Assembly: GCA_964373675.1 (NCBI GenBank)
Contig: CAYJVO010000002.1
Coordinates: 3,054-67,053 of the forward strand
Source: an uncultured Candidatus Saccharibacteria bacterium
GTDB taxonomy: Bacteria; Patescibacteriota; Minisyncoccia; UBA6257; WO2-44-18
Length of the DNA stretch: 64,000 nucleotides
Direction of reading: 5' to 3'
Shown here piece by piece: positions 1 to 64,000 of the stretch. The notes beneath the pieces are model-generated. The model did no database searches, had not been told where the DNA came from, and saw nothing but the letters and a program-made list of their open reading frames with translations. The first letter of the stretch is position 1, and each line of letters opens with the position of its first letter. The position numbers and the translations under genes were made by a program.

Positions 1-554
1 TCCCAACTCATCAGTCGGTGAGCCGCTTCCTTAATAATATGCTTCTGCAGCGCAGGATCGGACTGATAACACATCGTGCACATCAAATTGCAGGCTAACG
101 CCGATTCCACATAGAGAACCAGCGGAAAATCTTTGAGAGTAAACTCTTTCGGATACATCTTCATCTTGTAGCGATACGCCAGGTACCGCAGCGCATCTTT
201 AGGACTTTTGTCCAAATGATGCAAAGCGACGTCCAGTTCGCTTACCGCCAAAGAAAAACCCAATGTGTCTCTTCCGGCTTCATCCGTATTGGTAAAATCG
301 TAGCTCTGCAGATAAGCCAGCACCGCCAAAAGCGGCACTGCGTCCGAATGAATTGCGGATTCCAATTCTTTCTGAATACAATGGGTTAATTTACCAACGG
401 TTTCTTGATCTACTCGGCTGACATACCGATTTACCCGGTGATGCGCGCCGCCATGTTCTTTTGACCACTCAAAAATTTCTTCCGCACGCTTAGCGTGTTC
501 GGTCAGCGCTGATTCTCGCCTTTCTTTAAGTTTGCGGGTGCTTTCTTCACTCAT
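1..554 (-). CDS. radical SAM domain protein, N-terminal part (gene continues beyond window edge)
   Basis: Minus-strand ORF runs off coordinate 1. The ATG at 552-554 has AGGAG 6 nt upstream on the minus strand. Translation MSEESTRKLKERRES... contains CNLMCTMC, a CxxxCxxC radical-SAM cluster motif. Confidence 0.5.
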   Translation of the reverse strand, partial: MSEESTRKLKERRESALTEHAKRAEEIFEWSKEHGGAHHRVNRYVSRVDQETVGKLTHCIQKELESAIHSDAVPLLAVLAYLQSYDFTNTDEAGRDTLGFSLAVSELDVALHHLDKSPKDALRYLAYRYKMKMYPKEFTLKDFPLVLYVESALACNLMCTMCYQSDPALQKHIIKEAAHRLMSW

Positions 555-690
555 AGACACTCCTGTAAAATTACTACCCAAACAGTACCAAAAAAATGGA
601 CTTTAGGCAAAAACATACTTGAAAAAATGTGGGCTAATGCGCTAATGTAGCTTATAGAATCTTTAACAATGCTTTAGTAAAGGAGGGGCG

Positions 691-2769
691 ATGGATAAAA
701 AAATCGCCTACGTCAGCGATCTTACCCATACCCGACAAACGGTAGCGCTTAACACGATGCCGTTTCCGGTCGGCTGCCTAGTCAGTTACGCCAAAAAGTT
801 TGAACCGCTCAATCAGGCCTACGGATTTAAAATCTTCAAATATCCGGCAAAACTCATTGAGTCGCTACTGGCGCGGCTTCCGGACATCGCCTGCTTCAGC
901 AATTATTGCTGGAATTTTGACCTTGGTTACCAGTTCGCCGAACGGATTAAAAAGAAACGTCCCGAAACCATCATCATCTTTGGCGGGCCGAATTACCCCA
1001 CGGACCAATCGGAACAGCAAAAATTCTTTCTGGAACATCCGGCGATAGATTTTTACACCTATAAGGAAAGCGAAGCTGCCTTTTCCGAGCTCTTATTGAA
1101 ACTGACGGAAAACGAATTTAACGTTGAAGCGGTCAAACGCGTCAAGCCGCGCGGATGCCATTTCCTTATTGACGGCCAAATTGTCGCCGGCGAGCCGGCA
1201 GAACGAATCCGCAACTTGGATGAAATTCCCTCGCCGTATCTTACGGGCTTGATGGATGAATTTTTCGACCCGGTGCTGATTCCAATCATTCAAACCAATC
1301 GCGGCTGTCCTTTTGCCTGTACCTTCTGCGTTGAGGGCTTAACCTACTACAATAAAGTAAACAAACGTTCGGTGGATACGGTTCATCAAGAATTGTGCTA
1401 TATCGCCCAACGGCTCCCGCCAGCAGTTCACGATCTCCACATTACCGATTCCAATTTCGGGATGTATAAAGAAGACGAAGCGATCGGCGAAGCAATCGCC
1501 AAAGTTCAGGAAAAATACGGCTGGCCGCTCTATATCCATGTGGCAACCGGCAAGAATCAAAAAGAGCGCGTTCTTAAAGTGGCGAAAACCATTAATGGCG
1601 CCCTGCGCTTGGCCGGATCCGTGCAATCACTGACCGAAAAAGTTCTGGAAAACATCAAACGGGATAATATTTCCGCTGATGGACTGATGGAGTTAGCTAA
1701 AAAAGCCAATGAGTTAGGTGCCAATTCTTATTCAGAGATTATCACTTGCTTACCAGGAGAAACAAAGGAAAGCCACTTTAAAACTATAGAAACGGTGGTC
1801 AATGCCGGTTTCAAATGGGTGCGCATCTATCAACTGATGATGCTGATGGGCGTAGAAATTTCCGATCTGGCTACTCGTGATAAATTCGCAATGAAAACAA
1901 AATTCCGGGTACTGCCGCGCTGTTTCGGCGATTACGATTTCCAAAACCAAGATCCGATTCTTAGCGGCGAAATAGAAGAAATCTGCGTCGCCACTAATGA
2001 CATCTCTTTTGAAGAATACCTGGAGAGCCGACTCTTTCATCTAACCGTGGAAATTTTCTACAGCGACAGTATTTCCGCGGAACTGGTAGAATTTCTCAAA
2101 CTCAACGGGATTTCCGTCTATCGGTGGCTGAAATTCATCCATGACCATCGCGACGCCTTCCCGGAAGAAATTAAAAAGCTGTATCAGCAGTTTTACCAAG
2201 AAACCAAGAACGAACTTTGGGATTCCAAAGAAGCGCTGGAAAAATTTGTCCGAAACCGCGAGGTAATCCAAAAATATGTCTCCGGCGAATACGGCAGCAA
2301 TCTGATCTTCAAATACAAAGCGCTGGCGATGACCAAACACTTCACCGATATTAATTCGGTTGGCTTTGAAGCGGCCAAGAGTCTGCTTGCCGAAGTCAAA
2401 CCCGAAGCGCTGGAACACTACGCCAAATACCTTGCCAACCTTCAACGCTATACCGATTGCCGAAAAACCGATATCTTCAATGTCCGGCTCAGCTTCACTG
2501 AACGATTTGATTATGATTTTAAGGAATTAGACCGTAGAGGCTTCTTCCTGATGCCAGACGAAGCATACCGACCAGAAGGAGTTCTGCTGCACTTTGCTTG
2601 CACTAGCTGGCAGATGAAGATTGTAGATGACGGTTTCAGGCAATACGGAACAACGACAGTCGGAATCAGCCGAATGCTCAGCAAAGTGTTCGTTGCCAAG
2701 CTCTATCGGGAGGTAAATTACGTGCAACTGACAGAATCAACAAGCGAAACTGCGCCCAAGCCCTCATGA
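691..2769 (+). CDS. B12-binding-domain radical SAM protein
   Basis: 692-aa ORF with a strong SD (AAGGAGG at 679-685). N-terminal B12-binding-like region (IIIFGGPNYP) is followed by TNRGCPFACTFC, the CxxxCxxC radical SAM motif. Confidence 0.8.
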   Translation: MDKKIAYVSDLTHTRQTVALNTMPFPVGCLVSYAKKFEPLNQAYGFKIFKYPAKLIESLLARLPDIACFSNYCWNFDLGYQFAERIKKKRPETIIIFGGPNYPTDQSEQQKFFLEHPAIDFYTYKESEAAFSELLLKLTENEFNVEAVKRVKPRGCHFLIDGQIVAGEPAERIRNLDEIPSPYLTGLMDEFFDPVLIPIIQTNRGCPFACTFCVEGLTYYNKVNKRSVDTVHQELCYIAQRLPPAVHDLHITDSNFGMYKEDEAIGEAIAKVQEKYGWPLYIHVATGKNQKERVLKVAKTINGALRLAGSVQSLTEKVLENIKRDNISADGLMELAKKANELGANSYSEIITCLPGETKESHFKTIETVVNAGFKWVRIYQLMMLMGVEISDLATRDKFAMKTKFRVLPRCFGDYDFQNQDPILSGEIEEICVATNDISFEEYLESRLFHLTVEIFYSDSISAELVEFLKLNGISVYRWLKFIHDHRDAFPEEIKKLYQQFYQETKNELWDSKEALEKFVRNREVIQKYVSGEYGSNLIFKYKALAMTKHFTDINSVGFEAAKSLLAEVKPEALEHYAKYLANLQRYTDCRKTDIFNVRLSFTERFDYDFKELDRRGFFLMPDEAYRPEGVLLHFACTSWQMKIVDDGFRQYGTTTVGISRMLSKVFVAKLYREVNYVQLTESTSETAPKPS

Positions 2770-3768
2770 TGAGGGCTTTTTGTTAACGTTCAGAGACAAA
2801 AAATCGTTAGTATCATAACGAGGAATCAAAAAAGCGGAATCTTTGGGAGTAATGGAACGCCGCTCAATAGTGACCGCGTACCGGAAACCGATCTCATCCA
2901 GAAGATTAGCCGTTTCGGGGGCGTAACGGCCGTGGGGATAAGAAAAAACATCCACCCCCTTCCCCAAAAGTTCCTCCAAAATCTTTTTAGAAGTTTGCAG
3001 ATCGGCGCGCGCCTTTTCTACCGGTAATACCTCAAACGAATTATGACCATGCGAATGACTCCCGATCACCATACCCTCCGCATCAAGCTTGCGCACCTGG
3101 TCGGAGCCCATAAATAAAGCTCGGCATAAAACCTCTTCATCCAAACCGAATTTTTCAAAGTAAAAATGTAAAAACTGCTCCCTGGTAACCGAAGGCAAAG
3201 TAATCATCGCCTCTTTAAAATTATTTGTCAGCCTATCGCCGTGCTTCCGGCGATTATCAATGCTGCGATCTTTCGGAATCACGTAGGCTCCTTGCGACCA
3301 ACTGTTGAAAAGGTCAATCAGTTCGCTCGGCGACGAACGGGAAAAAAGGATGTGAAGCTTATGGGTTAAAGGCAGCTTGCCGCCGAAAATAGAAGTAATG
3401 ACAAAAAAAGTCCCGGTCGCCTTATATTTTTTTAAGATCGGCGCGGCATTTTCGTAGTTATCCCTGAATCCGTCGTCAAAGGTAAACGCGCAAAACTTAC
3501 CGGAACTTCCTTCTCGCGCGGCCTGGTATACCTCGGGCACCGAAACTATGCGGAAACGCTCGACTAACCATTGCACCTGCCGATCAAACTCCTTAATAGA
3601 GCATGGGTGAATCCCGCCCCAAGCCGGATCAGGATCCCGTACGTAGTGATAAGTAACGATGATGTAATTTTCTTTTTCCATAATGATCTTAGACGCCTGT
3701 AATCTGCGCCAAAAAATCCACGCTGCGTTTGTAGGATAATCCGTCGGTATACCGGACATGCGAAGCAA
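2764..3768 (-). CDS. polysaccharide deacetylase (NodB/CE4 family)
   Basis: FTFDDGFRDNYENAAPILKKYKATGTFFV matches the NodB motif. The true start may be the internal Met at 3681 (MEKENYIIV), which would remove the overlap with the upstream gene. Confidence 0.75.
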   Translation of the reverse strand: MLRMSGIPTDYPTNAAWIFWRRLQASKIIMEKENYIIVTYHYVRDPDPAWGGIHPCSIKEFDRQVQWLVERFRIVSVPEVYQAAREGSSGKFCAFTFDDGFRDNYENAAPILKKYKATGTFFVITSIFGGKLPLTHKLHILFSRSSPSELIDLFNSWSQGAYVIPKDRSIDNRRKHGDRLTNNFKEAMITLPSVTREQFLHFYFEKFGLDEEVLCRALFMGSDQVRKLDAEGMVIGSHSHGHNSFEVLPVEKARADLQTSKKILEELLGKGVDVFSYPHGRYAPETANLLDEIGFRYAVTIERRSITPKDSAFLIPRYDTNDFLSLNVNKKPSS

Positions 3769-5104
3769 CGATGCGCCGCCGCGCCTCGCCGTCCAGTTTT
3801 GGATTATCCAGATACAGGTTGATCAATTTCGGCAGATCTTCATCAGTTTTAGCCAAGCGCACTGCACCACTCTCGTAAATCGGTCGGTAATGGTTGAATT
3901 GGTATGCTAAGGCAAAACGATCAATATAGCCGATATTAATAATCGGTTTGTCAAAAATACAGGCCTCAATGGAAATGGTAGAAGCATAATTAATATTCAA
4001 ATCAGTATACTTTAAAGAATATTTCAAATTCAATAAATCGCCGTAATTCATTTCTACTTTCCCGTCGGTATATTTACCAGCCGGATCAATGCAAAGATCC
4101 GAAGTATTTAAAAATTCTTTGTAATGGTCGTAAACATCTAGCGGGTGGATACGAATGAATAAATTAACGTAAGGAATTATTTTATCTTCTCGCAAGCGGA
4201 TAAGATCGCGGATGTATTTTTTTTGAAATGGATACGCTTTAGTAACCGTGGTATGGAAAATTGTTTTATAAGCCGGATTTAGTCCTTTGGATTTTAAAAA
4301 CTCCTCCCTTGAGGGTATGTGATTCGAAATATCCGAATTCCATTCAAATAATTCTAAACCATCTTTGTTTTCGGATAATTCGGATGTATTAGAATTTTTT
4401 GAATCGCTTCTATCAAAGTAAGGATCAAAACGTGGCGTCCCGGAAACAAAAATCTTATCCGGCAGATAACGATGAATCTCAAGAACCTCTTTTTTAATAA
4501 TATCGTTCCAGGCAATCAAATAATCAGTTTTCCGGATATGTTTGGCATTGGTTGTCGGATTATCCCAAGAAGCGTTAATCGCAACAGTTGGAATCTTTAG
4601 CTTTTTAGCCGATAAAATAATTTCTGCCTCCCAGCTATCAAATCCCGGCGTTGCCGTAATCACCAAGGCTGGCTGATATTTCCCCGCTAATTCCAAAAAC
4701 CGCCGCGATCTTGGCAATAAGATTTCCTCCAGCCAAGTAAAAAAATCAGCGGTTAAAAACGGCGAAAAAGGCTTGCCGAAAAACCTCAAAATGCGCCGCT
4801 TCCAATTATTTTTATAATTCGGCCGCTTATACCAATGACGAATAGAGGCTAGATAATCAAACTCATTTACTAAGCTGATCCGTAAAAATTTAAAGAATTC
4901 CCAGAATTTCGGACTAGCCGCCCTCAGCTTTTCGTAAAAAACATTGGATGACTGCAGATAATTGCGCTGTTTCGCGATCTCGGCATCAATCATCGGAGTC
5001 AATACCACCGCACGGTATTTGCTTGAAAGGTATTCAATATATTTTGTCCGCAATAGGTCGCTGGTGGCAATATAATTGGGAAGCGCTAAAAAAACAGTTC
5101 GCAT
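3689..5104 (-). CDS. TagF-like CDP-glycerol glycerophosphotransferase family protein; carries an in-frame 89-bp repeat insertion
   Basis: 471 aa with a GTPRFD motif typical of the TagB/TagF family. An SD (GGAG) is supplied by the R1 repeat immediately upstream. Residues NSNTSELSENKDGLELFEWNSD are encoded by the MITE-like repeat at 4319-4407. Confidence 0.6.
   Translation of the reverse strand: MRTVFLALPNYIATSDLLRTKYIEYLSSKYRAVVLTPMIDAEIAKQRNYLQSSNVFYEKLRAASPKFWEFFKFLRISLVNEFDYLASIRHWYKRPNYKNNWKRRILRFFGKPFSPFLTADFFTWLEEILLPRSRRFLELAGKYQPALVITATPGFDSWEAEIILSAKKLKIPTVAINASWDNPTTNAKHIRKTDYLIAWNDIIKKEVLEIHRYLPDKIFVSGTPRFDPYFDRSDSKNSNTSELSENKDGLELFEWNSDISNHIPSREEFLKSKGLNPAYKTIFHTTVTKAYPFQKKYIRDLIRLREDKIIPYVNLFIRIHPLDVYDHYKEFLNTSDLCIDPAGKYTDGKVEMNYGDLLNLKYSLKYTDLNINYASTISIEACIFDKPIINIGYIDRFALAYQFNHYRPIYESGAVRLAKTDEDLPKLINLYLDNPKLDGEARRRIVASHVRYTDGLSYKRSVDFLAQITGV
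4319..4407. mobile_element. 89-bp MITE-like repeat, copy 1, in-frame inside the TagF-like CDS
   Basis: About 90% nucleotide identity to 10674-10762. The termini are inverted: GTGATTCGAAAT...TTTTTTGAATCGC. Confidence 0.65.
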
Positions 5105-5105
5105 A

Positions 5106-5215
5106 CTAAATTTTATTCTCCTTCGCCGAAAACCCCGGGCGGCCTACTCCGCCGAGTCTGACTCGGCTACGAAGGCTGGATAAGCCCGCGGGATGAAGGC
5201 GAGGAGCTTCATTTT
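5106..5215 (-). repeat. R1 structured repeat copy (supplies SD for the TagF-like gene and extends the dehydrogenase ORF)
   Basis: Reverse complement equals GAAGCTCCTCGCCTTCATCCCGCGGGCTTATCCAGCCTTCGTAGCCGAGTCAGACTCGGCGGAGTAGGCCGCCCGGGGTTTTCGGCGAAGGAGAATAAA, and ends 7 nt before the ATG at 5104. Confidence 0.7.
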
Positions 5216-6179
5216 CTAAATTCTTAATTGCCTTAACCACTAACTCGCTAATATAAACTTGAGTGCGTTCAGTGGCTTCCTCGGTAGAGCCGCCCAAATG
5301 CGGCAAAATGATCAAATTCTGATTTTTCCTGGCGTATTCCACCAACGGATTATTAATCAAATGGGCGCCGTCCGGGGATTCATCTGCCAACGTATCAATT
5401 CCCGCTCCGGCAATCCATCCTTTTTTTAAAGCCTCCAGCAATGCGACCTCATCAGTAATTTCCCCGCGGGCGGTGTTGATAAAAACGGCGGTTGGCTTCA
5501 TGAGTTTAAAATGTTCCTGTTTAAGCATTTTATAAGTAGAATCATTGTAAACAGCGTGAAGAGAAACAACATCGGATAATTTTAAAAGATTAGGCAGATC
5601 CGCCTTAACAGCTCCGTATTTTTTCATCTCGGCGGCGCCGACAAAAGGATCATAAGCCAACGCCCTCATTCCAAAGGCCGCGCTGTAGCCAGCCACCAGC
5701 CGTCCCAGCCGGCCAAAACCAATCAAACCGATAGTTTTTCCAGAAAGTTCCCGGCCGCTGTATTTAGCCCGATCCCATTCGCCTTTCTTAATCGCTTCAA
5801 ACCCCCAAGGAATTTTTCGCAACAGCGCCAAAATTAAAGCCATTGTTTCCTCAGCGGTAGAAGGAGTTTTGTGAAGAGCGGGAGCATCAGCTTTTATATT
5901 AACTATCTTAATGCCGCGCCGCCTGCACTCATCCAAATCCAAATACCTCAACTGGGTGGTGCGGGAACCGATCAGCTTTAATCTGCGCGCCCGATCCAAA
6001 ATAGGCTTATCAAACTTAACCTCCAAACCGGTCACTACCACATCGGCTTTTGACAAATTTCTAAAAAACTCCGCCCGCGATCCAAAATTAATCACCCGGC
6101 CGGATCGAGCAAGAATTTTTTTAGCTTTTGCGCTGAATTCTTTTTCCGCAATTAAAATATTAATTGATTTTTGAGCCAT
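5106..6179 (-). CDS. D-isomer-specific 2-hydroxyacid dehydrogenase (NAD-binding)
   Basis: GLIGFGRLGRLVAGY Rossmann motif and the typical family length. The last ~35 codons (RLHPAGLSSLRSRVRLGGVGRPGFSAKENKI) are read through the R1 repeat at 5106-5215, so the native C-terminus is probably earlier. Confidence 0.75.
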   Translation of the reverse strand: MAQKSINILIAEKEFSAKAKKILARSGRVINFGSRAEFFRNLSKADVVVTGLEVKFDKPILDRARRLKLIGSRTTQLRYLDLDECRRRGIKIVNIKADAPALHKTPSTAEETMALILALLRKIPWGFEAIKKGEWDRAKYSGRELSGKTIGLIGFGRLGRLVAGYSAAFGMRALAYDPFVGAAEMKKYGAVKADLPNLLKLSDVVSLHAVYNDSTYKMLKQEHFKLMKPTAVFINTARGEITDEVALLEALKKGWIAGAGIDTLADESPDGAHLINNPLVEYARKNQNLIILPHLGGSTEEATERTQVYISELVVKAIKNLENEAPRLHPAGLSSLRSRVRLGGVGRPGFSAKENKI

Positions 6180-6885
6180 ATTTTTTTATCAGCACCTCTG
6201 CCACCTCCCAATCAAAAGCGTCATTAATATCGTGAGCGGTCCAAGATTCAATGGGTAAACCAACTCGCTTTCCCACCTCAATCTTTTTTTCTTTTAAAAA
6301 AAGGTCTCTTCTAAAACAATAAACGCTGGCGAAAGCATATCGCTTGGGATCTGACTGTCTGGTTGGATGTTTATAATGAAGCTCCGGATTATCAAATTCC
6401 AAAAACCCATCGGCTGTTAAATGCCGCACGTGGTAGGGGTGAAAAGGTCTCGGCGCTTCAATGATGGTAATGCCCGAATCGGCTTTTTTATCACGGATAA
6501 GTTTAAATAATGCATCAATCTGTTCAGTAAGCACAAACGGCGAAGTAGGCTGGACCATAAAAACATATTCCGGACAATAATTTTCATTTTTTTCCAGCCA
6601 CTCAAGGGCGTGAAAAATAACCGGCGGCATCGGCGTGCCGTCTTCAGCTAATTCCGCCGGCCGCAAAAAAGGCGCTTCAGCGCCGTATCTTTTAGCGATC
6701 TCGGCGATTTTCTGATCGTCAGTGGTAATCACTACTCGGTCTACGAACCGGCTTTTTTTCAATGCTTTAATTGAATAAGCAATCAGCGGCTGGCCATTCA
6801 ATAATCTAATGTTCTTCCCCGGCAGTCCCTTAGAACCTCCTCTGGCAGGGACCAAACCCAAAAAACCAAATTTTTCCGATTGCAT
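6160..6885 (-). CDS. acylneuraminate (CMP-nonulosonic acid/CMP-Kdo) cytidylyltransferase family
   Basis: GLVPARGGSKGLPGKNIRLLNGQPLIAYSI is the N-terminal motif of CMP-NeuAc/Kdo synthetases. The longest ORF extends to 6930 as MCGFTW..., reading through an inverted-repeat cassette arm. Start at the Met at 6885 (MQSEKFG) is preferred. Confidence 0.7.
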   Translation of the reverse strand: MQSEKFGFLGLVPARGGSKGLPGKNIRLLNGQPLIAYSIKALKKSRFVDRVVITTDDQKIAEIAKRYGAEAPFLRPAELAEDGTPMPPVIFHALEWLEKNENYCPEYVFMVQPTSPFVLTEQIDALFKLIRDKKADSGITIIEAPRPFHPYHVRHLTADGFLEFDNPELHYKHPTRQSDPKRYAFASVYCFRRDLFLKEKKIEVGKRVGLPIESWTAHDINDAFDWEVAEVLIKKYGSKIN

Positions 6886-6921
6886 GGTAAAATTAATAAC
6901 ATAAAATAACAGCCAAGTAAA

Positions 6922-7134
6922 CCCGCACATAACTAGGACTGCAACAGCCTCGCTTCTCTGAAAAAAACGCCATCATTCACAATTTTTTATCAGCAAATCT
7001 TCGTAGCAATAGCAGTTTAACGCGTTAAACGCTTTGACGCGTCAAAGCACTATCCCATGGGATAGTGCTAGGAAATAACCCCACACAGCTTTGTCTCAGG
7101 CATTGAAGAAAGCGGAGTCCTAGTTATGTGCGGG
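6922..7134. mobile_element. inverted-repeat cassette, family A copy 1 (TIR CCCGCACATAACTAGGACT / AGTCCTAGTTATGTGCGGG)
   Basis: 19-bp perfect terminal inverted repeats at 6922-6940 and 7116-7134. The interior contains the perfect palindromes GCTTTGACGCGTCAAAGC and AGCACTATCCCATGGGATAGTGCT. The interior plus right arm is repeated at 45014-45174. Confidence 0.6.
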
Positions 7135-7206
7135 GCAAGCCCCGAGAAAATTAATAACTATATTAATAATTCCTAAATTAACTTAATAACCACTCAATAA
7201 CTACCA

Positions 7207-7297
7207 AACTATAACCTGTGCTATAACCTGTGCTATAAACTACATTATAAACTGTGCTATAAACTATACTATGCTATAAACTATACTATAAACTATT
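7207..7297. repeat. iteron-like tandem repeats (CTATAAAC/CTATAACCTGTG units, about 7 copies)
   Basis: Direct reading of 7207-7297 shows the tandem units. The block lies in a 710-bp non-coding region. Confidence 0.7.
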
Positions 7298-7303
7298 AAT
7301 AAA

Positions 7304-7343
7304 TCTTTCCGTTATAACCGCCATGGCGGTTATAACGGAAAGA
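7304..7343. repeat. 40-bp perfect palindrome TCTTTCCGTTATAACCGCC-ATGG-CGGTTATAACGGAAAGA
   Basis: Exact reverse-complement symmetry centred on CCATGG. Confidence 0.85.
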
Positions 7344-7346
7344 TTT

Positions 7347-7404
7347 CCGAAAATCCGAAAAAAATGAATCTCCAAAAAAATGAACCTCCGAAAATGAAAC
7401 TCCC
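7347..7404. repeat. tandem repeats of about 15 nt (AAAAATGAAYCTCC), 3-4 copies
   Basis: Direct reading of 7347-7404 shows the repeated unit. Confidence 0.6.
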
Positions 7405-7424
7405 CGGGCTTACCCTCGGCCTCG

Positions 7425-7608
7425 CTGTAAGCGGAGCCGAGTCTGACTCGGCGGAGCCCCACGCCTTTGGCAGGGCAATGCTCGCCCGTGGCAGGGCGTG
7501 ACGCCCGGGATATTCTTTGAATGAAGCTCCACGGCCTTATCTAGCCTTCGTAGCCGAGTCAGACTCGGCGGAGTAGGCCGCCCGGGGTTTTCGGCGAAGG
7601 AGAATAAA
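7425..7608 (+). repeat. R1 structured repeat family (one partial and one full copy) with GCCGAGTCWGACTCGGC hairpin
   Basis: CTTCGTAGCCGAGTCAGACTCGGCGGAGTAGGCCGCCCGGGGTTTTCGGCGAAGGAGAATAAA at 7546-7608 also occurs at 5106-5170 (reverse complement) and 56953-57024. A partial copy lies at 7425-7460. The local context is GC-rich. Confidence 0.7.
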
Positions 7609-7611
7609 CAA

Positions 7612-7640
7612 TAAAAAAAGCCGCGGTTTGATCGCGGCTG
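7612..7640 (-). terminator. rho-independent terminator of the sqd1-like gene
   Basis: On the minus strand, CAGCCGCG-ATCAAAC-CGCGGCTG is followed by TTTTTTT directly after the TAA stop. Confidence 0.7.
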
Positions 7641-8813
7641 TTATTTTTTCCTGTCCCAAGTAACTCTCGGCTGGATAATAGATATATCAATAAGGTGTTT
7701 GGCCTCCTTAATTTTCAAAAGCATGGAATTCACCAATTCCTCGGACAGCAATATCGGTTTTAACCCCAGTTTCAGCAAACTTTCGTTGGAAGGATTATAA
7801 TAGTGGTTCTCTTTTTCTACTCGGGGATTCTCTAATTTCTTAACAGCCACTGTCACTCCCAATTTGGCAGCTGAAGATTTTACTGTTTCTGCCAGCTGAC
7901 TGACGGAAAAAACTTCCGTAAATTGATTAAACACCCGAAACTCGCCTCTTTTAGCCGGATTTTCCACCGCTAACTGAACGCATTTTAAGGTATCACGAAT
8001 ATTCAGAAAACCCCGCTTCTGGCCGCCTAGACCGTAAACGGTCAGCGGTGTACCGACGACTGCTTGAACGCAAAATCTGTTTAATACTGTTCCAAAAACA
8101 TCGTCGTAATGAAAACTCGTCAAAAGATCGGGGTGAAGTTTGGTGCAATCGGTTTCAATTCCATAAACCACACCCTGATTAAGATCGGTAGCTCTCAACT
8201 TCCAAATACGGCAGGTAAATTCAATGTTGTGGCTGTCGTGAACCTTACTTAAATGATAAAACGAACCAGCACTTTTAGGATAAAGCATGCGGTCGTTACG
8301 TCCTTTATGATTAACATCTAACCAACCTTCTTCAATGTCTATATTGGGAGTGCCGTATTCGCCCATCGTCCCCAACTTCACTAAATGTGCGTCCGGAACA
8401 AATTTTTTCATCGCAAAAAGAACATTCAGGGTGCCGCTTATATTGTTTTCCTGCGTCAAAACGGCATTGCGTCGGCTGAACATTGAATAAGGCGCGGATG
8501 GCTGCTCGGCATAATGCACGATTGTCTGAGGACGAACTTCATCCATTATTTCAAAAAAGCGTCTTTCATTTTTCGCGATATCGGCAATAAAATATGAAAT
8601 TTTACGGCCGGCAACCTGCTCCCAAACATTTATCCGTTTCTGCAATGGAAGTGTAGACCAAAGAGGCATAGAACCAAACTCCGCTTCCCAAACTCTTTTT
8701 GCCATGCTATCAATGATTGCTACTTCGTAGCCAAGCGCGGAAAAATGCATTGCCGTCGGCCAGCCCAAATAGCCATCGCCGCCGAGAACGAGAATTTTAT
8801 GCGCTTCCATCAA
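7641..8813 (-). CDS. sqdB: UDP-sulfoquinovose synthase (SQD1/SqdB/Agl3 family)
   Basis: Near-collinear identity to SQD1 motifs: LGGDGYLGW, HYAEQPSAPYSM, VKLGTMGEYGTPNIDIEEGW, YPKSAGSFYHLSKVHDSHNI, ATDLNQGVVYG, LNRFCVQA and GEFRVFNQFTE. The protein is 390 aa. Confidence 0.85.
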   Translation of the reverse strand: MMEAHKILVLGGDGYLGWPTAMHFSALGYEVAIIDSMAKRVWEAEFGSMPLWSTLPLQKRINVWEQVAGRKISYFIADIAKNERRFFEIMDEVRPQTIVHYAEQPSAPYSMFSRRNAVLTQENNISGTLNVLFAMKKFVPDAHLVKLGTMGEYGTPNIDIEEGWLDVNHKGRNDRMLYPKSAGSFYHLSKVHDSHNIEFTCRIWKLRATDLNQGVVYGIETDCTKLHPDLLTSFHYDDVFGTVLNRFCVQAVVGTPLTVYGLGGQKRGFLNIRDTLKCVQLAVENPAKRGEFRVFNQFTEVFSVSQLAETVKSSAAKLGVTVAVKKLENPRVEKENHYYNPSNESLLKLGLKPILLSEELVNSMLLKIKEAKHLIDISIIQPRVTWDRKK

Positions 8814-8865
8814 CTCTCCTTGTAAGTTTGTTAAAGGACTAAAACCTATTCGTAAAGTTAATTTA

Positions 8866-8894
8866 AAAACAAAGGAGCGTCAATATTGACGCTC
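8866..8894 (-). terminator. rho-independent terminator downstream of the neuC-like gene
   Basis: On the minus strand, GAGCGTCAA-TAT-TGACGCTC is followed by CTTTGTTTTT. Confidence 0.6.
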
Positions 8895-8921
8895 TTTACA
8901 TAATTCATGCCCAGCAAGGGC

Positions 8922-10112
8922 TTAAATTCTAACATCGTTTTGAGAAATCAATTTCTTCCTAAAAAACCTGTCCTTATCTATTATAAAATTCTTCAAGACT
9001 TTAATTATTTTTTCTGATGCGCTTCCATCGCCAAACCCGTAACCGCAGCACGAGAGTTTCTTTTTAAACTGCGGATTTTGTAAAGCGTACTCCAACGCTC
9101 CCTTGATTGATTCAGGGGAAAGATCGGCATCAACAACATTTTCTTCCCGATCGCGTCCCATTTCTCTTTGGCCAATATTAATAGCTGGCAAATGGAAATA
9201 AGGCGCTTCCACAAAGGCACAAGAGGAATTGCCGATAATGGCTTTAGCATCCGCCATTAATCCAAGAAAATCCAAATTTTCAATATTTTTATAGACTGAG
9301 AACTGTTTATCGTTTTGGATTTCCGCAATCGCCTGCCGAATGCCTTCATAACCGGGATCCGAACACGGATAAATCACAATTGATCTGACGTTAGAGGGCC
9401 GGACAACGCTAAAAATATTTTTTGCTGTTTTATAATTTTCTTCCGTAGAGAGGTAAGTATCGGGATGGAAAATAACAATGAAATAATCGCTTTCATTAAG
9501 ACCGTATTTTTCTCTTGCTAATTTCGGATTAGTATACATCTTCTTTACAATCCGGTCTATATAAAGGGAGCCAACCATATAAATTCTCCACTGTTCTTCT
9601 CCAAGACCTATGATTCTTTGGGCTGCTTTTTCCGTCTCCGGAAAATGTATGTGGGCCAACTTTGTTATTGCGTGCCGCTGGATATCATCAATATTGCCGG
9701 AGGTCTCACCACCCTGCGTATGCGCAACAGCGATATTAAAATGAACCGCCGCCAATGCCATAACCAAATGCTCTCCCCTATCGCCGTGCACCATCAAAAT
9801 ATCCGGACGGAGTTTTTCTAAAACGCCGCCAGCCTGCTTAAGACATTCGCCAATATTCTCAACTCGGATTCTAGATGAATCTCCCCGTCCAGCGCCCATA
9901 GAAATTACCTCAATCAAACTATTTGGAAAATAGCTTCGAACCTCTCCTTGAGTCGCTCCAAATTCTTCCGAAGCGTGCATATCGCCCAAGAGAATCTGCA
10001 GTTCTAAATCCGAATCGTCATCAATAAGCCGCATTAAGGGCAAATAAGCGCCGAAGCCCCCCCGCTTACCGGAAAACACGCAGATCTTTCTTTTCGCCAA
10101 TTTTAAATACAC
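8922..10112 (-). CDS. neuC: UDP-N-acetylglucosamine 2-epimerase (hydrolysing), NeuC family
   Basis: HGDRGEHLVMALAAVHFNIAVAHTQGGETSGNIDDIQRHAITKLAH closely matches the NeuC signature HGDRFD...[22 protein letters not shown]. Confidence 0.75.
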   Translation of the reverse strand: MYLKLAKRKICVFSGKRGGFGAYLPLMRLIDDDSDLELQILLGDMHASEEFGATQGEVRSYFPNSLIEVISMGAGRGDSSRIRVENIGECLKQAGGVLEKLRPDILMVHGDRGEHLVMALAAVHFNIAVAHTQGGETSGNIDDIQRHAITKLAHIHFPETEKAAQRIIGLGEEQWRIYMVGSLYIDRIVKKMYTNPKLAREKYGLNESDYFIVIFHPDTYLSTEENYKTAKNIFSVVRPSNVRSIVIYPCSDPGYEGIRQAIAEIQNDKQFSVYKNIENLDFLGLMADAKAIIGNSSCAFVEAPYFHLPAINIGQREMGRDREENVVDADLSPESIKGALEYALQNPQFKKKLSCCGYGFGDGSASEKIIKVLKNFIIDKDRFFRKKLISQNDVRI

Positions 10113-10145
10113 TCAAACTGCTAATCGCAGTTTAGGCAAAAAGGA

Positions 10146-10871
10146 TTATTTTTGCAACACAAAAAAATAGTGATACTTATTCAATACCGGTTTTATTTCG
10201 CGCAAAATACGAAAATGCGAACCTAAAATTCGCCTGACCTTACCTAATCGGTAGTTCCAATAATCAATCTCCCAATAATGCTGACCAGAAACCTTGATGC
10301 CGCCGAACTTCAACGGAATACGCAGGAAAAAATCCAGAAAGGATTTTCTAAAAATAGTGCGTACGCCTGGAAATTTGAAAACCCATTCCCAACCAGTGGA
10401 TTTATAAGGCAAAGAAATCAAGGCGTAGCGCTTAGTCACGCGCCGTAATTCCGCCAGCGCCTTAGAAACCTCTTCAAACGGAATATGCTCTAAAACTTCA
10501 AAAGCCGTAACCACGTCAAATCCGCTTTCTTTAAATGGCAATGAGCGTATGTCTGCCACCACATCCGGATTTAAATTCTTATCAAAATCGCAGGTCGTCA
10601 AATTATAGCCCAGCTTTTTCATATAGTCCGAGAAAAACCCGCTGCCCTTCCCAATCTCCAAAATTTTAAATTTGCGATTCAAAACATCCGAATTCCATTC
10701 GAATGATTCTAAACCATCTTTGTTTTTGGATAATTCTAATGTATTCGAATTTTTTGAATCGCATTCCGCAATCTCTTGCACAAGACTAACTTGATAATAA
10801 TAAGAAATAAACCGCTCGAGGTCATCATACTTACGCCGAAAATAATGTTCTTTTTCAACTTGTGGGTTCAT
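10146..10871 (-). CDS. class I SAM-dependent methyltransferase carrying the in-frame 89-bp repeat
   Basis: ILEIGKGSGFFSDYMKKLGYNLTTCDFD is MTase motif I. Residues DSKNSNTLELSKNKDGLESFEWNSD are encoded by the repeat at 10674-10762. Confidence 0.6.
   Translation of the reverse strand: MNPQVEKEHYFRRKYDDLERFISYYYQVSLVQEIAECDSKNSNTLELSKNKDGLESFEWNSDVLNRKFKILEIGKGSGFFSDYMKKLGYNLTTCDFDKNLNPDVVADIRSLPFKESGFDVVTAFEVLEHIPFEEVSKALAELRRVTKRYALISLPYKSTGWEWVFKFPGVRTIFRKSFLDFFLRIPLKFGGIKVSGQHYWEIDYWNYRLGKVRRILGSHFRILREIKPVLNKYHYFFVLQK
10674..10762. mobile_element. 89-bp MITE-like repeat, copy 2, in-frame inside the methyltransferase CDS
   Basis: 11-bp terminal inverted repeats GCGATTCAAAA / TTTTGAATCGC. 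The host proteins are unrelated, but the repeat translates to nearly the same peptide in both. Confidence 0.65.
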
Positions 10872-10890
10872 GAAACCTATTGGCTAAACC

Positions 10891-11595
10891 CTAGTGGCTA
10901 TTGGCTTTGTGGATTATAAATGAATTCCCATGCCAAGAATATTTGTGGAACTCGGTCGCGCTGAATTGCGGATATTTCTTCAACCACTCTCGAAATGCCA
11001 GCTGCTCGCCGGCATTCGGGTTGCCCCGGAAAAGAAACCAATCATCAAAAACTATAACCGTCCCAGCAACTATATAATCCTTAACAAATTCCAGCACCGG
11101 CACCGTTGACTCATATAAATCGCAATCTACCCAAATCACGGCCGCAGATTTCATCGGCAGCTTTTTCCTGGTGTCCGCGGTTAGCGTTTCGTTAAACCAG
11201 CCGGGAATAATTTCCACTTTGCTAAAATCAACTCCTGCCGCTTTAAGGTTATTCTTGAAAAGACCCAGCGAGGCAGAATATTCGCCTTTAGAAAACTGAG
11301 TAAATTCCGCATCCTTTCCCCGTATATCCGGCAGCCCCTCAAAAGAATCGAAGGCGTAAAACCGCATTTCTTGAAGATGCTTATTTTTCTGCGCCCACCG
11401 GCAAGCCGCGGCAAAAGTCCCGCCTCGGAAAACCCCGAACTCCAAATAATCTCCGGGTAGGCGAGCTTCCGCGACATAGTTCATAATTTTACGCAAAATT
11501 TCCTGCTTATCCCGCTCTTTTGGAGATAAACGTAAAAATTCCAGCCCCGGAAATCGCCTTTCTAACCAATGAAAAATTGCTTTAAAGACGGCCAT
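10891..11595 (-). CDS. TylF/MycF-family (macrocin O-methyltransferase-like) SAM methyltransferase
   Basis: LPGDYLEFGVFRGGTFAAACRW and VIWVDCDLYESTVPVLEFV match the TylF family. Confidence 0.7.
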   Translation of the reverse strand: MAVFKAIFHWLERRFPGLEFLRLSPKERDKQEILRKIMNYVAEARLPGDYLEFGVFRGGTFAAACRWAQKNKHLQEMRFYAFDSFEGLPDIRGKDAEFTQFSKGEYSASLGLFKNNLKAAGVDFSKVEIIPGWFNETLTADTRKKLPMKSAAVIWVDCDLYESTVPVLEFVKDYIVAGTVIVFDDWFLFRGNPNAGEQLAFREWLKKYPQFSATEFHKYSWHGNSFIIHKANSH

Positions 11596-11812
11596 GCTTT
11601 TTTAATAAATTTTTAATGTCGCCGACATTTTTCACCTTCGCCATTTCCTCAATAACAATCTTCAATCCGTATTCCCTTTCCAGCGTCTCCCAAAGCTTTA
11701 ATCCGTTAAACGAATCCCAGCTTGATAAATTATCCGGACTGGTTTGATCCGTAATTTTTTCCGGCTTAACTCCAAAAACTCCCGCTAAAATTTCTTCTAA
11801 AGATTTATGCAT
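11582..11812 (-). CDS. acyl carrier protein
   Basis: 76 aa with LSSWDSFNGLKLWETLEREYGL, a DS phosphopantetheine-attachment motif in a helix II-like context. Confidence 0.65.
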   Translation of the reverse strand: MHKSLEEILAGVFGVKPEKITDQTSPDNLSSWDSFNGLKLWETLEREYGLKIVIEEMAKVKNVGDIKNLLKKHGRL

Positions 11813-11927
11813 CCCGTTAGAAGCAGATCGCGATCTGCGATTGGCTGGATATTATTTTATATAAACAATTTTTCATTTTTATAAGATTTTGGCAGTCTAT
11901 AAAGCGATCGCGGCTTCTAACGGGATC
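11810..11927. mobile_element. inverted-repeat cassette, family B copy 1 (CATCCCGTTAGAAGC...GCTTCTAACGGGATC) with internal promoter facing the ACP gene
   Basis: Arms at 11810-11832 and 11905-11927 are inverted repeats. The terminal CAT of the left arm is the ACP start codon. On the minus strand the interior reads TTATAA-17 nt-TATAAA about 35 nt upstream of the ATG. Confidence 0.6.
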
Positions 11928-11939
11928 TTGTTTCAAGAT

Positions 11940-13613
11940 TTATGATTCGTAATCTGCTGTAGAAAGATCGCCCAGATCGGCGCCAGTCTCCTGGGCCCGA
12001 AGCACTCGGCGCATAATCTTTCCGCTGCGAGTCTTGGGTAATTTACTGACGAACTCAATCTCTCGCGGCACTTCGTGTACTGATAAATGTTTTTTCACAA
12101 ATTGCATCAGCTCACTCTTCAACGCCTCACCGGCTTCCGAACCAGACTTGAGCATCACGAACGCCTTAACGACATTGCCATATAATTCGTGGGGCTTTCC
12201 GATCACGCCGGCCTCCGCCACCGCCGGATGGGCCACCAACGTGCTTTCAATTTCAAAAGGACTAATCCGTTCAGCGGCACTCTTAATCATATCGTCTTCC
12301 CGACCCTGGAACCAAATATATCCCTCCCCATCCTTATAGGCCGTATCGCCAGAAATATACCACCCATCCTCAAAATAGGAATCAAACTTTTTTGGATTGT
12401 TCCAAATTGTTTTCATCAACCCTGGCCATGGAATTTTTACCGCTAAGCGACCAACCTCACCGGGCGGCAGCTCTTTGCCTTGATGATCAATAATCGCAGC
12501 CACGATACCCGGAATTGGTTTTCCCATTGATCCTTTCTTAATAGGCAAACAACGATAGTTATTAATAAGCTGGTGGCCATTCTCCGTCATATACCAAGAA
12601 TCATGTATTGATATTCCTAAACTATCCATCGTCCAGTCAATTAAGCTCGGGTTCAGTGGCTCGCCAGCGCTCACAATATGACGCAACGCCGGATGGTTTT
12701 CTTTATTTATCGGTGTGTTGTAGTAACGGAGCAGACGAAAGGCGGTCGGCGTGCTGTACCAAACGCTGATCCTCATTTTTTCCATGAACTCCGCCCAAGC
12801 CAACGACTGAAATTGGCCTTCATAAATATGCGCCGCCACCCCGCAAAGAAGCGGGGCAAAAAAATTGTAGACCATCCCCGTTACCCACCCAGGATCTCCG
12901 GTATTCCAATACCGATCTTCCGCATGAAGGTCCAATACATATTTAGCAGTGACCAGATGGCCAATCATGGCGCGATTAACCAGCAAGACACCCTTTGGCT
13001 TGGCCGTAGAGCCAGAAGTGTAATGAATAATAAACGGTGTTTCCAGATCGCCAAAGTACAATGCTCTTGGGTCGATTGACGTTTTTACGGCTTCCGAAAT
13101 TTTTTCTGGCGTTAAAATATTTTTCAATGCCGGCAGCTTATTCAAGGGAACATTAGGCCGAAGTTTTTCAGTAGTATAAATCCAAGTGGCTGAACAGTCT
13201 CCTAACCGATCCTCAATAGCGTCGGCGCCAAAAGCCTCAAAAAGCGGCACCGCGATCGCGCCGCACTTAATAGTGGCATGCAATACCGCCACGTATTCTA
13301 TGGAACGCGGCGCGTACAAAGCAAAACGATCACCGGGCCGCAAACCGTTTTGGTAAAAAAAGGACGCCAGCCGATCGGTTTTCTCTGCCAGTTCCTGAAA
13401 AGTAATCTGCTGGGCGACTCCATCAGCGCGCTGGGAAATAATCGCCGGCCGATCGCCGTTTCCTTTAACTGCCTGAACATTCGTAATTTCGTAAGCGTAA
13501 TTTACTTTGCCGTTGGCGTGCCAAGAAAATTCTTGGTGCCAATCCTGCCAAGAAAATCGTTTATATTCCGCTTCGTAATCCTTAAAATTAGGAGCTAGAT
13601 CCATCTTTTGCAT
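11940..13613 (-). CDS. AMP-dependent synthetase/ligase (acetyl/acetoacetyl-CoA synthetase-like)
   Basis: IIHYTSGSTAKPKGV is the AMP-binding motif, and the protein has an Acs-like N-terminus. The long ORF to 13700 overlaps the upstream gene, so start at the Met near 13613 (MQKMDLAPNF) is preferred. Confidence 0.7.
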   Translation of the reverse strand: MQKMDLAPNFKDYEAEYKRFSWQDWHQEFSWHANGKVNYAYEITNVQAVKGNGDRPAIISQRADGVAQQITFQELAEKTDRLASFFYQNGLRPGDRFALYAPRSIEYVAVLHATIKCGAIAVPLFEAFGADAIEDRLGDCSATWIYTTEKLRPNVPLNKLPALKNILTPEKISEAVKTSIDPRALYFGDLETPFIIHYTSGSTAKPKGVLLVNRAMIGHLVTAKYVLDLHAEDRYWNTGDPGWVTGMVYNFFAPLLCGVAAHIYEGQFQSLAWAEFMEKMRISVWYSTPTAFRLLRYYNTPINKENHPALRHIVSAGEPLNPSLIDWTMDSLGISIHDSWYMTENGHQLINNYRCLPIKKGSMGKPIPGIVAAIIDHQGKELPPGEVGRLAVKIPWPGLMKTIWNNPKKFDSYFEDGWYISGDTAYKDGEGYIWFQGREDDMIKSAAERISPFEIESTLVAHPAVAEAGVIGKPHELYGNVVKAFVMLKSGSEAGEALKSELMQFVKKHLSVHEVPREIEFVSKLPKTRSGKIMRRVLRAQETGADLGDLSTADYES

Positions 13614-13659
13614 ATGTGCATATTGTAACGATTTTTTTGTATTTACGCAACAAAAAAGC

Positions 13660-14616
13660 CTACTCTTGAGTAGGCTCATACGAATACTTAATGATGTCAT
13701 AGTGAAGCGCCTTCATTAAGGAATAGAGGGTTTCGTTCACGGGCACACTAAGGCCATGCTTTCTTGCCAATTGGACGACTTTTCCCACAAAGCTTTCGTA
13801 CTCTAATTTTCGTTTCCGCAATCGTACATCTCTTTGGGTAGAGCTGACATATTCATTAAACGACTTCCCTGAATCTAAAACATAATTTACGTCATCCGGT
13901 GTTAAAACCACTCCTTCGGCTCGGCCAACCGCCACTACCTCCGCCATCAGCTTATCCAGCATTACCGCTGACTCGGAACATTCATGAAAACGATTAAAGG
14001 GAAGGTTGCAAACTGCCGTTGGAATATTGATGGTACAATTCCATAAAAATTTTCTCCACATCGCTCTTCGGATATCCGGCGGATTAAATACTGGTATATT
14101 GGCTTTTCTAAATGTGTCATTAATGGCTGAGACGCGTCTTGAAACTTCGCCATTCCATTCGCTAAAATAAATTTCCCCTTTACTGCCATGGTCAACTGTT
14201 CCTTCAGGATGGTTAACGGAAACGCCTACTAAAGTAAAGCCGGGCAAAACCTTTTCCTGGCCAATCACTGCTCCAATTCTCTCTGGATTGTCAATGCCAT
14301 TTTGAATCGTCAGAACCAATGTATCCTTCCCAACCACTGACTTAATCGCCTGCGCGGCTTCATCGGTGTCATGGGACTTAACTGTAAATAAAATAAGGTC
14401 GGCTTCTGGCAATCCATCAAGGGTGTCTCGGAAATTTGCCGGACTAATGTCAAAATTGCCAGTACGGCTGCGTACCCGAATCCCATGCCTGCGGAAATGA
14501 ACCAAATTCTGTCCGCGGGTAATAAAAGTTACATCGTATCCTGCCCGAACTAATAAGGCACCGAAATAAGCTCCGACTGCTCCGGCGCCCATTATATAAA
14601 TCCTGTTCATCAACAC
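13660..14616 (-). CDS. 2-dehydropantoate 2-reductase (PanE/ApbA)-family NAD(P) oxidoreductase
   Basis: MNRIYIMGAGAVGAYFGALLVRAGYDV is an N-terminal Rossmann motif. The 318-aa length matches the ApbA N- plus C-domain. Confidence 0.65.
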   Translation of the reverse strand: MLMNRIYIMGAGAVGAYFGALLVRAGYDVTFITRGQNLVHFRRHGIRVRSRTGNFDISPANFRDTLDGLPEADLILFTVKSHDTDEAAQAIKSVVGKDTLVLTIQNGIDNPERIGAVIGQEKVLPGFTLVGVSVNHPEGTVDHGSKGEIYFSEWNGEVSRRVSAINDTFRKANIPVFNPPDIRRAMWRKFLWNCTINIPTAVCNLPFNRFHECSESAVMLDKLMAEVVAVGRAEGVVLTPDDVNYVLDSGKSFNEYVSSTQRDVRLRKRKLEYESFVGKVVQLARKHGLSVPVNETLYSLMKALHYDIIKYSYEPTQE

Positions 14617-14655
14617 CTCGTATTCAAAGGATGCTCACTTTATCGTATAGAAAAA

Positions 14656-15114
14656 CTATTTCCTTGGCAAATTGATCCTATAAAAATTCGTCTCCGCTCT
14701 GGAAAACCCCATTGCTTGATACATCTTATTCGCCTCAACCCGCTTCGGATTGGTCCGCAAACTGATATGCTTAGCCCCGAATTTTTCCGCCGTTTCAATA
14801 GCGGTTTTCAAAATAGCCGGCCCGATACCAGTCAAACGATAATCGCGATCCGCTACTAAATCCTCCAGCTCGGCGATTAAACCAGTCGGCAATTGTGTAA
14901 AATAAAGAAATCCCATACCAACAATTTGGGGCCCATTTTTAACAACTAGAAGGCGGCCGCTGTCTTGATTCAACAACTTTATAAAATCGGTTTCACTAAG
15001 CGGCTTAGGAGGCACAGCGGTCAACCCTAGCTGACCTATTAAAATGTTTACATCGCGAAGCGCCTCGGCGCTATATTCTTTTAATTGTTCCACTTGCATA
15101 AAGGTTACCTTCAT
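14656..15114 (-). CDS. GNAT-family N-acetyltransferase
   Basis: 152 aa with a GNAT-like acetyl-CoA-binding region (QIVGMGFLY...RLTGIGPAILKTAIE). Confidence 0.6.
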   Translation of the reverse strand: MKVTFMQVEQLKEYSAEALRDVNILIGQLGLTAVPPKPLSETDFIKLLNQDSGRLLVVKNGPQIVGMGFLYFTQLPTGLIAELEDLVADRDYRLTGIGPAILKTAIETAEKFGAKHISLRTNPKRVEANKMYQAMGFSRAETNFYRINLPRK

Positions 15115-15177
15115 ATTCTAATGAATTTTATTCGTAAAATCAATGGAGTTTTCTAAAAATTATGGTAAATTAAGAAC

Positions 15178-15630
15178 ATGAAACTAAAGTTGTTTTTGGC
15201 ATTCTCCGCTCTTTTAGTCGGCTTTCTTTATATCCTGCCCCCGCTTTTTGTTAAAGCTCATCTGGAAAAATCCGGCCAGGTTTTCGCTCTGAATTTTGAT
15301 GTCTATCGCGATGAGCTCTTCTATTTATCCCGCGCTCGGGAAATCTATGACGGCCACTTCCCGCCCAGTGACCTCTACTACAATGGGAAAAAACCAACTG
15401 TTCAGAATCCGCTTCCCTCTTTAATTTTGGCCGGGCTCATCTATCTTTGGAAAGGCAATATAGTCATCGCCTACCTTACCGCTCAGTTCATCTTCACGCC
15501 AATCATCTTCCTGCTTCTGTATATTCTCGGCAAACAACTGTTTCAATCTCCGCTCTGGGCAATCGCTTTTGCCTACATTACAGTACTTACGCCAATGGCG
15601 TTGCGTGTTTTAAATTTCCATGGAGCTTAG
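15178..15630 (+). CDS. polytopic membrane protein, N-terminal segment (possible frameshift with following ORF)
   Basis: Hydrophobic 150-aa ORF that overlaps the next ORF by 11 nt in the +1 frame. Confidence 0.4.
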   Translation: MKLKLFLAFSALLVGFLYILPPLFVKAHLEKSGQVFALNFDVYRDELFYLSRAREIYDGHFPPSDLYYNGKKPTVQNPLPSLILAGLIYLWKGNIVIAYLTAQFIFTPIIFLLLYILGKQLFQSPLWAIAFAYITVLTPMALRVLNFHGA

Positions 15631-17083
15631 CTTCGGTCAAATTTTCACAGACACGAACAATGACGGCTTCCACGAGTCTCTCCGGGAATTTTTTGGCTAT
15701 TTCGTCAAACAATTTATACCGTTGGTCCAAACTCAAATAGAAAAACTTTATTTTGCCAGATTGGACTACCCTCTGCTGGTTTTTCCGTTATACCTCGCGG
15801 CCATCATCGGACTAATAGCTTTTTGGAAAAAACCTTCCTACAAAACCGCTATTCTGGCCGCCATTCCGGCCGGCCTGCTTTTTTATTCTTATTTCCACTA
15901 CTGGGTTTATTGGTGCATCGTGATCGGATTAATTACTCTGTATGCCATCATTTTTGAACGTCGGAATAAAACCCTAATTCGTTCATTGGCTATTCTCCTC
16001 GGCATTCTGGCAATAATTTCTATCCCTTACTTTGTAAATTATTTTTCTTTCAAAAATACCCCCGGAGCGTATGATTTGGCGTTAAGATTTGGTATTGCCT
16101 CAGGACGCTCTCTCGCCTTGGCAACGATGGGGTGGACTTATATTAGTTACGCAATACTGGCAATAGCAATCTACTTTGTATACTTCAGGAAAGGGCATAA
16201 AAATATCGCCGTGCTTTTTTGGATATTTTTAGTTGCCATGGTCACAATTTGGAACGTACAAATCATAATTGGATTTTCACCAACACCCAATAATTGGCGC
16301 AGAACAGTCAGCCCTATTTTATTCATCATCATCATCCATCTTATTTATACGCTTTCGCGGCGGGCAGAATTACGTTGGCCTCGTTTAAAACCAATTATTA
16401 TCGGGGTGTTGATATTAGCAACCTCGGGGGTCGCTCTTAAAAAGATTGTGAACGCCGTGCAAATTGTCCGTCAACCCGAACAACGAATCTTAACCGGCCA
16501 AACTCTGCCAAATGAACTTTTGGCCTCCTGGCAATGGCTGAACGGACAAACAATCCGCGAACCGAGAGTCGCTACAAATTCTTTCATGACTTCGCTTTAT
16601 CTCACCGCTTACACTGACGCGCGGCCAACCCTGCCCCATGCCGTTCTCTCATTACAATCTACTCAAGAACTCGAGAATCATTTTCTTGAAATGAACAAAA
16701 TTTTTGGTGTATCGCCTGAAACCTTGGAACAGGTGCTTTTAAAAACTTACATCCCGCCTTGCCATCCGGCTTGTACGCCTAATAGTGAAGACAACGTTCG
16801 CAAACCTACGTGGCACCTCTATGCGCACTTTTTCCGGACTGGTGACGTCAATGCCTATATCAATAATCCTAAAGATATTGATAGTGCCTATATTAAAAAA
16901 CTGCGGGGCAGATACGAAGCTATGAGAGTTAATCCTGAATCGGTATTAAAAGATGTAAAGTATATTTATTACGGCCCCTGGGAACAAGAACTAGGAGCAA
17001 AATTAACGACGGAGTTGAAAAAACGTTTCGAGCTGGTATATAAAAATAGTCTGGTAGAAATTTATCGCCGTAAAAAAACATGA
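15620..17083 (+). CDS. polytopic membrane protein (GT-C / O-antigen-polymerase-like fold plausible), C-terminal segment
   Basis: 487 aa with more than 8 predicted TM helices followed by a soluble C-terminal domain. Adjacent to glycan genes. Confidence 0.4.
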   Translation: MELSFGQIFTDTNNDGFHESLREFFGYFVKQFIPLVQTQIEKLYFARLDYPLLVFPLYLAAIIGLIAFWKKPSYKTAILAAIPAGLLFYSYFHYWVYWCIVIGLITLYAIIFERRNKTLIRSLAILLGILAIISIPYFVNYFSFKNTPGAYDLALRFGIASGRSLALATMGWTYISYAILAIAIYFVYFRKGHKNIAVLFWIFLVAMVTIWNVQIIIGFSPTPNNWRRTVSPILFIIIIHLIYTLSRRAELRWPRLKPIIIGVLILATSGVALKKIVNAVQIVRQPEQRILTGQTLPNELLASWQWLNGQTIREPRVATNSFMTSLYLTAYTDARPTLPHAVLSLQSTQELENHFLEMNKIFGVSPETLEQVLLKTYIPPCHPACTPNSEDNVRKPTWHLYAHFFRTGDVNAYINNPKDIDSAYIKKLRGRYEAMRVNPESVLKDVKYIYYGPWEQELGAKLTTELKKRFELVYKNSLVEIYRRKKT

Positions 17084-17931
17084 ACTGCGCTATTTGTTCC
17101 GGAACAATCAATCAAAGTTATATTAAAAGAAATGGGGTGACTTTAATGCGCTGCTTGAAGTGTAAATTTGTCTTTATACCACAACAACTATACGATACCA
17201 ATCCTGCCTTGCAATATTTAAATGATACAACTTCACCGTCAGCGTACTATTCGACCACCGCTACGGTTGATAAGAAAAATTTCCAACGTACATTATCTCG
17301 GCTGGAACAATACATCGCTCCTGGAACGATTTTAGATATTGGCGCAAGTGTCGGCACCTTTTTGGATGTTGCTAAAAAACGCGGCTGGCATGGAATCGGC
17401 ATTGAACCAAATCCTAAAGCCGTGGCTATCGCGCGCTCTAAAGGACTGGAAATGCTGCAAGGCTTTTTTAATGATCAATGCCTTAAGGAACTCCAAAAAC
17501 AATTCCCTTCGGGTTTTGACGCAGTCCATATGGGCGATATTATTGAACATGTCTTTGAACCGCTGGAACTCCTTAGATTGGCACGTGCCATCTTAAAACC
17601 CGGTGGCTACCTCGCGATCGTAACGCCGGATATTGATACCCTACTGGCCAAAAAATACCAGATAAAACCCAAAGAACATCTTGTTTACTTTAATCGCAGC
17701 TCAATGGAGGAAGCGCTGAATAATGGTGGATTTAAAAAACAAATCATCAAGCGACAGACCAAGTTTCGCGACATTGCCAATATAGGTAAAGGAACAGTTT
17801 ATTTGGATCCACTATCTCGAATGATTTCACTTATTGCCAAAATCAAACCAATTGGCTTGGTAATAAATTTTATTGTTAGTCTTTTTCCCGAAGAACTACT
17901 CGTTATAGCTAGAAAGCCAGGGCAGAACTAA
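17080..17931 (+). CDS. class I SAM methyltransferase with N-terminal zinc-ribbon
   Basis: CAICSG...CLKCKF zinc ribbon, and ILDIGASVGTFLDVA as motif I. Confidence 0.65.
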   Translation: MNCAICSGTINQSYIKRNGVTLMRCLKCKFVFIPQQLYDTNPALQYLNDTTSPSAYYSTTATVDKKNFQRTLSRLEQYIAPGTILDIGASVGTFLDVAKKRGWHGIGIEPNPKAVAIARSKGLEMLQGFFNDQCLKELQKQFPSGFDAVHMGDIIEHVFEPLELLRLARAILKPGGYLAIVTPDIDTLLAKKYQIKPKEHLVYFNRSSMEEALNNGGFKKQIIKRQTKFRDIANIGKGTVYLDPLSRMISLIAKIKPIGLVINFIVSLFPEELLVIARKPGQN

Positions 17932-19139
17932 TTAGGAAAAATGGCTACATCATCAAAATAAGCAGTCCCCGCAGCAGGATCAAATTCCATCCTCAATTCA
18001 TCAAACTTATCTGCTGTACCATTATTTTGGAAACTCTCTTCCGGCGTAAAAGGACCATTATCAATCCTTACCCGATATTTATCGGTTACTAAATCAAAAG
18101 ATATAAATAGAGTATGCCAGGTATTAGGAAAATATTGACCGGCCAAAGTGCCGCCACCACTCCCAACTTCGCCGGCTGGCCTCATATGCACTGAAGCCTT
18201 AGCAATACCATTTTCCCTTAAAATAGCCACAAATTTTCCGCTGCTACTAGTAGTGCGTCTCATTCTAACGCTTAAAATTCCCTTTCCCGTAATTGGGGTA
18301 AATCTTCTATCAGCGGTTGCGGTGATACCTTGGTTCTCAACGGCTTTTAGGCCCTCAAAAACAACACTGTTTTGAACATTGTATGCGTTTGAACTCCACG
18401 CATTAGTCCACCCCGCGCCACTATTATTTCCATTAAGCGGTCCAATATCATAAATATCAAAATCATCGGACACTAATGGGGTTGGCGGCGGTGGTAATGG
18501 CGGTTCTCCGGTACCGCAATCCACAGATATAGTATTAAGGATGCCAGCAGAATTTACCGTTACTTTATGACAATTAGAGCCGTCGGTATCTTTGAGAATA
18601 ACGTCATTTAAAGTACCGACTTTGGTTATTTTAGTAAAAGGCCCGACTAAAAGATCATCATTGGTAATTGTGTTATCACCGATTGTTCCTCCGGTTCCCC
18701 CATTGACCGCATTAAGAGTTGATAATATTCCCAGTCCTAAAGATAGCCGTCCCGCCACCGCATCCAAATTAGCAGAATCACCATCCCACTGCCTTCTTTC
18801 ATTAAAGGCGGTATCCCAACCAAAAGCTTTGGCGCTCAAATCCAATCCATCTATTAAGCCGGATAATTTTATATCACCGAGAACGGAAAGATTGCCAGCT
18901 ATGTCCACTTTTTCTACCGGGGCATTCGTTCCTATGCCAACTTGATCGGTTTGGGTGGTTAACCTCACAACCGTTCCGCTATCTGTCCATCCCGCTGGAC
19001 CACCTTGAGCCGGAGCGCCAGCAGGGGGCCCCTGGGCCTCGACCAACTGTGTCTCATCGTTGCGTGAAGGAAAATAAATAAACGCCGCCACAATCAAAAC
19101 TACGACAGCGAGAGCTAATAAAAAGGAGTTTTTGGTCAT
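17928..19139 (-). CDS. secreted/membrane-anchored hypothetical protein (N-terminal TM, Gly/Pro-rich linker, beta-rich C-domain)
   Basis: MTKNSFLLALAVVVLIVAAF signal anchor followed by GPPAGAPAQGGPAGW. No catalytic motif recognised. Confidence 0.4.
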   Translation of the reverse strand: MTKNSFLLALAVVVLIVAAFIYFPSRNDETQLVEAQGPPAGAPAQGGPAGWTDSGTVVRLTTQTDQVGIGTNAPVEKVDIAGNLSVLGDIKLSGLIDGLDLSAKAFGWDTAFNERRQWDGDSANLDAVAGRLSLGLGILSTLNAVNGGTGGTIGDNTITNDDLLVGPFTKITKVGTLNDVILKDTDGSNCHKVTVNSAGILNTISVDCGTGEPPLPPPPTPLVSDDFDIYDIGPLNGNNSGAGWTNAWSSNAYNVQNSVVFEGLKAVENQGITATADRRFTPITGKGILSVRMRRTTSSSGKFVAILRENGIAKASVHMRPAGEVGSGGGTLAGQYFPNTWHTLFISFDLVTDKYRVRIDNGPFTPEESFQNNGTADKFDELRMEFDPAAGTAYFDDVAIFPN

Positions 19140-20239
19140 GAATTTAATGATAGCATTTTATTGTAAATAACGTTGTATAGCTGGGCAGTTTTCCCCCAAC
19201 TCATTGAACGCGCAAAAGAAATCGAATTTTTCGACATATCAAACCTCAAATCGGGATTAGATAATATTTTCTCCATAGCGGCTGAAGCGCTCTTTGGGTT
19301 CTGCGGACTTACCAAAATGCCGTTCTTCCCGTCCCTAACCGCGTCTTCCGCGCTAGTTTCTTTAGTAGTAATCACCGGCAATCCGGCGGCCGCCGCCTCC
19401 AAGAAAACCAGTCCAAAACCTTCAATGTCTTTGTTAACATCCTGCGGCATTAATATAAAAAGCTCGGCGTTTTTATAAACCGATATCAATTCTTCCTCCG
19501 ATAAATTTTCTAAAAAAACAACCCGATCTTGATACTTGATACTTGATACTTGCCGCTGAAGCGCTTCGTACTCCGGCCCTTTCCCGACAATCACGTATTT
19601 CAAACCTGGAAACTTCTTGGCTACTTCCGCGAATGCCGCGATTGAATATTCGTATCCTTTTCGTTGCTTTAATGTTCCAACGCTTAATATATAAGGTTTC
19701 AATTTCTGGACTTCCGATGTCCCAATATTGACGTCAATGGTTTGGACATCGGAAGTCCCTGATATTGATTCGAATTTTGTAAAATCAACGCCGTGATTAA
19801 TAACAGAGATTTCCAAATCCGGCAAAAATTTCTGGATTTCTCTTTTGGTATTATTACTAACCGCTATTACCCTAAACGCTCTTTTATACGCCCATTTCAT
19901 AATCGGCCGTCTCCACCAGCTGTAAAACGGCTTAACCGCCCCGGTGCCAATGCCGGTTATAATTAGTTTTTTTCTTGATCCTAAAGATACTATGGCCGCA
20001 ATCACGCCATATGGCCAGCCATCCAAGGCATGAATAATATCGCAATATTTAAAGGCTCGACGAATACAGAAATAGAAAAAAGGTAATTGCCAACATTTTT
20101 TCGGCAAACCGCTATCATGAGTTAAAACTTCATATTGAAAATCTGGAACAATCTTTTCAAGAGCGCTGATTAGCGAATGATAAAACCGCCCGGCGCCAGT
20201 TTTATCGCTTAAATCATGATTAAGATAACAAATTTTCAT
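19136..20239 (-). CDS. GT4-family glycosyltransferase
   Basis: YVIVGKGPEYEAL...FGLVFLEAAAAGLPVITT is the GT4 C-domain signature. A heptamer-repeat-encoded loop (QVSSIKYQ) is present. Confidence 0.8.
   Translation of the reverse strand: MKICYLNHDLSDKTGAGRFYHSLISALEKIVPDFQYEVLTHDSGLPKKCWQLPFFYFCIRRAFKYCDIIHALDGWPYGVIAAIVSLGSRKKLIITGIGTGAVKPFYSWWRRPIMKWAYKRAFRVIAVSNNTKREIQKFLPDLEISVINHGVDFTKFESISGTSDVQTIDVNIGTSEVQKLKPYILSVGTLKQRKGYEYSIAAFAEVAKKFPGLKYVIVGKGPEYEALQRQVSSIKYQDRVVFLENLSEEELISVYKNAELFILMPQDVNKDIEGFGLVFLEAAAAGLPVITTKETSAEDAVRDGKNGILVSPQNPKSASAAMEKILSNPDLRFDMSKNSISFARSMSWGKTAQLYNVIYNKMLSLNS
19528..19552. repeat. heptamer tandem array (CTTGATA x3.5) inside GT4 CDS
   Basis: CTTGATACTTGATACTTGATACTTG. 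It is in-frame and encodes QVSSIKYQ. Confidence 0.8.
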
Positions 20240-20518
20240 CCCGTTAGAGACAGGGAGCGTTTTAATCGATTTTTGATATATCGCTTTCCCATGCCTGATT
20301 TTAAATATAGTTCCCTCGACTTTGCGTCTTGTTCATTTTCGCATGCTTCAAAATATATTAATTCCCAAGGTCCACGATTTTTAGTGAAGCCATGTAAATC
20401 ACTGTTGCGTTATTTAAAACGCTTCCGTAAATCTGCCGTATATCCTGTATACCATTGTCTATTCTTTTTGCTTTGTAAAACATAAACATAATAAAACATT
20501 ATTGTCTCTAACGGGATC
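20237..20518. mobile_element. inverted-repeat cassette, family B copy 2 (CATCCCGTTAGAGACAG ... TTGTCTCTAACGGGATC)
   Basis: Arms at 20237-20253 and 20502-20518. The left-arm CAT is the start codon of the GT4 gene. The right arm abuts the stop codon of the next methyltransferase gene. The interior is 248 bp and AT-rich. Confidence 0.6.
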
Positions 20519-21242
20519 ATCGTTGTAAAATATAAATAATCTTTGCCCCCCAGCGGTTTTCTAAATAATTCCTCAATGGTCTGCTGAAAGAGACCAATCG
20601 GTAAACCAATTTCCGCAATCGTCCTCTAAGCCCGTCAAAAATCCGTGGAGTGATAAAATACTCTCTGTCCACTAATTGAAAATATTTAAGAACTGTCTTT
20701 TTAAAAATTGCCGGGGTTAAAATCGTAATATGATTATTACGTTCATGATAAGCGGGAAACTCGCCATGCTGTAAAAAATATTGGCGATTTACGGGAGAAG
20801 CCACATTGATAGAGGACATTATCAGCAAACCGCCGGGCTTGAGAACCCGCCGCGCTTCGCGGATAAAATTATGAGGATTTTCCAAATGCGGGATCAAACA
20901 CCAGCCAGTAACCACATCAAAAAATTTATCCGGCCAAGGAATAGATTGAAAGCTTAAATCAGCAGTTTTAAATTCTTTTAAAAAACTAACTCTTTCCGGA
21001 TTGAGATAATTACCGATATCCACGCCATAAATATTTCGGTAACCAGCTCCATGAACAGCCGAGATGAATCCGCCGCTCGCCGCGCCGCAATCCAAAACCG
21101 CGGCTCCATAGAGAGGGCCGACATATTTTTGAAAAACCTCTAAGCCCCTGCCGCGGCGAATGGTCGGCCCGGTAAATTTACTTAGCCGTTCTTTAACTGT
21201 TTCATGATGCTTTTTAAGTTCTTCAGGAGATAGGTACTGCAT
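20517..21242 (-). CDS. class I SAM-dependent methyltransferase
   Basis: VLDCGAASGGF is motif I. It is paralogous to the next gene. Confidence 0.7.
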   Translation of the reverse strand: MQYLSPEELKKHHETVKERLSKFTGPTIRRGRGLEVFQKYVGPLYGAAVLDCGAASGGFISAVHGAGYRNIYGVDIGNYLNPERVSFLKEFKTADLSFQSIPWPDKFFDVVTGWCLIPHLENPHNFIREARRVLKPGGLLIMSSINVASPVNRQYFLQHGEFPAYHERNNHITILTPAIFKKTVLKYFQLVDREYFITPRIFDGLRGRLRKLVYRLVSFSRPLRNYLENRWGAKIIYILQR

Positions 21243-21252
21243 AGATTCTAAA

Positions 21253-21933
21253 TTACTTCTTTCTTAACACATAATAAATATAGCGGCCAAACCATTGATT
21301 TGCCGGAAGGATTTTTTTAAGCAGTTTATTCAAAAATAAAAATTTAAATTCTGATTTTGAATATTCGGTTGTCACTAAATCAAAATACTTCAAAAAAGTC
21401 TTTTTAAAAATTGCGCGGGTAAAAAATGTAATGTGATTATCGCCTTCCAAAAAATGATAAATATCGCCGCGCCAGAAAAAGAGCAGCCGATTCAAAATAT
21501 GAAATGGGTTTGGAGTGGAAATAATAAATATCCCGCCCGATTTTAAAACCCGAAACACTTCCCGTCCGAAAAAATAAGGATTCTCTAGGTGCTCAACCAG
21601 TTGGGAAGCTATTACTCCGTCAAAATGACTATCCGGCCACGGCAATTTATCCAAGCATAAATCAGCTTTAGAAAATTCGAATTTCTTGGCCGGCTCAGAA
21701 CGATAATCATCAATGTCCGCGCCAGTCAAATTCTGATAACCGGCTTCCGAAAACTGCGAAAGCAGGGAGCCATCGGCTGATCCGCAGTCTAAAATCGGCC
21801 GCGAACGATCGGGCAAATATTTTTCCGCTAAACCTAAAATCTTGCCGCTGCGAATATCCCAACTGGAACGCTGCTGCAGATGCAATAGCTCATTTTGTCT
21901 ATTTTTTATTTCATCTGGATCAAGGTATTTCAT
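21253..21933 (-). CDS. class I SAM-dependent methyltransferase (paralog of 20517-21242)
   Basis: ILDCGSADGSLL is motif I. The conserved C-terminal block (LENP...GG...I.S, NHIT...AIFKKT.LKYF.LV..EY) is shared with the neighbour. The longest ORF starts MCGM... inside the cassette arm, so the Met at 21933 is preferred. Confidence 0.7.
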   Translation of the reverse strand: MKYLDPDEIKNRQNELLHLQQRSSWDIRSGKILGLAEKYLPDRSRPILDCGSADGSLLSQFSEAGYQNLTGADIDDYRSEPAKKFEFSKADLCLDKLPWPDSHFDGVIASQLVEHLENPYFFGREVFRVLKSGGIFIISTPNPFHILNRLLFFWRGDIYHFLEGDNHITFFTRAIFKKTFLKYFDLVTTEYSKSEFKFLFLNKLLKKILPANQWFGRYIYYVLRKK

Positions 21934-22042
21934 CCCGCACATAACTAAGACTGCAGCAACGCTGCAATCCTATTTTAACTTTTTAACTTTTTTCACCATA
22001 ATATATCTAATTTTTAAAATAGTCTTAGTTATGTATGGGATG
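21931..22042. mobile_element. inverted-repeat cassette, family A copy 2 (CATCCCGCACATAACTAAGACT ... AGTCTTAGTTATGTATGGGATG)
   Basis: 22-bp terminal inverted repeats with a 68-bp AT-rich interior that has promoter-like hexamers. Both termini present an outward ATG. The left one is the MTase start codon. Confidence 0.65.
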
Positions 22043-23383
22043 CAATATAAGATTGGCCAAGCGTTCTCCTGATTTGCCATCCAACCATACACAGGCATTT
22101 TTAGCAATTGCACTATTTCCTTCTCTGCCAATAGAAGGATTGGCTAAATAATATCTTGCCAACTCAACTAATTCCTGCGGACTGCGGGCAATTTTAAGCG
22201 AGCCCTGATTAATAACTGCTTGCTGATGTTCATATTCATAATACCGTCTTAAACTGTCCCAAAAGGGCTTTGGTTTTTCTCCGTCAAGGCCAATTAGCAC
22301 GATGGGTTTATTGAAAATCGCGGCGTCCAAAACAATGCTTGAGGGGCTTGTGACTGCCACATCGCTATGGTAGATCAGATCGGCCAGATGTTCATCATCG
22401 CCGCGGCGTAGTAAGGATTCTTCCAATCGGGCCGCGCTTTTAGGAATGTCAAAAACCATATACGGCGGCGGAGTAAAATCGCTTATTTCCGCTCCTCCAA
22501 AAATCGGAAAGCGCACCACTACCTGTTCTCCAACGCCGGCTAAAATCTTCAATAAATATTTATTAAAAGAAGTGTCGCCGGTCCAAATATCACTCGGCGG
22601 AGTCACAAAAATCAATTTCCGATTCGGATCTAATTTCAGTTTTTCAAAAAATTCTTTGCGAGGCGTTCGTTTTCCTAAAATGTAATGATCGTAGTGAGGA
22701 TACCCCACCACTGCTGTCACATCAGCAGGCACACTGTGATATTTAACAGCCCAATCTTTAATCTGATTATTCTGCACCGCTAAGATATCTGGTAAGGTAC
22801 GCAGCAATCCCTTAGTTGTCATGGCGTCCCAAGAACGACTCATCGCAATGCTTTTAATACCTTTTCTTCTAGATTCTCTGACTAAATAAGTGTCACTGTA
22901 CTCCTGAACTCGCAAATCCTGAATGTCAGTAGCAAAAACTAACTGCGGCTGGTATTTGGCAAACAGGGCGTCATAGCCGCCAGCCGGTACTAACCAATAA
23001 TCAAGCCAGCGAAAAAATTTTCTGACTAATCCAAAACTGCCCAACCAGCTCAGAAAAGAAGTGAACCAATAGCGCAAATAATTGCGATCTTTCCCTAACT
23101 GCACCAGCTTATGAATTTTTTTGCTGCGATTATGCAGTAAATTCCACGATAAAACGTGAAATAAGAGATTGATTTTAGAGAGAGGACGAAACGGCACTTC
23201 CTCCACAATTATATTGCCTCCCCCAAACTCTTTTTGAAAAAATTCTCCCTTTTTCTCTGGTACTAAAAGTACAATTCTAAGATTTGGCTGACTTTTTAAC
23301 AAAGCAAAGGCGTCGGTCTCCAGTATATTACGGACAACCAGATTGAAAAAACCGGTAAAGAAAATTGTTTTGGGAGGATTCAT
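22025..23383 (-). CDS. TagF-like/capsule-biosynthesis glycerophospho- or glycosyl-transferase family protein
   Basis: 452 aa, paralogous in architecture to 3689-5104 (FNKPIVLIG vs FDKPIINIG C-terminal block). Confidence 0.5.
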   Translation of the reverse strand: MNPPKTIFFTGFFNLVVRNILETDAFALLKSQPNLRIVLLVPEKKGEFFQKEFGGGNIIVEEVPFRPLSKINLLFHVLSWNLLHNRSKKIHKLVQLGKDRNYLRYWFTSFLSWLGSFGLVRKFFRWLDYWLVPAGGYDALFAKYQPQLVFATDIQDLRVQEYSDTYLVRESRRKGIKSIAMSRSWDAMTTKGLLRTLPDILAVQNNQIKDWAVKYHSVPADVTAVVGYPHYDHYILGKRTPRKEFFEKLKLDPNRKLIFVTPPSDIWTGDTSFNKYLLKILAGVGEQVVVRFPIFGGAEISDFTPPPYMVFDIPKSAARLEESLLRRGDDEHLADLIYHSDVAVTSPSSIVLDAAIFNKPIVLIGLDGEKPKPFWDSLRRYYEYEHQQAVINQGSLKIARSPQELVELARYYLANPSIGREGNSAIAKNACVWLDGKSGERLANLILHPIHN

Positions 23384-24765
23384 TTGCCTATAAATAACTT
23401 CTTACCGATGCGCCAAAAATTTAATAAAAACTCCTTATCTTTATGCCCAAAAACAAACAGATTTTTAGCTTTAAAACGGAACTCCGGGTATTTTTTAATC
23501 AATTCCGAATAAAAAAAGACAGTGCGCTCCAAATAAGTTGCGGCATAAACTAAGCCGGATCCCACAACCCCAAAAATAGGCAAGAAAATAACAGACCCGA
23601 CGGGAATAACCAGCACCTCGTTGATAAACCGCATCGCCAGCACCCGGTGTTCACGAAGGACGCTAAGCAACATTTTTAGAATTTTATATACGCCAAACAA
23701 AGGCAAAGCAAAAAGCATAACGCGGAAAATTGGAATCGCGGGCGCGTATTGTGGAAAAACCCATACCACTAAAGGAGGAACGGCTACTACGCCGATGATC
23801 AAAAAACTAATACCGAGCCAAACAGCGTACTTGGCTGACTGTTTAAAAATGTAGCTTAACTCATCGCGACGATCGGCTTTAAGCGCCACGATAGGCGCAA
23901 GCCCATCCAAAGGCATCAAACCCTCCATAAAGGCTACTAGATTTACGGCCAGCGAGTAAAAAGCGACCGCCTCGGTGTTAATAAAGACTTTTACGAACCA
24001 AGGCATGGTATTTTTTGTTACTCGGGAAAACGCGTAGCGGAGCATCGCCCATTTGCCGTAAGTCTTCATCAGGGGGCCTATAATGCCCTGAGAATAAATT
24101 TTCACCGAACTGAAAGCGGCGCGATATCTCTTTATAAATGCCGAAAAGAAAAGCACCGTAAACGCCGCCGCTTCTCCGATTACATGGATCGCAATTACTT
24201 CCACAATGGTAAACTGATACCAGAAAATGGCGGCGATAATTAAAATTAGTTTGGCCGCTTCGCGAACAGCCGGCACGCTCTGATACGAGAAAGAAATTAC
24301 TGATTTTAAAAAAGTAGCGGTGACGCCTTCCAGCGCCCTGATAAGAATTAGGGCGCTCACAATCTTTACAAAAAGGGCAATATCTTGATCGTACCAATGC
24401 GCAATTATTTCCGAGCCGAAAAATACCGCAACGGTCATCAAGGCCGCAAAACCAACCTTAAAAATTACCAATTCCCCAAAAAGACGCTTTGCCCGATCCG
24501 GCTGCTCCGTGTTGAAATAACGCCGAATGTCCACCCCCACCACCGAATCAATAAACTGAAAAATATTCACGCTCTGAAGAATAGCAACGAACGAAAGCAA
24601 CAGCTGATAAAGGCCAAATTGGAAAATACTTAAGGACTTAATGATAAAAAATGAATTTAATAATCCGGCTGCTGTCGCGGCAGTACCATAAAACCGTTTC
24701 AGTGTTTCACCTTTAAGAAAATAATGCGAAAGCGGCTTTTTTTGATCTTTGGGATTAATAATCAT
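23380..24765 (-). CDS. polysaccharide flippase (Wzx-like, MOP superfamily)
   Basis: 461 aa with about 12-14 predicted TM helices. Sits among GT genes. Confidence 0.6.
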   Translation of the reverse strand: MIINPKDQKKPLSHYFLKGETLKRFYGTAATAAGLLNSFFIIKSLSIFQFGLYQLLLSFVAILQSVNIFQFIDSVVGVDIRRYFNTEQPDRAKRLFGELVIFKVGFAALMTVAVFFGSEIIAHWYDQDIALFVKIVSALILIRALEGVTATFLKSVISFSYQSVPAVREAAKLILIIAAIFWYQFTIVEVIAIHVIGEAAAFTVLFFSAFIKRYRAAFSSVKIYSQGIIGPLMKTYGKWAMLRYAFSRVTKNTMPWFVKVFINTEAVAFYSLAVNLVAFMEGLMPLDGLAPIVALKADRRDELSYIFKQSAKYAVWLGISFLIIGVVAVPPLVVWVFPQYAPAIPIFRVMLFALPLFGVYKILKMLLSVLREHRVLAMRFINEVLVIPVGSVIFLPIFGVVGSGLVYAATYLERTVFFYSELIKKYPEFRFKAKNLFVFGHKDKEFLLNFWRIGKKLFIGK

Positions 24766-25836
24766 TTATACGAAAACTTTTATTAGTTTTTCTATGAGGG
24801 TGGGTAAATTATGCCTCTCAATGATTAAGGTCCTCAGGCGTTTACCTATTTGTTTACGCTCTTCTTCGTTCAATATTATTAAATTTAAAATTTTATGCGC
24901 TAAATCAATCGGGTCCTGCGACTTAAACATTAATAAACGATCAAGATCGTGCGGGAAAATTTCTTTAAACGTCTCATTAGTTACTAATACCGGCAATTCG
25001 CAAGCCATCGCCTCTAAAGTAGTCTTATCAAAACTGCCAGTGCGCGTCAGGTTTACAAAAAGGTCGTGTTCATTGTAGATAATAACAGTCTGATAATTGG
25101 GGACCTTCGGACGAAATTCCACTAATGCCGGGAGATTCAATTCTTGTATTAAATTTTTAATTTTTTCATAATATTCTTTTTCATCCGGTTTGCCCGGCGT
25201 CGGCTCGCCAACGATCGTCAAACTAACATCTGACTTTGACTGTTGAATTATTGCCAGAGCGCGCAATAAAGTCTCTAAATCCTTTACCGGCGCAATCCTC
25301 CCTAAAAAAAGAACTTTGAACTTTGAACTTTGAACTTTGAACTTGAGCGGCTCAAACCGCTCTGTGTCTATTCCCTGCTGCAAAATCGTTAATTTTTTAC
25401 TTCTCAGCGGATAAGCCAGCCGAGTTGAGGTAACGATTTGATCTGCGAGCCAAGCGGCAAGCCGTAGTTTTAAATTAGCAAGATAATGCGCATACCACAG
25501 AATTATTTTTTTACCCCACAACTTCCAGAAAACTCCGCCTAAAATAATATATTCTGGATTCATATGCACAAAAACAGCGTCGTAATCATTCCTCAATCGC
25601 CAAATATATTTATAAAATCTCAAAATATAAATTAACCGTCGCATCCAATTCCTAATTCCTTCTTTACCCAACGAATACACCTTTACACTCTCCGGTAATT
25701 CCGCTCGGCCACGATAAAGACAAATCACCGAGATTTGTTTAACTCGCTGTGCCAATTCCTCAATCCAACGGTGATAGATGCCTAAAACATCATCATCTTT
25801 GTCTACTTTTTGGGTGATGAATAACAATCTTGCCAT
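24766..25836 (-). CDS. GT4-family glycosyltransferase
   Basis: FLGRIAPVKDLETL...NLPALVEFRPKV. A heptamer-encoded loop (KFKVQSSKFK) is present. Confidence 0.75.
   Translation of the reverse strand: MARLLFITQKVDKDDDVLGIYHRWIEELAQRVKQISVICLYRGRAELPESVKVYSLGKEGIRNWMRRLIYILRFYKYIWRLRNDYDAVFVHMNPEYIILGGVFWKLWGKKIILWYAHYLANLKLRLAAWLADQIVTSTRLAYPLRSKKLTILQQGIDTERFEPLKFKVQSSKFKVLFLGRIAPVKDLETLLRALAIIQQSKSDVSLTIVGEPTPGKPDEKEYYEKIKNLIQELNLPALVEFRPKVPNYQTVIIYNEHDLFVNLTRTGSFDKTTLEAMACELPVLVTNETFKEIFPHDLDRLLMFKSQDPIDLAHKILNLIILNEEERKQIGKRLRTLIIERHNLPTLIEKLIKVFV
25311..25346. repeat. heptamer tandem array (GAACTTT x5) inside GT4 CDS
   Basis: GAACTTTGAACTTTGAACTTTGAACTTTGAACTTGA. It is in-frame. Confidence 0.85.
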
Positions 25837-26975
25837 GATTTTTTAATTGCATCTAAATACTGCTGCTTAGTTGGCCAATTTTTTAAAAGGTTATTCTGCC
25901 CATCAATAACTCTCCTTCGTTCCGCGGGATTGGCTATTAACTCTTCTAAAACCTCGATGAGCCGCTTTTTGTCGCCTACCGGCACCACTCGGCCAATAGC
26001 CGCACCGACATCGGTCATAACCACCGGCAGACCGGCCGCCGCCGCCTCAACCGCCGCCAGACCGTAACCTTCGTAGTTGGAGGTCAATAAAAATAAATCC
26101 GCGGTCTTGTAATAAGAAATCAGATCATCCGTCCAGGGCTCAATAATTGCGTTATTTTGCAATTTTAAATTTTCAATTTTAAATTTTAAATTTTGGCGTT
26201 CCGGACCATCGCCAACGATCAATAACAAAGGATTTCCGACGCTTGATGCCTGACGCTTGACGCGATTAAACGCCTCGATTGCTAATCCGATATTTTTCTC
26301 TCGCGACAATCGAGAGGCCACGAGAATAATAAAATTGTGGCTCGGATATTTTCTGTGAAGATCGATCTTGATTGGAGATTTTTTTATTTTTTTAACGTCA
26401 ACAAAAATTGGCCGCACTTCAATTTTGGACTCGGGATAATCAATTTGCGAAATAACGGATTTTTTAATCCGATCACTAACTACCCGCAGGCGGTCGGCCT
26501 TTTTAATTAAAAACTTCGCCAGCAAAACCCGGATTTTATTCTTTAATGACTCCTTCGCGAAATACGGGCTTAAAAAATCCGTATGCGCTTGAAGCTCTAA
26601 CGGAATTTTGAATTTCTTTTTCAGAGGATAGCCCACTAAGCCGGTCTCAAAAGGATCCTGCGCCGTTACTAGATAATCCGAATGCTTCAAGCTTTTATCC
26701 GAATTATCCGAACTCAAAATATATTTGGCGATTTTGTAGGCATCCCAAAAATAAAAAGGCTTGAGGCGCGTATTGGTGGAATAAATCCAAGCGTTCGCAG
26801 TTATTGCTTTTTTGTTCGGGGCATTCGGATAGCGGTTCGTATTATTCGGATTATCTTTTGTGTAAACTATGATGTGCAGCTCCTCGACAAGTTGAGCGTA
26901 CTCAATCATCCTCTGCCGAACAGCCGAGTTTTCTTTAAAAATATTTGAATCTGCTGATAACATTAAAAGCCGCAT
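25803..26975 (-). CDS. GT4-family glycosyltransferase
   Basis: LLLIVGDGPERQNL...GYGLAAVEAAAAGLPVVMTDVGA is the GT4 signature. Confidence 0.75.
   Translation of the reverse strand: MRLLMLSADSNIFKENSAVRQRMIEYAQLVEELHIIVYTKDNPNNTNRYPNAPNKKAITANAWIYSTNTRLKPFYFWDAYKIAKYILSSDNSDKSLKHSDYLVTAQDPFETGLVGYPLKKKFKIPLELQAHTDFLSPYFAKESLKNKIRVLLAKFLIKKADRLRVVSDRIKKSVISQIDYPESKIEVRPIFVDVKKIKKSPIKIDLHRKYPSHNFIILVASRLSREKNIGLAIEAFNRVKRQASSVGNPLLLIVGDGPERQNLKFKIENLKLQNNAIIEPWTDDLISYYKTADLFLLTSNYEGYGLAAVEAAAAGLPVVMTDVGAAIGRVVPVGDKKRLIEVLEELIANPAERRRVIDGQNNLLKNWPTKQQYLDAIKKSWQDCYSSPKK
26161..26194. repeat. heptamer tandem array (AATTTTA x5) inside GT4 CDS
   Basis: AATTTTAAATTTTCAATTTTAAATTTTAAATTTTG. It encodes LKFKIENLKLQN. 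Confidence 0.85.
26240..26264. repeat. degenerate heptamer array (GCTTGAT/GCCTGAC/GCTTGAC) inside GT4 CDS
   Basis: GCTTGATGCCTGACGCTTGACGCG. Confidence 0.6.
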
Positions 26976-26981
26976 ATTTAA

Positions 26982-27003
26982 AAGCCTAGCAATTGCTAGG
27001 CTT
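26982..27003 (-). terminator. hairpin terminator downstream of 27028-28128 gene
   Basis: AAGCCTAGCAATTGCTAGGCTT is followed by TTTAAAT on the minus strand. Confidence 0.5.
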
Positions 27004-27027
27004 AATTGATTCTAGCCTATTTTAAGA

Positions 27028-28128
27028 CTATTTCACAATCTTAACAGAATCTTTACCTTCGAAAGAAAGATTATTCAACGTTTTTCCCTTAACAATACCT
27101 TCTGTATCTCCGGGCCGCAAATTAGTTCTCCGTGTATCAAAGTGGCAAATCAAATCCAAAAAGCCATCATTATTTATATCCTCTCCATTTTTATTACAAA
27201 ACACCAAGCTTTTTTCTTCACCTGTTTTACCAAACGTTAAGGAAATTGTATCCACAACACGAGGTGCATCAAAATTACCATCCGATAATAGAGCTATGGG
27301 AATCATACCATGGCTTTTACTATTAATTGCATTAGGATCGCTACCGGGTTTGATGTCTATATTAATTTGCTTTATAAGCGGATCACCTAAAAATCTAAAA
27401 GCTAAGTCGTTAAGAGCTCCAATAAACTGCCATTGCCCTTGTTTAAAATACATTAAATGGCCGTTTGGATAAATGTCTATGAAATCCGGGGGGTCCCAGG
27501 CACGAATCAAAGTGTTGTCACTCTCAATCACCATGGCGTAGGGAACATTTGCCGCCAGAACAAGGGGGGCTGTGGTAATATCTAGTACTGTAACAAATGA
27601 AGTAAGATCGCACGGGACGCCAGAAATTGTATATGAAGCCAGCGAAGCGCCGAAAGGAAAATCTGGGAAAGTGCTGATGGTGTCAATCTGATAAAAATGG
27701 ATGTTGAATAAAGAACCGCAAACGGGCATTTGAATCTTCGACACCCGGCCTCCTTTTTTACCCTTAACGCCTTTAAATTTAACATCAACATCTTTTGGTT
27801 CGGGCATCCCTTCCCAAGAATCAAAAAGCCAAATATCTCTATTTCTGGCGACCCTTGCTATAATCCCAGCGCTTCCTCCATTCCAAACACCACACTCCAC
27901 AAAACTGCCCTCAATACCATTCTTTTCTAGATTAAGAGCTTGCTCGTAGAGATTAGAAAGTCTTCGATAAGAGAGCAATGTATACGGTTTAACTTTTAAA
28001 ATAAGTATTATTTTTTTGAGCTGGAATAAGTCACTGGGCTTAATTCCAGCAAAAAATTTTCTTGTGGCTTTTATCTTCAGATACAGCCATTGAGTCAAAG
28101 CATTGCTTTTTAATAATTTTTTGATCAT
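27028..28128 (-). CDS. TylF-like SAM methyltransferase domain fused to a C-terminal domain of unknown function
   Basis: SFVECGVWNGGSAGIIARVA...IWLFDSWEGMPEP matches the TylF family. The C-terminal ~200 aa show no recognised motif. Confidence 0.5.
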   Translation of the reverse strand: MIKKLLKSNALTQWLYLKIKATRKFFAGIKPSDLFQLKKIILILKVKPYTLLSYRRLSNLYEQALNLEKNGIEGSFVECGVWNGGSAGIIARVARNRDIWLFDSWEGMPEPKDVDVKFKGVKGKKGGRVSKIQMPVCGSLFNIHFYQIDTISTFPDFPFGASLASYTISGVPCDLTSFVTVLDITTAPLVLAANVPYAMVIESDNTLIRAWDPPDFIDIYPNGHLMYFKQGQWQFIGALNDLAFRFLGDPLIKQINIDIKPGSDPNAINSKSHGMIPIALLSDGNFDAPRVVDTISLTFGKTGEEKSLVFCNKNGEDINNDGFLDLICHFDTRRTNLRPGDTEGIVKGKTLNNLSFEGKDSVKIVK

Positions 28129-28179
28129 AGACTTTTTATTATACAGTTTAAGGTTTTTTTCTCAACTTGTTGTTGCCTT

Positions 28180-30477
28180 TCAATAATTGAGTGTGTTTAA
28201 AATTTCTACTAGCTTTGTCATACAATTTCCTATTGAAAATTGTTTGGCCTTTTCTTTGGCATTTCTTACTATCTTTTCTCTAAAATTCTTATCACTGCCA
28301 ATTTTTCTAATAGCGGCCAGAATTTGTTCTTTGCGGTTGGGCTCAACCAAAATCCCTTCTTTGCCGTCATCAATGATTTCGGCTAAATTGCCGATCTTGG
28401 TAGTTATAACCGGCAGGCCGGCATTCATTGCTTCCACCACCTGAAATGAAAAACTCTCAAAAGAAGTATTTAAGACAAAAACCGTCACGCTATGCAATAA
28501 TTCCAATAATTTTTCTCGTGGAACGGCATCCAAGAAATCAACTTTATTTTTGACACCTGACACCTGACACTTGACACCGAGCGCTTCACGCTCTGGCCCG
28601 TCTCCCACAATCACCAATTTCCAGTCCGGCAAATCCCGCATTAAGTCAATCAAAACATCGAACCCCTTCCACGGCACCAGACGGCCAGCCGATAGAATGG
28701 TTTTGAGTTGATGAGTTGATGAGTTGATGAGTTTTTTGGATGGCGGATTATCTAGCTGTATGCCGTTGTAGATGACTTTCACTTTTTCCGGATTTTTTAT
28801 CCAGCCGCCGACTAGTTTTTGGAAGTACTGGCTGGGAGTGATAATTATCTTGGCCTGATTGGCAACAAACTTTTGCACGCTGCGCAATAATTCTGTTCGC
28901 AATCCATATCTTTTTTGCTGAAACTCATCAATAGAATCTTTAACCCCAAAACGCTGGGCCGCCTGCTCCCAAGCATAATCGCCGGCAACTCTCATAATAA
29001 AGGGCTTTCTCAAAACCTTGGCTGCCAGCATTGCCGGCAATCCTACGCTGACTGGATCCTGCGAATAAACAATGTCATTCCTCCGCGCCCTTAACAGACA
29101 TTTGAAAAAATAAATCAAATGGCGAATGCCAATCGGCCAGCGCCTGACAACCCGAAAGGGCAGAACCGCGATGCTCATTCCGTGCTTCGGCAATTCTTTT
29201 TCCAAAAGAGCGGTGTAAGTTGCCGGACCGCCGATCTCCGGAGGATAAATTCCGGTAGCTACTAAAAGTCGTGTAATTGGTAATTTGTAATTGGTAATTA
29301 GAGCTTGGAAAATATTTTTAATTTTTGATGCAATTTTGTCCCAGGAATAATTTTCTAAAACTAGCTTTCTTCCATTTTCAGCTATTTTGTTTCTTAGAAT
29401 ATCATTTTCCATCAAACCTTTTATCTTTCCAGCCACATCCTTAAAGTCATCAACTTGACAAAAAAGGCCCGTCTCGCCATCCTTTAAGAAATCAGAAATT
29501 CCCCCAACTGGAGTTCCGATAATTGGCAAGCCGGCCGCCATGGCTTCCAAAAAAGAATTGCCTAATCCTTCGGAACGAGATGGTCTTACAAAAATATCTG
29601 CCCCAGCCAAATAATTCGGTATCTTGTCCGGATCAACGTGGCCCAGAAACTCAATTTTGTCGGCTACTCCTAAATCCGAGGCTAGCTTTTTTAACTTTTC
29701 TTCATCTGGTCCAGAACCTAAAACCTGACACCTGATACTTGACACCTGATACTTCTTTAATTCTGCTACAGTTCGAATTAACGTATCAATGCCATTTTTA
29801 TGAACTAACCGCGAAGTTGTTATAAGGGTATAGGGTTTAGCGTTTAGGGTTTTAGATTTTTCACTATACGCCATACGCTTAACGCTAAACGCTTCAACAT
29901 TCACGCCATTCGGCACTACTTCAATCGGACACCTGGCTCCGTGCCGTCGCGCAAAATCCATCAGATAATTGCTGATTACTTGAATATAATCGGCCTTTTT
30001 GAATAAAAACCGCCACAAAGGATAAAAAATCCCCACCCGCCTCAAAATATGCGATTCGCTATCCCCCTCCTGCAGCGTAAGAAGAAGCGGGATGGACGGA
30101 TGCCGCAACTTGAAAAAAAGCGCGGCCATGCCGCCATAAGAAGCCATTATTGCCCAAATTAACTTAAAGGACTTTTTTTTGTGTTCTTGCTCTGCCGTTC
30201 GCCAAGCGCGAAAAGCGTACAAAATTTTTTTAAAAAAGTGGCCGTAATAATCGTGCTGGTTGAGGCCGCCGCTCCCGATCCTAATTACCTCAACATTGCT
30301 TATCTTTTCCCGCGAAAGCCAATGCCGGTCAAATTTGTAGGTAAAACAAAAAAAATTATCATCCGGCAGCCGATCAGTAATTTCTTTAACTGCCACTTCC
30401 GCGCCTCCCACGAAAGGAAAATAAGCGGTGCTGAAAATAACGATTTTAGGACTCATAAATCTTTTCTGTTTCTTCAA
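28180..30477 (-). CDS. tandem double GT4 glycosyltransferase (two GT-B units, 765 aa)
   Basis: Two GT4 signatures: VLGSGPDEEKL...GLGNSFLEAMAAGLPIIGT and VIVGDGPEREAL...SFQVVEAMNAGLPVITT. The gene contains five heptamer/octamer arrays in loop positions. Confidence 0.75.
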   Translation of the reverse strand: MKKQKRFMSPKIVIFSTAYFPFVGGAEVAVKEITDRLPDDNFFCFTYKFDRHWLSREKISNVEVIRIGSGGLNQHDYYGHFFKKILYAFRAWRTAEQEHKKKSFKLIWAIMASYGGMAALFFKLRHPSIPLLLTLQEGDSESHILRRVGIFYPLWRFLFKKADYIQVISNYLMDFARRHGARCPIEVVPNGVNVEAFSVKRMAYSEKSKTLNAKPYTLITTSRLVHKNGIDTLIRTVAELKKYQVSSIRCQVLGSGPDEEKLKKLASDLGVADKIEFLGHVDPDKIPNYLAGADIFVRPSRSEGLGNSFLEAMAAGLPIIGTPVGGISDFLKDGETGLFCQVDDFKDVAGKIKGLMENDILRNKIAENGRKLVLENYSWDKIASKIKNIFQALITNYKLPITRLLVATGIYPPEIGGPATYTALLEKELPKHGMSIAVLPFRVVRRWPIGIRHLIYFFKCLLRARRNDIVYSQDPVSVGLPAMLAAKVLRKPFIMRVAGDYAWEQAAQRFGVKDSIDEFQQKRYGLRTELLRSVQKFVANQAKIIITPSQYFQKLVGGWIKNPEKVKVIYNGIQLDNPPSKKLINSSTHQLKTILSAGRLVPWKGFDVLIDLMRDLPDWKLVIVGDGPEREALGVKCQVSGVKNKVDFLDAVPREKLLELLHSVTVFVLNTSFESFSFQVVEAMNAGLPVITTKIGNLAEIIDDGKEGILVEPNRKEQILAAIRKIGSDKNFREKIVRNAKEKAKQFSIGNCMTKLVEILNTLNY
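28551..28578. repeat. heptamer tandem array (TGACACC x4) inside double-GT4 CDS
   Basis: TGACACCTGACACCTGACACTTGACACC. It encodes GVKCQVSGVK. Confidence 0.85.
28704..28733. repeat. octamer tandem array (TGAGTTGA x3.5) inside double-GT4 CDS
   Basis: TGAGTTGATGAGTTGATGAGTTGATGAGTT. It encodes LINSSTHQLK. Confidence 0.8.
29274..29301. repeat. heptamer tandem array (TAATTGG x4) inside double-GT4 CDS
   Basis: TAATTGGTAATTTGTAATTGGTAATTAG. Confidence 0.8.
29724..29754. repeat. heptamer tandem array (CCTGAYA x4.4) inside double-GT4 CDS
   Basis: CCTGACACCTGATACTTGACACCTGATACTT. It encodes KYQVSSIRCQV. Confidence 0.85.
29832..29858. repeat. heptamer tandem array (AGGGTTT x4) inside double-GT4 CDS
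   Basis: AGGGTTTAGCGTTTAGGGTTTTAGATT. Confidence 0.7.
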
Positions 30478-31537
30478 CCATGTTATCCAAATTCAGTTTC
30501 GTTTTTCTAAAATTACTTGCTTCCAGCGAAAATTTTTGAGCTTCTTTTGGATTGTCTAAAAGAAATTTAATCGCCCTCGCCAGTTCCGCCGGTTCTCTCG
30601 GCGGCATCACCAAACCGCGTCCGCTTATAATTTCCGTCATGCCGCCGATTCTGGTAACAACTATCGGCAGCTGAGCCGCCATTGCTTCAATCATTGTATA
30701 AGGCAGACCTTCCTTTATTGAAGAAAGCACAAAAACATCAAAAGCTTTTAAATAGTGTGCGGCCGGAGCAATGTCTTGAATAATAAAGACCCGATTGTCC
30801 AATCCTAACTTTTTGATTTTTGATTCCAGATTTTTTCTTTGATACCCAGAACCCAAAATAATAAAATGCGTCTCGGGTACCAAGGCGGCCGTCTCAACTA
30901 GAGTGCGGTAATCCTTTTCCGCAACCAAACGGCCAATTGACCCTATCCAGACTGCTTCGGCGTCTAGTAATTTGCCGCTAATGGTTTTAATTGCTTTGCG
31001 GGCATCTTTTTTGCTCAAAAAAGAAAGTTCGGAAATCCCATTATGAATGGTCGTTAGCTTTTCCGGCGGAGCGATACGGCATTTCATTGCCAACTGACGG
31101 TCATATTCGGAAACATTAATGATTTTGTCCTGAAATAGAGCGGCTAATTTGTGAAGTAAAATATAAAACCGGCGGCGCCAAAAGCTAAAATCGTTATCAG
31201 GATTAAACACCCAGCCGTGAGCGGTAAAAATTACTCTTGGCACCCCAGCTAATTTGGCGGCGATTGCTCCGATAACTCCGGCTTTGGAACTGTTTAAATG
31301 AATGATTTCCGGTTTTTCCTTACGAAGTTTAAAGATAAGTTCCAACAAAGCCGCAATGTCATTAACAAAAAGCAAATGCGGCCAAAAAACGTTGGACAAG
31401 AATCGGACTCCGCCTTTTCCACCGGTAAGAATCTTAATTTCAAACTTTTTCGGATCCAAGCTCTCAACAAGATCCTTTACATACTTTTGAGCTCCGCCAA
31501 CATCGTCTTTGGTAATGACGAATAATATTTTAGTCAT
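30446..31537 (-). CDS. GT4-family glycosyltransferase
   Basis: IILGSGYQRKNL...EGLPYTMIEAMAAQLPIVVTRIGG is the GT4 signature. Confidence 0.75.
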   Translation of the reverse strand: MTKILFVITKDDVGGAQKYVKDLVESLDPKKFEIKILTGGKGGVRFLSNVFWPHLLFVNDIAALLELIFKLRKEKPEIIHLNSSKAGVIGAIAAKLAGVPRVIFTAHGWVFNPDNDFSFWRRRFYILLHKLAALFQDKIINVSEYDRQLAMKCRIAPPEKLTTIHNGISELSFLSKKDARKAIKTISGKLLDAEAVWIGSIGRLVAEKDYRTLVETAALVPETHFIILGSGYQRKNLESKIKKLGLDNRVFIIQDIAPAAHYLKAFDVFVLSSIKEGLPYTMIEAMAAQLPIVVTRIGGMTEIISGRGLVMPPREPAELARAIKFLLDNPKEAQKFSLEASNFRKTKLNLDNMVEETEKIYES

Positions 31538-32219
31538 TAAGTCGCGGGATTTCTGTTTTCACAGCTGTATCATTCGGATTAAATTCCAATACTTTTTTAT
31601 AATACTCAATCGCCTTTTCTTTGAATCCAAAATCGCGATAAAAATTGGCCAGCGTATAATAGGAACCGTAGATATTATTAAAGTCTCGCTGAACAGCGGC
31701 CAAATAATTAGCTTCCGCTTTTTTAAAATCGTTCAAATAATAGCCGTATAAATTAGCTAAGTTTAAATAAGGCAAAACCGGCTCCGGAGAAAGCAATTTC
31801 GCGTATTCCCAGGCATCGCGAGCGCCTTGGTAATTATTAAAAAACTTTTTGTGGATACCTACTGCCATCCAGCTTTCAAAATCTCCCGGTTTATTTTTTA
31901 AAATTTCGGCTAAATCGGCTAAATACTGTTTTTGTTTTTTCAGAGCCGACTGCGGCAGTTGAGAAATGATCGGATCGCTGCCAATAAAATTAATTGGTTC
32001 TCCGGCATAAACCGGCAATTTACTTGCCGGATTCTCTTGCGCAACTTTTTTTTCTTCTGCCGTCTCTAAATTTTGAGCTACCGGCGTAAACTCTGTATCT
32101 TTTCCTTTTATTAAAAGGTGGCTTGCGGCTACTATTGATAAAGCCAAAAGAGGAATTCCAACAAAGAAAATCAGCTTTCTCATATCAGCTAACTTATCAA
32201 ATTTAACTGATAAAAACAA
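31530..32219 (-). CDS. TPR-repeat protein with N-terminal membrane anchor
   Basis: N-terminal TM helix and TPR-like motifs (WEYAKLL, AIEYYKKVLEFNPND). Confidence 0.55.
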   Translation of the reverse strand: MFLSVKFDKLADMRKLIFFVGIPLLALSIVAASHLLIKGKDTEFTPVAQNLETAEEKKVAQENPASKLPVYAGEPINFIGSDPIISQLPQSALKKQKQYLADLAEILKNKPGDFESWMAVGIHKKFFNNYQGARDAWEYAKLLSPEPVLPYLNLANLYGYYLNDFKKAEANYLAAVQRDFNNIYGSYYTLANFYRDFGFKEKAIEYYKKVLEFNPNDTAVKTEIPRLND

Positions 32220-32300
32220 TCCCGCCCTCGCTGGTGCGAGGGCGGGACGCTAACTAATTAAGATCTCAAGCTCGTCCGCCTTTGGCGGAGATTACCCTAA

Positions 32301-35300
32301 TTAGAAGCTAAGCACTTCGGATGACATAGATACGGTTGGCAAGCCAGACAACAGGAATCCGGTGAACCAATCATCAGAAGCAATGGATTGCGTGGTGTTG
32401 GTAGCGTTATCTGACCAGATGAAGTCTTCATCAGCTTCAACCAAGGCGTCAATCAATGAAGCCGTAGCAGCAAATCTGCCAGCCGCGCTTGAAGCAGCAG
32501 CAGTTTGCGAGTAATCGCAAGCGCTGACAACGTTTTCAGTCGCCGCCGCATCGCACTGTACTGCGTTCCAAGCCGCATCACCCAATAGTTTAGTTGTAAT
32601 CGTTGGCGTGCTGGAAGCGCCAGTCACGTCAGCTTTCAACTCAAACCATCGAGTTTCGCCAGCCGGAATTCTGATTGCCGCAGCAGTTGCGCCGCTGGTA
32701 TCAGTCGGGTTAAAGAGCACTGGCACATCAACATCTGAATCAGCATCGGTTACTGTGCCGTCGCCGCCGCTAGCGTCAAAATCTCTGTTAGCTTCATTGC
32801 CATCAGCAATTGCCAAACCAAATTGGTTCAACAATCCGCTGGAGCTGCCGCAAGAACCCAAGCTAAATCCAGAATCGGAGTAGCAAAAAGCTCTGAGGTT
32901 AGTTACAGCGAATACCGCAGTGTCAGAAGGCTGAGTTACTGACGTAGTATTCGTTGAAAGATTAAAGGTGAACTTGTACAAGCTAACACCATTAGTGCCA
33001 GCCGGCGCTTCAACCTTGAAGCGGTACAAGATCTGATCAGAGGTATTGCTGAACTTACCGGAAGTAGCCAGTTTGGTAAGCGTTGGAATCGCTTTCACGA
33101 TTCTTCCGCCACTAGAGTTGGTGTCAGCATCAACGGCATCATCATCAGCGCCGTTGTAGATCGTGCTGCCAGAAGAGATACCAGTGGCTTTAAGGCCTTG
33201 TTCGCCTTCAGCCGCGTCATCATCTGGAGCATCGCCCCAACCGCCATCCCAGTTAATTGTTAGCAAATGACCGGGAACGGCTTGGGAAAGATTAACGCCA
33301 ATCGGAGCGATATCGGCTTTAACCGTCAAGAGCTTCTGAGTATCCTTCGGAACCGTAAAGCCAGTCAAAGTGGCGGTGGCATAATCGCTGGAAAAGATTG
33401 CTTCACCAACTTTGGTTGCGCCATCCCACAAGGTCACTTTGGTTAGATCAGAAGGAGAATTGGAAGCGTTAGCTTGACCGTTATCAGACGAGGAGCTTGC
33501 GATTTGAAGACCTATCTGATCCAAACGAATATCCTCATAAATCGCATCAAGTCTGAAGACTGCTAAGGTTTGATCAACCGTGCCTGCCTGTACGAGTTTC
33601 AGACCCGGACTAGCTGAATCAAGAGAAAGCGTTAAGGTTCCGGAAGTTTGCGGTATAATCGTTCGGCCGTTATCCGCGGTAATGGTCTCTGAAAGAGAAG
33701 TACCGGAAGTAACGCCGGTAGAAACTATCGTACTAGCTGCATTAATCAGACCCCAACCGACAAACTCGCTAGTGCCGCCGGCAGTCAAGTTACACTTAAG
33801 AGTTAAAATCTTAGAGGTGCCTTTCGGAATCACTAAGCCAGTATCAAGAGTGAAGGTCTTGTCTGCGCCAGCTGCGTCGTCATTGGTCGGATTAACGGTA
33901 TTTGATCCGCTAGTAATTACAGTAGCGCCATCAAACAGCTGACAATTAGATAATTCATCAGCCGTGTTGGCCGGATATGATGTCGTCAAATCCAGCACCA
34001 TTTGCGTTACCTTGACATCCTCTCCGGATTCGGTGGCGTCTAACACATATTTAGCAAACGAATAAGCGTTAGTGCCCCGAACCACATTTTGGTCAGGAGA
34101 TGTCGTAGCCGTGTCCGTTGAAATGGTAACCCTCAAATCAGCGGTCTTCATTGTCATTGCGCTCATCGTTACCGTGCCGCCGCCTGGAGTAATGGTCTGG
34201 GCCGTGCTTAGACCCCGAACCGTTGTCCAGTCGCCATTCGCTGTGGTAGAAGCCTGGATCTGATCGTTCTGGCTGAAGTCAGTGCCAAGTTTACCAACAA
34301 GTTTGTAAACATGGCGGCCGACTTTCAGAGTAACAGTGTCAGTAAAGCGGATGGCATTATTGTAGCCAGCCTGGCCGTCAACTGGACCAGCAATGACATT
34401 ACCGTTTTCATCAAGCAGTTTGATGTTAGTAATATCGTTGGTATCAATGGAACCGCCGGTGCCGGCCGCTTCAGTCAAAGCAACATCAAAGTTCATGGCC
34501 GCAGTCGTAATATCTTCGCCCTTAACATCAGCCAAGAAGCCGCCTAACGGCTGGTCTCCTAGGTTTTCTGCAATATTTTGAGAGACAACTGCGGTGGCTT
34601 TTTCCACTGTCAGAGTGCCAGCGCCGATAGTAGCCTGCGAAGCATCGTATCGTGGATTATTGGTCTGGAAATCGTTATCATCGTCAGTGCTATCAGCAGC
34701 TGCCTCGCCGCTGCCGATTGGCAAAATGTCATAGCCGTAAGTCAAACCAGTAACTTTAACGTCTGCGAGACGATAAAGATCAAAGTCAATGGTTCGGTTA
34801 GAACCGCTGAGAATATCTCCTTTGATATAGACCTCCTTGTTAAGACCTTTTTCAATCTTAACGCCGCTGCCGAATTTAGCGGTGTAATACTTACCGTCAG
34901 AGCTGATCTCAACATCGTAGGCAACGCCGTCAAGATAAATCTTTGTATTACCCAAATCGGAGGTTGCCGCCGAACCGGATTGGTTTAATCTAACAGACTT
35001 AACCAAAACGTCTTCATTAGAACCGGCAGTCATTTTCAAGGCCGTAAAGATATAACCTTTTGTGCCGATTTCTTTGGTAACGTTGTTGCGCGGATCCAAT
35101 GGACCGACATCCAATGTTACGCTGCCGATTGTCAGAGTGCTGTTAACGGTCATTACGTTTCCCGTCAACGGAAAAGTGGCATTCACAGCCGCTCCATTAG
35201 TCTCTACTCCAACCAAGGTCAAAGTAATTAATTGGCCGTTATAGTCGTTCTGGTCGCTATCAGAATCACCGGCTAAGGTAATCGTCCGAGTCTGACCAGC

Positions 35301-36083
35301 TTTAACTACAAAAGAATCGGTGAGTTTTAGACGGTGGTCGGATCCAAAGGTTTTGGCATCGCCAATGCGAACGCCGTCTTCATCCAAATGAACTACTCCG
35401 CTAAAAGCGGCATCATTACCCTGACCAGTCCTCTCAACTGTCAAAGACTTAACGGTAACATCGCCATCAGCCGATGCAGTTAATAATAATTTAGTAAATG
35501 GTCGGCTGGCGAATGATTCGCCGAATAGTCCTGAAACTGGTTGATCAGGAGCCAAAGTAACAGTCAAACCAGTACCCGTACCCGGCGTTGGAGCCGGAGC
35601 TGGGGCTGGAGCCGGAGCTGGGGCTGGAGCCGCTGCCAGCGAAGCATACTTAGCCCGAGATTTAGAACCAAAGTATCCTGCCGCTGGAGAAACGGCGCTA
35701 GCCGCCTGCCACTTGGCAACAGCAGATTGAGACAACGAACCAAAATAGGTCGTCTCATTGCCGGACGAACCAGAGCCGCTTGACGCTACCGGATATCCGG
35801 ATGCGTTAAGATATTGCTGCAAGCATTTCACGTCATCCCCTCTTACACCCACGGTGAGGTCGCGAGTGAAATTGCAAGAAACAGAAACGCCTGCGCCGGC
35901 CTGAGCCGTGGCTAATTTTGCCTGCAATTGCTGAATCTGAGCTAACAAGGCATTAATTTGAACTTGCAGCTCAGACACGCTCTGCGCGTGAGCTATTGGA
36001 ATCAGCATCGCTGATCCAGATAGCCAAATCGCCGTTGTCGCTGAAAGGACAACAGACGAAATTTTCTTAGTTAAATTACTCAT
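32301..36083 (-). CDS. large cell-surface protein (signal anchor, coiled-coil, peptidoglycan-binding domain, (PA)n linker, long Thr/Ser/Gly/Asp-rich beta domains)
   Basis: 1260 aa with an N-terminal hydrophobic anchor and a coiled-coil segment (LQVQINALLAQIQQLQAKLATAQAG). A PG-binding-like segment follows (GDDVKCLQQYLNASGYPV...FGSLSQSAVAKWQAA), then PAPAPAPAPAPAP. The remainder is low-complexity and beta-rich. Confidence 0.7.
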   Translation of the reverse strand: MSNLTKKISSVVLSATTAIWLSGSAMLIPIAHAQSVSELQVQINALLAQIQQLQAKLATAQAGAGVSVSCNFTRDLTVGVRGDDVKCLQQYLNASGYPVASSGSGSSGNETTYFGSLSQSAVAKWQAASAVSPAAGYFGSKSRAKYASLAAAPAPAPAPAPAPAPTPGTGTGLTVTLAPDQPVSGLFGESFASRPFTKLLLTASADGDVTVKSLTVERTGQGNDAAFSGVVHLDEDGVRIGDAKTFGSDHRLKLTDSFVVKAGQTRTITLAGDSDSDQNDYNGQLITLTLVGVETNGAAVNATFPLTGNVMTVNSTLTIGSVTLDVGPLDPRNNVTKEIGTKGYIFTALKMTAGSNEDVLVKSVRLNQSGSAATSDLGNTKIYLDGVAYDVEISSDGKYYTAKFGSGVKIEKGLNKEVYIKGDILSGSNRTIDFDLYRLADVKVTGLTYGYDILPIGSGEAAADSTDDDNDFQTNNPRYDASQATIGAGTLTVEKATAVVSQNIAENLGDQPLGGFLADVKGEDITTAAMNFDVALTEAAGTGGSIDTNDITNIKLLDENGNVIAGPVDGQAGYNNAIRFTDTVTLKVGRHVYKLVGKLGTDFSQNDQIQASTTANGDWTTVRGLSTAQTITPGGGTVTMSAMTMKTADLRVTISTDTATTSPDQNVVRGTNAYSFAKYVLDATESGEDVKVTQMVLDLTTSYPANTADELSNCQLFDGATVITSGSNTVNPTNDDAAGADKTFTLDTGLVIPKGTSKILTLKCNLTAGGTSEFVGWGLINAASTIVSTGVTSGTSLSETITADNGRTIIPQTSGTLTLSLDSASPGLKLVQAGTVDQTLAVFRLDAIYEDIRLDQIGLQIASSSSDNGQANASNSPSDLTKVTLWDGATKVGEAIFSSDYATATLTGFTVPKDTQKLLTVKADIAPIGVNLSQAVPGHLLTINWDGGWGDAPDDDAAEGEQGLKATGISSGSTIYNGADDDAVDADTNSSGGRIVKAIPTLTKLATSGKFSNTSDQILYRFKVEAPAGTNGVSLYKFTFNLSTNTTSVTQPSDTAVFAVTNLRAFCYSDSGFSLGSCGSSSGLLNQFGLAIADGNEANRDFDASGGDGTVTDADSDVDVPVLFNPTDTSGATAAAIRIPAGETRWFELKADVTGASSTPTITTKLLGDAAWNAVQCDAAATENVVSACDYSQTAAASSAAGRFAATASLIDALVEADEDFIWSDNATNTTQSIASDDWFTGFLLSGLPTVSMSSEVLSF

Positions 36084-36261
36084 TTTTGTTTAATTAATTT
36101 TTCGACTTTATGTTTATTTAATTTTTATGCTATCGACCAGTATATTTTTAATTTAATTTAGGATTACCTCCCCTTGTCGTCGACCTTGCCGCTAATCATT
36201 CAGTGAGGATGATGACTTTAAGCGGAAGCACAAGAGTATAATCTTTCTGGTTGCCTGTTAA

Positions 36262-36292
36262 AGTAAAAAATTCAGCCGTAATGAGGCTGAAA
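36262..36292 (-). terminator. rho-independent terminator (downstream of regulator gene, upstream of surface-protein gene)
   Basis: On the minus strand, TCAGCC-TCATTAC-GGCTGA is followed by ATTTTTTAC. Confidence 0.6.
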
Positions 36293-36467
36293 ATAATGCA
36301 CATCGATATCTCAAAAATATCGATCATATCATGCGGTTCAGCCTCACACTGAACCTCCCTGCCATCAGCAGAGAAACTTATTCAGTTTTCTGTAAAATAT
36401 AACGAATATCTCGGCTTTTCATTACGGCAATTTTAATTGCCGAATTAGTGAGGAAATCCGGCAAAAA

Positions 36468-37070
36468 TCATAAGTTCGCCTTTGCCGTATAATAAGTAGC
36501 TGGTCCGCCATTACCAATTCGCTCAGCTAATCCCTGATTGCATAGTTTTTGAAGGTCATATCTTATGGTTCTCTCACTTACCTCTGGAAATTCGGCAATA
36601 ATGTCTTTTAAAGCAATTTTGCCTGATTGCCGAATCTTTTCAATAATGGCACTTTGCCGAATTGCCATATTAATTGCCGAATTGCCGTTTCCATTGCCGT
36701 TGCCATTATTACTATCAATTTGGTTATCCTGACTTTTTATTACTTCAGGAACTTTAGAAAACTCGTTTTCTAAATTCGGTGATTGCTCTAATCCGGTAAC
36801 TTGCCTGATTGCCGAATCTAAGATCCCTAATTGATGAATAATAATAGTTGCATTTGCCGGATCAATCTCATAAATATTCTTGGCAAGCTCTACCACTCCA
36901 GTTAATACTGCGATGAATCCTGCCGCTTGTTCATATTGACGGCTAAGCACTTCTTCTAAAAGCTGAAAAGATAATTTCTCCAATCGGTTCTTTAATTCCG
37001 GCCGGCGGACGTAGGCCGCAATTTTGACAATCGCCGAACTAATTTCTTTTACTTTCTGATTTACAAACAT
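36468..37070 (-). CDS. transcriptional regulator with C-terminal DeoR-type HTH; contains (NG)n low-complexity insert
   Basis: C-terminal IALKDIIAEFPEVSERTIRYDLQKLCNQGLAERIG is a DeoR-like HTH. NGNGNGNGNS is encoded by GGCAAY hexamer repeats. Confidence 0.5.
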   Translation of the reverse strand: MFVNQKVKEISSAIVKIAAYVRRPELKNRLEKLSFQLLEEVLSRQYEQAAGFIAVLTGVVELAKNIYEIDPANATIIIHQLGILDSAIRQVTGLEQSPNLENEFSKVPEVIKSQDNQIDSNNGNGNGNGNSAINMAIRQSAIIEKIRQSGKIALKDIIAEFPEVSERTIRYDLQKLCNQGLAERIGNGGPATYYTAKANL

Positions 37071-37083
37071 TAGTAATAAGTTT

Positions 37084-37165
37084 ATCCGTATCAGGTATCA
37101 AGTGTCAAGAATTGAAATTTGCTAATGTTATAAAAAAATGTAAACCTGATACTTGAAACATGAAA
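37084..37165. promoter_or_regulatory. divergent intergenic region: inverted heptamer arrays (GTATCAGGTATCAAGTGTCAAG / CCTGATACTTGAAACATGAAACC) flanking a 33-bp AT-rich core
   Basis: The two arrays are in opposite orientation around AATTGAAATTTGCTAATGTTATAAAAAAATGTA, which carries TTGAAA and TATAAA hexamers, between the regulator and galU. Confidence 0.5.
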
Positions 37166-37984
37166 CCCGCAACTAAAGTATCAACTGCCGTTCTACCGGT
37201 TGCCGGACTGGGAACCAGATTAATGCCTTTAACACTCCACCAGCCAAAAGCCATGGTCGGTATTATTGATCGGCCGGTTATTCATTATGTAATTGACGAG
37301 GTGTTGACTGCTGGCATCAAAAACATTGTTATCGTGATCGGGCCCAAACAAAAAGAATTTAAAAAATATATTCAATATCTCAAAAAATGCGATCCGGAAT
37401 GGCAAAAATTGAAAATTCATTTTGATTTTGCAATCCAAAAGATGCCCCGCGGAAACGGAGAGGCGATTTTATGCGCAGAAAGATTTATTAAAAAACAACC
37501 CTTCTTGCTTTGTTTCGGCGATGAGATTTTAGCAGCTAAAGAATCGCCGCTCAAAACCATGCTTCAATTATTTTATAAAACCAATCTCCCCGCCCTAATC
37601 GTGGAACCGGTTCCTAAAAAACTGATTCCTCAATACGGGATAGTGAAAATCAAAGATGGCGAAATTTTAGACATTGTGGAGAAGCCAAAAATTAAAGAAG
37701 CTCCCTCAAATCTGGCCATTATCGGTCGTTATATCATTACGCCGGAAATCCTGCCTTTTATCAAAAAATTGGCTGCTCAAACGCCGCTAGACCAAGAAAT
37801 ATATTTAGCAGACGCCCTTCGGCTCTATTTAAAAAATAGTGGGCGAATTCTTGGCTGGAGATTTACCGGACAAAGATTTGACGCTGGTTCCAAGCTCGGC
37901 ATCCTTAAAGCGCAAGCTTATTTTGGTATCCATCATAAAAAGCTTGGCAAAGAATTTAGAAAATTTCTTAAACGGAGTTTATGA
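37160..37984 (+). CDS. galU: UTP--glucose-1-phosphate uridylyltransferase
   Basis: LPVAGLGTRLMPLT...PKAMVGIIDRPVIHYVIDE is the GalU N-terminal signature. 274 aa. Confidence 0.8.
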   Translation: MKPATKVSTAVLPVAGLGTRLMPLTLHQPKAMVGIIDRPVIHYVIDEVLTAGIKNIVIVIGPKQKEFKKYIQYLKKCDPEWQKLKIHFDFAIQKMPRGNGEAILCAERFIKKQPFLLCFGDEILAAKESPLKTMLQLFYKTNLPALIVEPVPKKLIPQYGIVKIKDGEILDIVEKPKIKEAPSNLAIIGRYIITPEILPFIKKLAAQTPLDQEIYLADALRLYLKNSGRILGWRFTGQRFDAGSKLGILKAQAYFGIHHKKLGKEFRKFLKRSL

Positions 37985-38004
37985 GATCGGATTTCATAAT
38001 GACA

Positions 38005-38718
38005 CTAAATACTCCACTGCGAAGTTAAAAAGATGACTATGCTTAATAAAATAAAAACTGTCAGATCCTGGAAAACGACTTTCGGATTTAAAACTTTTTG
38101 ACGGTATTTAAAAATTAAATCACTCAGCAGCCAGGCGATTAAAAAGGCGAGGTTGGTTTGTTGTAAAAATCCAATCGGCAAAAAAGCGATGGCTGCCGCG
38201 CTCTGAGTTAATAAAAATGACGGAACCCAACTCCAAATCGGGCTTCCTTTTAAAATGCCGTTAAACAAAAATAATGAAACGACAAAAAATCCTAGCAGAT
38301 TAAAAATAAACCGATCGCTCGGCGTCGCCAATACAAAGAAAACCAATAAGGTCAGATAAAACAGCCCTAAATAAAAAAGCCAGCCTGCGCGCTGGCGGTC
38401 AACAAAAACCAAATTTTTAATTCCCAGCAACAGATAAAAAAGCGCGGCAGAAGCTAAAATCGCTAACGGCGCAAATCTAGAAAGCTCCCAATTCAACAAC
38501 AAGCTTACCAACAACAAAACTATGAGCTGGCTGCCGTAATGAAAAGTCTGAAAAATCGGCCGCAAATATAAAATCAGCGCTGCCGCCAGAAAAACTGCCG
38601 TTGGCAGCAAGGCAAAATTGCTGAATTTTACCAAAGCCAAAAGTCCGCCGAAAATCAACGCCTTAAACGCTAATCGCGATTGCGGATTCTTTAAGACTAA
38701 CCTTAACTTTATCGCCAT
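38005..38718 (-). CDS. polytopic membrane protein, hypothetical
   Basis: 237 aa with about 7 hydrophobic segments and no catalytic motif. Confidence 0.35.
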   Translation of the reverse strand: MAIKLRLVLKNPQSRLAFKALIFGGLLALVKFSNFALLPTAVFLAAALILYLRPIFQTFHYGSQLIVLLLVSLLLNWELSRFAPLAILASAALFYLLLGIKNLVFVDRQRAGWLFYLGLFYLTLLVFFVLATPSDRFIFNLLGFFVVSLFLFNGILKGSPIWSWVPSFLLTQSAAAIAFLPIGFLQQTNLAFLIAWLLSDLIFKYRQKVLNPKVVFQDLTVFILLSIVIFLTSQWSI

Positions 38719-41353
38719 CTTTAATTTGTCCCTTAATCATCCAGTCAGCCAGCTGATCAAGAACAGCTTTTTGGATCAAGCGCTTAATCGGCCGCGCGCC
38801 GTAATCGGGATCAAATCCGTTTTTTATAATGTACTTTTTCGCCGCTTCGTCAACAGCGATTTTAATGTTACGCTCGGCTAATTTTCTTCTCACCAAATCC
38901 AATTGAATATCCACGATTTTTCCAATATCCTCCGGTTTCAATGAATTAAACACAATTATCTCATCCAGCCGGTTCAAAAATTCCGGTTTAAAGGTCTGTT
39001 TTAATGAAGTCAACGCCCGTTCTTTAAAATCGGCTTCCTTATTAAGAAATTCGTTCTGGTCGCCATTGCCAAAACCCATTTGCGCCATCTCCTTAAAATA
39101 CTGACTGCCGACATTGGAGGTCAAAATAATAATAGTATTTTTAAAATTCACCGTTCGTCCTTTGGCGTCAGTCAACCGGCCGTTATCCAAAATCTGAAGC
39201 AGAATGTTAAAAACCTCCGGATGAGCTTTTTCAATCTCATCAAACAAAATCAAACTGTACGGCCGGTGGCGAATAGCTTCCGTTAATTGTCCGCCCTCTT
39301 CAAAACCAACGTATCCGGGTGGGGAACCAATCAACCTTGCTACGGCGTGCTTTTCCATGTACTCCGACATGTCAATTCTCACCAGCGCTTTTTCATTGTT
39401 AAACATAAATTCCGCCAATGCTCTGGCTAATTCGGTTTTGCCGACACCGGTCGGCCCCAGAAACATAAAGGAGCCGAGGGGGCGATTTTCATCCGCTAAT
39501 CCGGCGCGGGCTCGCCGCAAAGCGTTGGCAACAGCGCCCAGCGCTTCTTTTTGACCAACCACGCGATCAGATAAAACTTCTTCAATTTTGGAAAGTTTTT
39601 CGCTTTCCGTCTCTAACATTTTTGTTATTGGAATGCCGGTCCAACGCGAAACCACTGCCGCAATATCCTCTTCATCCACCGCTTCTTTAATAAATCCTTC
39701 TCCACCTCCGGTTCGGTACGGGGCATGCTTTTGACCCCGCACCAGAACCTCCGGTTCGGTACGGAGCATACTTTTGGTAAAGTGTTTCTTCTCAAACACT
39801 TTATAATCTTTCTCTGCCGCCGGCAGTTTGCCATAAATAATCTGCGCCACTCGTTCCAAATCGCCTCCCCTTTCTGCCAACTCTGCCTCGCGCCGCAAAT
39901 CTTCAATTTTTTTGCGCAAATTATGCAAATTTTCAAAAGCTAATTTTTCCGAATGCCAAACTGCCGAAAGTTCGTCATTCTTTTCTTTTAATTTCGCTGC
40001 CTCCTTGTCAATCGTTTTAATCCGCTCTTTGCTTTTAGCTAATGATTCTTTGTTTAAGGCCGACCGTTCCACCTCCAATCGGGTAATATCACGCCTGATT
40101 TTATCTATCTCCGCCGGCAGGCTTTCGGTCTCCAGTCTTCGAGCGGCCGCCGCCTCGTCAATCAAATCCACTGCCTTATCCGGCAAAAAGCGATCCGAAA
40201 TGTACCGGGCAGAGAGATTAACTGCGGCCATTAAAGCTTCTTCGCTGATCCGCAAGCCGTGATGAATTTCGTATTTTTCTTTCAAGCCGCGCAAAATCGC
40301 CAGCGCATCTTCAATGCTTGGTTCCTCTACCATAACCGGCTGGAAACGCCGCTCCAACGCCGGGTCCTTTTCAATATGACGCTGGTATTCTCTGATGGTG
40401 GTAGCGCCAATGCAATGAAGTTCTCCCCGCGCTAGCGGCGGTTTTAAAATATTGGAAGCATCCACCGCTCCCTCGGCAGCTCCGGCGCCGACGATCATAT
40501 GAATCTCGTCAATAAACAAAATCAATCGGCCGGCTGAATTCTGAATTTCCTTAATAAACGCCTTTAAACGATCTTCAAATTCACCGCGGAATTTCGTGCC
40601 GGCGATCAAAGAGCCGAGATCCAGCATGACAATCTCCCTGTCTTTTAAAGTCTCTGGAACATCGCCGCTAACAATCCGCTGAGCTAATCCTTCAACAATT
40701 GCCGTTTTGCCAACGCCCGACTCGCCGATTAAGACCGGGTTATTTTTAGTGCGCCGAGACAACACCTGGATTAAACGACGCAATTCGTCTTCACGGCCGA
40801 TTACCGGATCCAATTTGCCTTCTTTAGCCTTGTCAGTAAGATTAACGGCATATTTATCCAAAACCTGAAATTTGCTTTCCGGCATCTCGTCGGTTATATG
40901 CATAGAACCCCGAAGTTGTGCCAGCGTCCTAAACGCCGATTCCCGGTGTAAACCGAACTTATCCAAAATCCGCTTTGCGCTGGAAACCACTTCCATAATG
41001 CCCACCAACAAATGCTCGCAGGAAATATACTCATCTTTTTGAGATAAAGCGATTTTGCCGGACCGGTCTAAAATCTGCATCAGCTCTTGAGAAAGGTACA
41101 ACTGTCCGACAGCTGAATGTGCCGACAAAATCTTCGGCATTTTTCGCATCTCCTCCTCAATTTCCGCATCCAAAGCTTCCAAATTAATCCCGGATTTAAT
41201 CAAAATCGGGCGAACCAGCGACTGTTCGTCAGTAATTAAAGCGGAAAGTAAATGGACGGCCTTGAATTCGCCGTGGTTTTTCCGAGCGGCCAAATCTTGA
41301 GCATTTTGCAATGCTTCTTGGGCCTTAATGGTAAAACGATTAAAATTTCTCAT
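38663..41353 (-). CDS. clpB: ATP-dependent chaperone ClpB
   Basis: 896 aa with Clp N-domain, two AAA+ modules (GESGVGKT; [15 protein letters not shown]) and a coiled-coil middle domain. Confidence 0.9.
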
Positions 41354-41464
41354 GCTAACGCAAATAATGCTAACCTACGAATTTACACGAATGCCACGAA
41401 TTATTTGCGTATTCGCATATATTCGCATTGTTTGCATTATTTAATTTAGTTTAATAATAACAAA

Positions 41465-41491
41465 TTAGCACTCCCATTGCAAGAGTGCTAA
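41465..41491. promoter_or_regulatory. CIRCE operator (HrcA-binding inverted repeat) upstream of clpB
   Basis: TTAGCACTC-CCATTGCAA-GAGTGCTAA is a perfect match to the CIRCE consensus TTAGCACTC-N9-GAGTGCTAA. It lies about 115 nt upstream of the clpB start and overlaps the stop of the cysteine desulfurase gene. Confidence 0.8.
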
Positions 41492-42822
41492 CAAGATTTT
41501 TCGCCAACTATTTTTTCTAATATTTTCACAAAATAATCAATTTCCTTTTTAATTGTCTGCCGTCCAAAAGTAATCCGCAAACTTCCCAGAGCTCGCTCAT
41601 CCAAAAATCCCATTGCCTTCAGCACCGGCGATGGCTGAACAACTCGTGCTGAACAGGCGACGCCGGAAGAAACCGCAATGCCGACCAGGTCCAATTTTAT
41701 AACCAATTCATGCGCCTTTTGGCCGGGAAAATAAATATTCAAATTATTGGGAACGCGTTTCTCTAAAAAACCGTTAAGCTGGACCGCTGGGGCTTTTTTT
41801 AACTTTTTCCAGCAATAATCCCGTAATGTCCGAACTCGCTTTGCTTCTCTATTTCTTAGCGCTCTAGAAATCTCTACGGCTTTACCAAAACCGACTATTG
41901 AAGGCGTATTTGGCGTTCCGGACCACAAACCGCCCGGCTCCTGTCCCCCGCCGGTAACTATAGGCAAAATGGGTAATGTAAAATGCGACCTGGAATTTTT
42001 ATTCTGTTCTTGTCGCTTGTCGCTTGTCTCATTAAACATTTTCCCAACATACAACGCTCCAATTCCCTTAGGACCGTAAATCTTGTGCGCCGACAAAGTC
42101 ATTAAATCAACGCCCAGCTGATCAACATTGCAGTTTAAATACTGAAAGGCCTGAACGGCGTCGGTGTGGAGAAGGGGGTAGAATGTAGAATTTTGAATAT
42201 TGAATTTAGGATTTTTATTTTTCCAATATTCTATATTCTGTATTCTATATTCTTGAATCGCTTCGGCGATTTCCGCAATTGGCTGAATGGTCCCCACCTC
42301 ATTATTCACATACATCACTGAAACCAAAACCGTCCGCTCGTTGAGGGCGGTTTCTAATTTTTTCAAATCAACGAAGCCATCGCGCGAAACCGGAATATAA
42401 ACCACTTCCACGCCTTCTTTTTCCAAATCTTTCGCCGTTTCCAAAACCGACGCGTGTTCAAAAGCTGAAATGATAAGGCGAGGAGTTAGAATATGGGATT
42501 TAGAATCTAGGGATTTTTTATTTTTAGAAAGAGCCCCGTTCCTCAATCCTATATTCTGAATTCTAAATTCTTTTATTGCTCCCCGCAGCGCCAAATTATT
42601 CGCTTCCGTCGCCGACCCCGTAAAAATTATTTCATCGTATTTAGCGCCAATCGCTTCGGCAATTGTCTTGCGGGCCTTAAAAATAGCGGCCGACGCCTCT
42701 TGTCCAAGTTGGTGTACTGATCCTGCGTTCCCATAAACTTCGCTAAAATACGGGTTCATGGCCGCTTTAACATGTTTATCCACCGGTGCTGACGCCGCGT
42801 AATCTAAATACATACGTTTCAT
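41488..42822 (-). CDS. cysteine desulfurase (IscS/NifS family) with three low-complexity insertions
   Basis: Class V aminotransferase fold with SAHKIYGPKGIGALYV (PLP-Lys region) and the C-terminal SSGVACS active-site Cys loop. Three insertions are encoded by heptamer arrays at 41993-42030, 42178-42258 and 42486-42573. Confidence 0.8.
   Translation of the reverse strand: MKRMYLDYAASAPVDKHVKAAMNPYFSEVYGNAGSVHQLGQEASAAIFKARKTIAEAIGAKYDEIIFTGSATEANNLALRGAIKEFRIQNIGLRNGALSKNKKSLDSKSHILTPRLIISAFEHASVLETAKDLEKEGVEVVYIPVSRDGFVDLKKLETALNERTVLVSVMYVNNEVGTIQPIAEIAEAIQEYRIQNIEYWKNKNPKFNIQNSTFYPLLHTDAVQAFQYLNCNVDQLGVDLMTLSAHKIYGPKGIGALYVGKMFNETSDKRQEQNKNSRSHFTLPILPIVTGGGQEPGGLWSGTPNTPSIVGFGKAVEISRALRNREAKRVRTLRDYCWKKLKKAPAVQLNGFLEKRVPNNLNIYFPGQKAHELVIKLDLVGIAVSSGVACSARVVQPSPVLKAMGFLDERALGSLRITFGRQTIKKEIDYFVKILEKIVGEKSC
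42178..42258. repeat. palindromic pair of heptamer arrays (GTAGAAT... / ...ATATTCT) inside cysteine desulfurase CDS
   Basis: GTAGAATGTAGAATTTTGAATATTGAAT ... AATATTCTATATTCTGTATTCTATATTCT around a TTTTATTTTTCC centre. It is in-frame. Confidence 0.8.
42486..42573. repeat. second palindromic heptamer-array pair (TAGAATA/TGGGATT ... ATTCTGA/ATTCTAA) inside cysteine desulfurase CDS
   Basis: TAGAATATGGGATTTAGAATCTAGGGATT TTTTATTTTTAG ... AATCCTATATTCTGAATTCTAAATTC. It is in-frame. Confidence 0.8.
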
Positions 42823-42888
42823 ACAAGTATCTTATTATCTTTGACAAGCATTACAAAATAGTATAATTTATCTGTAAAATCAATTCTT

Positions 42889-43371
42889 ATGCAATTATTG
42901 TTTAACAATTCCCTTGGCGCCAAACTAACCCCTGATGATGTCATCGGCGAAATAATCAAATTCATGAACGCTGATCCTCATCGCTGTTATAAAGTCATCA
43001 TCGGAACTGATTCGGAGCGTTCCGCTGACAACACCGCCGATTTTGTAACGGCAATTGTCATTCACCGCTTAGGAAATGGCGGGCGATACTTTTGGCGACG
43101 GATTGAACCAAAAACCAAATATCACACCTTAAGGGGCCGCATCACTGGAGAAGTTTTGATGTCTTTGGACATTGCCCGGGAATTACTTCAGGCTATGAAA
43201 AATTACCAAGTTCCGAAATTTGATTTTGAAATTCATGTGGATGTTGGGGAAAACGGCGCGACTAAAACAATGATTCAGGAACTAGTCGGCATGATTCGGG
43301 CTAATAATTTTGAAGCCAAAACCAAACCCGAAAGCTACGCCGCCAGCAAAGTCGCGGACCGCCATATTTAG
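42889..43371 (+). CDS. RNase H-like fold protein (YkuK/DUF458-like)
   Basis: 160 aa. The KVIIGTDSE strand with a catalytic-type Asp resembles the DUF458 family. Assignment is from memory of the family motif. Confidence 0.35.
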   Translation: MQLLFNNSLGAKLTPDDVIGEIIKFMNADPHRCYKVIIGTDSERSADNTADFVTAIVIHRLGNGGRYFWRRIEPKTKYHTLRGRITGEVLMSLDIARELLQAMKNYQVPKFDFEIHVDVGENGATKTMIQELVGMIRANNFEAKTKPESYAASKVADRHI

Positions 43372-43398
43372 TTTCAAGTTTCAGGTGTCAGGTATCAA
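43369..43398. repeat. heptamer array (reverse orientation; AGTTTCAGGTGTCAGGTATCAAG) 5' of four-helix-bundle gene
   Basis: Reverse complement is CTTGATACCTGACACCTGAAACT. Confidence 0.75.
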
Positions 43399-43402
43399 GT
43401 AA

Positions 43403-43759
43403 ATGGAAAAGGGTTATAAAAAATTGATGGCCTACCGCGAAGGTCACAAATTAGTTCTGCAAACTTATCTTGCAACTAGTAAGTTTCCTAAGTCAGAATT
43501 ATTCGGACTTGTTTCTCAAATGCGTAGGGCGGCGGTGTCTGTGGTGGCAAACATCTTAGAAGGCCAGGCCAGAATAAGTAAAAAGGAATTTAAAAATTTC
43601 ATCTCTATCACTAATGGATCCCTTGTTGAATTGGAATATTATCTTGAACTATCACGAGAATTGAATTACATTAACAGGAACGATTATGAGGAAGTAGAAA
43701 AGCAAAGAGCTCTTACTGGCTCTTTATTGGGTGGATTACTTCGTTACCTTAAATCTTAA
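43403..43759 (+). CDS. four-helix-bundle protein (23S rRNA intervening-sequence protein family; Avd-like)
   Basis: 118 aa. YREGHKLVLQTY...LVSQMRRAAVSVVANILEG...NGSLVELEYYLELS matches the TIGR02436-type four-helix-bundle family. Confidence 0.7.
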   Translation: MEKGYKKLMAYREGHKLVLQTYLATSKFPKSELFGLVSQMRRAAVSVVANILEGQARISKKEFKNFISITNGSLVELEYYLELSRELNYINRNDYEEVEKQRALTGSLLGGLLRYLKS

Positions 43760-43830
43760 CTTGACACCTGACACCTGATACCTGATACCTGACACATAAC
43801 ACCTGACACCTGATACATGATACATGACAC
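43759..43830. repeat. heptamer array, about 10 units (CTTGACA CCTGACA CCTGATA ... CATGACA), 3' of four-helix-bundle gene and overlapping start of next ORF
   Basis: Direct reading of 43759-43830. This is the longest array in the window, in the opposite orientation to 43369-43398. Confidence 0.85.
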
Positions 43831-44386
43831 TTTAGTAATTGATATTGAAACCAAAAATACCTTCGCCGAAGTCGGCGGTCAAGAAAATGTCAAAAAGTTA
43901 GATGCCTCTTTTGTGGGCGTCTATTCGTATAATCAAAACAAGTACCTGTCATTTTTTGAAAATCAATTTGGCGAACTTAACAAGTTTTTAAAAACTGCCG
44001 GATTAATAATTGGCTTTAGTATTAACCGCTTTGACATTCCGGTTTTAGAAAAATATTTAGACTTTAATATTTGGTCCATTCCCCGTCTAGATCTTTTAGA
44101 AGAAATTGAAATTGGTTTTGGCAATCGGATTAGTTTGGATGTGCTGGCGAAAACTAATTTAGGCATCGGCAAAACCCACCACGGCCTAGAAGCGATCAAA
44201 TTTTATAAAGAGCGAAATTGGAAAGAGCTGGAAAGCTACTGCCTTAATGACGTGAAAATCACCAAGGAACTTTACGAACTCGCCAAAAAACAAAAGCACC
44301 TCTCCATCCCCGACCGCACCACCGGCGTTTTAACAAAGGTGAACTTTAACTTTCCCGAAATCATCTTCCCGCAAACGCTTTTATAA
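43817..44386 (+). CDS. DEDDy-type 3'-5' exonuclease domain protein
   Basis: LVIDIETKN is Exo I (D-x-E), and YCLNDVKITKELYE is the Exo III Y-x3-D. 189 aa. Confidence 0.5.
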   Translation: MIHDTLVIDIETKNTFAEVGGQENVKKLDASFVGVYSYNQNKYLSFFENQFGELNKFLKTAGLIIGFSINRFDIPVLEKYLDFNIWSIPRLDLLEEIEIGFGNRISLDVLAKTNLGIGKTHHGLEAIKFYKERNWKELESYCLNDVKITKELYELAKKQKHLSIPDRTTGVLTKVNFNFPEIIFPQTLL

Positions 44387-44411
44387 AAAACCCCAACCGG
44401 GCTAGTTGGGG
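44384..44411. terminator. bidirectional hairpin terminator
   Basis: AAAAAA-CCCCAAC-CGGGCTA-GTTGGGG. On the minus strand the hairpin is followed by TTTTTTAT. Confidence 0.6.
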
Positions 44412-44607
44412 TAGATGAGAATGAGGTTTTGGTCTCCGTTTTTTATTTGTTCGGCTGTTCCGCTTATGAAAGTTTGGCGGGCTACCGTTTTTTTTTGAAT
44501 TTTGGCCTTACTAAACAGAGACCGGGCTCTTAAAGAGAAACTATCAAGGGACTAAATTAATAATATAAAAACCTGCCAGAATCACCAGGTGGGGGATGTG
44601 GATAATT

Positions 44608-44937
44608 CTAATCGTCGCAGTGATGGTTGCCGTGCCCATGGCAATGTCCGCAATGATTACATGGCGTATGCTGATGAGTCTGGCTCTGATTCTGGTTTTG
44701 ATTTTGACTCTGAGACTGCTTAACGCTAACACTGTTTCTTACTTCCACGCGTGTCTGATTAATGACGGGCGGCGGCACATAAACATTGCTATTAGTAAGA
44801 CCCAATGCAATTCCCACATTCCAGCCCACATTCCCGTCCTGATCGCCATTAACGCCGGCATAAGGCGTCATTCCGTAATGCCAACCCTGACAGCCAATAG
44901 TCGCTGCCAGCAAAACCGCGACTGGCACAAATCTCAT
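44608..44937 (-). CDS. small secreted His/Cys-rich (metal-binding?) lipoprotein-like protein
   Basis: Good SD (AGGAGA 6 nt upstream). N-terminal signal with LAATIGC lipobox-like sequence, a QSQSQNQNQNQSQ linker and C-terminal CNHCGHCHGHGNHHC. The fully overlapping plus-strand ORF lacks these features. Confidence 0.5.
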   Translation of the reverse strand: MRFVPVAVLLAATIGCQGWHYGMTPYAGVNGDQDGNVGWNVGIALGLTNSNVYVPPPVINQTRVEVRNSVSVKQSQSQNQNQNQSQTHQHTPCNHCGHCHGHGNHHCDD

Positions 44938-45013
44938 GATTTTCTCCTGTAAAAAGCCGGCTGGTATAATATCACATCTACAAAATAATGCAAGCCCCCA
45001 CGCCTAATAAGCG

Positions 45014-45174
45014 CTTCCACAATTTTTTATCAGCAAATCTTCGTAGCAATAGCAGTTTAACGCGTTAAACGCTTTGACGCGTCAAAGCACTATCCCATGG
45101 AATAGTGTTAGGAAATAACCCCACACAGCTTTGTCTCGGGCATTAAAGAAAACAAAGTCTTAGTTATGTGCGGG
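45014..45174. mobile_element. partial copy of family A cassette (interior plus right arm AGTCTTAGTTATGTGCGGG)
   Basis: About 95% identical to 6975-7134. It is flanked by a 23-bp direct repeat GCAAGCCCCCACGCCTAATAAGC (44989-45011 and 45175-45197) and followed by a 16-bp-stem hairpin. Confidence 0.6.
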
Positions 45175-45226
45175 GCAAGCCCCCACGCCTAATAAGCACC
45201 TCTTTTATTAGGTGTGGGGGCAAGCC

Positions 45227-46162
45227 TTATCCGGAGATTAATTTTTTAAATTCTTTCAGTTTGGCTAAAAAGGTTTTTTTATCCTTAGCTTCTAAGTTCA
45301 GGCGCAGGAGGTCTTCGGTCTGTGATGGCCGCACATTAAACCACCAGGCCCCAAATTCCATTTTCAGACCATCTAGATGAGAAAGTCTTTGGGCTTCTTT
45401 TTTATATTTCTGTTCAATCTTTGTTAAAATTTTTTCTTTGTCGCTGACTCTAAAATTTATCTCTCCGGAACGATGATATTTTGGTAAGCCATCAATCCAC
45501 TCACCCAAACTCAAGCCTTGATACCTGATACCTGATATCTGATTCATAAAATAAATCGCCGTCAAAATTCCTGAATCCCAAACCGCGCTGAATTCCTTAA
45601 ACTTAAAGTAGTAATGCCCGGAAGTTTCGGCAGCAAAATCAATTTTCTTTTTATTCATCAGTTTTTTAATAAAGTAATGGCCAACTCGCGAATTAATAAT
45701 TTTTTTGCCATCGGCTGAAATCAATTCTCTGGCTAAATAGCCGGCGCGAACATCTAAAATCAAGGGTCCTTTAAAACTTCTACTTATCAACACTGCCACC
45801 GCATCCGGCGCCACCGGCTGGCCACGATCGTCTAAGAAAAATACCCGATCACCATCCGCGTCAAAAATAATGCCGAGGTCGGCTTTATGTTTACGCACTG
45901 CTGTCCGCAAATCATTAAACGCATCTCTCCTCCATGGATCCGGCCCATGCGCCGGAAAACGACCATCAGGTCTATCATTAATTAAAATAGGCTTAACTCT
46001 TGATACTTGACGCTTGACACTTGATACTCGGAAAAGTTCTTTAAGAACTTTTCCGGTGGTTCCATTAGAGCAATCAAAAACAACTTTTAAAGCTCTTTCT
46101 AGCTTTAAAAACTTTTTCAAAAAATTTATGTATAACTCCAAATAATCCATGTCGCATTTCAC
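45227..46162 (-). CDS. phosphoglucomutase/phosphomannomutase, C-terminal domains II-IV (split from N-terminal ORF; GTG start)
   Basis: 311 aa starting at a GTG that overlaps the stop of the upstream ORF (AAAATGTGAAATGC). Contains in-frame heptamer arrays at 45527-45546 and 45999-46028. Confidence 0.65.
   Translation of the reverse strand: MKCDMDYLELYINFLKKFLKLERALKVVFDCSNGTTGKVLKELFRVSSVKRQVSRVKPILINDRPDGRFPAHGPDPWRRDAFNDLRTAVRKHKADLGIIFDADGDRVFFLDDRGQPVAPDAVAVLISRSFKGPLILDVRAGYLARELISADGKKIINSRVGHYFIKKLMNKKKIDFAAETSGHYYFKFKEFSAVWDSGILTAIYFMNQISGIRYQGLSLGEWIDGLPKYHRSGEINFRVSDKEKILTKIEQKYKKEAQRLSHLDGLKMEFGAWWFNVRPSQTEDLLRLNLEAKDKKTFLAKLKEFKKLISG
45527..45546. repeat. heptamer array (CCTGATA x3) inside PMM CDS
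   Basis: CTTGATACCTGATACCTGATATCTGATT. It encodes QISGIRYQG. Confidence 0.75.
45999..46028. repeat. heptamer array (CTTGAYR x4) inside PMM CDS
   Basis: CTTGATACTTGACGCTTGACACTTGATACT. It encodes VSSVKRQVSRVK. Confidence 0.75.
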
Positions 46163-46614
46163 ATTTTGCCTTTTACCATCGATAAAATTTCCTTGCCGCT
46201 GATTGGCGCTGCTTTCGGCCCAACAATTTTTAACCCGTTGTATTCTTTTGGGTTATGGGAAGCCGTGATTATAATCCCGCCAATTGCCTTAAAATGGTTT
46301 ACCAAAAAATAAAGCATTGGCGTGGTGATCATTCCCGCTTCCACAATCTTGACACCTGATACCTGACACATGACACGCACCATCGTTTCATACAACGCCG
46401 GCGAGCTCAATCTCGCGTCGTGTCCCACCATTACAACTTTTGACTTTTGACCTTCCCTCGACCTGAGCTCGGGACGAAGGTTGGCTTTTGACTTGAAAAA
46501 ATAGCGACCCAACGCGTAGGCAATTCTAGCCGCTATTTTTTCATTTATCTCCTCCGGATACCGACCGCGGATGTCGTATGCTTTGAATATTGCTTTATTT
46601 ATCATTAGTTTCAT
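46159..46614 (-). CDS. phosphoglucomutase/phosphomannomutase, N-terminal domain I (contains active-site TASHNP)
   Basis: GGIIITASHNPKEYNGLKIVG is the PGM/PMM phosphoserine loop. 151 aa, ending 4 nt into the next ORF. Confidence 0.7.
   Translation of the reverse strand: MKLMINKAIFKAYDIRGRYPEEINEKIAARIAYALGRYFFKSKANLRPELRSREGQKSKVVMVGHDARLSSPALYETMVRVMCQVSGVKIVEAGMITTPMLYFLVNHFKAIGGIIITASHNPKEYNGLKIVGPKAAPISGKEILSMVKGKM
46339..46368. repeat. heptamer array (CTTGACA CCTGATA CCTGACA CATGACA) inside PMM N-domain CDS
   Basis: It encodes VMCQVSGVKI. Confidence 0.8.
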
Positions 46615-46629
46615 TTTATTATAAAAGCG

Positions 46630-48735
46630 ATGTCCAGGTCCAAAAAAAATATTGACGACTCAAAAAAACCTAAAATCCGTCCGGAAACCAAAAACAGTAT
46701 TGTTGCTATCTCCCTTATCGGTCTGGCGGTCATATTATTGCTGGCCAGCTTTGAAAAAGCCGGACCGGCTGGTCAGCTTATTTATTTACTTTTTAACAAA
46801 GCTTTTGGCGCCGGTTATTACATTTTGCCGGCGATCTCCCTTATTATTGCTTTCGCCTTTATTTTTTCTTCTCAGAAAAAATTTTTTGGGGTCACTTTTA
46901 TCGGGGCGACTGTTTTCCTAATCTTCGGTTTGGGGCTATTAGACATTTTGTTGCCGAAGCAAGCCGGCCTTGTCGGATCATCAGTCGGGGCCATTGAGTT
47001 AATACTCGGCTATCCGGCCTCTCTAGTTCTTACCGCTACTTTTATTATCGCTGGCCTTCTATTGACGCTCAATGCCTCAATCCGATTCGCAATCAGAAAG
47101 AAAAAAGAGGGGGAATCCTCCTTTGCTAAAGCTACGGCGGGCGAAGAAAAACCACTAGTCATAAAAACTCCGGAACCGATTGTCGCTCAACCGACCGCTG
47201 CCGCGGAGACCAAACCGGCTAAATCGGAATCCTCCTTTGCTAAAGCTTCGGAGGACGAGGAAAAACCGGATTTTGATCTGCCGATGCCGAAAGGTAGAAT
47301 AAAATCTTTTAACGCCAAAAATTATGTCGCCCCGCCGCTTTCGCTTTTAAAATCTTCTACGGAAAAACCGACTGCCGGCGATCTTCGCGCTAATGCCAAC
47401 ATCATTAAAAGAACCTTGGACAGTTTTGGCATTCCGGTGGAAATGGGAGAAATCAACATCGGACCAAAAGTCACCCGCTACACCCTCAAGCCGGCGGAGG
47501 GCGTAAAGCTCTCACGCATTGTCGCCCTGAACTCGGATCTGGCGTTGGCGCTCGCCGCCCATCCGATCCGTATTGAGGCGCCAATCCCCGGCAAATCATT
47601 GGTTGGCATTGAAGTTCCCAACAAATCCGCTGCTCTAGTCCGGTTAGGAAGTCTAATGGCTTATCAAGATTTTCAAAATGCCGGACCGCTCGCTTTTATC
47701 GTCGGCCGCGATGTAACTGGCGAACCAATTATTGCCGATGTTGAAAAAATGCCTCATCTTCTGGTTGCCGGCGCCACCGGATCGGGAAAATCAGTAATGA
47801 TCCACTCAATGATCGTTTCGCTTCTTTATAAAAACTCGCCCGACATCCTCAAATTAGTACTCATTGACCCCAAAAGAGTTGAATTGACCGCTTATGATGG
47901 CGTGCCTCACTTGATTACTAAAGTGATTACTGACGGCAAAAAAACCATTAGCGTATTTAGATGGGTGATTCAGGAAATGGAACGCCGCTACGAACTTCTT
48001 CAAAATGCCGGCTCGCGCGACATCCACAGTTTCAACAAAATGGCTGACCAGCCAATGTCTTATATATTAATAGTAGTTGACGAACTGGCTGACTTAATGG
48101 CAGCTTATGGCCGAGAAATAGAAAGCTCCGTTGTCCGTCTGGCGCAAATGGCCCGCGCCACTGGAATTCATTTGGTGGTCTCTACTCAACGACCGTCAGT
48201 AGAAGTGATTACCGGCCTTATCAAAGCAAACATCACCAGCCGCGTTGCTCTTCAAGTCGCCAGCCAAGTAGACTCGCGAACTATTTTGGATTCTGCCGGA
48301 GCGGAAAAACTTCTGGGCGGAGGCGATCTTTTATTTATCTCTTCAGAATTCTCCAAGCCCAAACGGATCCAAGGCGCCTACATTTCCGAAGAAGAAATCA
48401 ATAAAGTCGCCGATTTCATCAAGGATAATAACGGATTCGCCGGCGAATCCGAGATAACCGTAATGCCCGGCTCCCCTGCTTTGCCAAATGATTGGTCTGC
48501 TGACGAAGAAGATGAACTCTTTGATGAAGCTATTCAGGTGGTCAAAGAAGCGAAAAAAGCATCGGCCTCGCTGCTCCAGCGCCGCCTTAAAGTCGGCTAT
48601 GCTCGGGCCGCCCGACTACTAGACTTGATGGAGGCCAAAAATTTAATTGGGCCGGGCGAAGGAGCCAAACCAAGGGAAATTCTTATGGATCTAGGCGATG
48701 ACAGCATAGACAACAAAGATGGTGATGCTATATAA
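46630..48735 (+). CDS. ftsK: DNA translocase FtsK/SpoIIIE
   Basis: N-terminal TM segments, a linker, a motor domain (LLVAGATGSGKSV Walker A; VVDELADL Walker B) and a C-terminal gamma wHTH. Confidence 0.9.
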   Translation: MSRSKKNIDDSKKPKIRPETKNSIVAISLIGLAVILLLASFEKAGPAGQLIYLLFNKAFGAGYYILPAISLIIAFAFIFSSQKKFFGVTFIGATVFLIFGLGLLDILLPKQAGLVGSSVGAIELILGYPASLVLTATFIIAGLLLTLNASIRFAIRKKKEGESSFAKATAGEEKPLVIKTPEPIVAQPTAAAETKPAKSESSFAKASEDEEKPDFDLPMPKGRIKSFNAKNYVAPPLSLLKSSTEKPTAGDLRANANIIKRTLDSFGIPVEMGEINIGPKVTRYTLKPAEGVKLSRIVALNSDLALALAAHPIRIEAPIPGKSLVGIEVPNKSAALVRLGSLMAYQDFQNAGPLAFIVGRDVTGEPIIADVEKMPHLLVAGATGSGKSVMIHSMIVSLLYKNSPDILKLVLIDPKRVELTAYDGVPHLITKVITDGKKTISVFRWVIQEMERRYELLQNAGSRDIHSFNKMADQPMSYILIVVDELADLMAAYGREIESSVVRLAQMARATGIHLVVSTQRPSVEVITGLIKANITSRVALQVASQVDSRTILDSAGAEKLLGGGDLLFISSEFSKPKRIQGAYISEEEINKVADFIKDNNGFAGESEITVMPGSPALPNDWSADEEDELFDEAIQVVKEAKKASASLLQRRLKVGYARAARLLDLMEAKNLIGPGEGAKPREILMDLGDDSIDNKDGDAI

Positions 48736-48744
48736 TCTTTCAAA

Positions 48745-49392
48745 ATGGAAAAGTCTCTAAAAGAACTCCTTAAAGAACAGCTAGAACTAAAAGGAATCTC
48801 CATGCAACGGCTGCATCAGTTAACCAGCGTCCCGGAAAGATATCTTGCCGGCATTTTAGAAATTGACCCGCGCAACATTCCTGCCTTGCCATATGTAAGG
48901 GGTTATTTAATAAAAATCGGGGAGATATTGGGTTTAGACGGCGAAGAGCTTTGGAAAAAATACAAAAAAGAAACGGAGATTAAAAGCTCAGGAGAAAAAG
49001 ATTGTCTGCCAGAGAATCGCTACGCCATTAAAACAATAAACAGGCGCTGGACGATTCTGGTCGTCATTGTGGTGTTGGCGATTGGCTATGCCACTCTGAA
49101 TGCCGGCAGAATTCTTGGAAGACCGGAATTAACAATCCATTCACCAATCCAAGACCAAACTATAACGGCGAATACGATTTACAATCTCTCTGGGAAAATT
49201 AATCCCCGGGACACTCTTAAAATTAACGGTGAGGAAGTTGTGGTAGAAACTGACGGACAATTTGATAAATTCTACAGTCTCCAGCCCGGCTTAAACACTT
49301 TTGTATTTAGCGTCAAACGGCTTTTAGGAAAAGAGGCCCGAGTCGTAAAACAACTGATTTACCAACCACAACAACAAGTTGGCAATAAATAA
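48745..49392 (+). CDS. RodZ-like protein (N-terminal XRE-type HTH, single TM, C-terminal domain)
   Basis: [22 protein letters not shown] is HTH-like, followed by TM helix [17 protein letters not shown]. Confidence 0.45.
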
Positions 49393-50386
49393 CATGGCTA
49401 AAAAAGAGCTGGAACCAAAAAACGATCTGAATCGGCTTCTGGAAACCCTGCAGGAAAAGTACGGCGAGGGTGCCATTATGAAGCTGGGTGAAACTAAAAA
49501 AGCCAGCGTGGAGGTGGTTCCTACCGGTTCTTTCTCGCTGGATCTTGCTTTGGGAGTCGGCGGACTGCCAAGGGGTAGAATCGTGGAAATTTTTGGACCC
49601 GAAAGCAGCGGAAAAACTACTTTAGCGCTTAATGTCATTGCCCAGTCCCAAAAACGGGATGGGAAGGCCGCATTTATTGACGCGGAGCATGCCTTGGACC
49701 CTGACTATGCCACGAAGTTAGGGGTAAAAATCAAAGAACTGCTTATTTCTCAGCCGGACAACGGCGAAGAGGCCCTGAATATCCTTGAAAGTCTTGTGCG
49801 CTCCGGAATGATTGATGTTGTAGTGGTAGATTCGGTAGCGGCTTTGACGCCCAAAGCGGAAATTGAGGGAGAAATGGGAGCCCAATTCATCGGCTTGCAA
49901 GCCCGACTAATGTCCCAAGCATTAAGAAAACTGACTGCTATTGCCGCCAAATCCAACACTCTCATCGTTTTTATCAATCAGCTTAGAGAAAAAATCGGAA
50001 TAATGTTCGGCAATCCCGAAACCACCCCCGGCGGCCGAGCTTTAAAATTTTATTCCTCGGTACGCATTGATATCCGGCGAATAGCTCAGTTGAAAAAAGG
50101 CGATCAGGTAACCGGCAATCGCGTAAGAGCTAAAGTGGTGAAAAACAAAGTGGCGGCACCGTTTAGACTTGCTGAATTTGACATCTATTATAATGAAGGT
50201 ATTTCTTATGAAGCTGATGTGATCAATGCTGCGCTAAAATATGGCGTTATCACAAAAAGCGGCGCCAGCTACAGTTTTAACGGTGAAAAATTAGGCATTG
50301 GCATTGAAAATGTAAAAAATAAATTAACCGAAGATAAAAAACTTTTAAAAGAGATTGAGAAAAAAATCTTGGAGATAACTAAATAA
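49379..50386 (+). CDS. recA: recombinase RecA
   Basis: [19 protein letters not shown] is Walker A; also [14 protein letters not shown]. 335 aa. Confidence 0.95.
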
Positions 50387-50910
50387 TGGTTTTTTTGCTG
50401 AAAACTGCCGTTCTTTTATCTTTATTGACTGGTTTCTATGGCTGGCTTACTAATCAGCCGGCGATTGCGGTTCCCTACGGCATTATTAATCCGCTGATCC
50501 TTCTTGCCATCTCTTGGTTGGCTCAAAAAACCTCTCATCGCCAAAGCGTTGAAACTTTGGCGGCGGCTATTTTATTAATTAACATTCCCGGTAGCGTTTA
50601 TCTCCACAAAATTGGGATCCAATATGATGTCCCGCTCCATTTTTTGGTGTCTTTTTGGAGTTTTGAAATTTTGGCTTTATTTCTAAAAGATTTTTTTCCC
50701 AATAGCCGGTTCGTTTATTCAACTGCTTTTGCTTTAATAATAGTGGGCGGTTTAGGATTTGAGGGATTACAGAAAAGTTCTGATTTAATTTTCAACACCC
50801 AACTATTTTTTGACGCAGCGCAACCGATATCGCTGGATTTTACCGTTGATTTGATAATGGATACGCTTGGAGGGCTGGCGGGCTGGCTGAAAATCAAATC
50901 AACATTTTAA
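50386..50910 (+). CDS. small polytopic membrane protein, hypothetical
   Basis: 174 aa with 4-5 hydrophobic segments. Confidence 0.3.
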   Translation: MVFLLKTAVLLSLLTGFYGWLTNQPAIAVPYGIINPLILLAISWLAQKTSHRQSVETLAAAILLINIPGSVYLHKIGIQYDVPLHFLVSFWSFEILALFLKDFFPNSRFVYSTAFALIIVGGLGFEGLQKSSDLIFNTQLFFDAAQPISLDFTVDLIMDTLGGLAGWLKIKSTF

Positions 50911-51859
50911 CTGTTTTAGCCAGCTTTTCGGAATCGTGACGAATCAAACCGGAAGTTCTAATAAGATTTGCTGTAATCGGGGTGGGGCCTTTGGGAAAAT
51001 TTTCTAGATCCGGCTCTACAAATTCCGATTTTTCCCGAATATAAGGTTTAAAGCGCATAGCGCTCGGCTTGGTTTTGTTCACTGCCACAAAATCAATGGC
51101 GCTTTTGCCAAGATAATATTCCATTACCTCAACAAAGTCCGAAGCGCGAAAGCCGGAAGTTTCGCCCTGTTTGGTCATTAAATTAACAAAATAAATCACT
51201 TTGCCCCGAGCTTGTCTAACGGCTTCTTTTAATCCCCCTACCAGCAGATTAGGAATCAAACTTGTATAAAGATCGCCTGGTCCGATAATAATGGCGTCCG
51301 CTTCTAAAATTGCCTTTCTGGCTTCCGGGTTAACTGACACATTGGGCTTAAGCCAAACCCGACGGATTTTTTTAACACCATCATGTTTAGGAATATCAAT
51401 GTTCGTTTCGCCTTTTATAATCTTCCCATCCTCCAGCTCGGCCATTAAATAAGTAGTTTTTAGGGTAACTGGCAGCACTCTTCCTTTAACCGATAAGATT
51501 TTAGAAACTTCCCCAATAGCCTTGCTGAAACCGCCGGTAATTCTTTCCAGAGCGATGATCATTAAATTTCCAAAGCTGTGGCCAGAAAGCCCGCTACCTT
51601 CAATAAAACGGTAATTAAAAAGCTGGGACAAGATCTTATTATCCGAATCGGATAACGCAATCAGAGCGCGGCGGATATCTCCGGGCGGCAGAATCCCGAA
51701 TTCTTCCCGCAAAATTCCGGTTGATCCGCCGTCATCCGACATCGTCACAATCGCAGTTAAATCATTAAAATAATGCTTCAAACCCGAAAGTACCGTAAAA
51801 ACGCCCGTCCCTCCGCCGATAACAACTATTTTTTTATTGATTTTCTTTGATGGATTCAT
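50894..51859 (-). CDS. YvcK-like gluconeogenesis factor (UPF0052/CofD-like family)
   Basis: KIVVIGGGTGVFTVLSGLK...LTAIVTMSDDGGSTG is the family signature. Confidence 0.8.
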   Translation of the reverse strand: MNPSKKINKKIVVIGGGTGVFTVLSGLKHYFNDLTAIVTMSDDGGSTGILREEFGILPPGDIRRALIALSDSDNKILSQLFNYRFIEGSGLSGHSFGNLMIIALERITGGFSKAIGEVSKILSVKGRVLPVTLKTTYLMAELEDGKIIKGETNIDIPKHDGVKKIRRVWLKPNVSVNPEARKAILEADAIIIGPGDLYTSLIPNLLVGGLKEAVRQARGKVIYFVNLMTKQGETSGFRASDFVEVMEYYLGKSAIDFVAVNKTKPSAMRFKPYIREKSEFVEPDLENFPKGPTPITANLIRTSGLIRHDSEKLAKTVKMLI

Positions 51860-51861
51860 TT

Positions 51862-53355
51862 TTATGCTCCTCTTTGCTCCGGCTGTCCACCGCGAATCTG
51901 ACGATACTGCTCTTTGTACTTTTCAATCATTTTTTCGACTTCCTCATGGGGAATTTCAACTCTTAAAAGATCAATCGCATTGATTGTATCATAAATATCA
52001 AATTTATTTTTCAACTTATAAATTGCGTCGCGCCAAAGAATTGCTTTTTCATATTCGCCTTTTTTGACTGCCTTTTTTTCCAGCTTTCCCATTATATCAA
52101 GAAAAGCGTAATAAACTCCTTTTTCGGCGCCGCCCCGGCCAATGGTCCGGTCTTTGAAAGGAATGCGCAGAATCGCTTTTTGCTCACGCATCATTTGCCT
52201 AACCTTGCCTGCCCGCTGCCACTGAAATCCTGTTGAGATGATATTCTCATACCAGGTCCGGGCTTTTTCCAGTTTTTCTTTGTCTAAATTAGGAATCGCC
52301 CGCATAAAATCCAGCAAGCGGTAAGCGCCGTCTTCAATCATTTCCAAACTCCACCACGGCTTGGCCGAAGCCCACCAAATGTGATCGCTGGCCAGCGCTA
52401 TATCCATCTTCTTCCGGACCAAGGAATAAGCGGGGTGATTTTTATCAAGAGCGTAAACTTCGTTCAACGCGAACTTAACAAACTCCCACTGCCAGTGATG
52501 AATCATATTTTCCGGATCAGACCAGGAAAGAAACTGAATTTCTTTATTAATATCCTCCTGACTGGAGGCCCAGGTGGATTTAAGCGGCATTGCCTCTTCA
52601 ATTTCTTGGTAATACTCCGGGATTTCTGATACTTTTATTAATTCAAATTCGGGCGCCTCAAAAATCTCAAATAGCATTTTTTCAAGGCCCGGCCGGTGAT
52701 GACCGAAGGTCTCGCCATCCATTGCCGTTACCAAATATCGCCCGCTTTTTAAGTCATCTTTCATTGCCTCAACCAACGTTTCGCGCGATCTGACCACCGC
52801 GCTCATTATCAAATTACTCAATCTTCTTTCCCTGAAAAAAATTTTTAGATTTGTGCCTTTAATCCGATAAATTTTTTTGTAATCAACACTGCCAACCCGG
52901 CCATTTAAGGCAATTTCATCTAGGATTATCCATTTAAAACCGAGGTCGTTAATAATCGGCGCTAATTTCTCATGATAAGCCATCTCCGGCGGAAAAAATC
53001 CCTCGGGATTATAAGCGTCGCCCAGAAAAAATCGGCAAGTTTCGTCGTTGATTTTAATCTGCCGGACAATTTCCTGTTCTTCCAAAAATGGCAAAAAAGC
53101 ATGGTACTTGGCCGAACTAGTGTATTCAACCCGTCCTTCTTTGCCTAATTCCCGCAAAATATCAATGAGTCCTTGATATTTATATTTATCAAAAACTTCC
53201 AAAAGCGCCCCACTTACATTAAAAGTAAGACGAACCCGCTTATGCTTCTTAATGCCCTCCAGAATCGGCCGGTAACTTTGGGCGACAATCGCTTCCAAAA
53301 TATCCGGCTGCTGCTCGGCCGGCTGATAGATGTGTAAAAAATTAGCCCAGTACAT
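51862..53355 (-). CDS. glycoside hydrolase family 57 protein (alpha-glucan branching/amylopullulanase-like)
   Basis: The N-terminus MYWANFLHIYQP matches the GH57 HxHQP start. 497 aa. Confidence 0.75.
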   Translation of the reverse strand: MYWANFLHIYQPAEQQPDILEAIVAQSYRPILEGIKKHKRVRLTFNVSGALLEVFDKYKYQGLIDILRELGKEGRVEYTSSAKYHAFLPFLEEQEIVRQIKINDETCRFFLGDAYNPEGFFPPEMAYHEKLAPIINDLGFKWIILDEIALNGRVGSVDYKKIYRIKGTNLKIFFRERRLSNLIMSAVVRSRETLVEAMKDDLKSGRYLVTAMDGETFGHHRPGLEKMLFEIFEAPEFELIKVSEIPEYYQEIEEAMPLKSTWASSQEDINKEIQFLSWSDPENMIHHWQWEFVKFALNEVYALDKNHPAYSLVRKKMDIALASDHIWWASAKPWWSLEMIEDGAYRLLDFMRAIPNLDKEKLEKARTWYENIISTGFQWQRAGKVRQMMREQKAILRIPFKDRTIGRGGAEKGVYYAFLDIMGKLEKKAVKKGEYEKAILWRDAIYKLKNKFDIYDTINAIDLLRVEIPHEEVEKMIEKYKEQYRQIRGGQPEQRGA

Positions 53356-54868
53356 TTCTTGTCAATGCTTTGGCCGCTTCAAATATCTTTAAATAATCGG
53401 CAGCTGAACGCTTCCAGGAAAAATCTTTTGCCATGGCCCTTTTTTTAATTTCCTGCCAGGTTTTCAAATCACGATAAACTTCAAACGCTCGGGAAACGGC
53501 AACCACTAAAGACATCGGGTCAAAGGCCTCAAAAACAAAACCAGTCCCGCTCTCGTTAACTGGATCGTAGTCTTCTACCGTATCAGCTAAACCGCCGGTT
53601 TTACGAACAATGGGAATCGCTCCGTAACGCATTGCTTCCATCTGTATTAAGCCCGATGGTTCAAACTTGGAAGGAATCAAAATCGCATCCGCGCCGGCAT
53701 AAACCAAATGCGGCAAATCTTTGTCAAAACTCAAATGAGCAGCCGCCTGTCCTTTAAACCGACTTTCCAAATCCTGAAAAAAAGACATGTACTTTGATTC
53801 TCCGGTTCCTAAAATAACTAGCTGAAATTTCAATTCCTTCAAGAGCTGGTCAACGACCGGAAACAACAAATCAAACCCTTTTTGTTCCATTAAACGGGAA
53901 ACGATTCCTACTAAAAATACTTTCTCATCTTGAGGCAAACCGAAGCGCGACTGCAAATGAAGTTTATTTTTAACTCTTTTATCCAAACTATCAAGATTGT
54001 AACGCTCGGCTAAATTAGGATTGGTTTCCGGATTAAAAATTTTGTAATCAATCGCATTCAGTATGCCGTAAAGCCGCGAACGGCGCTCCCTTAGCAAACC
54101 ATCCAACCCCTCGCCAAATTCCGGCGTAGTGATCTCTCTAGCGTAATTCTGGGAAACGGTGGTAATGATGTCCGCATACAAAATGCCGCGGCGCATGCCA
54201 TTAATTTTTAAAAGCCGCGGATTGAAAAATGACGGGATTGAGGACTGACCGTCATCATAATCCAATTCGGAAATAAAACGGTGATCAAACATTCCCTGAT
54301 AATACAAATTATGAATAGTGAAAACGACGGCAATTTTGTTCAGTTTACCGTCGTTTTTATAGACGGTTTTTAAATAATTCGGCAGAAACCCGGTCTGCCA
54401 ATCGGAGGCCACGATTATATCCGGCTGCCATTTAGATACCCGAAGCCATTCCAAGGCGCCGCGGCACAAAAGCGTCCAGCGAACTGCGTCGTCGGCATAA
54501 CCGTAGACATTCGCCCGCTGCTCATAATATTCCATGTTTTCCAAAAAATAAGTCGTTGCCGGTGACCGCGGCACAGTTCCTTCTGTAAATTTTTTGACAT
54601 TGCAGGTCAAATATTTCGGTTCTGTATCCCCTTCAGCGTCAGTCGGCACCTGCAAACCCTCTAGTTCCATTTCCAATTTGAATTGCTGAAGATCAATGCC
54701 GGCATAACGCGGCACCAATACTCGCGCGTCATGGCCGATTTTCTTTAAGGCCCGGGGCAAAGAAAACATCACCTCTCCCAGCCCTCCCACCTTCATAAAT
54801 GGAGAACACTCCGGCGTAACAAAAAGAATTTTCAGCGGCGGTTTTTTGACAAAAAATGGAAATGCCAT
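53342..54868 (-). CDS. glgA: glycogen synthase (GT5, GlgA-like)
   Basis: KILFVTPECSPFMKVGGLGEV is the GlgA N-terminal ADP-glucose-binding motif. Confidence 0.85.
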   Translation of the reverse strand: MAFPFFVKKPPLKILFVTPECSPFMKVGGLGEVMFSLPRALKKIGHDARVLVPRYAGIDLQQFKLEMELEGLQVPTDAEGDTEPKYLTCNVKKFTEGTVPRSPATTYFLENMEYYEQRANVYGYADDAVRWTLLCRGALEWLRVSKWQPDIIVASDWQTGFLPNYLKTVYKNDGKLNKIAVVFTIHNLYYQGMFDHRFISELDYDDGQSSIPSFFNPRLLKINGMRRGILYADIITTVSQNYAREITTPEFGEGLDGLLRERRSRLYGILNAIDYKIFNPETNPNLAERYNLDSLDKRVKNKLHLQSRFGLPQDEKVFLVGIVSRLMEQKGFDLLFPVVDQLLKELKFQLVILGTGESKYMSFFQDLESRFKGQAAAHLSFDKDLPHLVYAGADAILIPSKFEPSGLIQMEAMRYGAIPIVRKTGGLADTVEDYDPVNESGTGFVFEAFDPMSLVVAVSRAFEVYRDLKTWQEIKKRAMAKDFSWKRSAADYLKIFEAAKALTRNVLG

Positions 54869-54923
54869 ATCAAAAATTATAACATCTTAAAACCTATCTC
54901 AATAATATCTCAATAGGTTCTAT

Positions 54924-55529
54924 TTAGATATTATTATTGAGATGAGTTCCGATTTTCTTAGAAAAAATTTTCTTTAAAAGATACTCTCCGCCGATAAATA
55001 ATACCAGCGATCCGATGATAACCCACTCCATTTTACGGACAAGCCAACGCGCGCCCTCCGGGCCAACAAAATAGCCGGCGGTAAAAGTTAAAATTCCCAT
55101 AACCGCTACCCACAGACAGCCGGCGAAAAAATGAATTTTAAAAAACTTCTTGAATGCCAATCCCTGCCAGCCGGCAATTAAAGGGGTGAGGCGGTTAATG
55201 TAGTACATAAATTTGGCAAAAAAGGCCATTCTGGAATACCGGCTCATAAAATTTTTATCCAGCCACTCGTGATAAGTGCTGAAACGAACGGTTAAAAGAA
55301 AACCCAGTTTAGTGCTTCGCACATATTTCCCCAGCGAATACCACAAAATATCGCCTAAAACTGCGCCTCCTAAAATTACTCCTAGAATGATTGACCAATT
55401 CAACTGTCCCTGCCAGGCAAAAATTGCTGCCAGCAGAAAAATCAAATCCCCCTCAATAAACATTCCGCCAAAAATGATCGCGTAAGCCCAGAAAGGGTTA
55501 TTCGCAACAAAACTTTCCAAACCAGTCAT
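54924..55529 (-). CDS. DedA-family membrane protein
   Basis: 201 aa with a DedA/SNARE-associated topology and motif (GxxxVxxGRxxP-like region FFAKFMYYINRLTPLIAG). Confidence 0.65.
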   Translation of the reverse strand: MTGLESFVANNPFWAYAIIFGGMFIEGDLIFLLAAIFAWQGQLNWSIILGVILGGAVLGDILWYSLGKYVRSTKLGFLLTVRFSTYHEWLDKNFMSRYSRMAFFAKFMYYINRLTPLIAGWQGLAFKKFFKIHFFAGCLWVAVMGILTFTAGYFVGPEGARWLVRKMEWVIIGSLVLFIGGEYLLKKIFSKKIGTHLNNNI

Positions 55530-55544
55530 TCTTTTATTTTAACA

Positions 55545-55581
55545 TCTTATTAATAAAACAACCCCGCAAGGCGAGGTTGTT
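55545..55581 (-). terminator. rho-independent terminator
   Basis: On the minus strand, AACAACC-TCGCCTTGCGG-GGTTGTT is followed by TTATTAATAA. Confidence 0.5.
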
Positions 55582-55589
55582 TTATCGGG

Positions 55590-55790
55590 CTATAGATTCT
55601 GCAAATCAACGTCTATATCAGAGAATTCCTTGTCCACCTCTCCCAAATCTAATCCGCTCAATTCTGATTCTATGGCTTGTTCTGCCGTATTAGCCGGCGG
55701 AGAAACTTGGCCACCTTGTCTTAAATAGTACCAGCCTAATAAGGCAATAATGATAATGCCGATAATAATCCAAATGAGATTTTTAGTCAT
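55590..55790 (-). CDS. small membrane protein, hypothetical
   Basis: 66 aa with a single TM (LIWIIIGIIIIALLGWYYL). Confidence 0.3.
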   Translation of the reverse strand: MTKNLIWIIIGIIIIALLGWYYLRQGGQVSPPANTAEQAIESELSGLDLGEVDKEFSDIDVDLQNL

Positions 55791-55795
55791 GTTAT

Positions 55796-56614
55796 TTATT
55801 GAGTTGAATTAGTTGCTGGCTCCGACTCTTCCGGCTTTTCCGGCCTAGGAACCGCTTTTAACGCCTTCAACGCATCCCTTACGGCTTCGCGAGCCGCATG
55901 AATTTTCTCCCGAACCGCCTTCAAGTCGTTATTTAAAGCTCTTCGCGCCGCCGATACCGCTTCACCTAACTTAGTCTCATCGGTAAAAGTAATGGTATAA
56001 GTCTTGGCTAATTGAGCTTCAATAGCTGATCGCGCCTCGGTAATCAATTTCCGGGCAGCATCAATAGCTGTTCTAACGGAACCGACTTCTACGCCTTCCG
56101 CCGCAAGCTTATTGACACGATCCTCAACCTTATTCAAAGCTTCTTCAATTCGTCTCAAAACTTCTCCCCAATGCTTAGTTAGCTTCTCATTGATTTCATC
56201 AAAACGTTTATCCAAGCGCTCAACGATCTGCTTTTTACGTTCGTCGCGAACCTTCGCCAACCGCTCTTTGAGCTCTTCGCGCTTCTTTTCCGTGTCTTCT
56301 TTCATCTTGACGCGAGCCGCTTCTACTCTTTGCTTAAACTGTTCTTGCGCAGCGCGGATCGCTTCGCGCTTCTGGTCCGACGCTTTACGAATCGCTTCTT
56401 TCTGCTCATCGGTTAAAGCGCGGGTCGCCTCTCGTTTTTGTTCAGCGACCTTTTGAATCGCTTCTCTTTTTTCTTCCGCCGTTTGGCGAACTTCTTCCCC
56501 CACTCGCTCGCGAGTAGGCGTCGGAGAAGTAGTCTGCGCGACCGTCACTAGGCCATTACTCAAGATCAGGCCTAGCACCAAAGAAATATGGGTTAATTTT
56601 ATGTTGACCTTCAT
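55796..56614 (-). CDS. secreted coiled-coil repeat protein, hypothetical
   Basis: Signal peptide and repeated EQKREAIRKA/EQKREATRAL motifs. Confidence 0.45.
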   Translation of the reverse strand: MKVNIKLTHISLVLGLILSNGLVTVAQTTSPTPTRERVGEEVRQTAEEKREAIQKVAEQKREATRALTDEQKEAIRKASDQKREAIRAAQEQFKQRVEAARVKMKEDTEKKREELKERLAKVRDERKKQIVERLDKRFDEINEKLTKHWGEVLRRIEEALNKVEDRVNKLAAEGVEVGSVRTAIDAARKLITEARSAIEAQLAKTYTITFTDETKLGEAVSAARRALNNDLKAVREKIHAAREAVRDALKALKAVPRPEKPEESEPATNSTQ

Positions 56615-56655
56615 GGTATTAATTATACGAAAAGTAAAAATTCAATCAAGTACGG

Positions 56656-56727
56656 GGTGCCCACCGGGAATCGGACCCGGGCCACTCCGGCCACAGCGGA
56701 GAGCTCTACCACTAAGCTATGGGCACC
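56656..56727 (-). tRNA. tRNA-His (GUG) with encoded G-1
   Basis: Reverse complement G-GTGCCCATAGCTTAGTGGTAGAGCTCTCCGCTGTGGCCGGAGTGGCCCGGGTTCGATTCCCGGTGGGCACC folds as a cloverleaf. The anticodon loop is CTGTGGC and the G-1:C73 pair is present. Confidence 0.85.
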
Positions 56728-56924
56728 ATATAAATTAAAATCTAAATTACAAAATCCAAATAACAAAACTAGTAATCACTTCTGCCGGATTTCCACCTAT
56801 ACAATACAACTGTTCAATGCGACTCGCAACATTAACACATTCCGCATCGCGTTCAGTTCATGTCATTCGGGTTGTATATTTAATGTTCGTATCATTCGGA
56901 TATAAGTTCCCGTTATTCGGATTA

Positions 56925-57025
56925 TCTATGTGCAGGGTTCATCCCGCGGGCTTATCCAGCCTTCGTAGCTGAAGCTACTTCGGCGGAGTAGGCCGCCCGG
57001 GGTTTTCGGCGAAGGAGAATAAAAG
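56925..57025 (+). repeat. R1 structured repeat copy (variant hairpin GTAGCTGAAGCTAC)
   Basis: ATCCCGCGGGCTTATCCAGCCTTCGTAGC...GGCGGAGTAGGCCGCCCGGGGTTTTCGGCGAAGGAGAATAAA is shared with 5106-5215 and 7535-7608. Confidence 0.7.
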
Positions 57026-57420
57026 TGCCCCGCAAGGCGATCCCTTGCGGGGCGAGAAATAGGAGAATGCGCCCCCCCTCTGGCGGCGATCCCGCCAGCA
57101 GGAAGCTTGGCTATCCGCCAAATCCGAGGATTCTCCGAACAATGAAATCCTTCAGCGCCCGGAGTGCGGACCTGATCCTCCTCAAGAAAGACGGCTTCGG
57201 TTCGCGAATGTCACCCACCGCTCCGAATCCAGCCGCCTCCTCAAGAGAAATAGGCGGCGCGTAGGTCCTGGCGACAAACCAGGATGGCGCCTTCTTGGAA
57301 CGCAGAAAGCGCCGCGCGCCCCGATTCCAATGAAATCTGGCATGAGAGTTAAGAAACCTTTGGCCCACGGACTTTTCACACCGAATGCAGAACGCCATGG
57401 CTCCTCCTTTCAAATCCTGG
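57025..57420. other. GC-rich (~60%) island of unknown nature adjoining an R1 repeat; contains a basic 94-100-aa ORF on the minus strand with a strong SD
   Basis: GC is about 20 points above the flanks. Minus-strand ORF 57111-57413 (MAFCIRCEKSVGQRF..., Arg-rich) is preceded by GAAAGGAGGAGCC. No RNA-family consensus could be matched by eye. Confidence 0.3.
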
Positions 57421-57449
57421 AAATTTTGAACTAATAAAAAGATATCATA

Positions 57450-58133
57450 CTATTGATCTTTTGTCAATAGCAGCCATTTGAGATCTTCCGAAGCCTCAAT
57501 TTCCAACTCCCCCGGCACCCGCAGCACCACTAAGTCGTCCCAGCTTGCCACCACCCAGCGCCGGCCGCGATAATTCTTGTTTTCCATGAAGTACCGAAGC
57601 GGCACTTCTTCTATTCCGCGTTTCTGGGTGGCGTGAATAACCGAACCTCTGCTGCCTTCTGCTTCAATGACTAAACCAACGTGACCGACGGTCAAATCAG
57701 GATCGTCAAAATAATAATTTACCCTCCCTTTTTTAAAAATCAGATCGCCGACCTGAAAATCGCCTCCCTCAATTCCCGAACTGTTAGCAAAACCAAATTG
57801 GGCAATAGAACGGCGGGGCAACCAGATGCCAATCCGGCCATACAGCCACTTAGTTAAACCAGAACAATCAAAATATTCCGGCGCCTCGCTCATTTGCGCC
57901 CGCCGCTTGTATTTTGATTTTCCCGCCAGCTGCCGGGCATAAAACCGAAGCAATTCTTGAGGCGTTAAGGGCATTATTTCAATTCCTAAATTCCTGATAG
58001 CTTTTTTAGTTTCCTCAACGGAAAGTCCGGACACCGATGATAAACTCAATGCCAATCTATCGCCTACCAATCTATACATGCTTGCTTTCCAAAAAACTTC
58101 CGGTATTCTACAATAAAAGTCTATGAAAATCAA
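57450..58133 (-). CDS. NlpC/P60-family cell-wall peptidase
   Basis: DCSGLTKWLYGRIGIWLPRRS is the catalytic Cys motif of the C40 family. Confidence 0.7.
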   Translation of the reverse strand: MIFIDFYCRIPEVFWKASMYRLVGDRLALSLSSVSGLSVEETKKAIRNLGIEIMPLTPQELLRFYARQLAGKSKYKRRAQMSEAPEYFDCSGLTKWLYGRIGIWLPRRSIAQFGFANSSGIEGGDFQVGDLIFKKGRVNYYFDDPDLTVGHVGLVIEAEGSRGSVIHATQKRGIEEVPLRYFMENKNYRGRRWVVASWDDLVVLRVPGELEIEASEDLKWLLLTKDQ

Positions 58134-58980
58134 AACTATAATTCTATTAGCGTCCCTTACCGGCCTAATCCTCGCCGCCGGTTATTATATCGGCGGGCAA
58201 AACGGACTTTGGACGGCTTTGATAATCGCCGCGATAATGAATTTCGGCTCTTACTGGCTTTCCGACAAAATTGTTCTCGCGATGTACCGCGCGAAACCGG
58301 TTTCAGAAAACGAGAGCCCGCGGTTCCATCAAATTGTCCGACGCTTGGCGGAAAAATCCGGTCTCCCCCAGCCGCGGCTTTATATTGTAAACCTGCCAAT
58401 TCCGAACGCTTTTGCCACTGGCCGAAATCCCAAGCATGCCGCCGTGGCTGTAACGCCCGCATTAATGGAAATATTAGACGATGAAGAACTGGAAGGCGTT
58501 CTTGCCCATGAACTTTCTCACGTCAAAAACCGAGATATTTTAATTTCCAGCATCGCCGCCACTCTAGCCGGAGCGATTTCTATGCTCGCCCAAATGGCTT
58601 ATTTCGCCGCAATGTTTGGCGGACGGCGCGATAACAGAAACGGCGGGAGTCCGTTTGGTATGCTCGCGCTGGTAATTCTAACCCCGCTTATTGCTACCCT
58701 GCTTCATCTTGCCATTTCCCGTTCGCGTGAATTTCTTGCCGATGAAACCGGCGCCAAAAATTCCGGCAAACCGGCGGCGCTTGCCCGAGCTTTAGAAAAA
58801 ATCCATGCCGCTTCTTTGCGCCGACCATTAATTGCCGAACCGCGTTACGAAGCCACCGCCCATCTTTTTATCTCTAATCCTTTCCGTCCGTCGCTTTTAA
58901 TGAAGCTTTTCTCTACCCACCCGCCAGTAGAGGAACGGGTAAAACGCTTAAGTAAAATGAATATAGAAAAAAGCGGCTAA
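58123..58980 (+). CDS. htpX: protease HtpX (M48 zinc metalloprotease)
   Basis: HELSHVKNRD is the HExxH motif, and there are N-terminal TM helices. 285 aa. Confidence 0.9.
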   Translation: MKIKTIILLASLTGLILAAGYYIGGQNGLWTALIIAAIMNFGSYWLSDKIVLAMYRAKPVSENESPRFHQIVRRLAEKSGLPQPRLYIVNLPIPNAFATGRNPKHAAVAVTPALMEILDDEELEGVLAHELSHVKNRDILISSIAATLAGAISMLAQMAYFAAMFGGRRDNRNGGSPFGMLALVILTPLIATLLHLAISRSREFLADETGAKNSGKPAALARALEKIHAASLRRPLIAEPRYEATAHLFISNPFRPSLLMKLFSTHPPVEERVKRLSKMNIEKSG

Positions 58981-59270
58981 GTGCCGCTTTTTGATTTTAA
59001 CTGGTTGAATTTTTTAATTTCGGCAACTCTTGCTTCGTCAAGATCGTGCCAACTACCGCAAGCGCAAGCACCATCTATAACATCACAGCGAATGCCGCCA
59101 TTACTTCCCAAATCAACATATTTGCTGTGGGCGTCTAATAACCCGGAGTCAATCGCTCCGTTTATCATAGAACAAGCCATCAGTGCATCCATGTTATGAA
59201 TGTGGTTTTCGGGATGGTCTTTAATATCTTCCAAAACTACCGCGTAAATCCGCTCCATAACAACAACCAT
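58977..59270 (-). CDS. hypothetical protein
   Basis: 97-aa ORF with a CDVIDGACACGSWHD cluster and no recognised family. Confidence 0.3.
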   Translation of the reverse strand: MVVVMERIYAVVLEDIKDHPENHIHNMDALMACSMINGAIDSGLLDAHSKYVDLGSNGGIRCDVIDGACACGSWHDLDEARVAEIKKFNQLKSKSGT

Positions 59271-59417
59271 TAAAAAACTAATACTAGTTTATCAAAAAAG
59301 ATATTAATTTACAAATTTGTGCAGTGGTACATTCAACTCTGAAGTTGCAACACCCGTTAACTCATAACAAAAACGAAGAGCCGACCTCTTATAGAGCGTC
59401 GGCTTTGAGCTATTAAG

Positions 59418-59489
59418 TGTCCCCATGTGGAATCGAACCACAATCTCATCCTTCGCAGGGATACGCTCTATCCATTGAGCTATGGGGAC
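59418..59489 (-). tRNA. tRNA-Arg (anticodon GCG)
   Basis: Reverse complement GTCCCCATAGCTCAATGGATAGAGCGTATCCCTGCGAAGGATGAGATTGTGGTTCGATTCCACATGGGGACA folds as a cloverleaf with anticodon loop CTGCGAA. The D-arm is Arg-like. Confidence 0.75.
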
Positions 59490-59640
59490 AACGCCTATCA
59501 AAGTTTAAGCTTAATATAGCCGTCTTTGATCATCTTCTCAATATAATCTTTACGTTTTAAATCCTTAATCTTTCTTTCAATCCTACGAGCCTCGGGTAGA
59601 GCGTCGGCTTTGAGCTATGGGCGCGTTATTCGCGTGTTCT

Positions 59641-60090
59641 CTAAAATCTCAAAATTCTTGCCAGATGATCAATTAAGGATTCTTCGTATTCAATCTCTGC
59701 CAGATGGTTGCTTAAAAAACTTTTGATTCTTCCAATATCTGATTCGCTCGCCAGTATTTTTAAATACGGGGTTAAACGACGCTTTTGCTTAAAAATCACT
59801 TCGCTGTCGCGGACAGCAAAACCGGAAAAATCTTCGTAAGGATAAAATTTTTTGTCCTCCATGGCAAGCCCTTTTTCATCCAGTTTAAACTCCAGCTCCC
59901 GAGGCAATTGGCGCGCCCAAAATATCACTACCAGTTCGGCAATTACGACAAACAAAGCGAATAAAAAATTCCCGAACCACAAAGCGACTGCCACTACCAA
60001 AATTGCAATGATCGCTGTCAGCCAATACCAAGAAACGCCTTTTGTCCGATATTCAAACTCCGGCGCGCGCCACCGAACCTCTTTTAACAT
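59641..60090 (-). CDS. membrane protein with N-terminal TM pair, hypothetical
   Basis: 149 aa with hydrophobic segment WYWLTAIIAILVVAVALWFGNFLFALFVVIAELVVIFWA. Confidence 0.3.
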   Translation of the reverse strand: MLKEVRWRAPEFEYRTKGVSWYWLTAIIAILVVAVALWFGNFLFALFVVIAELVVIFWARQLPRELEFKLDEKGLAMEDKKFYPYEDFSGFAVRDSEVIFKQKRRLTPYLKILASESDIGRIKSFLSNHLAEIEYEESLIDHLARILRF

Positions 60091-60102
60091 AACTAAATTA
60101 TA

Positions 60103-61005
60103 CTATAGGGCCGTTTCAATTATATAATCTAAAAGTTTCTGAAAACTTATCCCAACTGCTTTCGCCCCCTGCGGCAACAAACTCATCTCTGTCATTCCCG
60201 GCAAGGTATTAATCTCCAAAACGTATAAATTACTGTTCTCTATACTCTTTCCTCTATCCTCTAAAATAAAGTCTGTCCGTGAATATCCCTTCGCCCCAAT
60301 CGCTTTATGGGCCTTCAGTGCCGCCTGCTGGATTTTTTTAATCATCGGCGGCGGCAATTTCGGCGGCGTAATTTCCCGCGACGCGCCTTTTACGTATTTC
60401 GCTTTATAATCAAAAAACTTTGATTTAGAAATAATCTCCGTTGGCAAAAGCGGCCTCAACTGGCCGCCGACTTCCAGCACTCCGCAAGTCAGCTCACGGC
60501 CGGCAATATATTCCTGTGCCATGATTTTCCTGGAATGACCCGCGGCATTTTTCACTGCCATTTCCAATTCTTTAAAATTTCTGGCGATATTCACGCCGAC
60601 GCTGGATCCCCGATCCGCCGGTTTTATTACTATAGGAAAACCATTTGGCCGACCGGGCACCAGCAATCCGACTTTTTTAAAAACTGCTTCGGAGGCCAAC
60701 TTATCCATCCCTAACTCACTGGCCTGACTGCCGGATCCCGTAAAAGGAATTTCCAGTTTTTCCAAAATCCGCTGAACCGTCCCATCTTCACCATATTCTC
60801 CGTGCATAGCGATAAAAACCACATCAAAATTTTTCTTAAGCTGATCAAAGGTAATTGGCCACTTGCAGGATTTAGAAACCCTTATCGGTCTGGCATCATA
60901 CTTGGCGTGATCTAAAAATTTCAGCACCATTTGGCCACTCTTTAAAGAAATAGCGTGCTCTGCCGACGGCCCGCCCATTAAAACGGCGACGCGAATTTTC
61001 TTCAT
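60103..61005 (-). CDS. ddl: D-alanine--D-alanine ligase
   Basis: MKKIRVAVLMGGPSAEHAISLKSG at the N-terminus, an ATP-grasp core, and LEINTLPGMT at the C-terminus. Confidence 0.9.
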   Translation of the reverse strand: MKKIRVAVLMGGPSAEHAISLKSGQMVLKFLDHAKYDARPIRVSKSCKWPITFDQLKKNFDVVFIAMHGEYGEDGTVQRILEKLEIPFTGSGSQASELGMDKLASEAVFKKVGLLVPGRPNGFPIVIKPADRGSSVGVNIARNFKELEMAVKNAAGHSRKIMAQEYIAGRELTCGVLEVGGQLRPLLPTEIISKSKFFDYKAKYVKGASREITPPKLPPPMIKKIQQAALKAHKAIGAKGYSRTDFILEDRGKSIENSNLYVLEINTLPGMTEMSLLPQGAKAVGISFQKLLDYIIETAL

Positions 61006-62123
61006 AATTTCTTCTCAATAAGCCGCCTTACTACTTTATTCCATTTTCTCAACGGCTCATTAATAAACAAAGCTACGGCTTTTTCTCTTGAGTAGCCGAA
61101 TTCCTCCAATGTTTTAATTGCGCCAACCGCGTCATGTATCAACTGTTCGTACTCAGATTTTAAAACATTTTCAGCGGCCTCTTTTACTAAGCCGGGGAAA
61201 GATTTTTCCAACCGCTTTTCCAAAAATGGAATCTCCCGCTCTCTGATCTCCCGGAAATAATCATACCTGCCTTCGCCCGGCTTTAGCCGCAATAAAATTC
61301 TTCTCGGCTCCTCGCCTGTGGAAAAATAAGCTAAAATTTCATCCTTGGCGCGCGATTCCGCCCATTCTCGCTGTTCCCTCAAATAACGCTCGGCCAAATT
61401 CTTTGCTTCGCTTCTGGTCTGCGCCGGTTTTTCATTTAATAAAATAGTGCGATCTCTTTCTTCTTTAAATAAATGATTAATGGCGTGCTGTTCTTCGTGG
61501 ATTAGTGTCTGCGGCTTTTCGTTTTCTGGAACTTTTGCCGCGTTTTCAGCAATAATTGTTCCTTCAAGCTCGGGTATTAAAGATTTACGAATGTGAGCTC
61601 CTCTACTGACCTCGGCTGCTGCCAAATCGCGTTCTGTTAAAACCCGCTTTTCCGCAAAGGCCTGACTGCGTATTAAAGCATAATCTCTCAAATCATAGCA
61701 TCTAAAATACACAGTCATCGGTCCTTGAACCACCTCTACTTTGCCTTTTGGCGCTTGCCCGAATACTGCCTTAAAAAGGTCAGAGGGGTCAGGAATTCCT
61801 TCTGCCGCCTTTTTCACTGCCTCATGTTTAAGTCTATAACGGGCCAAAATAGTTCTAGTGATCAGTTTTTGTTCTTCTGTAAGACCGAATCTTTCCCCCA
61901 TTTCCTCAATAATGCTGTTTAACTCTTGAGGACCTATATCAGGATTGGCCCTGATGTTTGCTATAAGTTTTAATTCCAAATCAGCGATTCCTTCTTTTTG
62001 CGCCGCCAGCTTTTCTTTAAATTCTTCTAACTTGACTCGTTTCTCCTCTTTTGGGGCCTTTCTAACTTTTTCCAATTCCTCTTTAGACGAAAACTGTTCT
62101 GAAAACTCCAGCTTCTCTTTCAT
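61002..62123 (-). CDS. hypothetical protein
   Basis: About 373 aa and charged/helical. The longest ORF begins MCGM inside a cassette arm, so the Met at 62123 (MKEKLEF) is preferred. Confidence 0.4.
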   Translation of the reverse strand: MKEKLEFSEQFSSKEELEKVRKAPKEEKRVKLEEFKEKLAAQKEGIADLELKLIANIRANPDIGPQELNSIIEEMGERFGLTEEQKLITRTILARYRLKHEAVKKAAEGIPDPSDLFKAVFGQAPKGKVEVVQGPMTVYFRCYDLRDYALIRSQAFAEKRVLTERDLAAAEVSRGAHIRKSLIPELEGTIIAENAAKVPENEKPQTLIHEEQHAINHLFKEERDRTILLNEKPAQTRSEAKNLAERYLREQREWAESRAKDEILAYFSTGEEPRRILLRLKPGEGRYDYFREIREREIPFLEKRLEKSFPGLVKEAAENVLKSEYEQLIHDAVGAIKTLEEFGYSREKAVALFINEPLRKWNKVVRRLIEKKL

Positions 62124-62195
62124 CCCACACATAACTAAGACTGCAGCAACGCTGCAATCCTAATACTAGTCTGACCTTTTAACTTTTTAACTTGT
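62121..62195. mobile_element. partial family A cassette (left arm CATCCCACACATAACTAAGACT plus about 50 bp shared with copy 2; no right arm)
   Basis: CATCCCACACATAACTAAGACTGCAGCAACGCTGCAATCC...TTTTAACTTTTTAACTT matches 21931-21995. The arm CAT is the start codon. Confidence 0.55.
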
Positions 62196-62250
62196 TTCAT
62201 CTTTCCCAATTTAACAAAAAACCGAGCGGATAACCAGTTAAATGCTCGGT

Positions 62251-63075
62251 TTATAATGAAATGCTGCTGGTGAAAAGCTCGTCTCTTTTGACTTCTTTAA
62301 TACCCAATAACCTCAGCCATCGCCAGCAAACAGCGCAAGGAGCAGTGTGGCCGCTGAAAATTAACCGGGCGCCGCAAAGCGTCTTTCTTTCTTTCGAAGT
62401 GAACAGCTCACGGATTAGCTTCGCTGTTGGCTTGGTTGGATTAAAACATTTTGCGAAATCCGCCGGATCACGGTTGGGACGCACATTCAGCAAAGCGTCA
62501 ACTGCGTCGTGGATCGTACCGCAAAGTTCCTGCTGAACGCCGCTTGGCAAATCGCGCCGCCGGCAACCTTCCAGAGTCTCCATCGCCGCGCAATGGTTTG
62601 CCCCGCGGCTGATGATTCTTCCATACCGATCAACCAGCACCGCGCCAACAGAAGCCCGCTCGCAGCTGGCCAACGCGCGGCACTTCCTAGCTTCCTGAAG
62701 TAAATTCTTTTCGTGAATCTTTAAAAGCCAATTTTCTAATTGACCTTCCGTCCGTCTAAGCTGCTCCGGATTAATAATCTCAATGGGTTTTCTTAATAGC
62801 TTCCACATGGCAAACCATATTCCCAGATTAAAAATTGATGTCGTGGTTGTTCCAGACCAACAAACAGCGACTCTATCGCATTCTCTCATGACAGAAAATG
62901 TTCTACTTAGAAAATTAAAATCCCAATAATTTATTAGCGACAAATCTTCCCAGAGCCAATAAACCTTGTTGCCTTTCGCCTCTTCGGACTTGATATATTG
63001 CGCGCAGAGCTTGTGGAAACTGCTGCCCTCCAAAAGATCTTCTGTTAACGGCAATAAAAAAATCTTTGTCATCAA
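62251..63075 (-). CDS. protein with C-terminal cytidine/deoxycytidylate-deaminase-like zinc motif
   Basis: NHCAAME...SGHTAPCAVCW resembles the H(A/C)E...PCxxC deaminase zinc site. The N-terminal ~130 aa are unassigned. Confidence 0.35.
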   Translation of the reverse strand: MMTKIFLLPLTEDLLEGSSFHKLCAQYIKSEEAKGNKVYWLWEDLSLINYWDFNFLSRTFSVMRECDRVAVCWSGTTTTSIFNLGIWFAMWKLLRKPIEIINPEQLRRTEGQLENWLLKIHEKNLLQEARKCRALASCERASVGAVLVDRYGRIISRGANHCAAMETLEGCRRRDLPSGVQQELCGTIHDAVDALLNVRPNRDPADFAKCFNPTKPTAKLIRELFTSKERKTLCGARLIFSGHTAPCAVCWRWLRLLGIKEVKRDELFTSSISL

Positions 63076-63420
63076 CTATTCCATTAAATTCTCATATTCC
63101 AGCGGCCCCCGAGGATAGGGTTCGGCCGGAGGGCTGGTACGCTGATAAACCGGCTGAAAATAATCATCAGTCTTAAAGAATTGCCGGCATTTATTGCAAT
63201 GAACTTGCATCAGAACGCCATTTTGCCAAGTGCAGGCCGCTACTTGATGGCAGGCTCGGCAAACTGCGTAAGTACCGCACGCTTCTTCATTCGGTCGGTC
63301 TTTTGAATAAGCTGAGCCGTTGAATTCAGAAAACGGAGCAAAACGCAAAAGCTTGCCGCGATTTTTAAAATAAGCTGTCGCTGCCTTAAGCTGATCATTA
63401 GTTAATCTCAAATCCGCCAT
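63076..63420 (-). CDS. Cys-rich zinc-finger-like hypothetical protein
   Basis: CGTYAVCRACHQVAAC...HCNKCRQFF. Confidence 0.3.
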   Translation of the reverse strand: MADLRLTNDQLKAATAYFKNRGKLLRFAPFSEFNGSAYSKDRPNEEACGTYAVCRACHQVAACTWQNGVLMQVHCNKCRQFFKTDDYFQPVYQRTSPPAEPYPRGPLEYENLME

Positions 63421-63490
63421 ATTCTTCTCTAAAAAAGCTGCCTCTAAATTAACATAAATATAGGAAAAAATGAAGCCCCGTGGAGCGGGG

Positions 63491-63928
63491 TCATTTATTT
63501 AATTCTTTCTCAAAGTCCTCGCGGTAGACGATCCAGCTATTATCATTTTGAAAATCGTAATTATGCATCGCATCTAGTGGCGGAGCGTAAACATGAATAG
63601 ATTTAGCAGGTTTCTTGTTTGAAACATTGCCCATCTGGTGAATAATGTCCGGCGTTTCCAAAATCACATCGCCTGCCTTATAAGTCTTGTGGAACAGAAA
63701 TTTTTTAGTTTTCTTATCATAAACTTTCTGAAAAATTTTTCCTTCCAGCACCATAATCATTCCGCACGAAATACCATGGTCGTGAAATTCACTTTTCGCT
63801 CCCGGCGGCCAAGTTACTTCTAGAACTTCGTACTTTCCTTTATCCAAGAGCAGCTGCCTGCGATTGTACGATCCAAGCCTCATCTCATTCGCCAATCTTT
63901 TCAAAATACTGTTCAGATTATAACGCAA
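63491..63928 (-). CDS. cupin-domain protein (cysteine-dioxygenase-like)
   Basis: EFHDHGISCGMIMVLEGKI...HVYAPPL has cupin His motifs. Confidence 0.5.
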   Translation of the reverse strand: MRYNLNSILKRLANEMRLGSYNRRQLLLDKGKYEVLEVTWPPGAKSEFHDHGISCGMIMVLEGKIFQKVYDKKTKKFLFHKTYKAGDVILETPDIIHQMGNVSNKKPAKSIHVYAPPLDAMHNYDFQNDNSWIVYREDFEKELNK

Positions 63929-64000
63929 GTTGAGAAAATAAAAAAATAGGGCGGGAGAGTAGTGCCTTTTTGTAAACCTCTAAATTTTCAAAATCAAACA

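Follow-up and report, generated by a model that had tools for sequence, protein, structure and literature searches.

The occurrence of nearly the same stretch of DNA inside two genes that otherwise have nothing in common raises the question of how two enzymes came to carry it, and of whether it persists for the peptide that it encodes, for the structure into which it folds, or for neither. Both genes (Table 1) belong to a long minus-strand cluster of glycan/teichoic-acid-like biosynthesis genes in a 64-kb window, the term used here for the whole stretch of DNA that was analysed. Other members of the cluster code for a polysaccharide deacetylase, a 2-hydroxyacid dehydrogenase, a cytidylyltransferase, epimerases, TylF-type and other methyltransferases, and many GT4 glycosyltransferases, and the two host proteins have named homologues in Parcubacteria, Paceibacterota, Harrisonbacteria and 'Patescibacteria group' MAGs, so that a CPR bacterium is the most probable source of the window. 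The shared segment is probably a palindromic repeat of the non-autonomous kind, similar in behaviour to a Rickettsia palindromic element (RPE); it would have been copied as DNA into permissive linkers, would be translated into a disordered loop and would then drift neutrally. The original prediction had likened the segment to such elements, and this likeness is supported by its in-frame and stop-free status, its absence from most homologues and its predicted location in a loop; the checks suggested along with that prediction all turned out in its favour.

Table 1. Coordinates and properties of the repeats, their host genes and related inserts
Feature	Location	Strand	Description
Host gene 1, TagF-like	3689..5104	(-)	471-aa GT-B fold enzyme; insert after GTPRFDPYF, in the inter-domain linker
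Host gene 2	10146..10871	(-)	241-aa class I SAM-dependent methyltransferase
Palindromic repeat, copy 1	4318..4407	(-)	Residues 233-262 of the TagF-like protein; hairpin decayed
Palindromic repeat, copy 2	10673..10762	(-)	Residues 37-66 of the methyltransferase; near-perfect hairpin over the whole length
Copy 1 in Logan	Contig L034		100% identical
Copy 2 in Logan	Contigs L001 and L002		100% identical
Insert in methyltransferase homologue	L013		Folding z = -6.2
Insert in TagF-like homologue	L013		Folding z = -6.3
Insert in methyltransferase homologue	L029		Folding z = -5.8
Insert in TagF-like homologue	L031		Folding z = -3.2
Perfect-stem hairpin	19708-19758		In-frame in GT4 gene 19136-20239, just before the Glycos_transf_1 domain
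GC-rich 87-nt repeat, one of three copies	5111-5197		Gives the 2-hydroxyacid dehydrogenase a 36-residue C-terminal tail and its stop codon
Inverted CGAAT-rich arms	26671-26719 and 26808-26856		Inside another GT4 gene

The two copies form an ungapped direct repeat of 90 nt that is identical at 81 positions (E = 5e-27, blastn-short within the window), and none of 100 dinucleotide shuffles of the window yielded such a match. Within the shared unit of copy 1, positions 4319-4407 make up an 89-nt palindromic body over which 80 of 89 nucleotides agree, bearing out the proposal of a second copy at 10674-10762 with about 90% identity. The same proposal gave the element a length of 89 bp, close to a multiple of three and free of stop codons; the lack of a stop stands, but 89 is not a multiple of three, and the unit that the two genes share is 90 nt, or 30 codons. 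The best-conserved 22-mer of the element is GCGATTCAAAAAATTCGAATAC. Searches of the 64-kb window with blastn at a word size of 7 nt and with nhmmer returned no third copy.

Copy 2 is palindromic from end to end. Its termini are exact 11-nt inverted repeats, GCGATTCAAAA / TTTTGAATCGC, at 10674-10684 and 10752-10762, as had been predicted, and its arms reach 21 nt at 90% complementarity. On the coding strand it folds as a single hairpin spanning the whole element, with a free energy of -20.8 kcal/mol as single-stranded DNA (z = -6.0). Copy 1 folds more weakly (z = -2.4 to -2.8) and has degraded termini. The differences that it carries break stem pairs without compensating changes elsewhere in the stem, which argues that the hairpin is not maintained at the copy 1 locus.

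Misassembly is a familiar problem at palindromes and repeats, and Logan contigs do end at other repeats of the window, so that an assembly or chimera artefact has to be weighed, but it is hardly credible here. The copies differ from one another at nine positions and each lies in-frame within an intact ORF. Furthermore, an independent assembler (Logan) reproduced both copies at 100% identity from run ERR3478686, and copy 2 from ERR4904391 as well. This recurrence makes a single-assembler artefact unlikely, with the caveat that these reads may also underlie the MAG.

Both copies are read in minus-strand ORFs in a common orientation and codon phase, the element beginning at codon position 2, and neither copy introduces a stop; in copy 2, four of the six frames are open. 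The encoded peptides, DSKNSNTSELSENKDGLELFEWNSDISNH and DSKNSNTLELSKNKDGLESFEWNSDVLNR, are identical at 23 of 30 aligned residues, confirming that the two hosts translate the element into nearly the same product, and the predicted junction and insert peptides include NSNTLELSK and DGLESFEWNSDVLNR. Two in-frame, stop-free copies with such similar products are what one would expect if the 30 residues were functional as a peptide module or small domain, one that both enzymes had acquired and that selection had kept. This reading is nonetheless very improbable. The nine differing nucleotides are spread over eight codons, and in six of these the amino acid changes as well, so it is the DNA that was copied and no peptide that was conserved; six of eight is about the level given by unselected change. 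In keeping with this, nucleotide identity between the copies (90%) exceeds peptide identity (77%), so that the similarity of the DNA is not simply that imposed by a conserved peptide.

Database searches at the protein level gave the same picture. A profile of the peptide was run against 1.84 billion representative proteins, a set in which clustering at 50% identity would hide members that bear the insert, and the only two matches were unrelated tandem-repeat proteins. A word-index search of both peptides with their flanks against 5.8 billion proteins returned no candidates, a weak result given that the methyltransferase itself is in the database, and no Pfam family matches the inserted segment. 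Protein domains are recognized by protein-level conservation under purifying selection across homologues, and the 30-residue segment displays no such conservation. A mini-intein was also considered and rejected: the insert is 30 residues long, as against at least ~130 for such elements, and lacks a terminal HN+C/S/T.

The positions at which the two proteins carry the segment are consistent with its being tolerated. Pfam and structure models agree with the predicted assignment of the hosts to a TagF-like enzyme and a class I methyltransferase, otherwise unrelated. The structures nearest to the TagF-like model among those solved are UDP-GlcNAc 2-epimerases, TagF and TarL, and the protein scores 21.0 bits with PF04464 (CDP-glycerol glycerophosphotransferase), just under the gathering score of 22.1 that most of its homologues pass. 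Mean pLDDT in the AlphaFold models is 93.2 for the TagF-like protein and 90.4 for the methyltransferase. In the former, residues 238-257, between the N-terminal and C-terminal Rossmann-like halves, form the sole segment with pLDDT < 50. In the latter, the insert separates the N-terminal helix (ending in FISYYYQ) from beta-1/motif I (ILEIGKGSG), and residues 41-60 have a mean pLDDT of 62-63, most of the remainder being at 90 or above and residues 1-20 also lower (65-79). The models thus predict that the insert is a low-confidence loop between domains, at the surface and outside the protein core, as had been anticipated, and such low values in otherwise confident models again speak against a peptide module. 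The host proteins presumably remain functional.

That the segment is an insertion in both hosts is evident from their homologues, of which ~120 per host were compared by measuring the length of the linker between two conserved anchors. In the TagF-like family (anchors PRFDxYF and FLxSKxL) the linker is usually 11 aa, as in 96 of 117 proteins, versus 38 aa in the window protein; in the methyltransferase family (anchors FISYFYQ and ILEIGKG) most linkers are 11-15 aa, versus 42 aa. Empty sites, whose existence the original prediction had implied, are therefore the rule: the ~30-residue segment is absent from ~90% of the homologues of either host, a distribution that is difficult to reconcile with a selected peptide. 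Even the closest relative of the TagF-like protein, P0122, which is 77% identical to it in BLASTP and 81% in MAFFT alignments, has an empty 11-aa linker.

Taken together with the hairpin, these sites suggest how an element of this kind would spread. A short hairpin-forming repeat of a probable CPR/Patescibacteria genome would land in the structurally permissive linkers of glycan-pathway enzymes, here between the domains of a GT-B transferase and between a helix and beta-1 of a Rossmann-fold methyltransferase. Because its 30 codons are open in this frame, the unit would be translated as a disordered surface loop and would not destroy the gene, after which it would drift neutrally.

A relative of the element at an orthologous site lends weight to mobility. 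At positions 1198-1251 of L028, a locus from JGI metagenome 3300045950, the linker of an orthologous methyltransferase (P0046) holds an internally deleted form of 54 nt, or 18 codons (GCGATTCAAAAAATTCGAATACCTTCGAATAAGAATTCGGATATTTCGAATCGC). Its termini are retained: of the first 30 nt, 27-28 agree with the window copies, and of the last 22 nt, 20-21 do so. The window frame is kept in the 3' half (NSDISNR), but the 5' half is translated in a different one (AIQKIRI vs DSKNSN), as would not be expected of a conserved peptide module. The two methyltransferase genes are only 65.7% identical in nucleotide sequence outside the linker, and, once the linker is masked, a neighbour-joining tree places P0046 at a great distance from the window protein, its neighbours being homologues whose 11-aa linkers are empty. 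An element that is ~90% conserved at its ends, far better than its host gene, was either recently active in both lineages or moved between them.

This relative also bears on whether any mobile family need be invoked. As just 6.4 kb of the gene cluster separates the window copies, this pair could conceivably have arisen from a single act of local copying, by ectopic gene conversion or by template switching at the hairpin. The copy number of two in 64 kb, the proximity of the copies and their common orientation and phase would fit such a one-off event, as would the absence of a transposase from the window, of a target-site duplication, and of matches in the collection scans. We nevertheless regard purely local copying as quite improbable. 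It does not account for a relative in a different organism whose termini are ~90% conserved in a host gene with 66% identity, the unrelated hosts offer no homology around the insert that could have served as a template for conversion, and other hairpin families are likewise dispersed in-frame (the hairpin at 19708-19758 of the window and L013).

The same two linkers are occupied by other sequences in other lineages. Some insertion is present in about 11 of the 107 methyltransferase homologues and in about 11 of the 117 TagF-like ones, always at one site in each family, and these carriers are scattered in the trees. The inserted DNAs differ in sequence; five of the seven other inserts that were folded form strong hairpins (z -3 to -6.3; examples in Table 1), and in six of nine inserts CG[AG]AT/AT[TC]CG half-sites are enriched 4-12x relative to the respective genomes. 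Twice, one family of insert is found at one site in distant orthologues and is conserved above the host gene. Besides the L028 relative, this holds for the inserts of P0125 (L032) and P0196 (L033), which are alike and occupy one site, with ~75-80% identity estimated by eye from the alignment, versus 56% for the host genes. That hairpins of different families keep recurring at identical positions in the linkers of orthologues is a feature for which we have no explanation.

One way to account for it would be selection for a nucleic-acid structure between domain-coding segments, whether a fold of the mRNA or DNA or a site bound by a protein, with possible roles in transcript stability or processing, in translational pausing for co-translational folding, or as a recombination site. 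If hairpin sequences were interchangeable in such a role, the same two positions would be occupied repeatedly across lineages, and the scattered carriers, the strong hairpins, the conservation of inserts above their host genes and the enriched half-sites all fit this expectation. Weighing against it, ~90% of homologues, the nearest TagF-like relative included, dispense with any insertion; the pairing of copy 1 has largely been lost without compensation; and the inserts of L030 and L032 fold no better than shuffled sequences. A scan for terminators and promoters gave a count of terminator-like structures in the region that is within chance, and Rfam identified two tRNAs in the window as its only matches, with no family matching the element. 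On balance, we consider a selected structure unlikely. A broader proposal, which we put forward tentatively and think doubtful, is that CPR/Patescibacteria harbour a diverse superfamily of short hairpins, many with CGAAT/ATTCG half-sites, that would not insert randomly but home to or replace each other at certain inter-domain linkers of cell-envelope glycan genes, resulting in an intein-like sporadic distribution among orthologues and in the continual remodelling of surface-exposed loops of the enzymes. The recurrence is itself compatible with a selection filter (these being the sole tolerant loops), with targeting, or with replacement of an older hairpin, and does not tell the three apart; we infer that it reflects tolerance rather than targeting.

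Returning to the reading of the repeat as an RPE-like element, the search for further members covered several collections, in each case by scans that needed an exact match to one block of the element. Two full copies in the window and the truncated one in L028 are the copies known. The GTDB species genomes, scanned with the central 20-mer, held no relatives; ten matches were rejected, since they span just 20-25 nt in unrelated taxa and can be put down to chance. The left block had no match in the JGI metagenomes. Thirteen JGI matches to a pattern of two terminal inverted repeats separated by a gap, on contigs with 52-67% GC except for one with 39%, proved unrelated to the element: eight come from a single orthologous locus whose flanks are conserved, two are perfect palindromes of much greater length and three are chance matches that are not palindromic. 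Nothing was found in IMG/VR with the two best-conserved 22-mers or by BLAST in plasmids and phages, and an extra 3 kb of flank and ~100 kb of related loci contained no additional copies. Across the 58 window ORFs there was no match to a transposase Pfam family, and neither a parent IS nor a Y1_Tnp domain was detected in the 64 kb. The flanks of the three copies displayed no target-site duplication or common target motif, a comparison that has little power with three copies and diverged empty sites. The hexanucleotide GATAGA precedes two of the three copies and is absent from that place in the third.

These properties can be set against those of known mobile repeats. In-frame intragenic MITEs and RPEs are established (reviewed in PMC10969869); bacterial MITEs of this type include ERIC/IRU in enterobacteria, MITEb/MITEe in Anabaena PCC 7120 and QMITE1 in Coxiella (PMC10969869). 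The element resembles MITEs in its small size, its terminal inverted repeats, its lack of transposase coding and its fusion to a host ORF, in-frame as occasionally seen for MITEs, and at 89-90 nt without an ORF of its own it falls within their size limit (< ~500 bp, no transposase coding). It differs in consisting of one whole hairpin rather than of two terminal repeats around a core, and in that neither a target-site duplication nor a parent IS was found. The name 'MITE-like' given at first thus holds for size and termini, whereas a strict MITE would also call for a target-site duplication at each copy, for multiple dispersed copies in the genome and for a related autonomous IS with matching terminal repeats as the source of transposase; the three flanks showed no such duplication, and the 64 kb yielded two copies and no transposase; 'MITE-like' or 'RPE-like' is the right level of claim.

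The absence of a target-site duplication is shared, along with hairpin formation, by REP/REPIN-RAYT and IS200/IS605-type systems, and by analogy with these a trans-acting mobilization would be plausible for a palindrome that leaves no such duplication. REPs are extragenic sequences of ~20-40 nt with a conserved GTAG-type head, and are mobilized by the RAYT (Y1) transposase. The window element, in contrast, is 90 nt long, intragenic and devoid of a GTAG head, with no Y1 transposase in the window. Transposition, or some comparable process of copying and insertion driven in trans, is the probable origin of the copies.

The closest parallel is with the RPEs. In a review's summary of the work of Ogata et al. 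(PMC10969869), these are palindromic repeats that reside in-frame within unrelated genes and are tolerated by the protein fold. The present element is likewise a short palindromic repeat in unrelated metabolic genes, in-frame and stop-free, with a family-specific peptide at fold-tolerated positions, and the organism that carries it, again one with a small genome, probably depends on a host or partner. It differs from RPEs in belonging to a different phylum, the likeness being treated as one of analogy rather than homology, as no match to the element was found in the collections searched; in its size of 90 nt (54 nt in the short form) versus roughly 100-150 bp; in its number of two copies, plus one, versus dozens; and in the repeated occupation of the same linkers across homologues by different hairpin families. 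We know of no description of such repeated use of one linker by different hairpin families for RPEs. Full-text searches of the literature on CPR, Patescibacteria and Parcubacteria found no report of palindromic, MITE or in-frame elements of this kind.

In-frame palindromic repeats, best known from Rickettsia, thus have a counterpart in a probable CPR bacterium, from another tiny-genome and probably dependent lineage, which suggests that small genomes and weak selection may quite generally go along with a tolerance of selfish DNA within proteins. For the annotation of CPR metagenome bins, such inserts inflate and distort protein families, create orphan peptides and lower Pfam scores, as exemplified by the TagF-like host, which falls below its gathering threshold. 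The reuse of the two linkers provides a natural map of the places where 20-40 additional residues can be accommodated in GT-B and Rossmann-fold enzymes, and raises the question of whether the elements are targeted.

Finally, at least two or three further repeats are embedded in coding sequence of the window (Table 1); like the recurrent insertion at the two linkers, they had been overlooked at first. The perfect-stem hairpin at 19708-19758 is 80% identical to the L013 insert in the TagF-like gene and lies in the opposite orientation to it, indicating that palindromic elements are translated either way round; a homologue of its GT4 host, sought as proof that the hairpin is an insertion, was not among the fetched loci. 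The window also contains ~20 heptanucleotide tandem arrays, many of them within ORFs.

In the linker of the TagF-like protein, inserts at the same site were also seen in the homologues P0125 and P0196 (encoded at loci L032 and L033), which include …HPNSAPPPSGSGNPNAPIQIKE… and …HMNSTPSPNDSGNANAPTRIKQ…, respectively. As read from the alignment, these inserts are approximately 75–80% identical, whereas the two orthologues share only 56% identity at the DNA level and are widely separated in the tree. L032/L033 represent a second case in which the insert is more conserved than its host gene.

Other repeats also lie within coding sequences of the window (table below). A perfect-stem hairpin in a GT4 glycosyltransferase ORF is translated as GTSDVQTIDVNIGTSEVQ, directly ahead of the Glycos_transf_1 domain, and is a candidate insertion; the insert carried by the TagF-like orthologue of the related locus L013 (positions 9640–9735) belongs to the same hairpin family, sharing 80% identity with it, and is oppositely oriented. 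Within the N-terminal domain of another GT4 enzyme, two CGAAT-rich arms spaced 88 nt apart encode the peptides KDNPNNTNRYPNAPNKK and SSDNSDKSLKHSDY. A hairpin of ACGAAT/ATTCGC units is intergenic, and CGAAT-type hairpins are therefore found outside genes too. The GC-rich 87-nt repeat is present in copies 88–96% identical to one another, of which the one at 5111–5197 supplies the final 36 codons and stop of a 2-hydroxyacid dehydrogenase (ORF 5106–6179, minus strand). Since the orthologues of loci L013 and L014 terminate at …KAIKNL, this second repeat family is fused in-frame to the neighbouring gene.

Repeat features and associated ORFs, in window coordinates
Feature	Position	ORF strand	Context
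Perfect-stem hairpin, stem GGACTTCCGATGTCC…GGACATCGGAAGTCC	19708–19758	−	In ORF 19136–20239
Inverted CGAAT-rich 49-nt arms	26671–26719 and 26808–26856	−	In GT4 ORF 25803–26975
Related copy of CGAAT-rich arms	56875–56928		Non-coding, between tRNA-His (56654–56726) and ORF 57111–57413
Hairpin of ACGAAT/ATTCGC units	41360–41450		Intergenic, between ClpB and class-V aminotransferase
GC-rich 87-nt repeat	5111–5197, 7529–7608, 56938–57024
Heptanucleotide arrays (examples)	19528–19552, 25311–25344, 26161–26194, 28551–28578, 29723–29754, 43762–43830, 45519–45543, 45999–46028, 46350–46376
Phosphoglucomutase, two overlapping ORFs	45227–46162 and 46159–46614	−
166-nt repeat, 95% identical	6978–7143 and 45018–45183		Two non-coding stretches
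Further repeat coordinates reported with the 166-nt repeat	7208–7296 and 7301–7346

The arrangement of terminal 11-mers separated by a gap seen in copy 2 of the 90-nt element was also matched in JGI metagenome contigs of high-GC bacteria (58–67% GC; L015, L017–L020 and L024–L026), in which a hairpin of 82–85 nt is bounded by the same AT-rich 11-mers, GCGATTCAAAA/TTTTGAATCGC. The flanks around this hairpin are conserved, and the contigs therefore represent a single orthologous locus; the hairpin, perhaps a structured RNA, was considered unrelated to the element.

The window additionally carries about 20 heptanucleotide tandem arrays of 3–10 copies each, with units that include CTTGATA, TGACACC, GAACTTT, AATTTTA and others, similar to the heptamer STRR repeats of cyanobacteria. 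Many are contained in glycosyltransferase and phosphoglucomutase ORFs, and slippage at such coding 7-base units could result in frameshift switching. The phosphoglucomutase is split such that domain I is separate from domains II–IV, with heptamer arrays in both ORFs, an organization that could be explained by a frameshift, by decay to a pseudogene or by a gene that is truly split.

Finally, 12-nt tandem repeats and other repetitive sequences crowd the spacer at 6930–7640, which also contains a perfect palindrome of 46 nt; such a repeat content is unusually high for a small genome.

Follow-up and report, generated by a model that had tools for sequence, protein, structure and literature searches.

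The window, i.e. the whole 64-kb stretch of DNA analyzed here, has a GC content of approximately 43%, and the best named relatives of its ClpB protein are found in the Paceibacterota, the Harrisonbacteria, the Parcubacteria and MAGs of the 'Patescibacteria group' (71-76% identity), which identifies it as a segment of a CPR chromosome. It harbors three copies of a GC-rich unit, here termed R1, which were identified by repeat finding, direct reading and three-way alignment. Copy 1 (positions 5117-5212, minus strand) is full length (96 nt), runs in sense with its operon and separates the body of a 2-hydroxyacid dehydrogenase gene from a TagF-like gene. Copy 2 (7521-7603, plus strand) comprises 83 nt, with a 13-nt deletion near its 5' end, and copy 3 (approximately 56928-57018, plus strand) diverges in its 5' end upstream of 56938, abuts another repeat and has its central hairpin replaced by GTAGCTGAAGCTAC. 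Both are antisense to all neighboring genes and have no downstream gene on their own strand. These limits were set by comparison with empty sites; the aligned spans run from 5111 to 5197 (minus strand), from 7529 to 7608 and from 56938 to 57024 (both plus strand), and pairwise identity among the copies is 88-96% over 80-87 nt. For sub-motifs of R1 that are 16-23 nt long, the window contains exactly three occurrences, as compared with 0-0.34 expected from dinucleotide shuffles. Repetition in three copies, as claimed by the first-pass annotation, is borne out by all of these approaches, and the consensus that it quoted is present, as are both hairpin variants and the nested complementarity. Moreover, a Logan assembly obtained independently from this organism (L054) matches the window exactly until 27 nt inside copy 3 and then stops, which is the usual assembler signature of a multi-copy repeat.

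A degenerate R1-like 5' half copy (ATGAAACTCC...GGA-GCCGAGTCTGACTCGGC-GGAG; 7394-7460, plus strand), with a different 3' part extending to approximately 7520, was found next to copy 2 with a profile built from the R1 copies (nhmmer match at 7393-7456, E=2.4e-4). The GC-rich segment at 7396-7545, to which attention had been drawn as anomalous DNA adjoining copy 2, is indeed GC-rich, but consists largely of this half copy.

Insertion sites and ends of R1

The dehydrogenase ORF (5106-6179, minus strand) encodes 357 aa, as opposed to the 323 aa of its closest homologue among the matches listed (P0002, 82% identity), the gene for which lies on a syntenic contig (L001) in the order epimerase_2, epimerase, cytidylyltransferase, dehydrogenase, TagF-like, deacetylase. 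The approximately 118 other homologues among the matches listed are mostly 300-330 aa long, with none above 344 aa, and cover about 88-90% of the window protein; the protein alignment ends at residue 321 of 357. The last 32-34 codons or so of the window ORF (EAPRLHPAGLSSLRSRVRLGGVGRPGFSAKEN...) come from R1. In L001, the dehydrogenase stop codon and the next ATG are separated by 8 nt (AGAAAATAGAATTTCGTATG). The window junction reads AGAAA[ATGAAGCTCC...GGCGAAGGAGA]ATAAAATTTAGTATG, and removal of 96 nt from it yields a gapless 20/23 match to L001. Copy 1 is inserted in frame and contains no stop codons, so that translation passes through R1 and terminates at a TAG codon 1 nt before the ATG of the TagF-like gene (3689-5104). 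The earlier proposal that the dehydrogenase ORF reads through the element and gains a C-terminal tail is thus upheld, the gain amounting to 34 residues.

R1 had also been proposed to supply the Shine-Dalgarno (SD) sequence of the TagF-like gene. The AGGAG at the 3' end of R1 (5118-5122, minus strand), which belongs to the terminal stem of the element, is indeed placed ahead of this gene, but at a distance of 13 nt from the ATG (5104) and not of 12, and its role as an SD is putative. The TagF-like gene has no SD in L001, and, since a spacing of 13 nt is long for an SD and the stop codon lies 1 nt before the ATG, translational coupling may suffice without one. Such coupling, which is likely to be the native arrangement in L001, is preserved at the window junction. 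Read in this way, the dehydrogenase tail and the SD-like motif look like by-products of the insertion, and not like the reason why R1 exists, and their annotation should present them as resulting from the insertion of a repeat and not as evolved features. The simplest account would be that an insertion could survive at this junction only if it was in frame, lacked stop codons and preserved the coupling.

Copy 2 is located in a spacer of 710 bp, as compared with 27 bp for the homologous spacer in L001, and lies just beyond the T-tract (TTGTTTAT) of a bidirectional terminator associated with the epimerase gene (7619-7639). At the third site, the T-tract (ACTTTTAT) of a native intrinsic terminator (57027-57053, minus strand) runs directly into copy 3 and constitutes its insertion point. 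This terminator serves a small gene (57111-57398, minus strand) that, like the terminator itself, lies outside R1, is preceded by a strong SD and a promoter-like site and codes for a 95-aa CxxC...H...H (zinc-finger-like) protein. The one clear homologue of this protein (P0122, 46% identity) shares its CxxC-x12-H-x4-H motif and is encoded by a contig (L053) in which an NlpC/P60 gene, the small ORF, a terminator (GCCCCC...GGGGGC ACTTTTTAT), approximately 55 nt and a tRNA-His gene follow one another and R1 is absent; in the window, copy 3 is 212 nt from the tRNA-His gene. Because the small gene is syntenic in L053, where there is no R1, the GC-rich DNA at 57025-57420 is not part of the repeat. 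This runs counter to the idea that R1 might be the terminus of a larger element, and the nearby GC-rich patches do not form one big element. The conserved NlpC/P60-to-tRNA-His context of the homologue without R1, together with the lack of any domain in a Pfam scan of the 95-aa protein, also led us to discard the notion that R1 carries this ORF as cargo or acts together with it. Housekeeping RNAs such as RNase P or tmRNA were considered for the GC-rich patches as well, and rejected on the lack of any Rfam signal.

Relatives devoid of R1 thus provide empty sites for two of the three copies (L001 and L053) and identify R1 as an insertion, these empty sites coming from relatives at 82% and 46% protein identity that represent populations different from that of the window organism. 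On the strand opposite to R1, all three copies read TTTAT|TCTCCTTCGCC (the 3' flank of R1 being ATAAA), and the bases preceding this junction are AAATTTTAT, TTGTTTAT and CACTTTTAT in copies 1 to 3. As T(T/C)TAT is native in both empty sites, TTTAT is a target sequence and does not belong to the element. At its far end, R1 reads ...GCACAT in copy 3 and ...GCTTCAT in the other two copies, both of which have AAT on either side. The junctions are ambiguous by AT/AAT, and the empty sites fit a duplication of either 0 or 2-3 bp. In copy 1, the outermost stem pairs CTCCTCGCC with GGCGAAGGAG, with an offset of 4 nt from the left tip; the left repeat is mostly deleted from copy 2 and takes another form in copy 3, and the tips of R1 (GAAG vs CTCC) are not inverted repeats. 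With only three copies available, the ends, the target duplication and the copy number per genome of R1 are uncertain.

Fold of R1 and distribution of its hairpin

Whether treated as RNA or as DNA, copy 1 folds as one long imperfect hairpin, with a z-score of approximately -3 to -3.9 against shuffles, and copies 2 and 3 are not clearly better folded than shuffles (z=-2.7 and -0.7, respectively). The consensus fold comprises 25 pairs, two of which present double changes in copy 3. From the outside inwards, it is made up of an outer stem (CCC.GCGGGC / GCCCGGGG), a GCCU/AGGC stem and a C-G pair, with a 3x3 internal loop (GUA/GGA) and an inner stem of 7-8 bp (GCCGAGUC/GACUCGGC) at its center. The core hairpin module lies at 5151-5167 in copy 1 (GCCGAGTCAGACTCGGC; minus strand, in the frame CGTA...GGAG), at 7553-7569 in copy 2 (plus strand) and at 7436-7452 in the half copy (plus strand, in the frame CGGA...GGAG). 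To these three canonical hairpins of the 64-kb window, copy 3 adds a variant palindrome (56965-56978, plus strand) that keeps a 7-bp stem in the same register and reads GAA-GTAGCT-TC-AGCTAC-GAA on the other strand. Relative to copies 1 and 2, copy 3 has seven substitutions packed in the inner hairpin, among them two double compensatory changes and one G-U pair. Compensatory base changes among copies, the absence of which had been named as an argument against a structured RNA, are therefore present in the hairpin; with three copies, such stem-preserving changes would fit a constraint at the DNA level and one at the RNA level equally. The main hairpin is central (approximately positions 42-58 of 96), and, apart from one clear module, R1 contains at most a weak second one that faces the same way (GTA-GGCCG...CGGC-GAA).

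Given that the half copy shares only GAGCCGAGTCTGACTCGGCGGAG with R1, GCCGAGTCNGACTCGGCGGAG was used as a search query. Twelve exact loci were obtained in GTDB genomes, four of them in named CPR lineages (Spechtbacterales, Woesebacteria, Spechtbacteria and Roizmanbacteria) and three in MAGs at 35-45% GC; the rest fall in high-GC genomes, in which chance or coding matches are to be expected. JGI metagenomes yielded 39 loci, mostly at 35-48% GC. Viral contigs gave no match, and a viral origin of the hairpin was discarded on this basis. Removal of duplicates left 46 distinct instances, and the frame C-G(N)A...G(N)A-G is present in 28 of them. The framed core hairpin can be written as C-GNA-GCCGAGTC-W-GACTCGGC-GNA-G, and it is shared by some 45 low-GC, mostly CPR contigs. 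In framed hairpins the closing pair is always paired (100%) and the next pair is so in 79% of cases, in four types (GC, CG, AT and GT). The most frequent heads among the 28 framed instances are CGAAG (13), CGTAG (6), which is that of R1, and CGGAG (6). Relaxed matching recovered compensatory stem variants in one contig, L014 (GTCGAGTCTAACTCGAC, GCCGATTCTGAATCGGC and GCCAAGTCTGACTTGGC), and single stem changes that are G-T compatible only on the GNA-framed strand.

The genomic settings of the hairpin are diverse. L014 contains six hairpins in 12.6 kb, tandem arrays being present in this contig and in L041, and an inverted pair is seen in L019 only. A recurrent element of approximately 105 nt that carries the hairpin, here termed E2, sits exactly on gene junctions (ATGA), and in two genomes the hairpin is fused to tRNA-Ser 3' ends. 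In-frame hairpins occur in GyrB (L004), in DnaK (L040) and in RadA and a serpin-like protein (both in L014), and usually encode SAESDSA, as in GyrB and DnaK. Five hairpins located inside ORFs of other CPR contigs have the G-N-A frame on the template strand and not in the mRNA. A full-text search of the literature for the hairpin sequence and for CPR repeats returned no description of the former and no report of REPs in CPR, and the CPR-wide framed hairpin module appears to be undescribed so far.

The distribution of R1 itself is far narrower than that of its hairpin. An exact 25-mer from its invariant 3' half had no match in GTDB species genomes, JGI metagenomes or IMG/VR, and concatenated six-frame R1 peptides recovered only the dehydrogenase of the window from among 5.8 billion proteins. 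Two exact look-ups of this dehydrogenase retrieved no recorded entry. The nearest relatives sampled (L001 and L055-L057, about 75 kb) contain neither R1 nor its hairpin. Such a patchy, lineage-restricted spread is typical of mobile repeats.

Comparison with known repeats and rival explanations

It seems reasonable to postulate, with a probability of roughly 0.6, that R1 is a lineage-restricted, non-autonomous mobile repeat of the REP/BIME-like or RPE-like kind in a Patescibacteria (Paceibacterota-like) genome. As a small selfish repeat, R1 is in itself nothing out of the ordinary. The unit, of some 96 nt, encodes nothing of its own and is centered on a GTAG-headed, GC-rich palindrome set in a symmetric G-N-A/G-N-A frame, a module that it has in common with many unrelated composite repeats of CPR genomes. 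Its copies landed beside native TTTAT sequences. Two of them lie immediately beyond intrinsic terminators, and the other one entered the 8 nt that separate two coupled genes, where, being in frame and free of stop codons, it made the dehydrogenase grow a 34-residue tail that still stops 1 nt before the ATG. Spread would have relied on an enzyme that acts in trans and recognizes the hairpin in single-stranded DNA, a Y1/HUH transposase (RAYT or IS200/IS605 type) being one candidate. Weighing against this reading, a Pfam scan of 20 window ORFs revealed no transposase of any kind and no PF01797-type protein, and a crude HUH-motif regular expression gave no convincing match in approximately 450 kb of compared loci. 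In addition, the compensatory changes would fit a role at the RNA level equally well, and copy 1 is certainly transcribed.

REPs have been defined as imperfect palindromes of 20-40 nt with a GC-rich stem of 6-13 bp and a short loop (PMC3733652), a description that covers the hairpin studied here (GCCGAGTC-W-GACTCGGC, with an 8-bp stem and a minimal loop), and GTAG-tagged REPs and BIMEs are thought to be mobilized by RAYT/TnpA-REP (PMC3733652, PMC2817692, PMC8266576). Di Nocera et al. described REPs as single units, inverted pairs and tandem repeats, just 3' of genes or terminators and occasionally inside replication or repair genes, with subfamilies that present complementary stem changes and G-T pairs (PMC3733652). 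In a similar vein, the hairpins reported above are single, inverted (L019) or in tandem (L014 and L041), are found 3' of genes or terminators and in gyrB and radA, and combine an unpaired GTAG-type head (GTAG/GAAG/GGAG) with complementary stem changes and G-T pairs. On the other hand, their head varies at position 2 (T/A/G), with GAAG and GGAG outside the degeneracy listed in PMC3733652, and a matching 3' G-N-A creates a symmetric internal loop closed by C-G. R1, moreover, is a 96-nt composite with unique arms and not a bare REP; only three copies of it are seen in the 64 kb covered here, high numbers per genome (often >100) being usual for REPs; and no RAYT was seen in the 20 scanned window ORFs or the approximately 450 kb of compared loci, which make up a small sample. 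Nor does R1 present the regularly spaced REPs of alternating orientation that characterize BIMEs. A REP-like unit is the best fit among the three options offered by the first-pass annotation, but, on account of the degenerate head, the 3' G-N-A, the composite 96-nt structure and the lack of a transposase among the sequences searched, R1 is filed here neither as a REP proper nor as a MITE.

Rickettsia palindromic elements (RPEs) are hairpin repeats of approximately 100-150 nt in a small genome that insert in frame in genes and add a peptide without destroying the protein (PMC10969869). R1 likewise forms a hairpin, has inserted in frame and has added a peptide to the dehydrogenase, in what is a behavioral analogy only: there is no sequence similarity between RPEs and R1, the host of R1 belongs to the Patescibacteria and not to Rickettsia, and only one R1 copy out of three lies within a gene, at its very 3' end. 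Behavior of the RPE type is clearer for the bare hairpin module (SAESDSA in GyrB and DnaK) than for R1. The likeness to palindrome-associated elements derived from IS200/IS605, which transpose as single strands by means of HUH Y1 enzymes, resides in the fixed TTTAT that adjoins R1 (n=3) and pre-exists in the empty sites, in the lack of a clear target duplication or of tip-to-tip inverted repeats, in the resemblance of the far end of R1 (...TTCAT) to the target and in hairpins that are strand-specific and tolerate G-T pairs. Unlike in these elements, the R1 hairpin is central and not subterminal at both ends, no TnpA/TnpB lies nearby, and the orientation of R1 with respect to the likely direction of replication is mixed (2:1); three copies, moreover, do not suffice to establish such an insertion rule.

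Bacterial MITEs such as Correia/NEMIS, ERIC and RUP are similar to R1 in size, in being intergenic and in affecting their neighbors (promoters, SDs, terminators and co-transcription), but their terminal inverted repeats are well defined and they duplicate their target (TA in the case of Correia), whereas the inverted repeats of R1 are imperfect and not terminal. The same observation bears on the view of R1 as a classical MITE, moved by cut-and-paste by a DDE transposase encoded elsewhere, with CTCCTCGCC ... GGCGAAGGAG as its terminal inverted repeats and AT/AAT as a 2-3 bp duplication. The pairing of both sequences in the outermost stem of copy 1, the AAT flanking copies 1 and 2 and a typical size speak for a MITE, which we nevertheless regard as unlikely: the repeats start off the tips, most of the left one is missing from copy 2, copy 3 has another left end, the ATAAA flank common to all copies is already there in the empty sites, suggesting a target motif rather than a duplication, and no DDE transposase was seen in the tested ORFs. 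A DGR template/variable repeat was dismissed because the differences among copies do not specifically affect adenines and because the scanned ORFs revealed no reverse transcriptase.

A role of R1 as a functional structured RNA (small RNA or cis-regulatory leader) in which a CCUUCG...CGAAGG stem sequesters or presents the AGGAG and the hairpin binds a protein, would account for the fold of copy 1, well below shuffles (z=-3.9), for the consensus fold with its double changes in copy 3, for the covariation of the hairpin across genomes and for the AGGAG preceding a gene that has no SD in a relative. It remains quite unlikely, since a search of Rfam 15 with the three window sites and 12 related loci, at the gathering threshold and at E<=10, returned only tRNAs and chance-level matches; the small structured RNA suggested previously loses ground in this respect. 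The mixed orientation of the copies (one in sense and two antisense to their neighbors, with no downstream gene on the strand of the latter) argues against a designed regulatory role, and the weaker folds of copies 2 and 3, the relatives that manage without R1 at the same junctions and the template-strand position of the frame in the five intra-ORF hairpins of other CPR contigs all point in the same direction. A riboswitch-like sequestration of the SD was discarded because only one of the three copies has a gene that it could regulate. Somewhat more improbable still is that R1 or its hairpin are sites maintained by the host, as some REPs are, for mRNA 3'-end stabilization, assistance to terminators or binding of nucleoid or RNA-binding proteins, and spread by recombination. 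The position of copies 2 and 3 directly against intrinsic terminators, the hairpins abutting tRNA-Ser 3' ends in two genomes and a conserved G-N-A/G-N-A internal loop that resembles a recognition motif are in keeping with such sites; yet in copies 2 and 3 it is not the relevant strand that is transcribed, close relatives are entirely without R1, and the in-frame copies in GyrB, DnaK and RadA fit selfish spread better than a site-specific host function.

Finally, R1 copies could be the att-like ends of a larger element integrated next to the tRNA-His gene, or R1 could terminate a longer GC-rich element. A distance of 49.4 kb separates copies 2 and 3, which are direct repeats, one of them close to the tRNA-His gene, and both adjoin GC-rich DNA, but this explanation is highly improbable: the region from ClpB through the glycosyltransferases, which is part of the interval, has the same gene order in relatives without R1, the GC-rich neighbor of copy 3 is native and syntenic in L053, the third copy is inverted and 2.3 kb from copy 2, no integrase was seen and the GC content of the interval is ordinary. 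The gene order partly shared with R1-free relatives likewise led us to reject an integrative island between copies 2 and 3 (49 kb).

A possible hairpin-guided system in CPR genomes

CPR genomes are tiny and densely packed, and are usually thought to be poor in mobile DNA. Small hairpin repeats of the REP/RPE kind are apparently uncatalogued in CPR/Patescibacteria, and the moderate interest of the present results lies in the CPR-wide framed hairpin module, in its strict frame and in its in-frame presence in essential proteins. We may tentatively speculate, although we consider it doubtful, that the framed hairpin is the signature of hitherto undescribed, CPR-wide, hairpin-guided mobile modules. 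A unit of roughly 30 nt is found in many unrelated composites (R1, E2 and tandem arrays), at tRNA-Ser 3' ends and, in frame, in GyrB, DnaK, RadA and other housekeeping proteins, and its conserved tandem G-A internal loop would be recognized by a dedicated putative ssDNA enzyme or RNA-binding protein. If so, R1 would represent a local outcome of a system by which gene junctions and protein linkers are continually remodeled in minimal genomes. The 21-nt hairpin search pattern already recovers dozens of loci and offers a handle on what moves these units and on their effect on CPR proteins and operon junctions.

Hairpin units within genes

The core hairpin module of R1, a GC-rich palindrome framed by GNA triplets, also occurs in frame within housekeeping proteins, where it encodes SAESDSA or FADSESA in linker or tail regions. 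Such copies were located in gyrB (L004:6425-6455), dnaK (L040:1510-1534), radA (L014:5392) and a serpin-like gene (L014:6817-6854) of other CPR contigs, and at all four sites it is the template strand that carries the G-N-A frame. In two different organisms, the hairpin overlaps the final 7 nt (CTCCGCC) of a tRNA-Ser gene (L015:795-815, with the tRNA at 809-897, and L027:3135-3155, with the tRNA at 3149-3236), and because of this overlap the GGAG frame of the hairpin is at the same time the tRNA-Ser acceptor end.

Another GC-rich hairpin-like unit, CCTCCTTTGCTAAAGCT(A/T)CGG(C/A)GG, lies within the ORF at 46630-48735 of the window (47112-47153 and 47226-47267). Its in-frame translation reads SSFAKATAGEE or SSFAKASEDEE, and similar peptides (SFAKASAGKE, HFAEASRGKE) are carried by an aminopeptidase and by ribosomal protein S1 in L014.

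A conserved element at gene junctions

Many CPR-like metagenome contigs harbor a conserved element of approximately 105 nt, here termed E2, with the layout TCAT|AGCAATCTCAAGGAAAC-(hairpin, variable and covarying)-AGGAATTGAGCTTGGTATGTCATCCTCC..GGGAAACC-GCCGAGTCWGACTCGGC-GGAGGATGTCAT|, for which no match was found in Rfam. The element is located exactly at gene junctions and, at both L021 copies (8252-8400 and 10449-10560), the upstream gene takes its TGA stop from the ATGA of E2. E2 is likewise present in L005, L016, L017, L018, L026, L030, L032 and L043.

The surroundings of R1 and other repeats in the window

Upstream of the degenerate R1 half copy, the 5'-end motif of R1 occurs three times in tandem at 7364-7403 (ATGAATCTCC, ATGAACCTCC and ATGAAACTCC), each preceded by an A-run; footprints or a local tandem array may account for them. 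The segment at 7301-7346 is a perfect palindrome of 46 nt (AAATCTTTCCGTTATAACCGCCATGGCGGTTATAACGGAAAGATTT), the core of which (CCGCCATGGCGG) resembles the terminator found at the homologous position of L001, the syntenic contig without R1. Beside R1 copy 3, the reverse strand encodes a conserved orphan protein of 95 aa (57111-57398) with the motif C-x2-C-x12-H-x4-H and no Pfam domain; just one homologue was identified among 1.84 billion cluster representatives, and the gene for this protein is always preceded by an NlpC/P60 gene where seen.

A second repeat family, with inverted termini CCCGCACATAACTARGACT / AGTCYTAGTTATGTGCGGG, maps to 6916-7150, 21926-22047, 45018-45183 and 62112-62162. It includes a 166-nt unit in two copies (6978-7143 and 45018-45183) that are 95% identical. 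One of the family's termini and the start of the cytidylyltransferase ORF overlap. An AT-rich family, abundant in CCGAAT/ATTCGG, occupies 4318-4407, 10673-10762, 26670-26856 and 56875-56928. One 90-nt copy, at 4318-4407, falls within the TagF-like ORF, in the sole indel-rich stretch of that ORF's alignment to L001 (residues ~230-265). Another copy directly adjoins R1 copy 3 at its divergent 5' end. Finally, heptamer arrays (ACCTGAY / TGACACC) appear at 19527-19552, 28548-28594, 29716-29762, 37089-37169, 43371-43840 and 45502-46386, clustered near the gene for a 23S-rRNA-intervening-sequence protein (43403-43759, PF05635) and RNase H-like genes.

What the first reader, a model, noticed from the sequence alone, without database searches (positions are those of the whole stretch)
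5106..14616. Glycan island combines sulfoquinovose synthesis, a nonulosonic-acid module and an ACP-dependent acylation module
SQD1/SqdB (7641-8813) is a strong match, which points to a sulfosugar in a cell-surface glycan, as in Sulfolobus S-layer N-glycans. It sits next to a NeuC-type hydrolysing 2-epimerase and a CMP-nonulosonate cytidylyltransferase. No NeuB-type synthase is in the window. It is followed by ACP, an AMP-ligase, a PanE-like ketoreductase and a GNAT. That set would fit activation, reduction and N-transfer of a short acyl group such as 3-hydroxybutyryl onto an amino or nonulosonic sugar. A B12 radical SAM enzyme and about seven methyltransferases add further predicted tailoring. 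Six GT4s, a flippase and a 1260-aa wall-anchored protein complete what looks like a protein or S-layer glycosylation system with an unusually decorated glycan.
Basis: inference. Interest (0 to 1): 0.55.

Follow-up and report, generated by a model that had tools for sequence, protein, structure and literature searches.

The report
Sulfo-sugar enzyme inside sialic-acid-like pathway
This surface-sugar gene island from an uncultured ultra-small bacterium places a sulfoquinovose-synthase-like enzyme inside a sialic-acid-type pathway, an arrangement conserved in at least five phyla that may produce a sulfonated nine-carbon sugar I could not find described.

Summary
The window is a Patescibacteria (CPR)-type contig. 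On the minus strand it carries GNAT, PanE-like reductase, an AcsA-derived ligase, ACP, two methyltransferases, NeuC and SQD1, then a terminator. After that come a CMP-nonulosonate-synthetase-like gene, a PGDH-like dehydrogenase, a TagF/BFO_1060-like transferase and a deacetylase.

The SQD1 homolog is not a stray sulfoquinovose gene. It belongs to a distinct SQD1 subfamily, which I call "type B". In 35 of 46 species-level type B loci, NeuC, NeuB or CMP-transferase genes lie within 6 kb of it. None of 38 canonical SQD1 loci shows this. The usual operon is NeuC–CMP-transferase–(CysH)–SQD1–NeuB.

The most economical reading is a pathway to a CMP-activated, C-sulfonated nonulosonic acid. This is inferred from gene context, not shown.

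The window and its closest relatives lack NeuB locally, and the window also lacks any sulfite-supply gene. In one relative, NeuB sits in a second nonulosonate cluster that appears to be on the same contig.

The ACP module recurs in CPR glycan clusters, sometimes with a phosphopantetheinyl transferase. Its ligase has an altered acetate pocket.

I found no description of the SQD1–nonulosonate link in the searchable literature.

The parts
691..2769 (+). B12-binding radical SAM enzyme, nearest to KedN5-type C-methyltransferases. It recurs as an accessory gene of the cassette.
   Evidence: Pfam Radical_SAM and B12-binding. NCBIfam NF033712 scores 186 bits, below cut-off. Orthologs lie next to type B SQD1 in 10 of 46 loci.
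2764..3768 (-). NodB-type polysaccharide deacetylase. It is a candidate for removing an N-acetyl group before re-acylation.
   Evidence: PF01522, E = 1.3e-23. It holds the same position in L002 and L004.
3689..5104 (-). TagF-like / BFO_1060-like GT-B protein, a candidate transferase for the CMP-activated sugar. It carries an in-frame 90-nt repeat insertion at 4318-4407.
   Evidence: NF046086 BFO_1060 scores 63 bits, TIGR04396 35 bits, Glyphos_transf 21 bits, all below cut-off. It is 67-75% identical to the L002 and L004 orthologs. This family occurs in 16 of 33 cassette loci. There is no PDB relative by sequence.
5106..6179 (-). D-2-hydroxyacid dehydrogenase, PGDH-like. Its start overlaps the end of the cytidylyltransferase gene by 20 nt. 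Its last ~35 residues are encoded by a dispersed repeat.
   Evidence: PF02826, E = 1e-51. Best PDB match is 1wwk, a PGDH, at 185 bits. It sits next to the CMP-transferase in 13 of 46 type B loci. The repeat arm is at 5111-5197.
6160..6930 (-). CMP-nonulosonate synthetase-like cytidylyltransferase. The real start is probably Met16, near position 6885.
   Evidence: PF02348 scores 83 bits; TIGR03584 PseF scores 143 bits against a cut-off of 206. Best PDB hits are NeuA 9ftb (106 bits), 6ifd and 1eyr. KdsB enzymes score far lower.
6931..7640 (.). A 710-nt non-coding spacer between the two transcription units. It holds a bidirectional terminator hairpin at 7619-7639, copies of dispersed repeats (6978-7143, 7529-7608) and short tandem 'TATAGTTTATAGCA'-type repeats.
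   Evidence: Sequence, repeats, terminator scan, no Rfam family.
7641..8813 (-). Type B SQD1 (UDP-sulfoquinovose-synthase family). The ATG start at 8810 gives the 389-aa database protein P0001.
   Evidence: 475 bits to 1QRR/1I24. TMGEY and YHLSK are conserved. It carries the type B signature K36 E40 P47 S229 H231. Type B forms one NJ clade with 65/100 bootstrap support.
8922..10112 (-). NeuC-type hydrolysing UDP-HexNAc 2-epimerase.
   Evidence: TIGR03568 scores 327, above the cut-off of 236; PF02350, E = 6.5e-65. SQD1-linked NeuC genes from other phyla score 285-550 bits against it, whereas second NeuC copies in the same loci score 109-186.
10146..10871 (-). Class I SAM methyltransferase with an in-frame 90-nt repeat insertion at 10673-10762. 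In L002 the slot between the TylF and NeuC genes holds CysH instead.
   Evidence: Methyltransf_11. Alignment with the L004 ortholog. L002 gene order.
10891..11595 (-). TylF/MycF-type sugar O-methyltransferase.
   Evidence: PF05711, E = 1.3e-22.
11582..11812 (-). Small acyl carrier protein of 76 aa, with a serine in a WDSF motif.
   Evidence: PP-binding scores 21 bits, just above cut-off. NCBIfam ACP models score below cut-off. Sequence. Orthologs follow the ligase in L002, L092 and L093.
11940..13700 (-). AcsA-derived adenylate-forming ligase from a CPR-specific clade with a changed acyl pocket. It is the presumed loader of the ACP.
   Evidence: 560 bits to PDB 9g79 acetyl-CoA synthetase. It belongs to a clade of 38 proteins at 62-71% identity, after which identity drops to 51%. 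The motif is DSWYMTENG in 34/38 clade members (DSWYMTE[NQ]G in 38/38), against D[TN]WWMTETG in 81/82 AcsA proteins.
13660..14616 (-). PanE/ApbA-family ketoacid reductase. It overlaps the ligase gene by 41 nt.
   Evidence: TIGR00745 scores 250, above the cut-off of 141. PDB 3hwr scores 148 bits. The PanE-ligase-ACP order is conserved in L002 and L092.
14656..15114 (-). Small GNAT acyltransferase, the first gene of the minus-strand operon.
   Evidence: PF00583, E = 4e-13. GNAT and a TagF-like gene are paired in L002, L004, L005 and L092.
15178..31537 (.). Assembly and tailoring part of the island.
- A polytopic membrane protein in two ORFs (15178-17083).
- Methyltransferases at 17080-17931, 20517-21242, 21253-21942 and 27028-28128.
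- GT4s at 19136-20239, 24766-25836, 25803-26975, 28180-30477 (a double GT4) and 30446-31537.
- A second TagF/BFO_1060-like protein at 22025-23383.
- A membrane protein of roughly 10-12 predicted TM segments at 23380-24765.
   Evidence: Pfam and NCBIfam searches. Hydropathy analysis.
31530..36083 (-). A TPR protein (31530-32219) and a 1260-aa secreted surface protein rich in Thr, Ala, Gly and Ser. The large protein has a hydrophobic signal-peptide-like N-terminus, a PG_binding_1 domain and an (AP)n linker. It is a possible carrier of the glycan.
   Evidence: Pfam and sequence. Proteins of 1268 and 1253 aa with PG_binding_1 occupy the same position in L005 and L094.

Best explanation
The region is the sugar-precursor part of a ~35-kb cell-surface glycan island in a Patescibacteria-type bacterium.

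The SQD1, NeuC and cytidylyltransferase genes are three of the four genes of a cassette that is conserved across phyla (NeuC, CMP-transferase, type B SQD1, NeuB). I propose that this cassette makes a CMP-activated, C-sulfonated nonulosonic acid. All of the following steps are inferred:
1. The SQD1-type enzyme oxidises C4 of a UDP-hexose, most simply UDP-GlcNAc, dehydrates across C5-C6 and adds sulfite to C6.
2. The NeuC-type enzyme removes UDP with inversion at C2, giving a free 6-sulfo-ManNAc-type sugar.
3. A NeuB-type synthase condenses this sugar with PEP. The simplest product is 9-deoxy-9-sulfo-Neu5Ac.
4. The NeuA-like enzyme makes the CMP donor.
5. A TagF/BFO_1060-like GT-B protein transfers it to a wall polymer or to the adjacent 1260-aa surface protein.

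In this window NeuB and any sulfite source (CysH, TauE) must be supplied from elsewhere in the genome.

The deacetylase, the AcsA-derived ligase, ACP, the PanE-like reductase and GNAT would exchange the N-acetyl group for a short, possibly hydroxylated, acyl group carried on ACP. The methyltransferases and the B12 radical SAM enzyme add methyl groups.

Shown: the gene identities, the conserved cassette, the distinct SQD1 subfamily and the recurrence of the ACP module. Inferred: the substrate of SQD1, the order of steps, the product and the acceptor.
For: (1) Family assignments come.

(2) Association: 35 of 46 type B SQD1 loci have NeuC, NeuB or CMP-transferase genes within 6 kb, against 0 of 38 other SQD1 loci (Fisher p = 2.6e-14). 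All three partner genes lie within 8 kb in 22 loci.

(3) Co-directional operons of the form NeuC>(MT)>CTP3>(CysH)>SQD1>NeuB occur in CPR, Actinomycetota, Alpha- and Betaproteobacteria, Desulfobacterota and Nitrospirota MAGs.

(4) CysH sits beside type B SQD1 in 7 CPR loci. The two copies tested (L007 and L002) pass the NCBIfam phosphoadenylyl-sulfate reductase cut-off (184/186 > 154). A TauE-family gene is also present in L007. This argues that sulfite is used.

(5) The cassette travels as a unit. Where a locus has two or more NeuB copies, the copy nearest SQD1 is the best match to the L007 SQD1-linked NeuB in 11 of 12 loci (median 273 vs 97 bits). The same holds for NeuC in 4 of 5 loci.

(6) Type B SQD1 keeps TMGEY and YHLSK. 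It replaces R36, D40, S47, R229 and D231, which are conserved in plant SQD1, actinomycete SqdB and the distant sulfolipid SqdB of S. meliloti and Marinovum. This happens although type B is closer to plant SQD1 than those proteobacterial enzymes are.

(7) The compact cassettes contain no aminotransferase or extra dehydratase. SQD1 therefore holds the place that LegB/PseB hold in the 9-deoxy nonulosonate pathways.

(8) A NeuC-type enzyme needs a 2-acetamido sugar (established mechanism, recalled from my own knowledge).

(9) In a relative with the same NeuC-SQD1-CTP3-TagF architecture and no local NeuB (L094), a NeuB lies in a second nonulosonate cluster.

(10) ACP module: the order PanE-ligase-ACP(-TagF)-GNAT is conserved in L002 and L092. 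A PPTase (ACPS) lies beside the module in L092 and L093. The ligase clade has the acetate-pocket Trp replaced by Tyr in 38 of 38 members.
Against: - No NeuB, CysH or TauE is present in the 64-kb window or in the 3 kb to its left. The pathway is therefore incomplete as seen.
- The SQD1 homolog is 54% identical to the UDP-glucose enzyme of Arabidopsis. Nothing in the sequence shows that it takes UDP-GlcNAc.
- The R101-to-Pro change that I first took as a specificity marker also occurs in six non-nonulosonate loci and in a haloarchaeal homolog, so it is not diagnostic.
- Three complete alphaproteobacterial type B loci (L021, L023, L026) have no nonulosonate genes within 6 kb. They sit in O-antigen-like contexts, so a type B product can evidently be used without NeuC or NeuB.
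- The window has a GalU/RmlA-type nucleotidyltransferase and a phosphoglucomutase nearby, so UDP-glucose may be available.
- The role of the recurrent PGDH-like dehydrogenase is unexplained.
- The type B clade has only moderate support (65/100).
- Organism labels of some MAG records are unreliable.
Confidence: 0.45

Rival explanations
1. Two independent donors serve one glycan. SQD1 makes ordinary UDP-sulfoquinovose from UDP-glucose, and a GT4 transfers it, as in SQDG synthesis or the Sulfolobus N-glycan. NeuC, NeuB and NeuA make an ordinary Neu5Ac-type CMP-sugar. The genes are linked only because both sugars belong to the same conserved epitope.
For: - 54% identity to the UDP-glucose-specific plant SQD1, with all catalytic residues kept.
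- Six GT4 modules lie in the window, and many GT4s lie next to NeuC-SQD1-CTP3 in L005 and L094.
- A GalU-like gene and a PGM gene are in the window.
- Type B SQD1 occurs without nonulosonate genes in L021, L023 and L026.
Against: - No glycosyltransferase family co-occurs with SQD1 as regularly as NeuC, NeuB and CTP3 do.
- SQD1, and often CysH, sits inside the nonulosonate operon, between CTP3 and NeuB, in distant phyla.
- The linked NeuB and NeuC form their own orthologous groups, distinct from second copies in the same loci.
- The SQD1 subfamily has lost five residues that are conserved in all tested sulfolipid-type enzymes.
Confidence: 0.3
2. Type B 'SQD1' works without sulfite as a UDP-HexNAc 5,6-dehydratase, like TunA or Pen. 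It would supply an exo-glycal or 6-deoxy precursor for a 9-deoxy nonulosonate, or, with the B12 radical SAM enzyme, a C-methylated, chain-extended one.
For: - Agl3/SQD1 forms UDP-glucose-5,6-ene when sulfite is absent, and Pen/Pal feed pseudaminic acid synthesis this way (PMC8987622).
- The window has no sulfite-supply gene.
- A B12 radical SAM enzyme recurs in 10 of 46 type B loci.
- CMP-activated ulosonic acids with an extended carbon chain have been reported in Magnetospirillum (bioRxiv 10.64898/2026.04.20.719630).
Against: - CysH is inserted next to type B SQD1 in seven CPR loci, and the two copies tested pass the curated CysH cut-off. TauE is present in one.
- The SQD1-specific TMG and His183 motifs are kept, rather than the TCE or DK acid/base pairs of known 5,6-dehydratases.
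Confidence: 0.08
3. The window copy is a decaying or incomplete cassette. With NeuB and the sulfite genes lost, the remaining genes would be inactive or used for something else. In this reading the ligase, PanE and ACP are housekeeping genes (acetyl-CoA synthetase, pantoate synthesis, fatty-acid ACP) that merely lie nearby.
For: - No NeuB, CysH or TauE in 64 kb.
- Dispersed repeats have inserted into three of the genes.
- The ligase scores 560 bits to a solved acetyl-CoA synthetase, and PanE passes the TIGR00745 cut-off.
Against: - All ORFs are intact.
- The same NeuB-less arrangement is kept at 65-75% protein identity in L002, L004, L005 and L094.
- The repeat insertions are in frame and lie in variable loops.
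- The ligase belongs to a CPR-specific clade with a changed acyl pocket. It is followed by an ACP, and in relatives a PPTase lies beside it within glycan clusters.
Confidence: 0.1
4. The SQD1 homolog serves sulfolipid (SQDG) synthesis in the membrane.
For: This is the commonest known role of the family. GT4 enzymes of the SqdX/SQD2 type are present in the window.
Against: - Genuine sulfolipid operons (sqdB-sqdD-sqdC in S. meliloti and Marinovum) look different, and their SqdB is only ~41% identical to the window protein.
- Every conserved neighbour of the window gene is a glycan or nonulosonate gene.
Confidence: 0.02

Closest known systems
UDP-sulfoquinovose synthase (plant SQD1, bacterial SqdB, Sulfolobus Agl3)
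   Same: Full-length homology (475 bits to 1QRR). GxxGxxG is present, as are the TMG...YHxxK catalytic motif and the His next to the Tyr. A sulfite-producing CysH lies beside the gene in relatives.
   Different: - It belongs to a separate subfamily with K36, E40, P47, S229 and H231 in place of the conserved R, D, S, R and D.
- Its neighbours are NeuC, NeuB and NeuA rather than sqdD, sqdC or sqdX.
- It scores below the NCBIfam equivalog cut-off.
- The substrate is unknown and could be UDP-GlcNAc.
Bacterial sialic acid pathway NeuC-NeuB-NeuA
   Same: A hydrolysing 2-epimerase that passes the curated cut-off. A NeuA-like cytidylyltransferase. In relatives, a NeuB-family synthase in the same operon.
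   Different: - An SQD1-type enzyme, and often CysH, is part of the operon.
- The linked NeuB is divergent: TIGR03569 scores 266 against a cut-off of 400.
- NeuB is absent from this window.
Legionaminic and pseudaminic acid pathways (LegB/PseB SDR first step, then LegG, LegI, LegF)
   Same: The logic is the same. An SDR enzyme first alters C6 of a nucleotide-HexNAc, the nucleotide is then removed, the sugar is condensed with PEP, and the product is activated with CMP. SQD1 belongs to the same SDR superfamily as LegB and PseB.
   Different: No aminotransferase or N-acetyltransferase step is present in the compact cassettes. C6 would receive a sulfonate instead of being reduced to a methyl group.
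Tannerella forsythia O-glycan nonulosonate locus (Pse5Am7Gra / Leg derivative) with BFO_1060/Tanf_01245
   Same: A surface-protein glycan ends in a heavily N-acylated nonulosonate. A BFO_1060-family protein lies at the end of the locus (PMC5378307). An N-glyceroyl group shows that hydroxy-acid acylation of such sugars exists.
   Different: The match to the BFO_1060 model is weak (63 bits against a cut-off of 200). The Tannerella locus has no SQD1 or ACP module. My recollection that Tanf_01245 is the transferase was not checked with the tools.
Kuenenia stuttgartiensis legionaminic-acid cluster with deacetylase and formyltransferase
   Same: A deacetylase sits inside a nonulosonate cluster, and N-acyl exchange takes place at the level of the CMP-sugar (bioRxiv 10.64898/2026.04.20.719630).
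   Different: In the window the new acyl group would come from an ACP loaded by an AcsA-derived ligase, not from a formyl donor.
Carrier-protein loading by adenylate-forming enzymes (AasS acyl-ACP synthetase, DltA/DltC)
   Same: An ANL-family ligase is followed by a small carrier protein, with a PPTase nearby in relatives. The product is destined for a cell-envelope polymer.
   Different: The ligase descends from AcsA-type acetyl-CoA synthetase. No DltB- or DltD-like proteins are present. The acyl group and the acceptor are unknown. This comparison comes from my own knowledge and was not tested.

Membership tests
UDP-sulfoquinovose synthase (SQD1/SqdB/Agl3) | Full-length similarity to a solved SQD1 | tested here: met
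   475 bits, residues 5-387 aligned to 1I24/1QRR. 54% identity.
UDP-sulfoquinovose synthase (SQD1/SqdB/Agl3) | SDR catalytic fingerprint [ST]MG...Yx3K, with His after the Tyr | tested here: met
   TMGEY and YHLSK are present. The fingerprint is as given in PMC8987622.
UDP-sulfoquinovose synthase (SQD1/SqdB/Agl3) | Score above the curated equivalog cut-off (NF041015) | tested here: not met
   446 bits against a cut-off of 575.
UDP-sulfoquinovose synthase (SQD1/SqdB/Agl3) | Residues R36, D40, S47, R229 and D231, shared by plant, actinomycete and Rhizobium/Roseobacter sulfolipid enzymes | tested here: not met
   The window has K, E, P, S and H at these positions, as do all 46 type B proteins at 229 and 231. 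The role of these residues is unknown.
UDP-sulfoquinovose synthase (SQD1/SqdB/Agl3) | Sulfite-dependent conversion of UDP-glucose to UDP-sulfoquinovose | not testable with these tools
   The only evidence is indirect: CysH and TauE lie beside type B genes in relatives. Neither is in the window.
Sulfolipid (SQDG) operon | sqdB linked to sqdD/sqdC or sqdX | tested here: not met
   The window's neighbours are NeuC and a cytidylyltransferase. Genuine sqdB-sqdD(-sqdC) operons were seen in L089 and L090.
NeuC/LegG hydrolysing 2-epimerase | Score above the TIGR03568 cut-off over the full length | tested here: met
   327 bits against a cut-off of 236, model positions 1-365.
CMP-nonulosonate synthetase (NeuA/LegF/PseF) | CTP_transf_3 fold, closer to NeuA/PseF than to KdsB | tested here: met
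   PF02348 scores 83 bits. PDB NeuA enzymes score 63-106 bits and KdsB enzymes at most 40.
CMP-nonulosonate synthetase (NeuA/LegF/PseF) | Score above a curated equivalog cut-off | tested here: not met
   TIGR03584 PseF scores 143.5 against a cut-off of 205.7.
Complete nonulosonic acid biosynthesis cluster | A NeuB/LegI/PseI-type synthase | tested here: not met
   None in the 64-kb window, in six frames, with an unfiltered HMM. None in the 3 kb to the left. NeuB is present in 27 of 46 related type B loci and in a second cluster of relative GCA_964637575.1. The rest of the genome could not be searched.
Carrier-protein-dependent acylation module | ANL ligase, ACP with a serine attachment site, and a PPTase | tested here: inconclusive
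   The ligase and ACP are adjacent. A PPTase is not in the window, but one lies beside the orthologous ligase in L092 and L093. Loading of the ACP is not testable here.
Acetyl-CoA synthetase (AcsA type) | Acetate-pocket Trp in the D[TN]WWMTETG motif and a score above the equivalog cut-off | tested here: not met
   The window has DSWYMTENG, shared by 34 of 38 clade members (DSWYMTE[NQ]G in all 38), against WW in 81 of 82 AcsA proteins. NF003313 scores 664 against a cut-off of 729. That this Trp gates the acetate pocket is recalled from the literature, not checked.
Wzx flippase | Polysacc_synt / MOP family match | tested here: not met
   No family hit for any window ORF. The relatives L007 and L094 do encode Polysacc_synt proteins.

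The most novel reading that the evidence does not exclude
A widespread but undescribed pathway makes a C-sulfonated nonulosonic acid. The simplest product is CMP-9-deoxy-9-sulfo-N-acetylneuraminic acid. A dedicated SQD1 subfamily would sulfonate UDP-GlcNAc at C6 ahead of NeuC, NeuB and NeuA. In CPR bacteria this sugar would be further N-acylated through an ACP and methylated, then displayed on the cell surface.
Probability: 0.42. Interest if true: 0.85.

Novelty: new variant of a known kind. Interest (0 to 1): 0.7.

Why it matters
Sialic-acid-like sugars shape how microbial surfaces are recognised by hosts, phages and partner cells. Sulfoquinovose is one of the major organic sulfur compounds in nature.

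A pathway that joins the two would add a new class of strongly acidic surface sugar and a new sink for sulfite. It would also introduce a new organosulfur compound in groundwater, soil and marine bacteria; SAR116 and SAR11-type genomes are among the carriers.

The prediction is directly testable, because the cassette is only four or five genes long.

It also explains why such a sugar could have been missed. PGAP names the enzyme only "NAD-dependent epimerase/dehydratase", and a recent nucleotide-sugar discovery pipeline excludes compositions that contain both N and S.

For CPR bacteria, which live attached to hosts, the decorated glycan and the neighbouring 1260-aa wall-bound protein are candidates for the contact surface.

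Tried and rejected
1. R101-to-Pro as a marker of a switch to UDP-GlcNAc. The idea came from analogy with GalE K84 and WbpP G102, which I recalled from memory. I rejected it as diagnostic because Pro101 also occurs in six non-nonulosonate loci and in a Natrinema homolog. It is also unclear whether Agl3 'Arg101' is the same column.

2. Finding NeuB elsewhere in the same genome. The exact-protein look-ups returned only short Logan contigs from ERR3478686.

3. Finding a cultured carrier. The best 120 relatives of an alphaproteobacterial type B enzyme are all metagenomic or MAG proteins. The plasmid collection holds only sulfolipid-type or archaeal homologs.

4. A hidden NeuB remnant or known RNA in the 710-nt SQD1/CTP3 spacer. 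There is neither.

5. YfhO identity for the split membrane protein at 15178-17083. There is no Pfam hit and no tblastn match to the L002 YfhO.

6. Literature. Seven full-text searches combined sulfoquinovose, sqdB or sulfonate with nonulosonic, sialic, neuB, N-acetylneuraminate or CPR terms. None found a paper linking them. A search for the 'hexagonal box' papers found none held in the library.

7. A role for the PGDH-like dehydrogenase. I considered glycerate or lactate supply, sulfolactate/sulfopyruvate chemistry and reduction of the 2-keto group. No evidence bears on any of them.

Full report
**What is in the window**

The region 2.7-15.1 kb carries twelve intact, tightly packed genes on the minus strand.

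Transcription would run from GNAT (14656-15114) through these genes:
- PanE-like reductase (13660-14616)
- an adenylate-forming ligase (11940-13700)
- a 76-aa ACP (11582-11812)
- a TylF-type methyltransferase and a class-I methyltransferase
- NeuC (8922-10112)
- SQD1 (7641-8813)

A strong terminator hairpin lies directly after SQD1 (7619-7639). A 710-nt repeat-rich spacer follows.

A second unit then holds:
- a NeuA/PseF-like cytidylyltransferase (6160-6930)
- a PGDH-like D-2-hydroxyacid dehydrogenase (5106-6179)
- a TagF/BFO_1060-like GT-B protein (3689-5104)
- a NodB-type deacetylase (2764-3768)

A B12 radical SAM gene (691-2769) is transcribed in the opposite direction.

Downstream, up to 36 kb, lie five GT4 proteins with six GT4 modules, four more methyltransferases, a second TagF-like protein and unassigned polytopic membrane proteins. 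There is also a TPR protein and a 1260-aa Thr/Ala/Gly/Ser-rich protein with a hydrophobic signal-peptide-like N-terminus and a peptidoglycan-binding domain.

No ORF matches a Wzx flippase family. No NeuB is present. Pfam found none in any large ORF. An unfiltered NeuB HMM run against all six frames found nothing.

The rest of the window is housekeeping: ClpB, FtsK, RecA, Ddl, glycogen genes and two tRNAs.

**Origin**

The SQD1 and ligase proteins are on record from one 72,249-bp NCBI contig and from Logan run ERR3478686. Named close relatives are from Patescibacteria, Uhrbacteria and Paceibacterota MAGs, many of them from groundwater. The organism is therefore a CPR/Patescibacteria bacterium. 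This is an inference, since no marker-gene phylogeny was made.

**The SQD1 homolog**

- It aligns over its full length with Arabidopsis SQD1 (475 bits, 54% identity).
- It keeps the family fingerprint TMG...YHxxK.
- It scores below the NCBIfam equivalog cut-off (446 against 575).

**The main result: SQD1 is part of a conserved cassette**

Four close CPR relatives show the same NeuC-SQD1-cytidylyltransferase order (L002, L004, L005, L007).

I then scanned one genome per species with the SQD1 protein and kept the best 80 loci. I searched their ORFs with the window proteins plus NeuB, CysH and TauE taken from L007. SQD1 homologs fall into two kinds.

Canonical "type A" enzymes have R36, D40, S47, R229 and D231. 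This group includes plant SQD1 and the actinomycete loci. The distant, genuine sulfolipid SqdB proteins of Sinorhizobium and Marinovum carry the same residues. They lie in sqdB-sqdD(-sqdC) operons and are 41% identical to the window protein.

"Type B" enzymes, including the window protein, have K, E, P, S and H at these positions. This holds although they are closer overall to plant SQD1 than the proteobacterial enzymes are. Type B forms one neighbour-joining clade with 65/100 bootstrap support.

The association with nonulosonate genes is strong:
- 35 of 46 type B loci have NeuC, NeuB or a CTP_transf_3 gene within 6 kb. None of 38 other loci does (p = 2.6e-14).
- All three partner genes lie within 8 kb in 22 loci.
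- The usual arrangement is a co-directional operon, NeuC>(methyltransferase)>cytidylyltransferase>(CysH)>SQD1>NeuB.
- This operon is seen in CPR, Actinomycetota, Alpha- and Betaproteobacteria, Desulfobacterota and Nitrospirota MAGs. Some MAG labels are unreliable.
- Where a locus has several NeuB or NeuC copies, the copy next to SQD1 belongs to its own orthologous group (11 of 12 loci for NeuB, 4 of 5 for NeuC). The cassette is therefore inherited or transferred as a unit.
- In seven CPR loci a CysH gene is inserted beside SQD1. The two copies tested pass the curated phosphoadenylyl-sulfate reductase cut-off.
- L007 adds a TauE-family permease.
- All 240 best database relatives of two type B queries carry the type B pattern, so the subfamily is large.

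**Interpretation**

A NeuC-type enzyme needs a 2-acetamido sugar. The compact cassettes contain no aminotransferase or other dehydratase. SQD1 belongs to the same SDR superfamily as LegB and PseB, which start the 9-deoxy nonulosonate pathways by altering C6 of a nucleotide-HexNAc.

The most economical reading is therefore a single pathway:
1. Sulfite is added at C6 of UDP-GlcNAc.
2. UDP is removed with 2-epimerisation.
3. The sugar is condensed with PEP.
4. The product is activated with CMP, giving a 9-deoxy-9-sulfo nonulosonate.

This rests on gene context and known enzyme mechanisms. No step has been shown.

Three rivals remain:
- Two separate donors, UDP-sulfoquinovose and a Neu5Ac-type CMP-sugar, that belong to one epitope. 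In its favour are the high identity to the UDP-glucose enzyme, the many GT4s, and three complete alphaproteobacterial type B loci that lack nonulosonate genes within 6 kb and sit in O-antigen-like contexts.
- A sulfite-independent 5,6-dehydratase role, possibly coupled to the recurrent B12 radical SAM enzyme. The CysH linkage argues against this.
- A sulfolipid role. The gene context does not fit it.

I first took the R101-to-Pro change as a possible specificity marker. It also occurs outside the cassette, so I dropped it.

**What is special about the window**

The window and its nearest relatives (L002, L004, L005, L094) lack NeuB within 10 kb. The window also lacks CysH and TauE.

In the relative GCA_964637575.1, a NeuC-SQD1-cytidylyltransferase-TagF block without NeuB (L094) appears to share a 170,689-bp contig with a second cluster (L092). 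That cluster holds the PanE-ligase-ACP-TagF-GNAT module followed by NeuC, a cytidylyltransferase, a 2-hydroxyacid dehydrogenase, EamA and NeuB. The shared contig is inferred from matching longest-contig lengths; the two fetched loci do not overlap.

In the window these two clusters appear merged, and NeuB is not in the merged block. Supply of NeuB from elsewhere in the genome is thus plausible. I could not check it.

**The ACP module**

- The ligase scores 560 bits to a solved AcsA-type acetyl-CoA synthetase.
- It belongs to a tight clade of 38 metagenomic proteins at 62-71% identity. After that, identity drops to 51% with Bacillaceae AcsA.
- The whole clade replaces the second Trp of the D[TN]WWMTETG motif by Tyr and the following Thr by Asn or Gln (38 of 38, against 81 of 82 AcsA proteins). 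From memory, this Trp limits the pocket to acetate.
- Orthologs are followed by a small ACP. In L092 and L093 a phosphopantetheinyl transferase lies beside the ligase, inside glycan clusters.
- In L004 the ACP-GNAT pair is kept, but a MaoC hydratase and an SDR replace the ligase and PanE.
- Together with the deacetylase, this fits N-acyl exchange on the sugar. A deacetylase/formyltransferase pair in a Kuenenia legionaminic-acid cluster acts on the CMP-sugar in that way.
- The acyl group, the acceptor and the use of ACP by the GNAT are all inferred.

**Transferase and unexplained genes**

The TagF-like protein matches the BFO_1060 model only weakly. BFO_1060/Tanf_01245 is the hypothetical protein at the end of the Tannerella nonulosonate locus. 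The TagF-like family is the only transferase-like family that recurs in the cassette loci (16 of 33).

The PGDH-like dehydrogenase lies next to the cytidylyltransferase in 13 of 46 type B loci, but its role is unexplained.

**Novelty**

Full-text searches combining sulfoquinovose, sqdB or sulfonate with nonulosonic, sialic, neuB or CPR terms found no paper that links them. One recent nucleotide-sugar survey explicitly filters out compositions that contain both N and S. The library is incomplete, so prior description elsewhere cannot be excluded.

I rate the window as a new variant of a known kind of system. It is a nonulosonate pathway with a built-in sulfonation step, plus a carrier-protein acylation module.

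Noticed in passing
window 4318-4407 and 10673-10762: A 90-nt repeat (90% identical) is inserted in frame into two unrelated genes, the TagF-like transferase and a methyltransferase. Both proteins gain the peptide DSKNSNT.ELS.NKDGLE.FEWNSD. In each case the insertion lies in a loop that varies or is absent in the orthologs.
   Followed up: partly
window 5111-5197, 7529-7608, 56938-57024: An ~80-87-nt dispersed repeat (88-96% identical, in both orientations). One copy forms the 3' end of the 2-hydroxyacid dehydrogenase gene. It gives that protein a ~35-residue tail that the 319- and 323-aa orthologs in L002 and L004 lack.
   Followed up: partly
window 6978-7143 and 45018-45183: A 166-nt repeat, 95% identical, found in two intergenic regions. 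It has no Rfam match and is MITE-like.
   Followed up: no
window 6916-6960, 21928-21972, 62118-62162: A 45-nt element that contains a short hairpin overlaps the annotated 5' ends of three minus-strand genes. Two of the copies are 98% identical. It may be a shared leader or promoter element.
   Followed up: no
window 28548-28594, 29716-29762, 43759-43840, 45502-45548, 45991-46037, 46340-46386: Runs of a CCTGAYA heptamer occur at several places, some of them inside coding regions (the double GT4 gene and the phosphoglucomutase gene).
   Followed up: no
window 45227-46614 (minus strand): Phosphoglucomutase is split into two ORFs that overlap by 4 nt: domain I at 46159-46614 and domains II-IV at 45227-46162. 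This could be a frameshift, a pseudogene or a sequencing error.
   Followed up: no
window 15178-15630 and 15620-17083 (plus strand): Two overlapping ORFs together encode a ~637-aa protein with about 10 predicted TM segments and no family match. This may be one gene broken by a frameshift. In L002 a 637-aa YfhO-family protein occupies the corresponding place, but I found no sequence similarity to it.
   Followed up: partly
window 7150-7330 (spacer between SQD1 and the cytidylyltransferase): Short tandem AT-rich repeats of the type TATAGTTTATAGCA / GGTTATAGCACA lie in the 710-nt non-coding spacer.
   Followed up: no
L092 7879-8883: In a relative, a PEP-mutase/isocitrate-lyase-family gene sits directly before the PanE-ligase-ACP module, and a second ligase, a small ACP-like ORF and a PPTase lie upstream. 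This hints that the 2-keto acid reduced by PanE may be made by that enzyme, for example a phosphonopyruvate-type compound.
   Followed up: no
L021, L023, L026 (about 8.8-12.5 kb in L023): Alphaproteobacterial type B SQD1 genes without nonulosonate neighbours are followed by a UDP-sugar dehydrogenase. They are transcribed away from a WecA-type HexNAc-1-P transferase and a PglF-like dehydratase. This suggests a second use of the type B product in O-antigen-like glycans.
   Followed up: partly
L057, L062, L040: Single-cell genomes labelled Pelagibacteraceae (SAR11) and SAR116 carry type B SQD1 with NeuB-family genes nearby. The predicted sugar could therefore occur in abundant marine bacteria.
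   Followed up: no
L009 compared with L007/L008: The record titled 'uncultured Gammaproteobacteria bacterium' (CAZSQN010000002.1) is the same contig as L008. It carries the same gene content and scores as the Uhrbacteria locus L007, so some MAG taxonomic labels in the collection are unreliable.
   Followed up: partly
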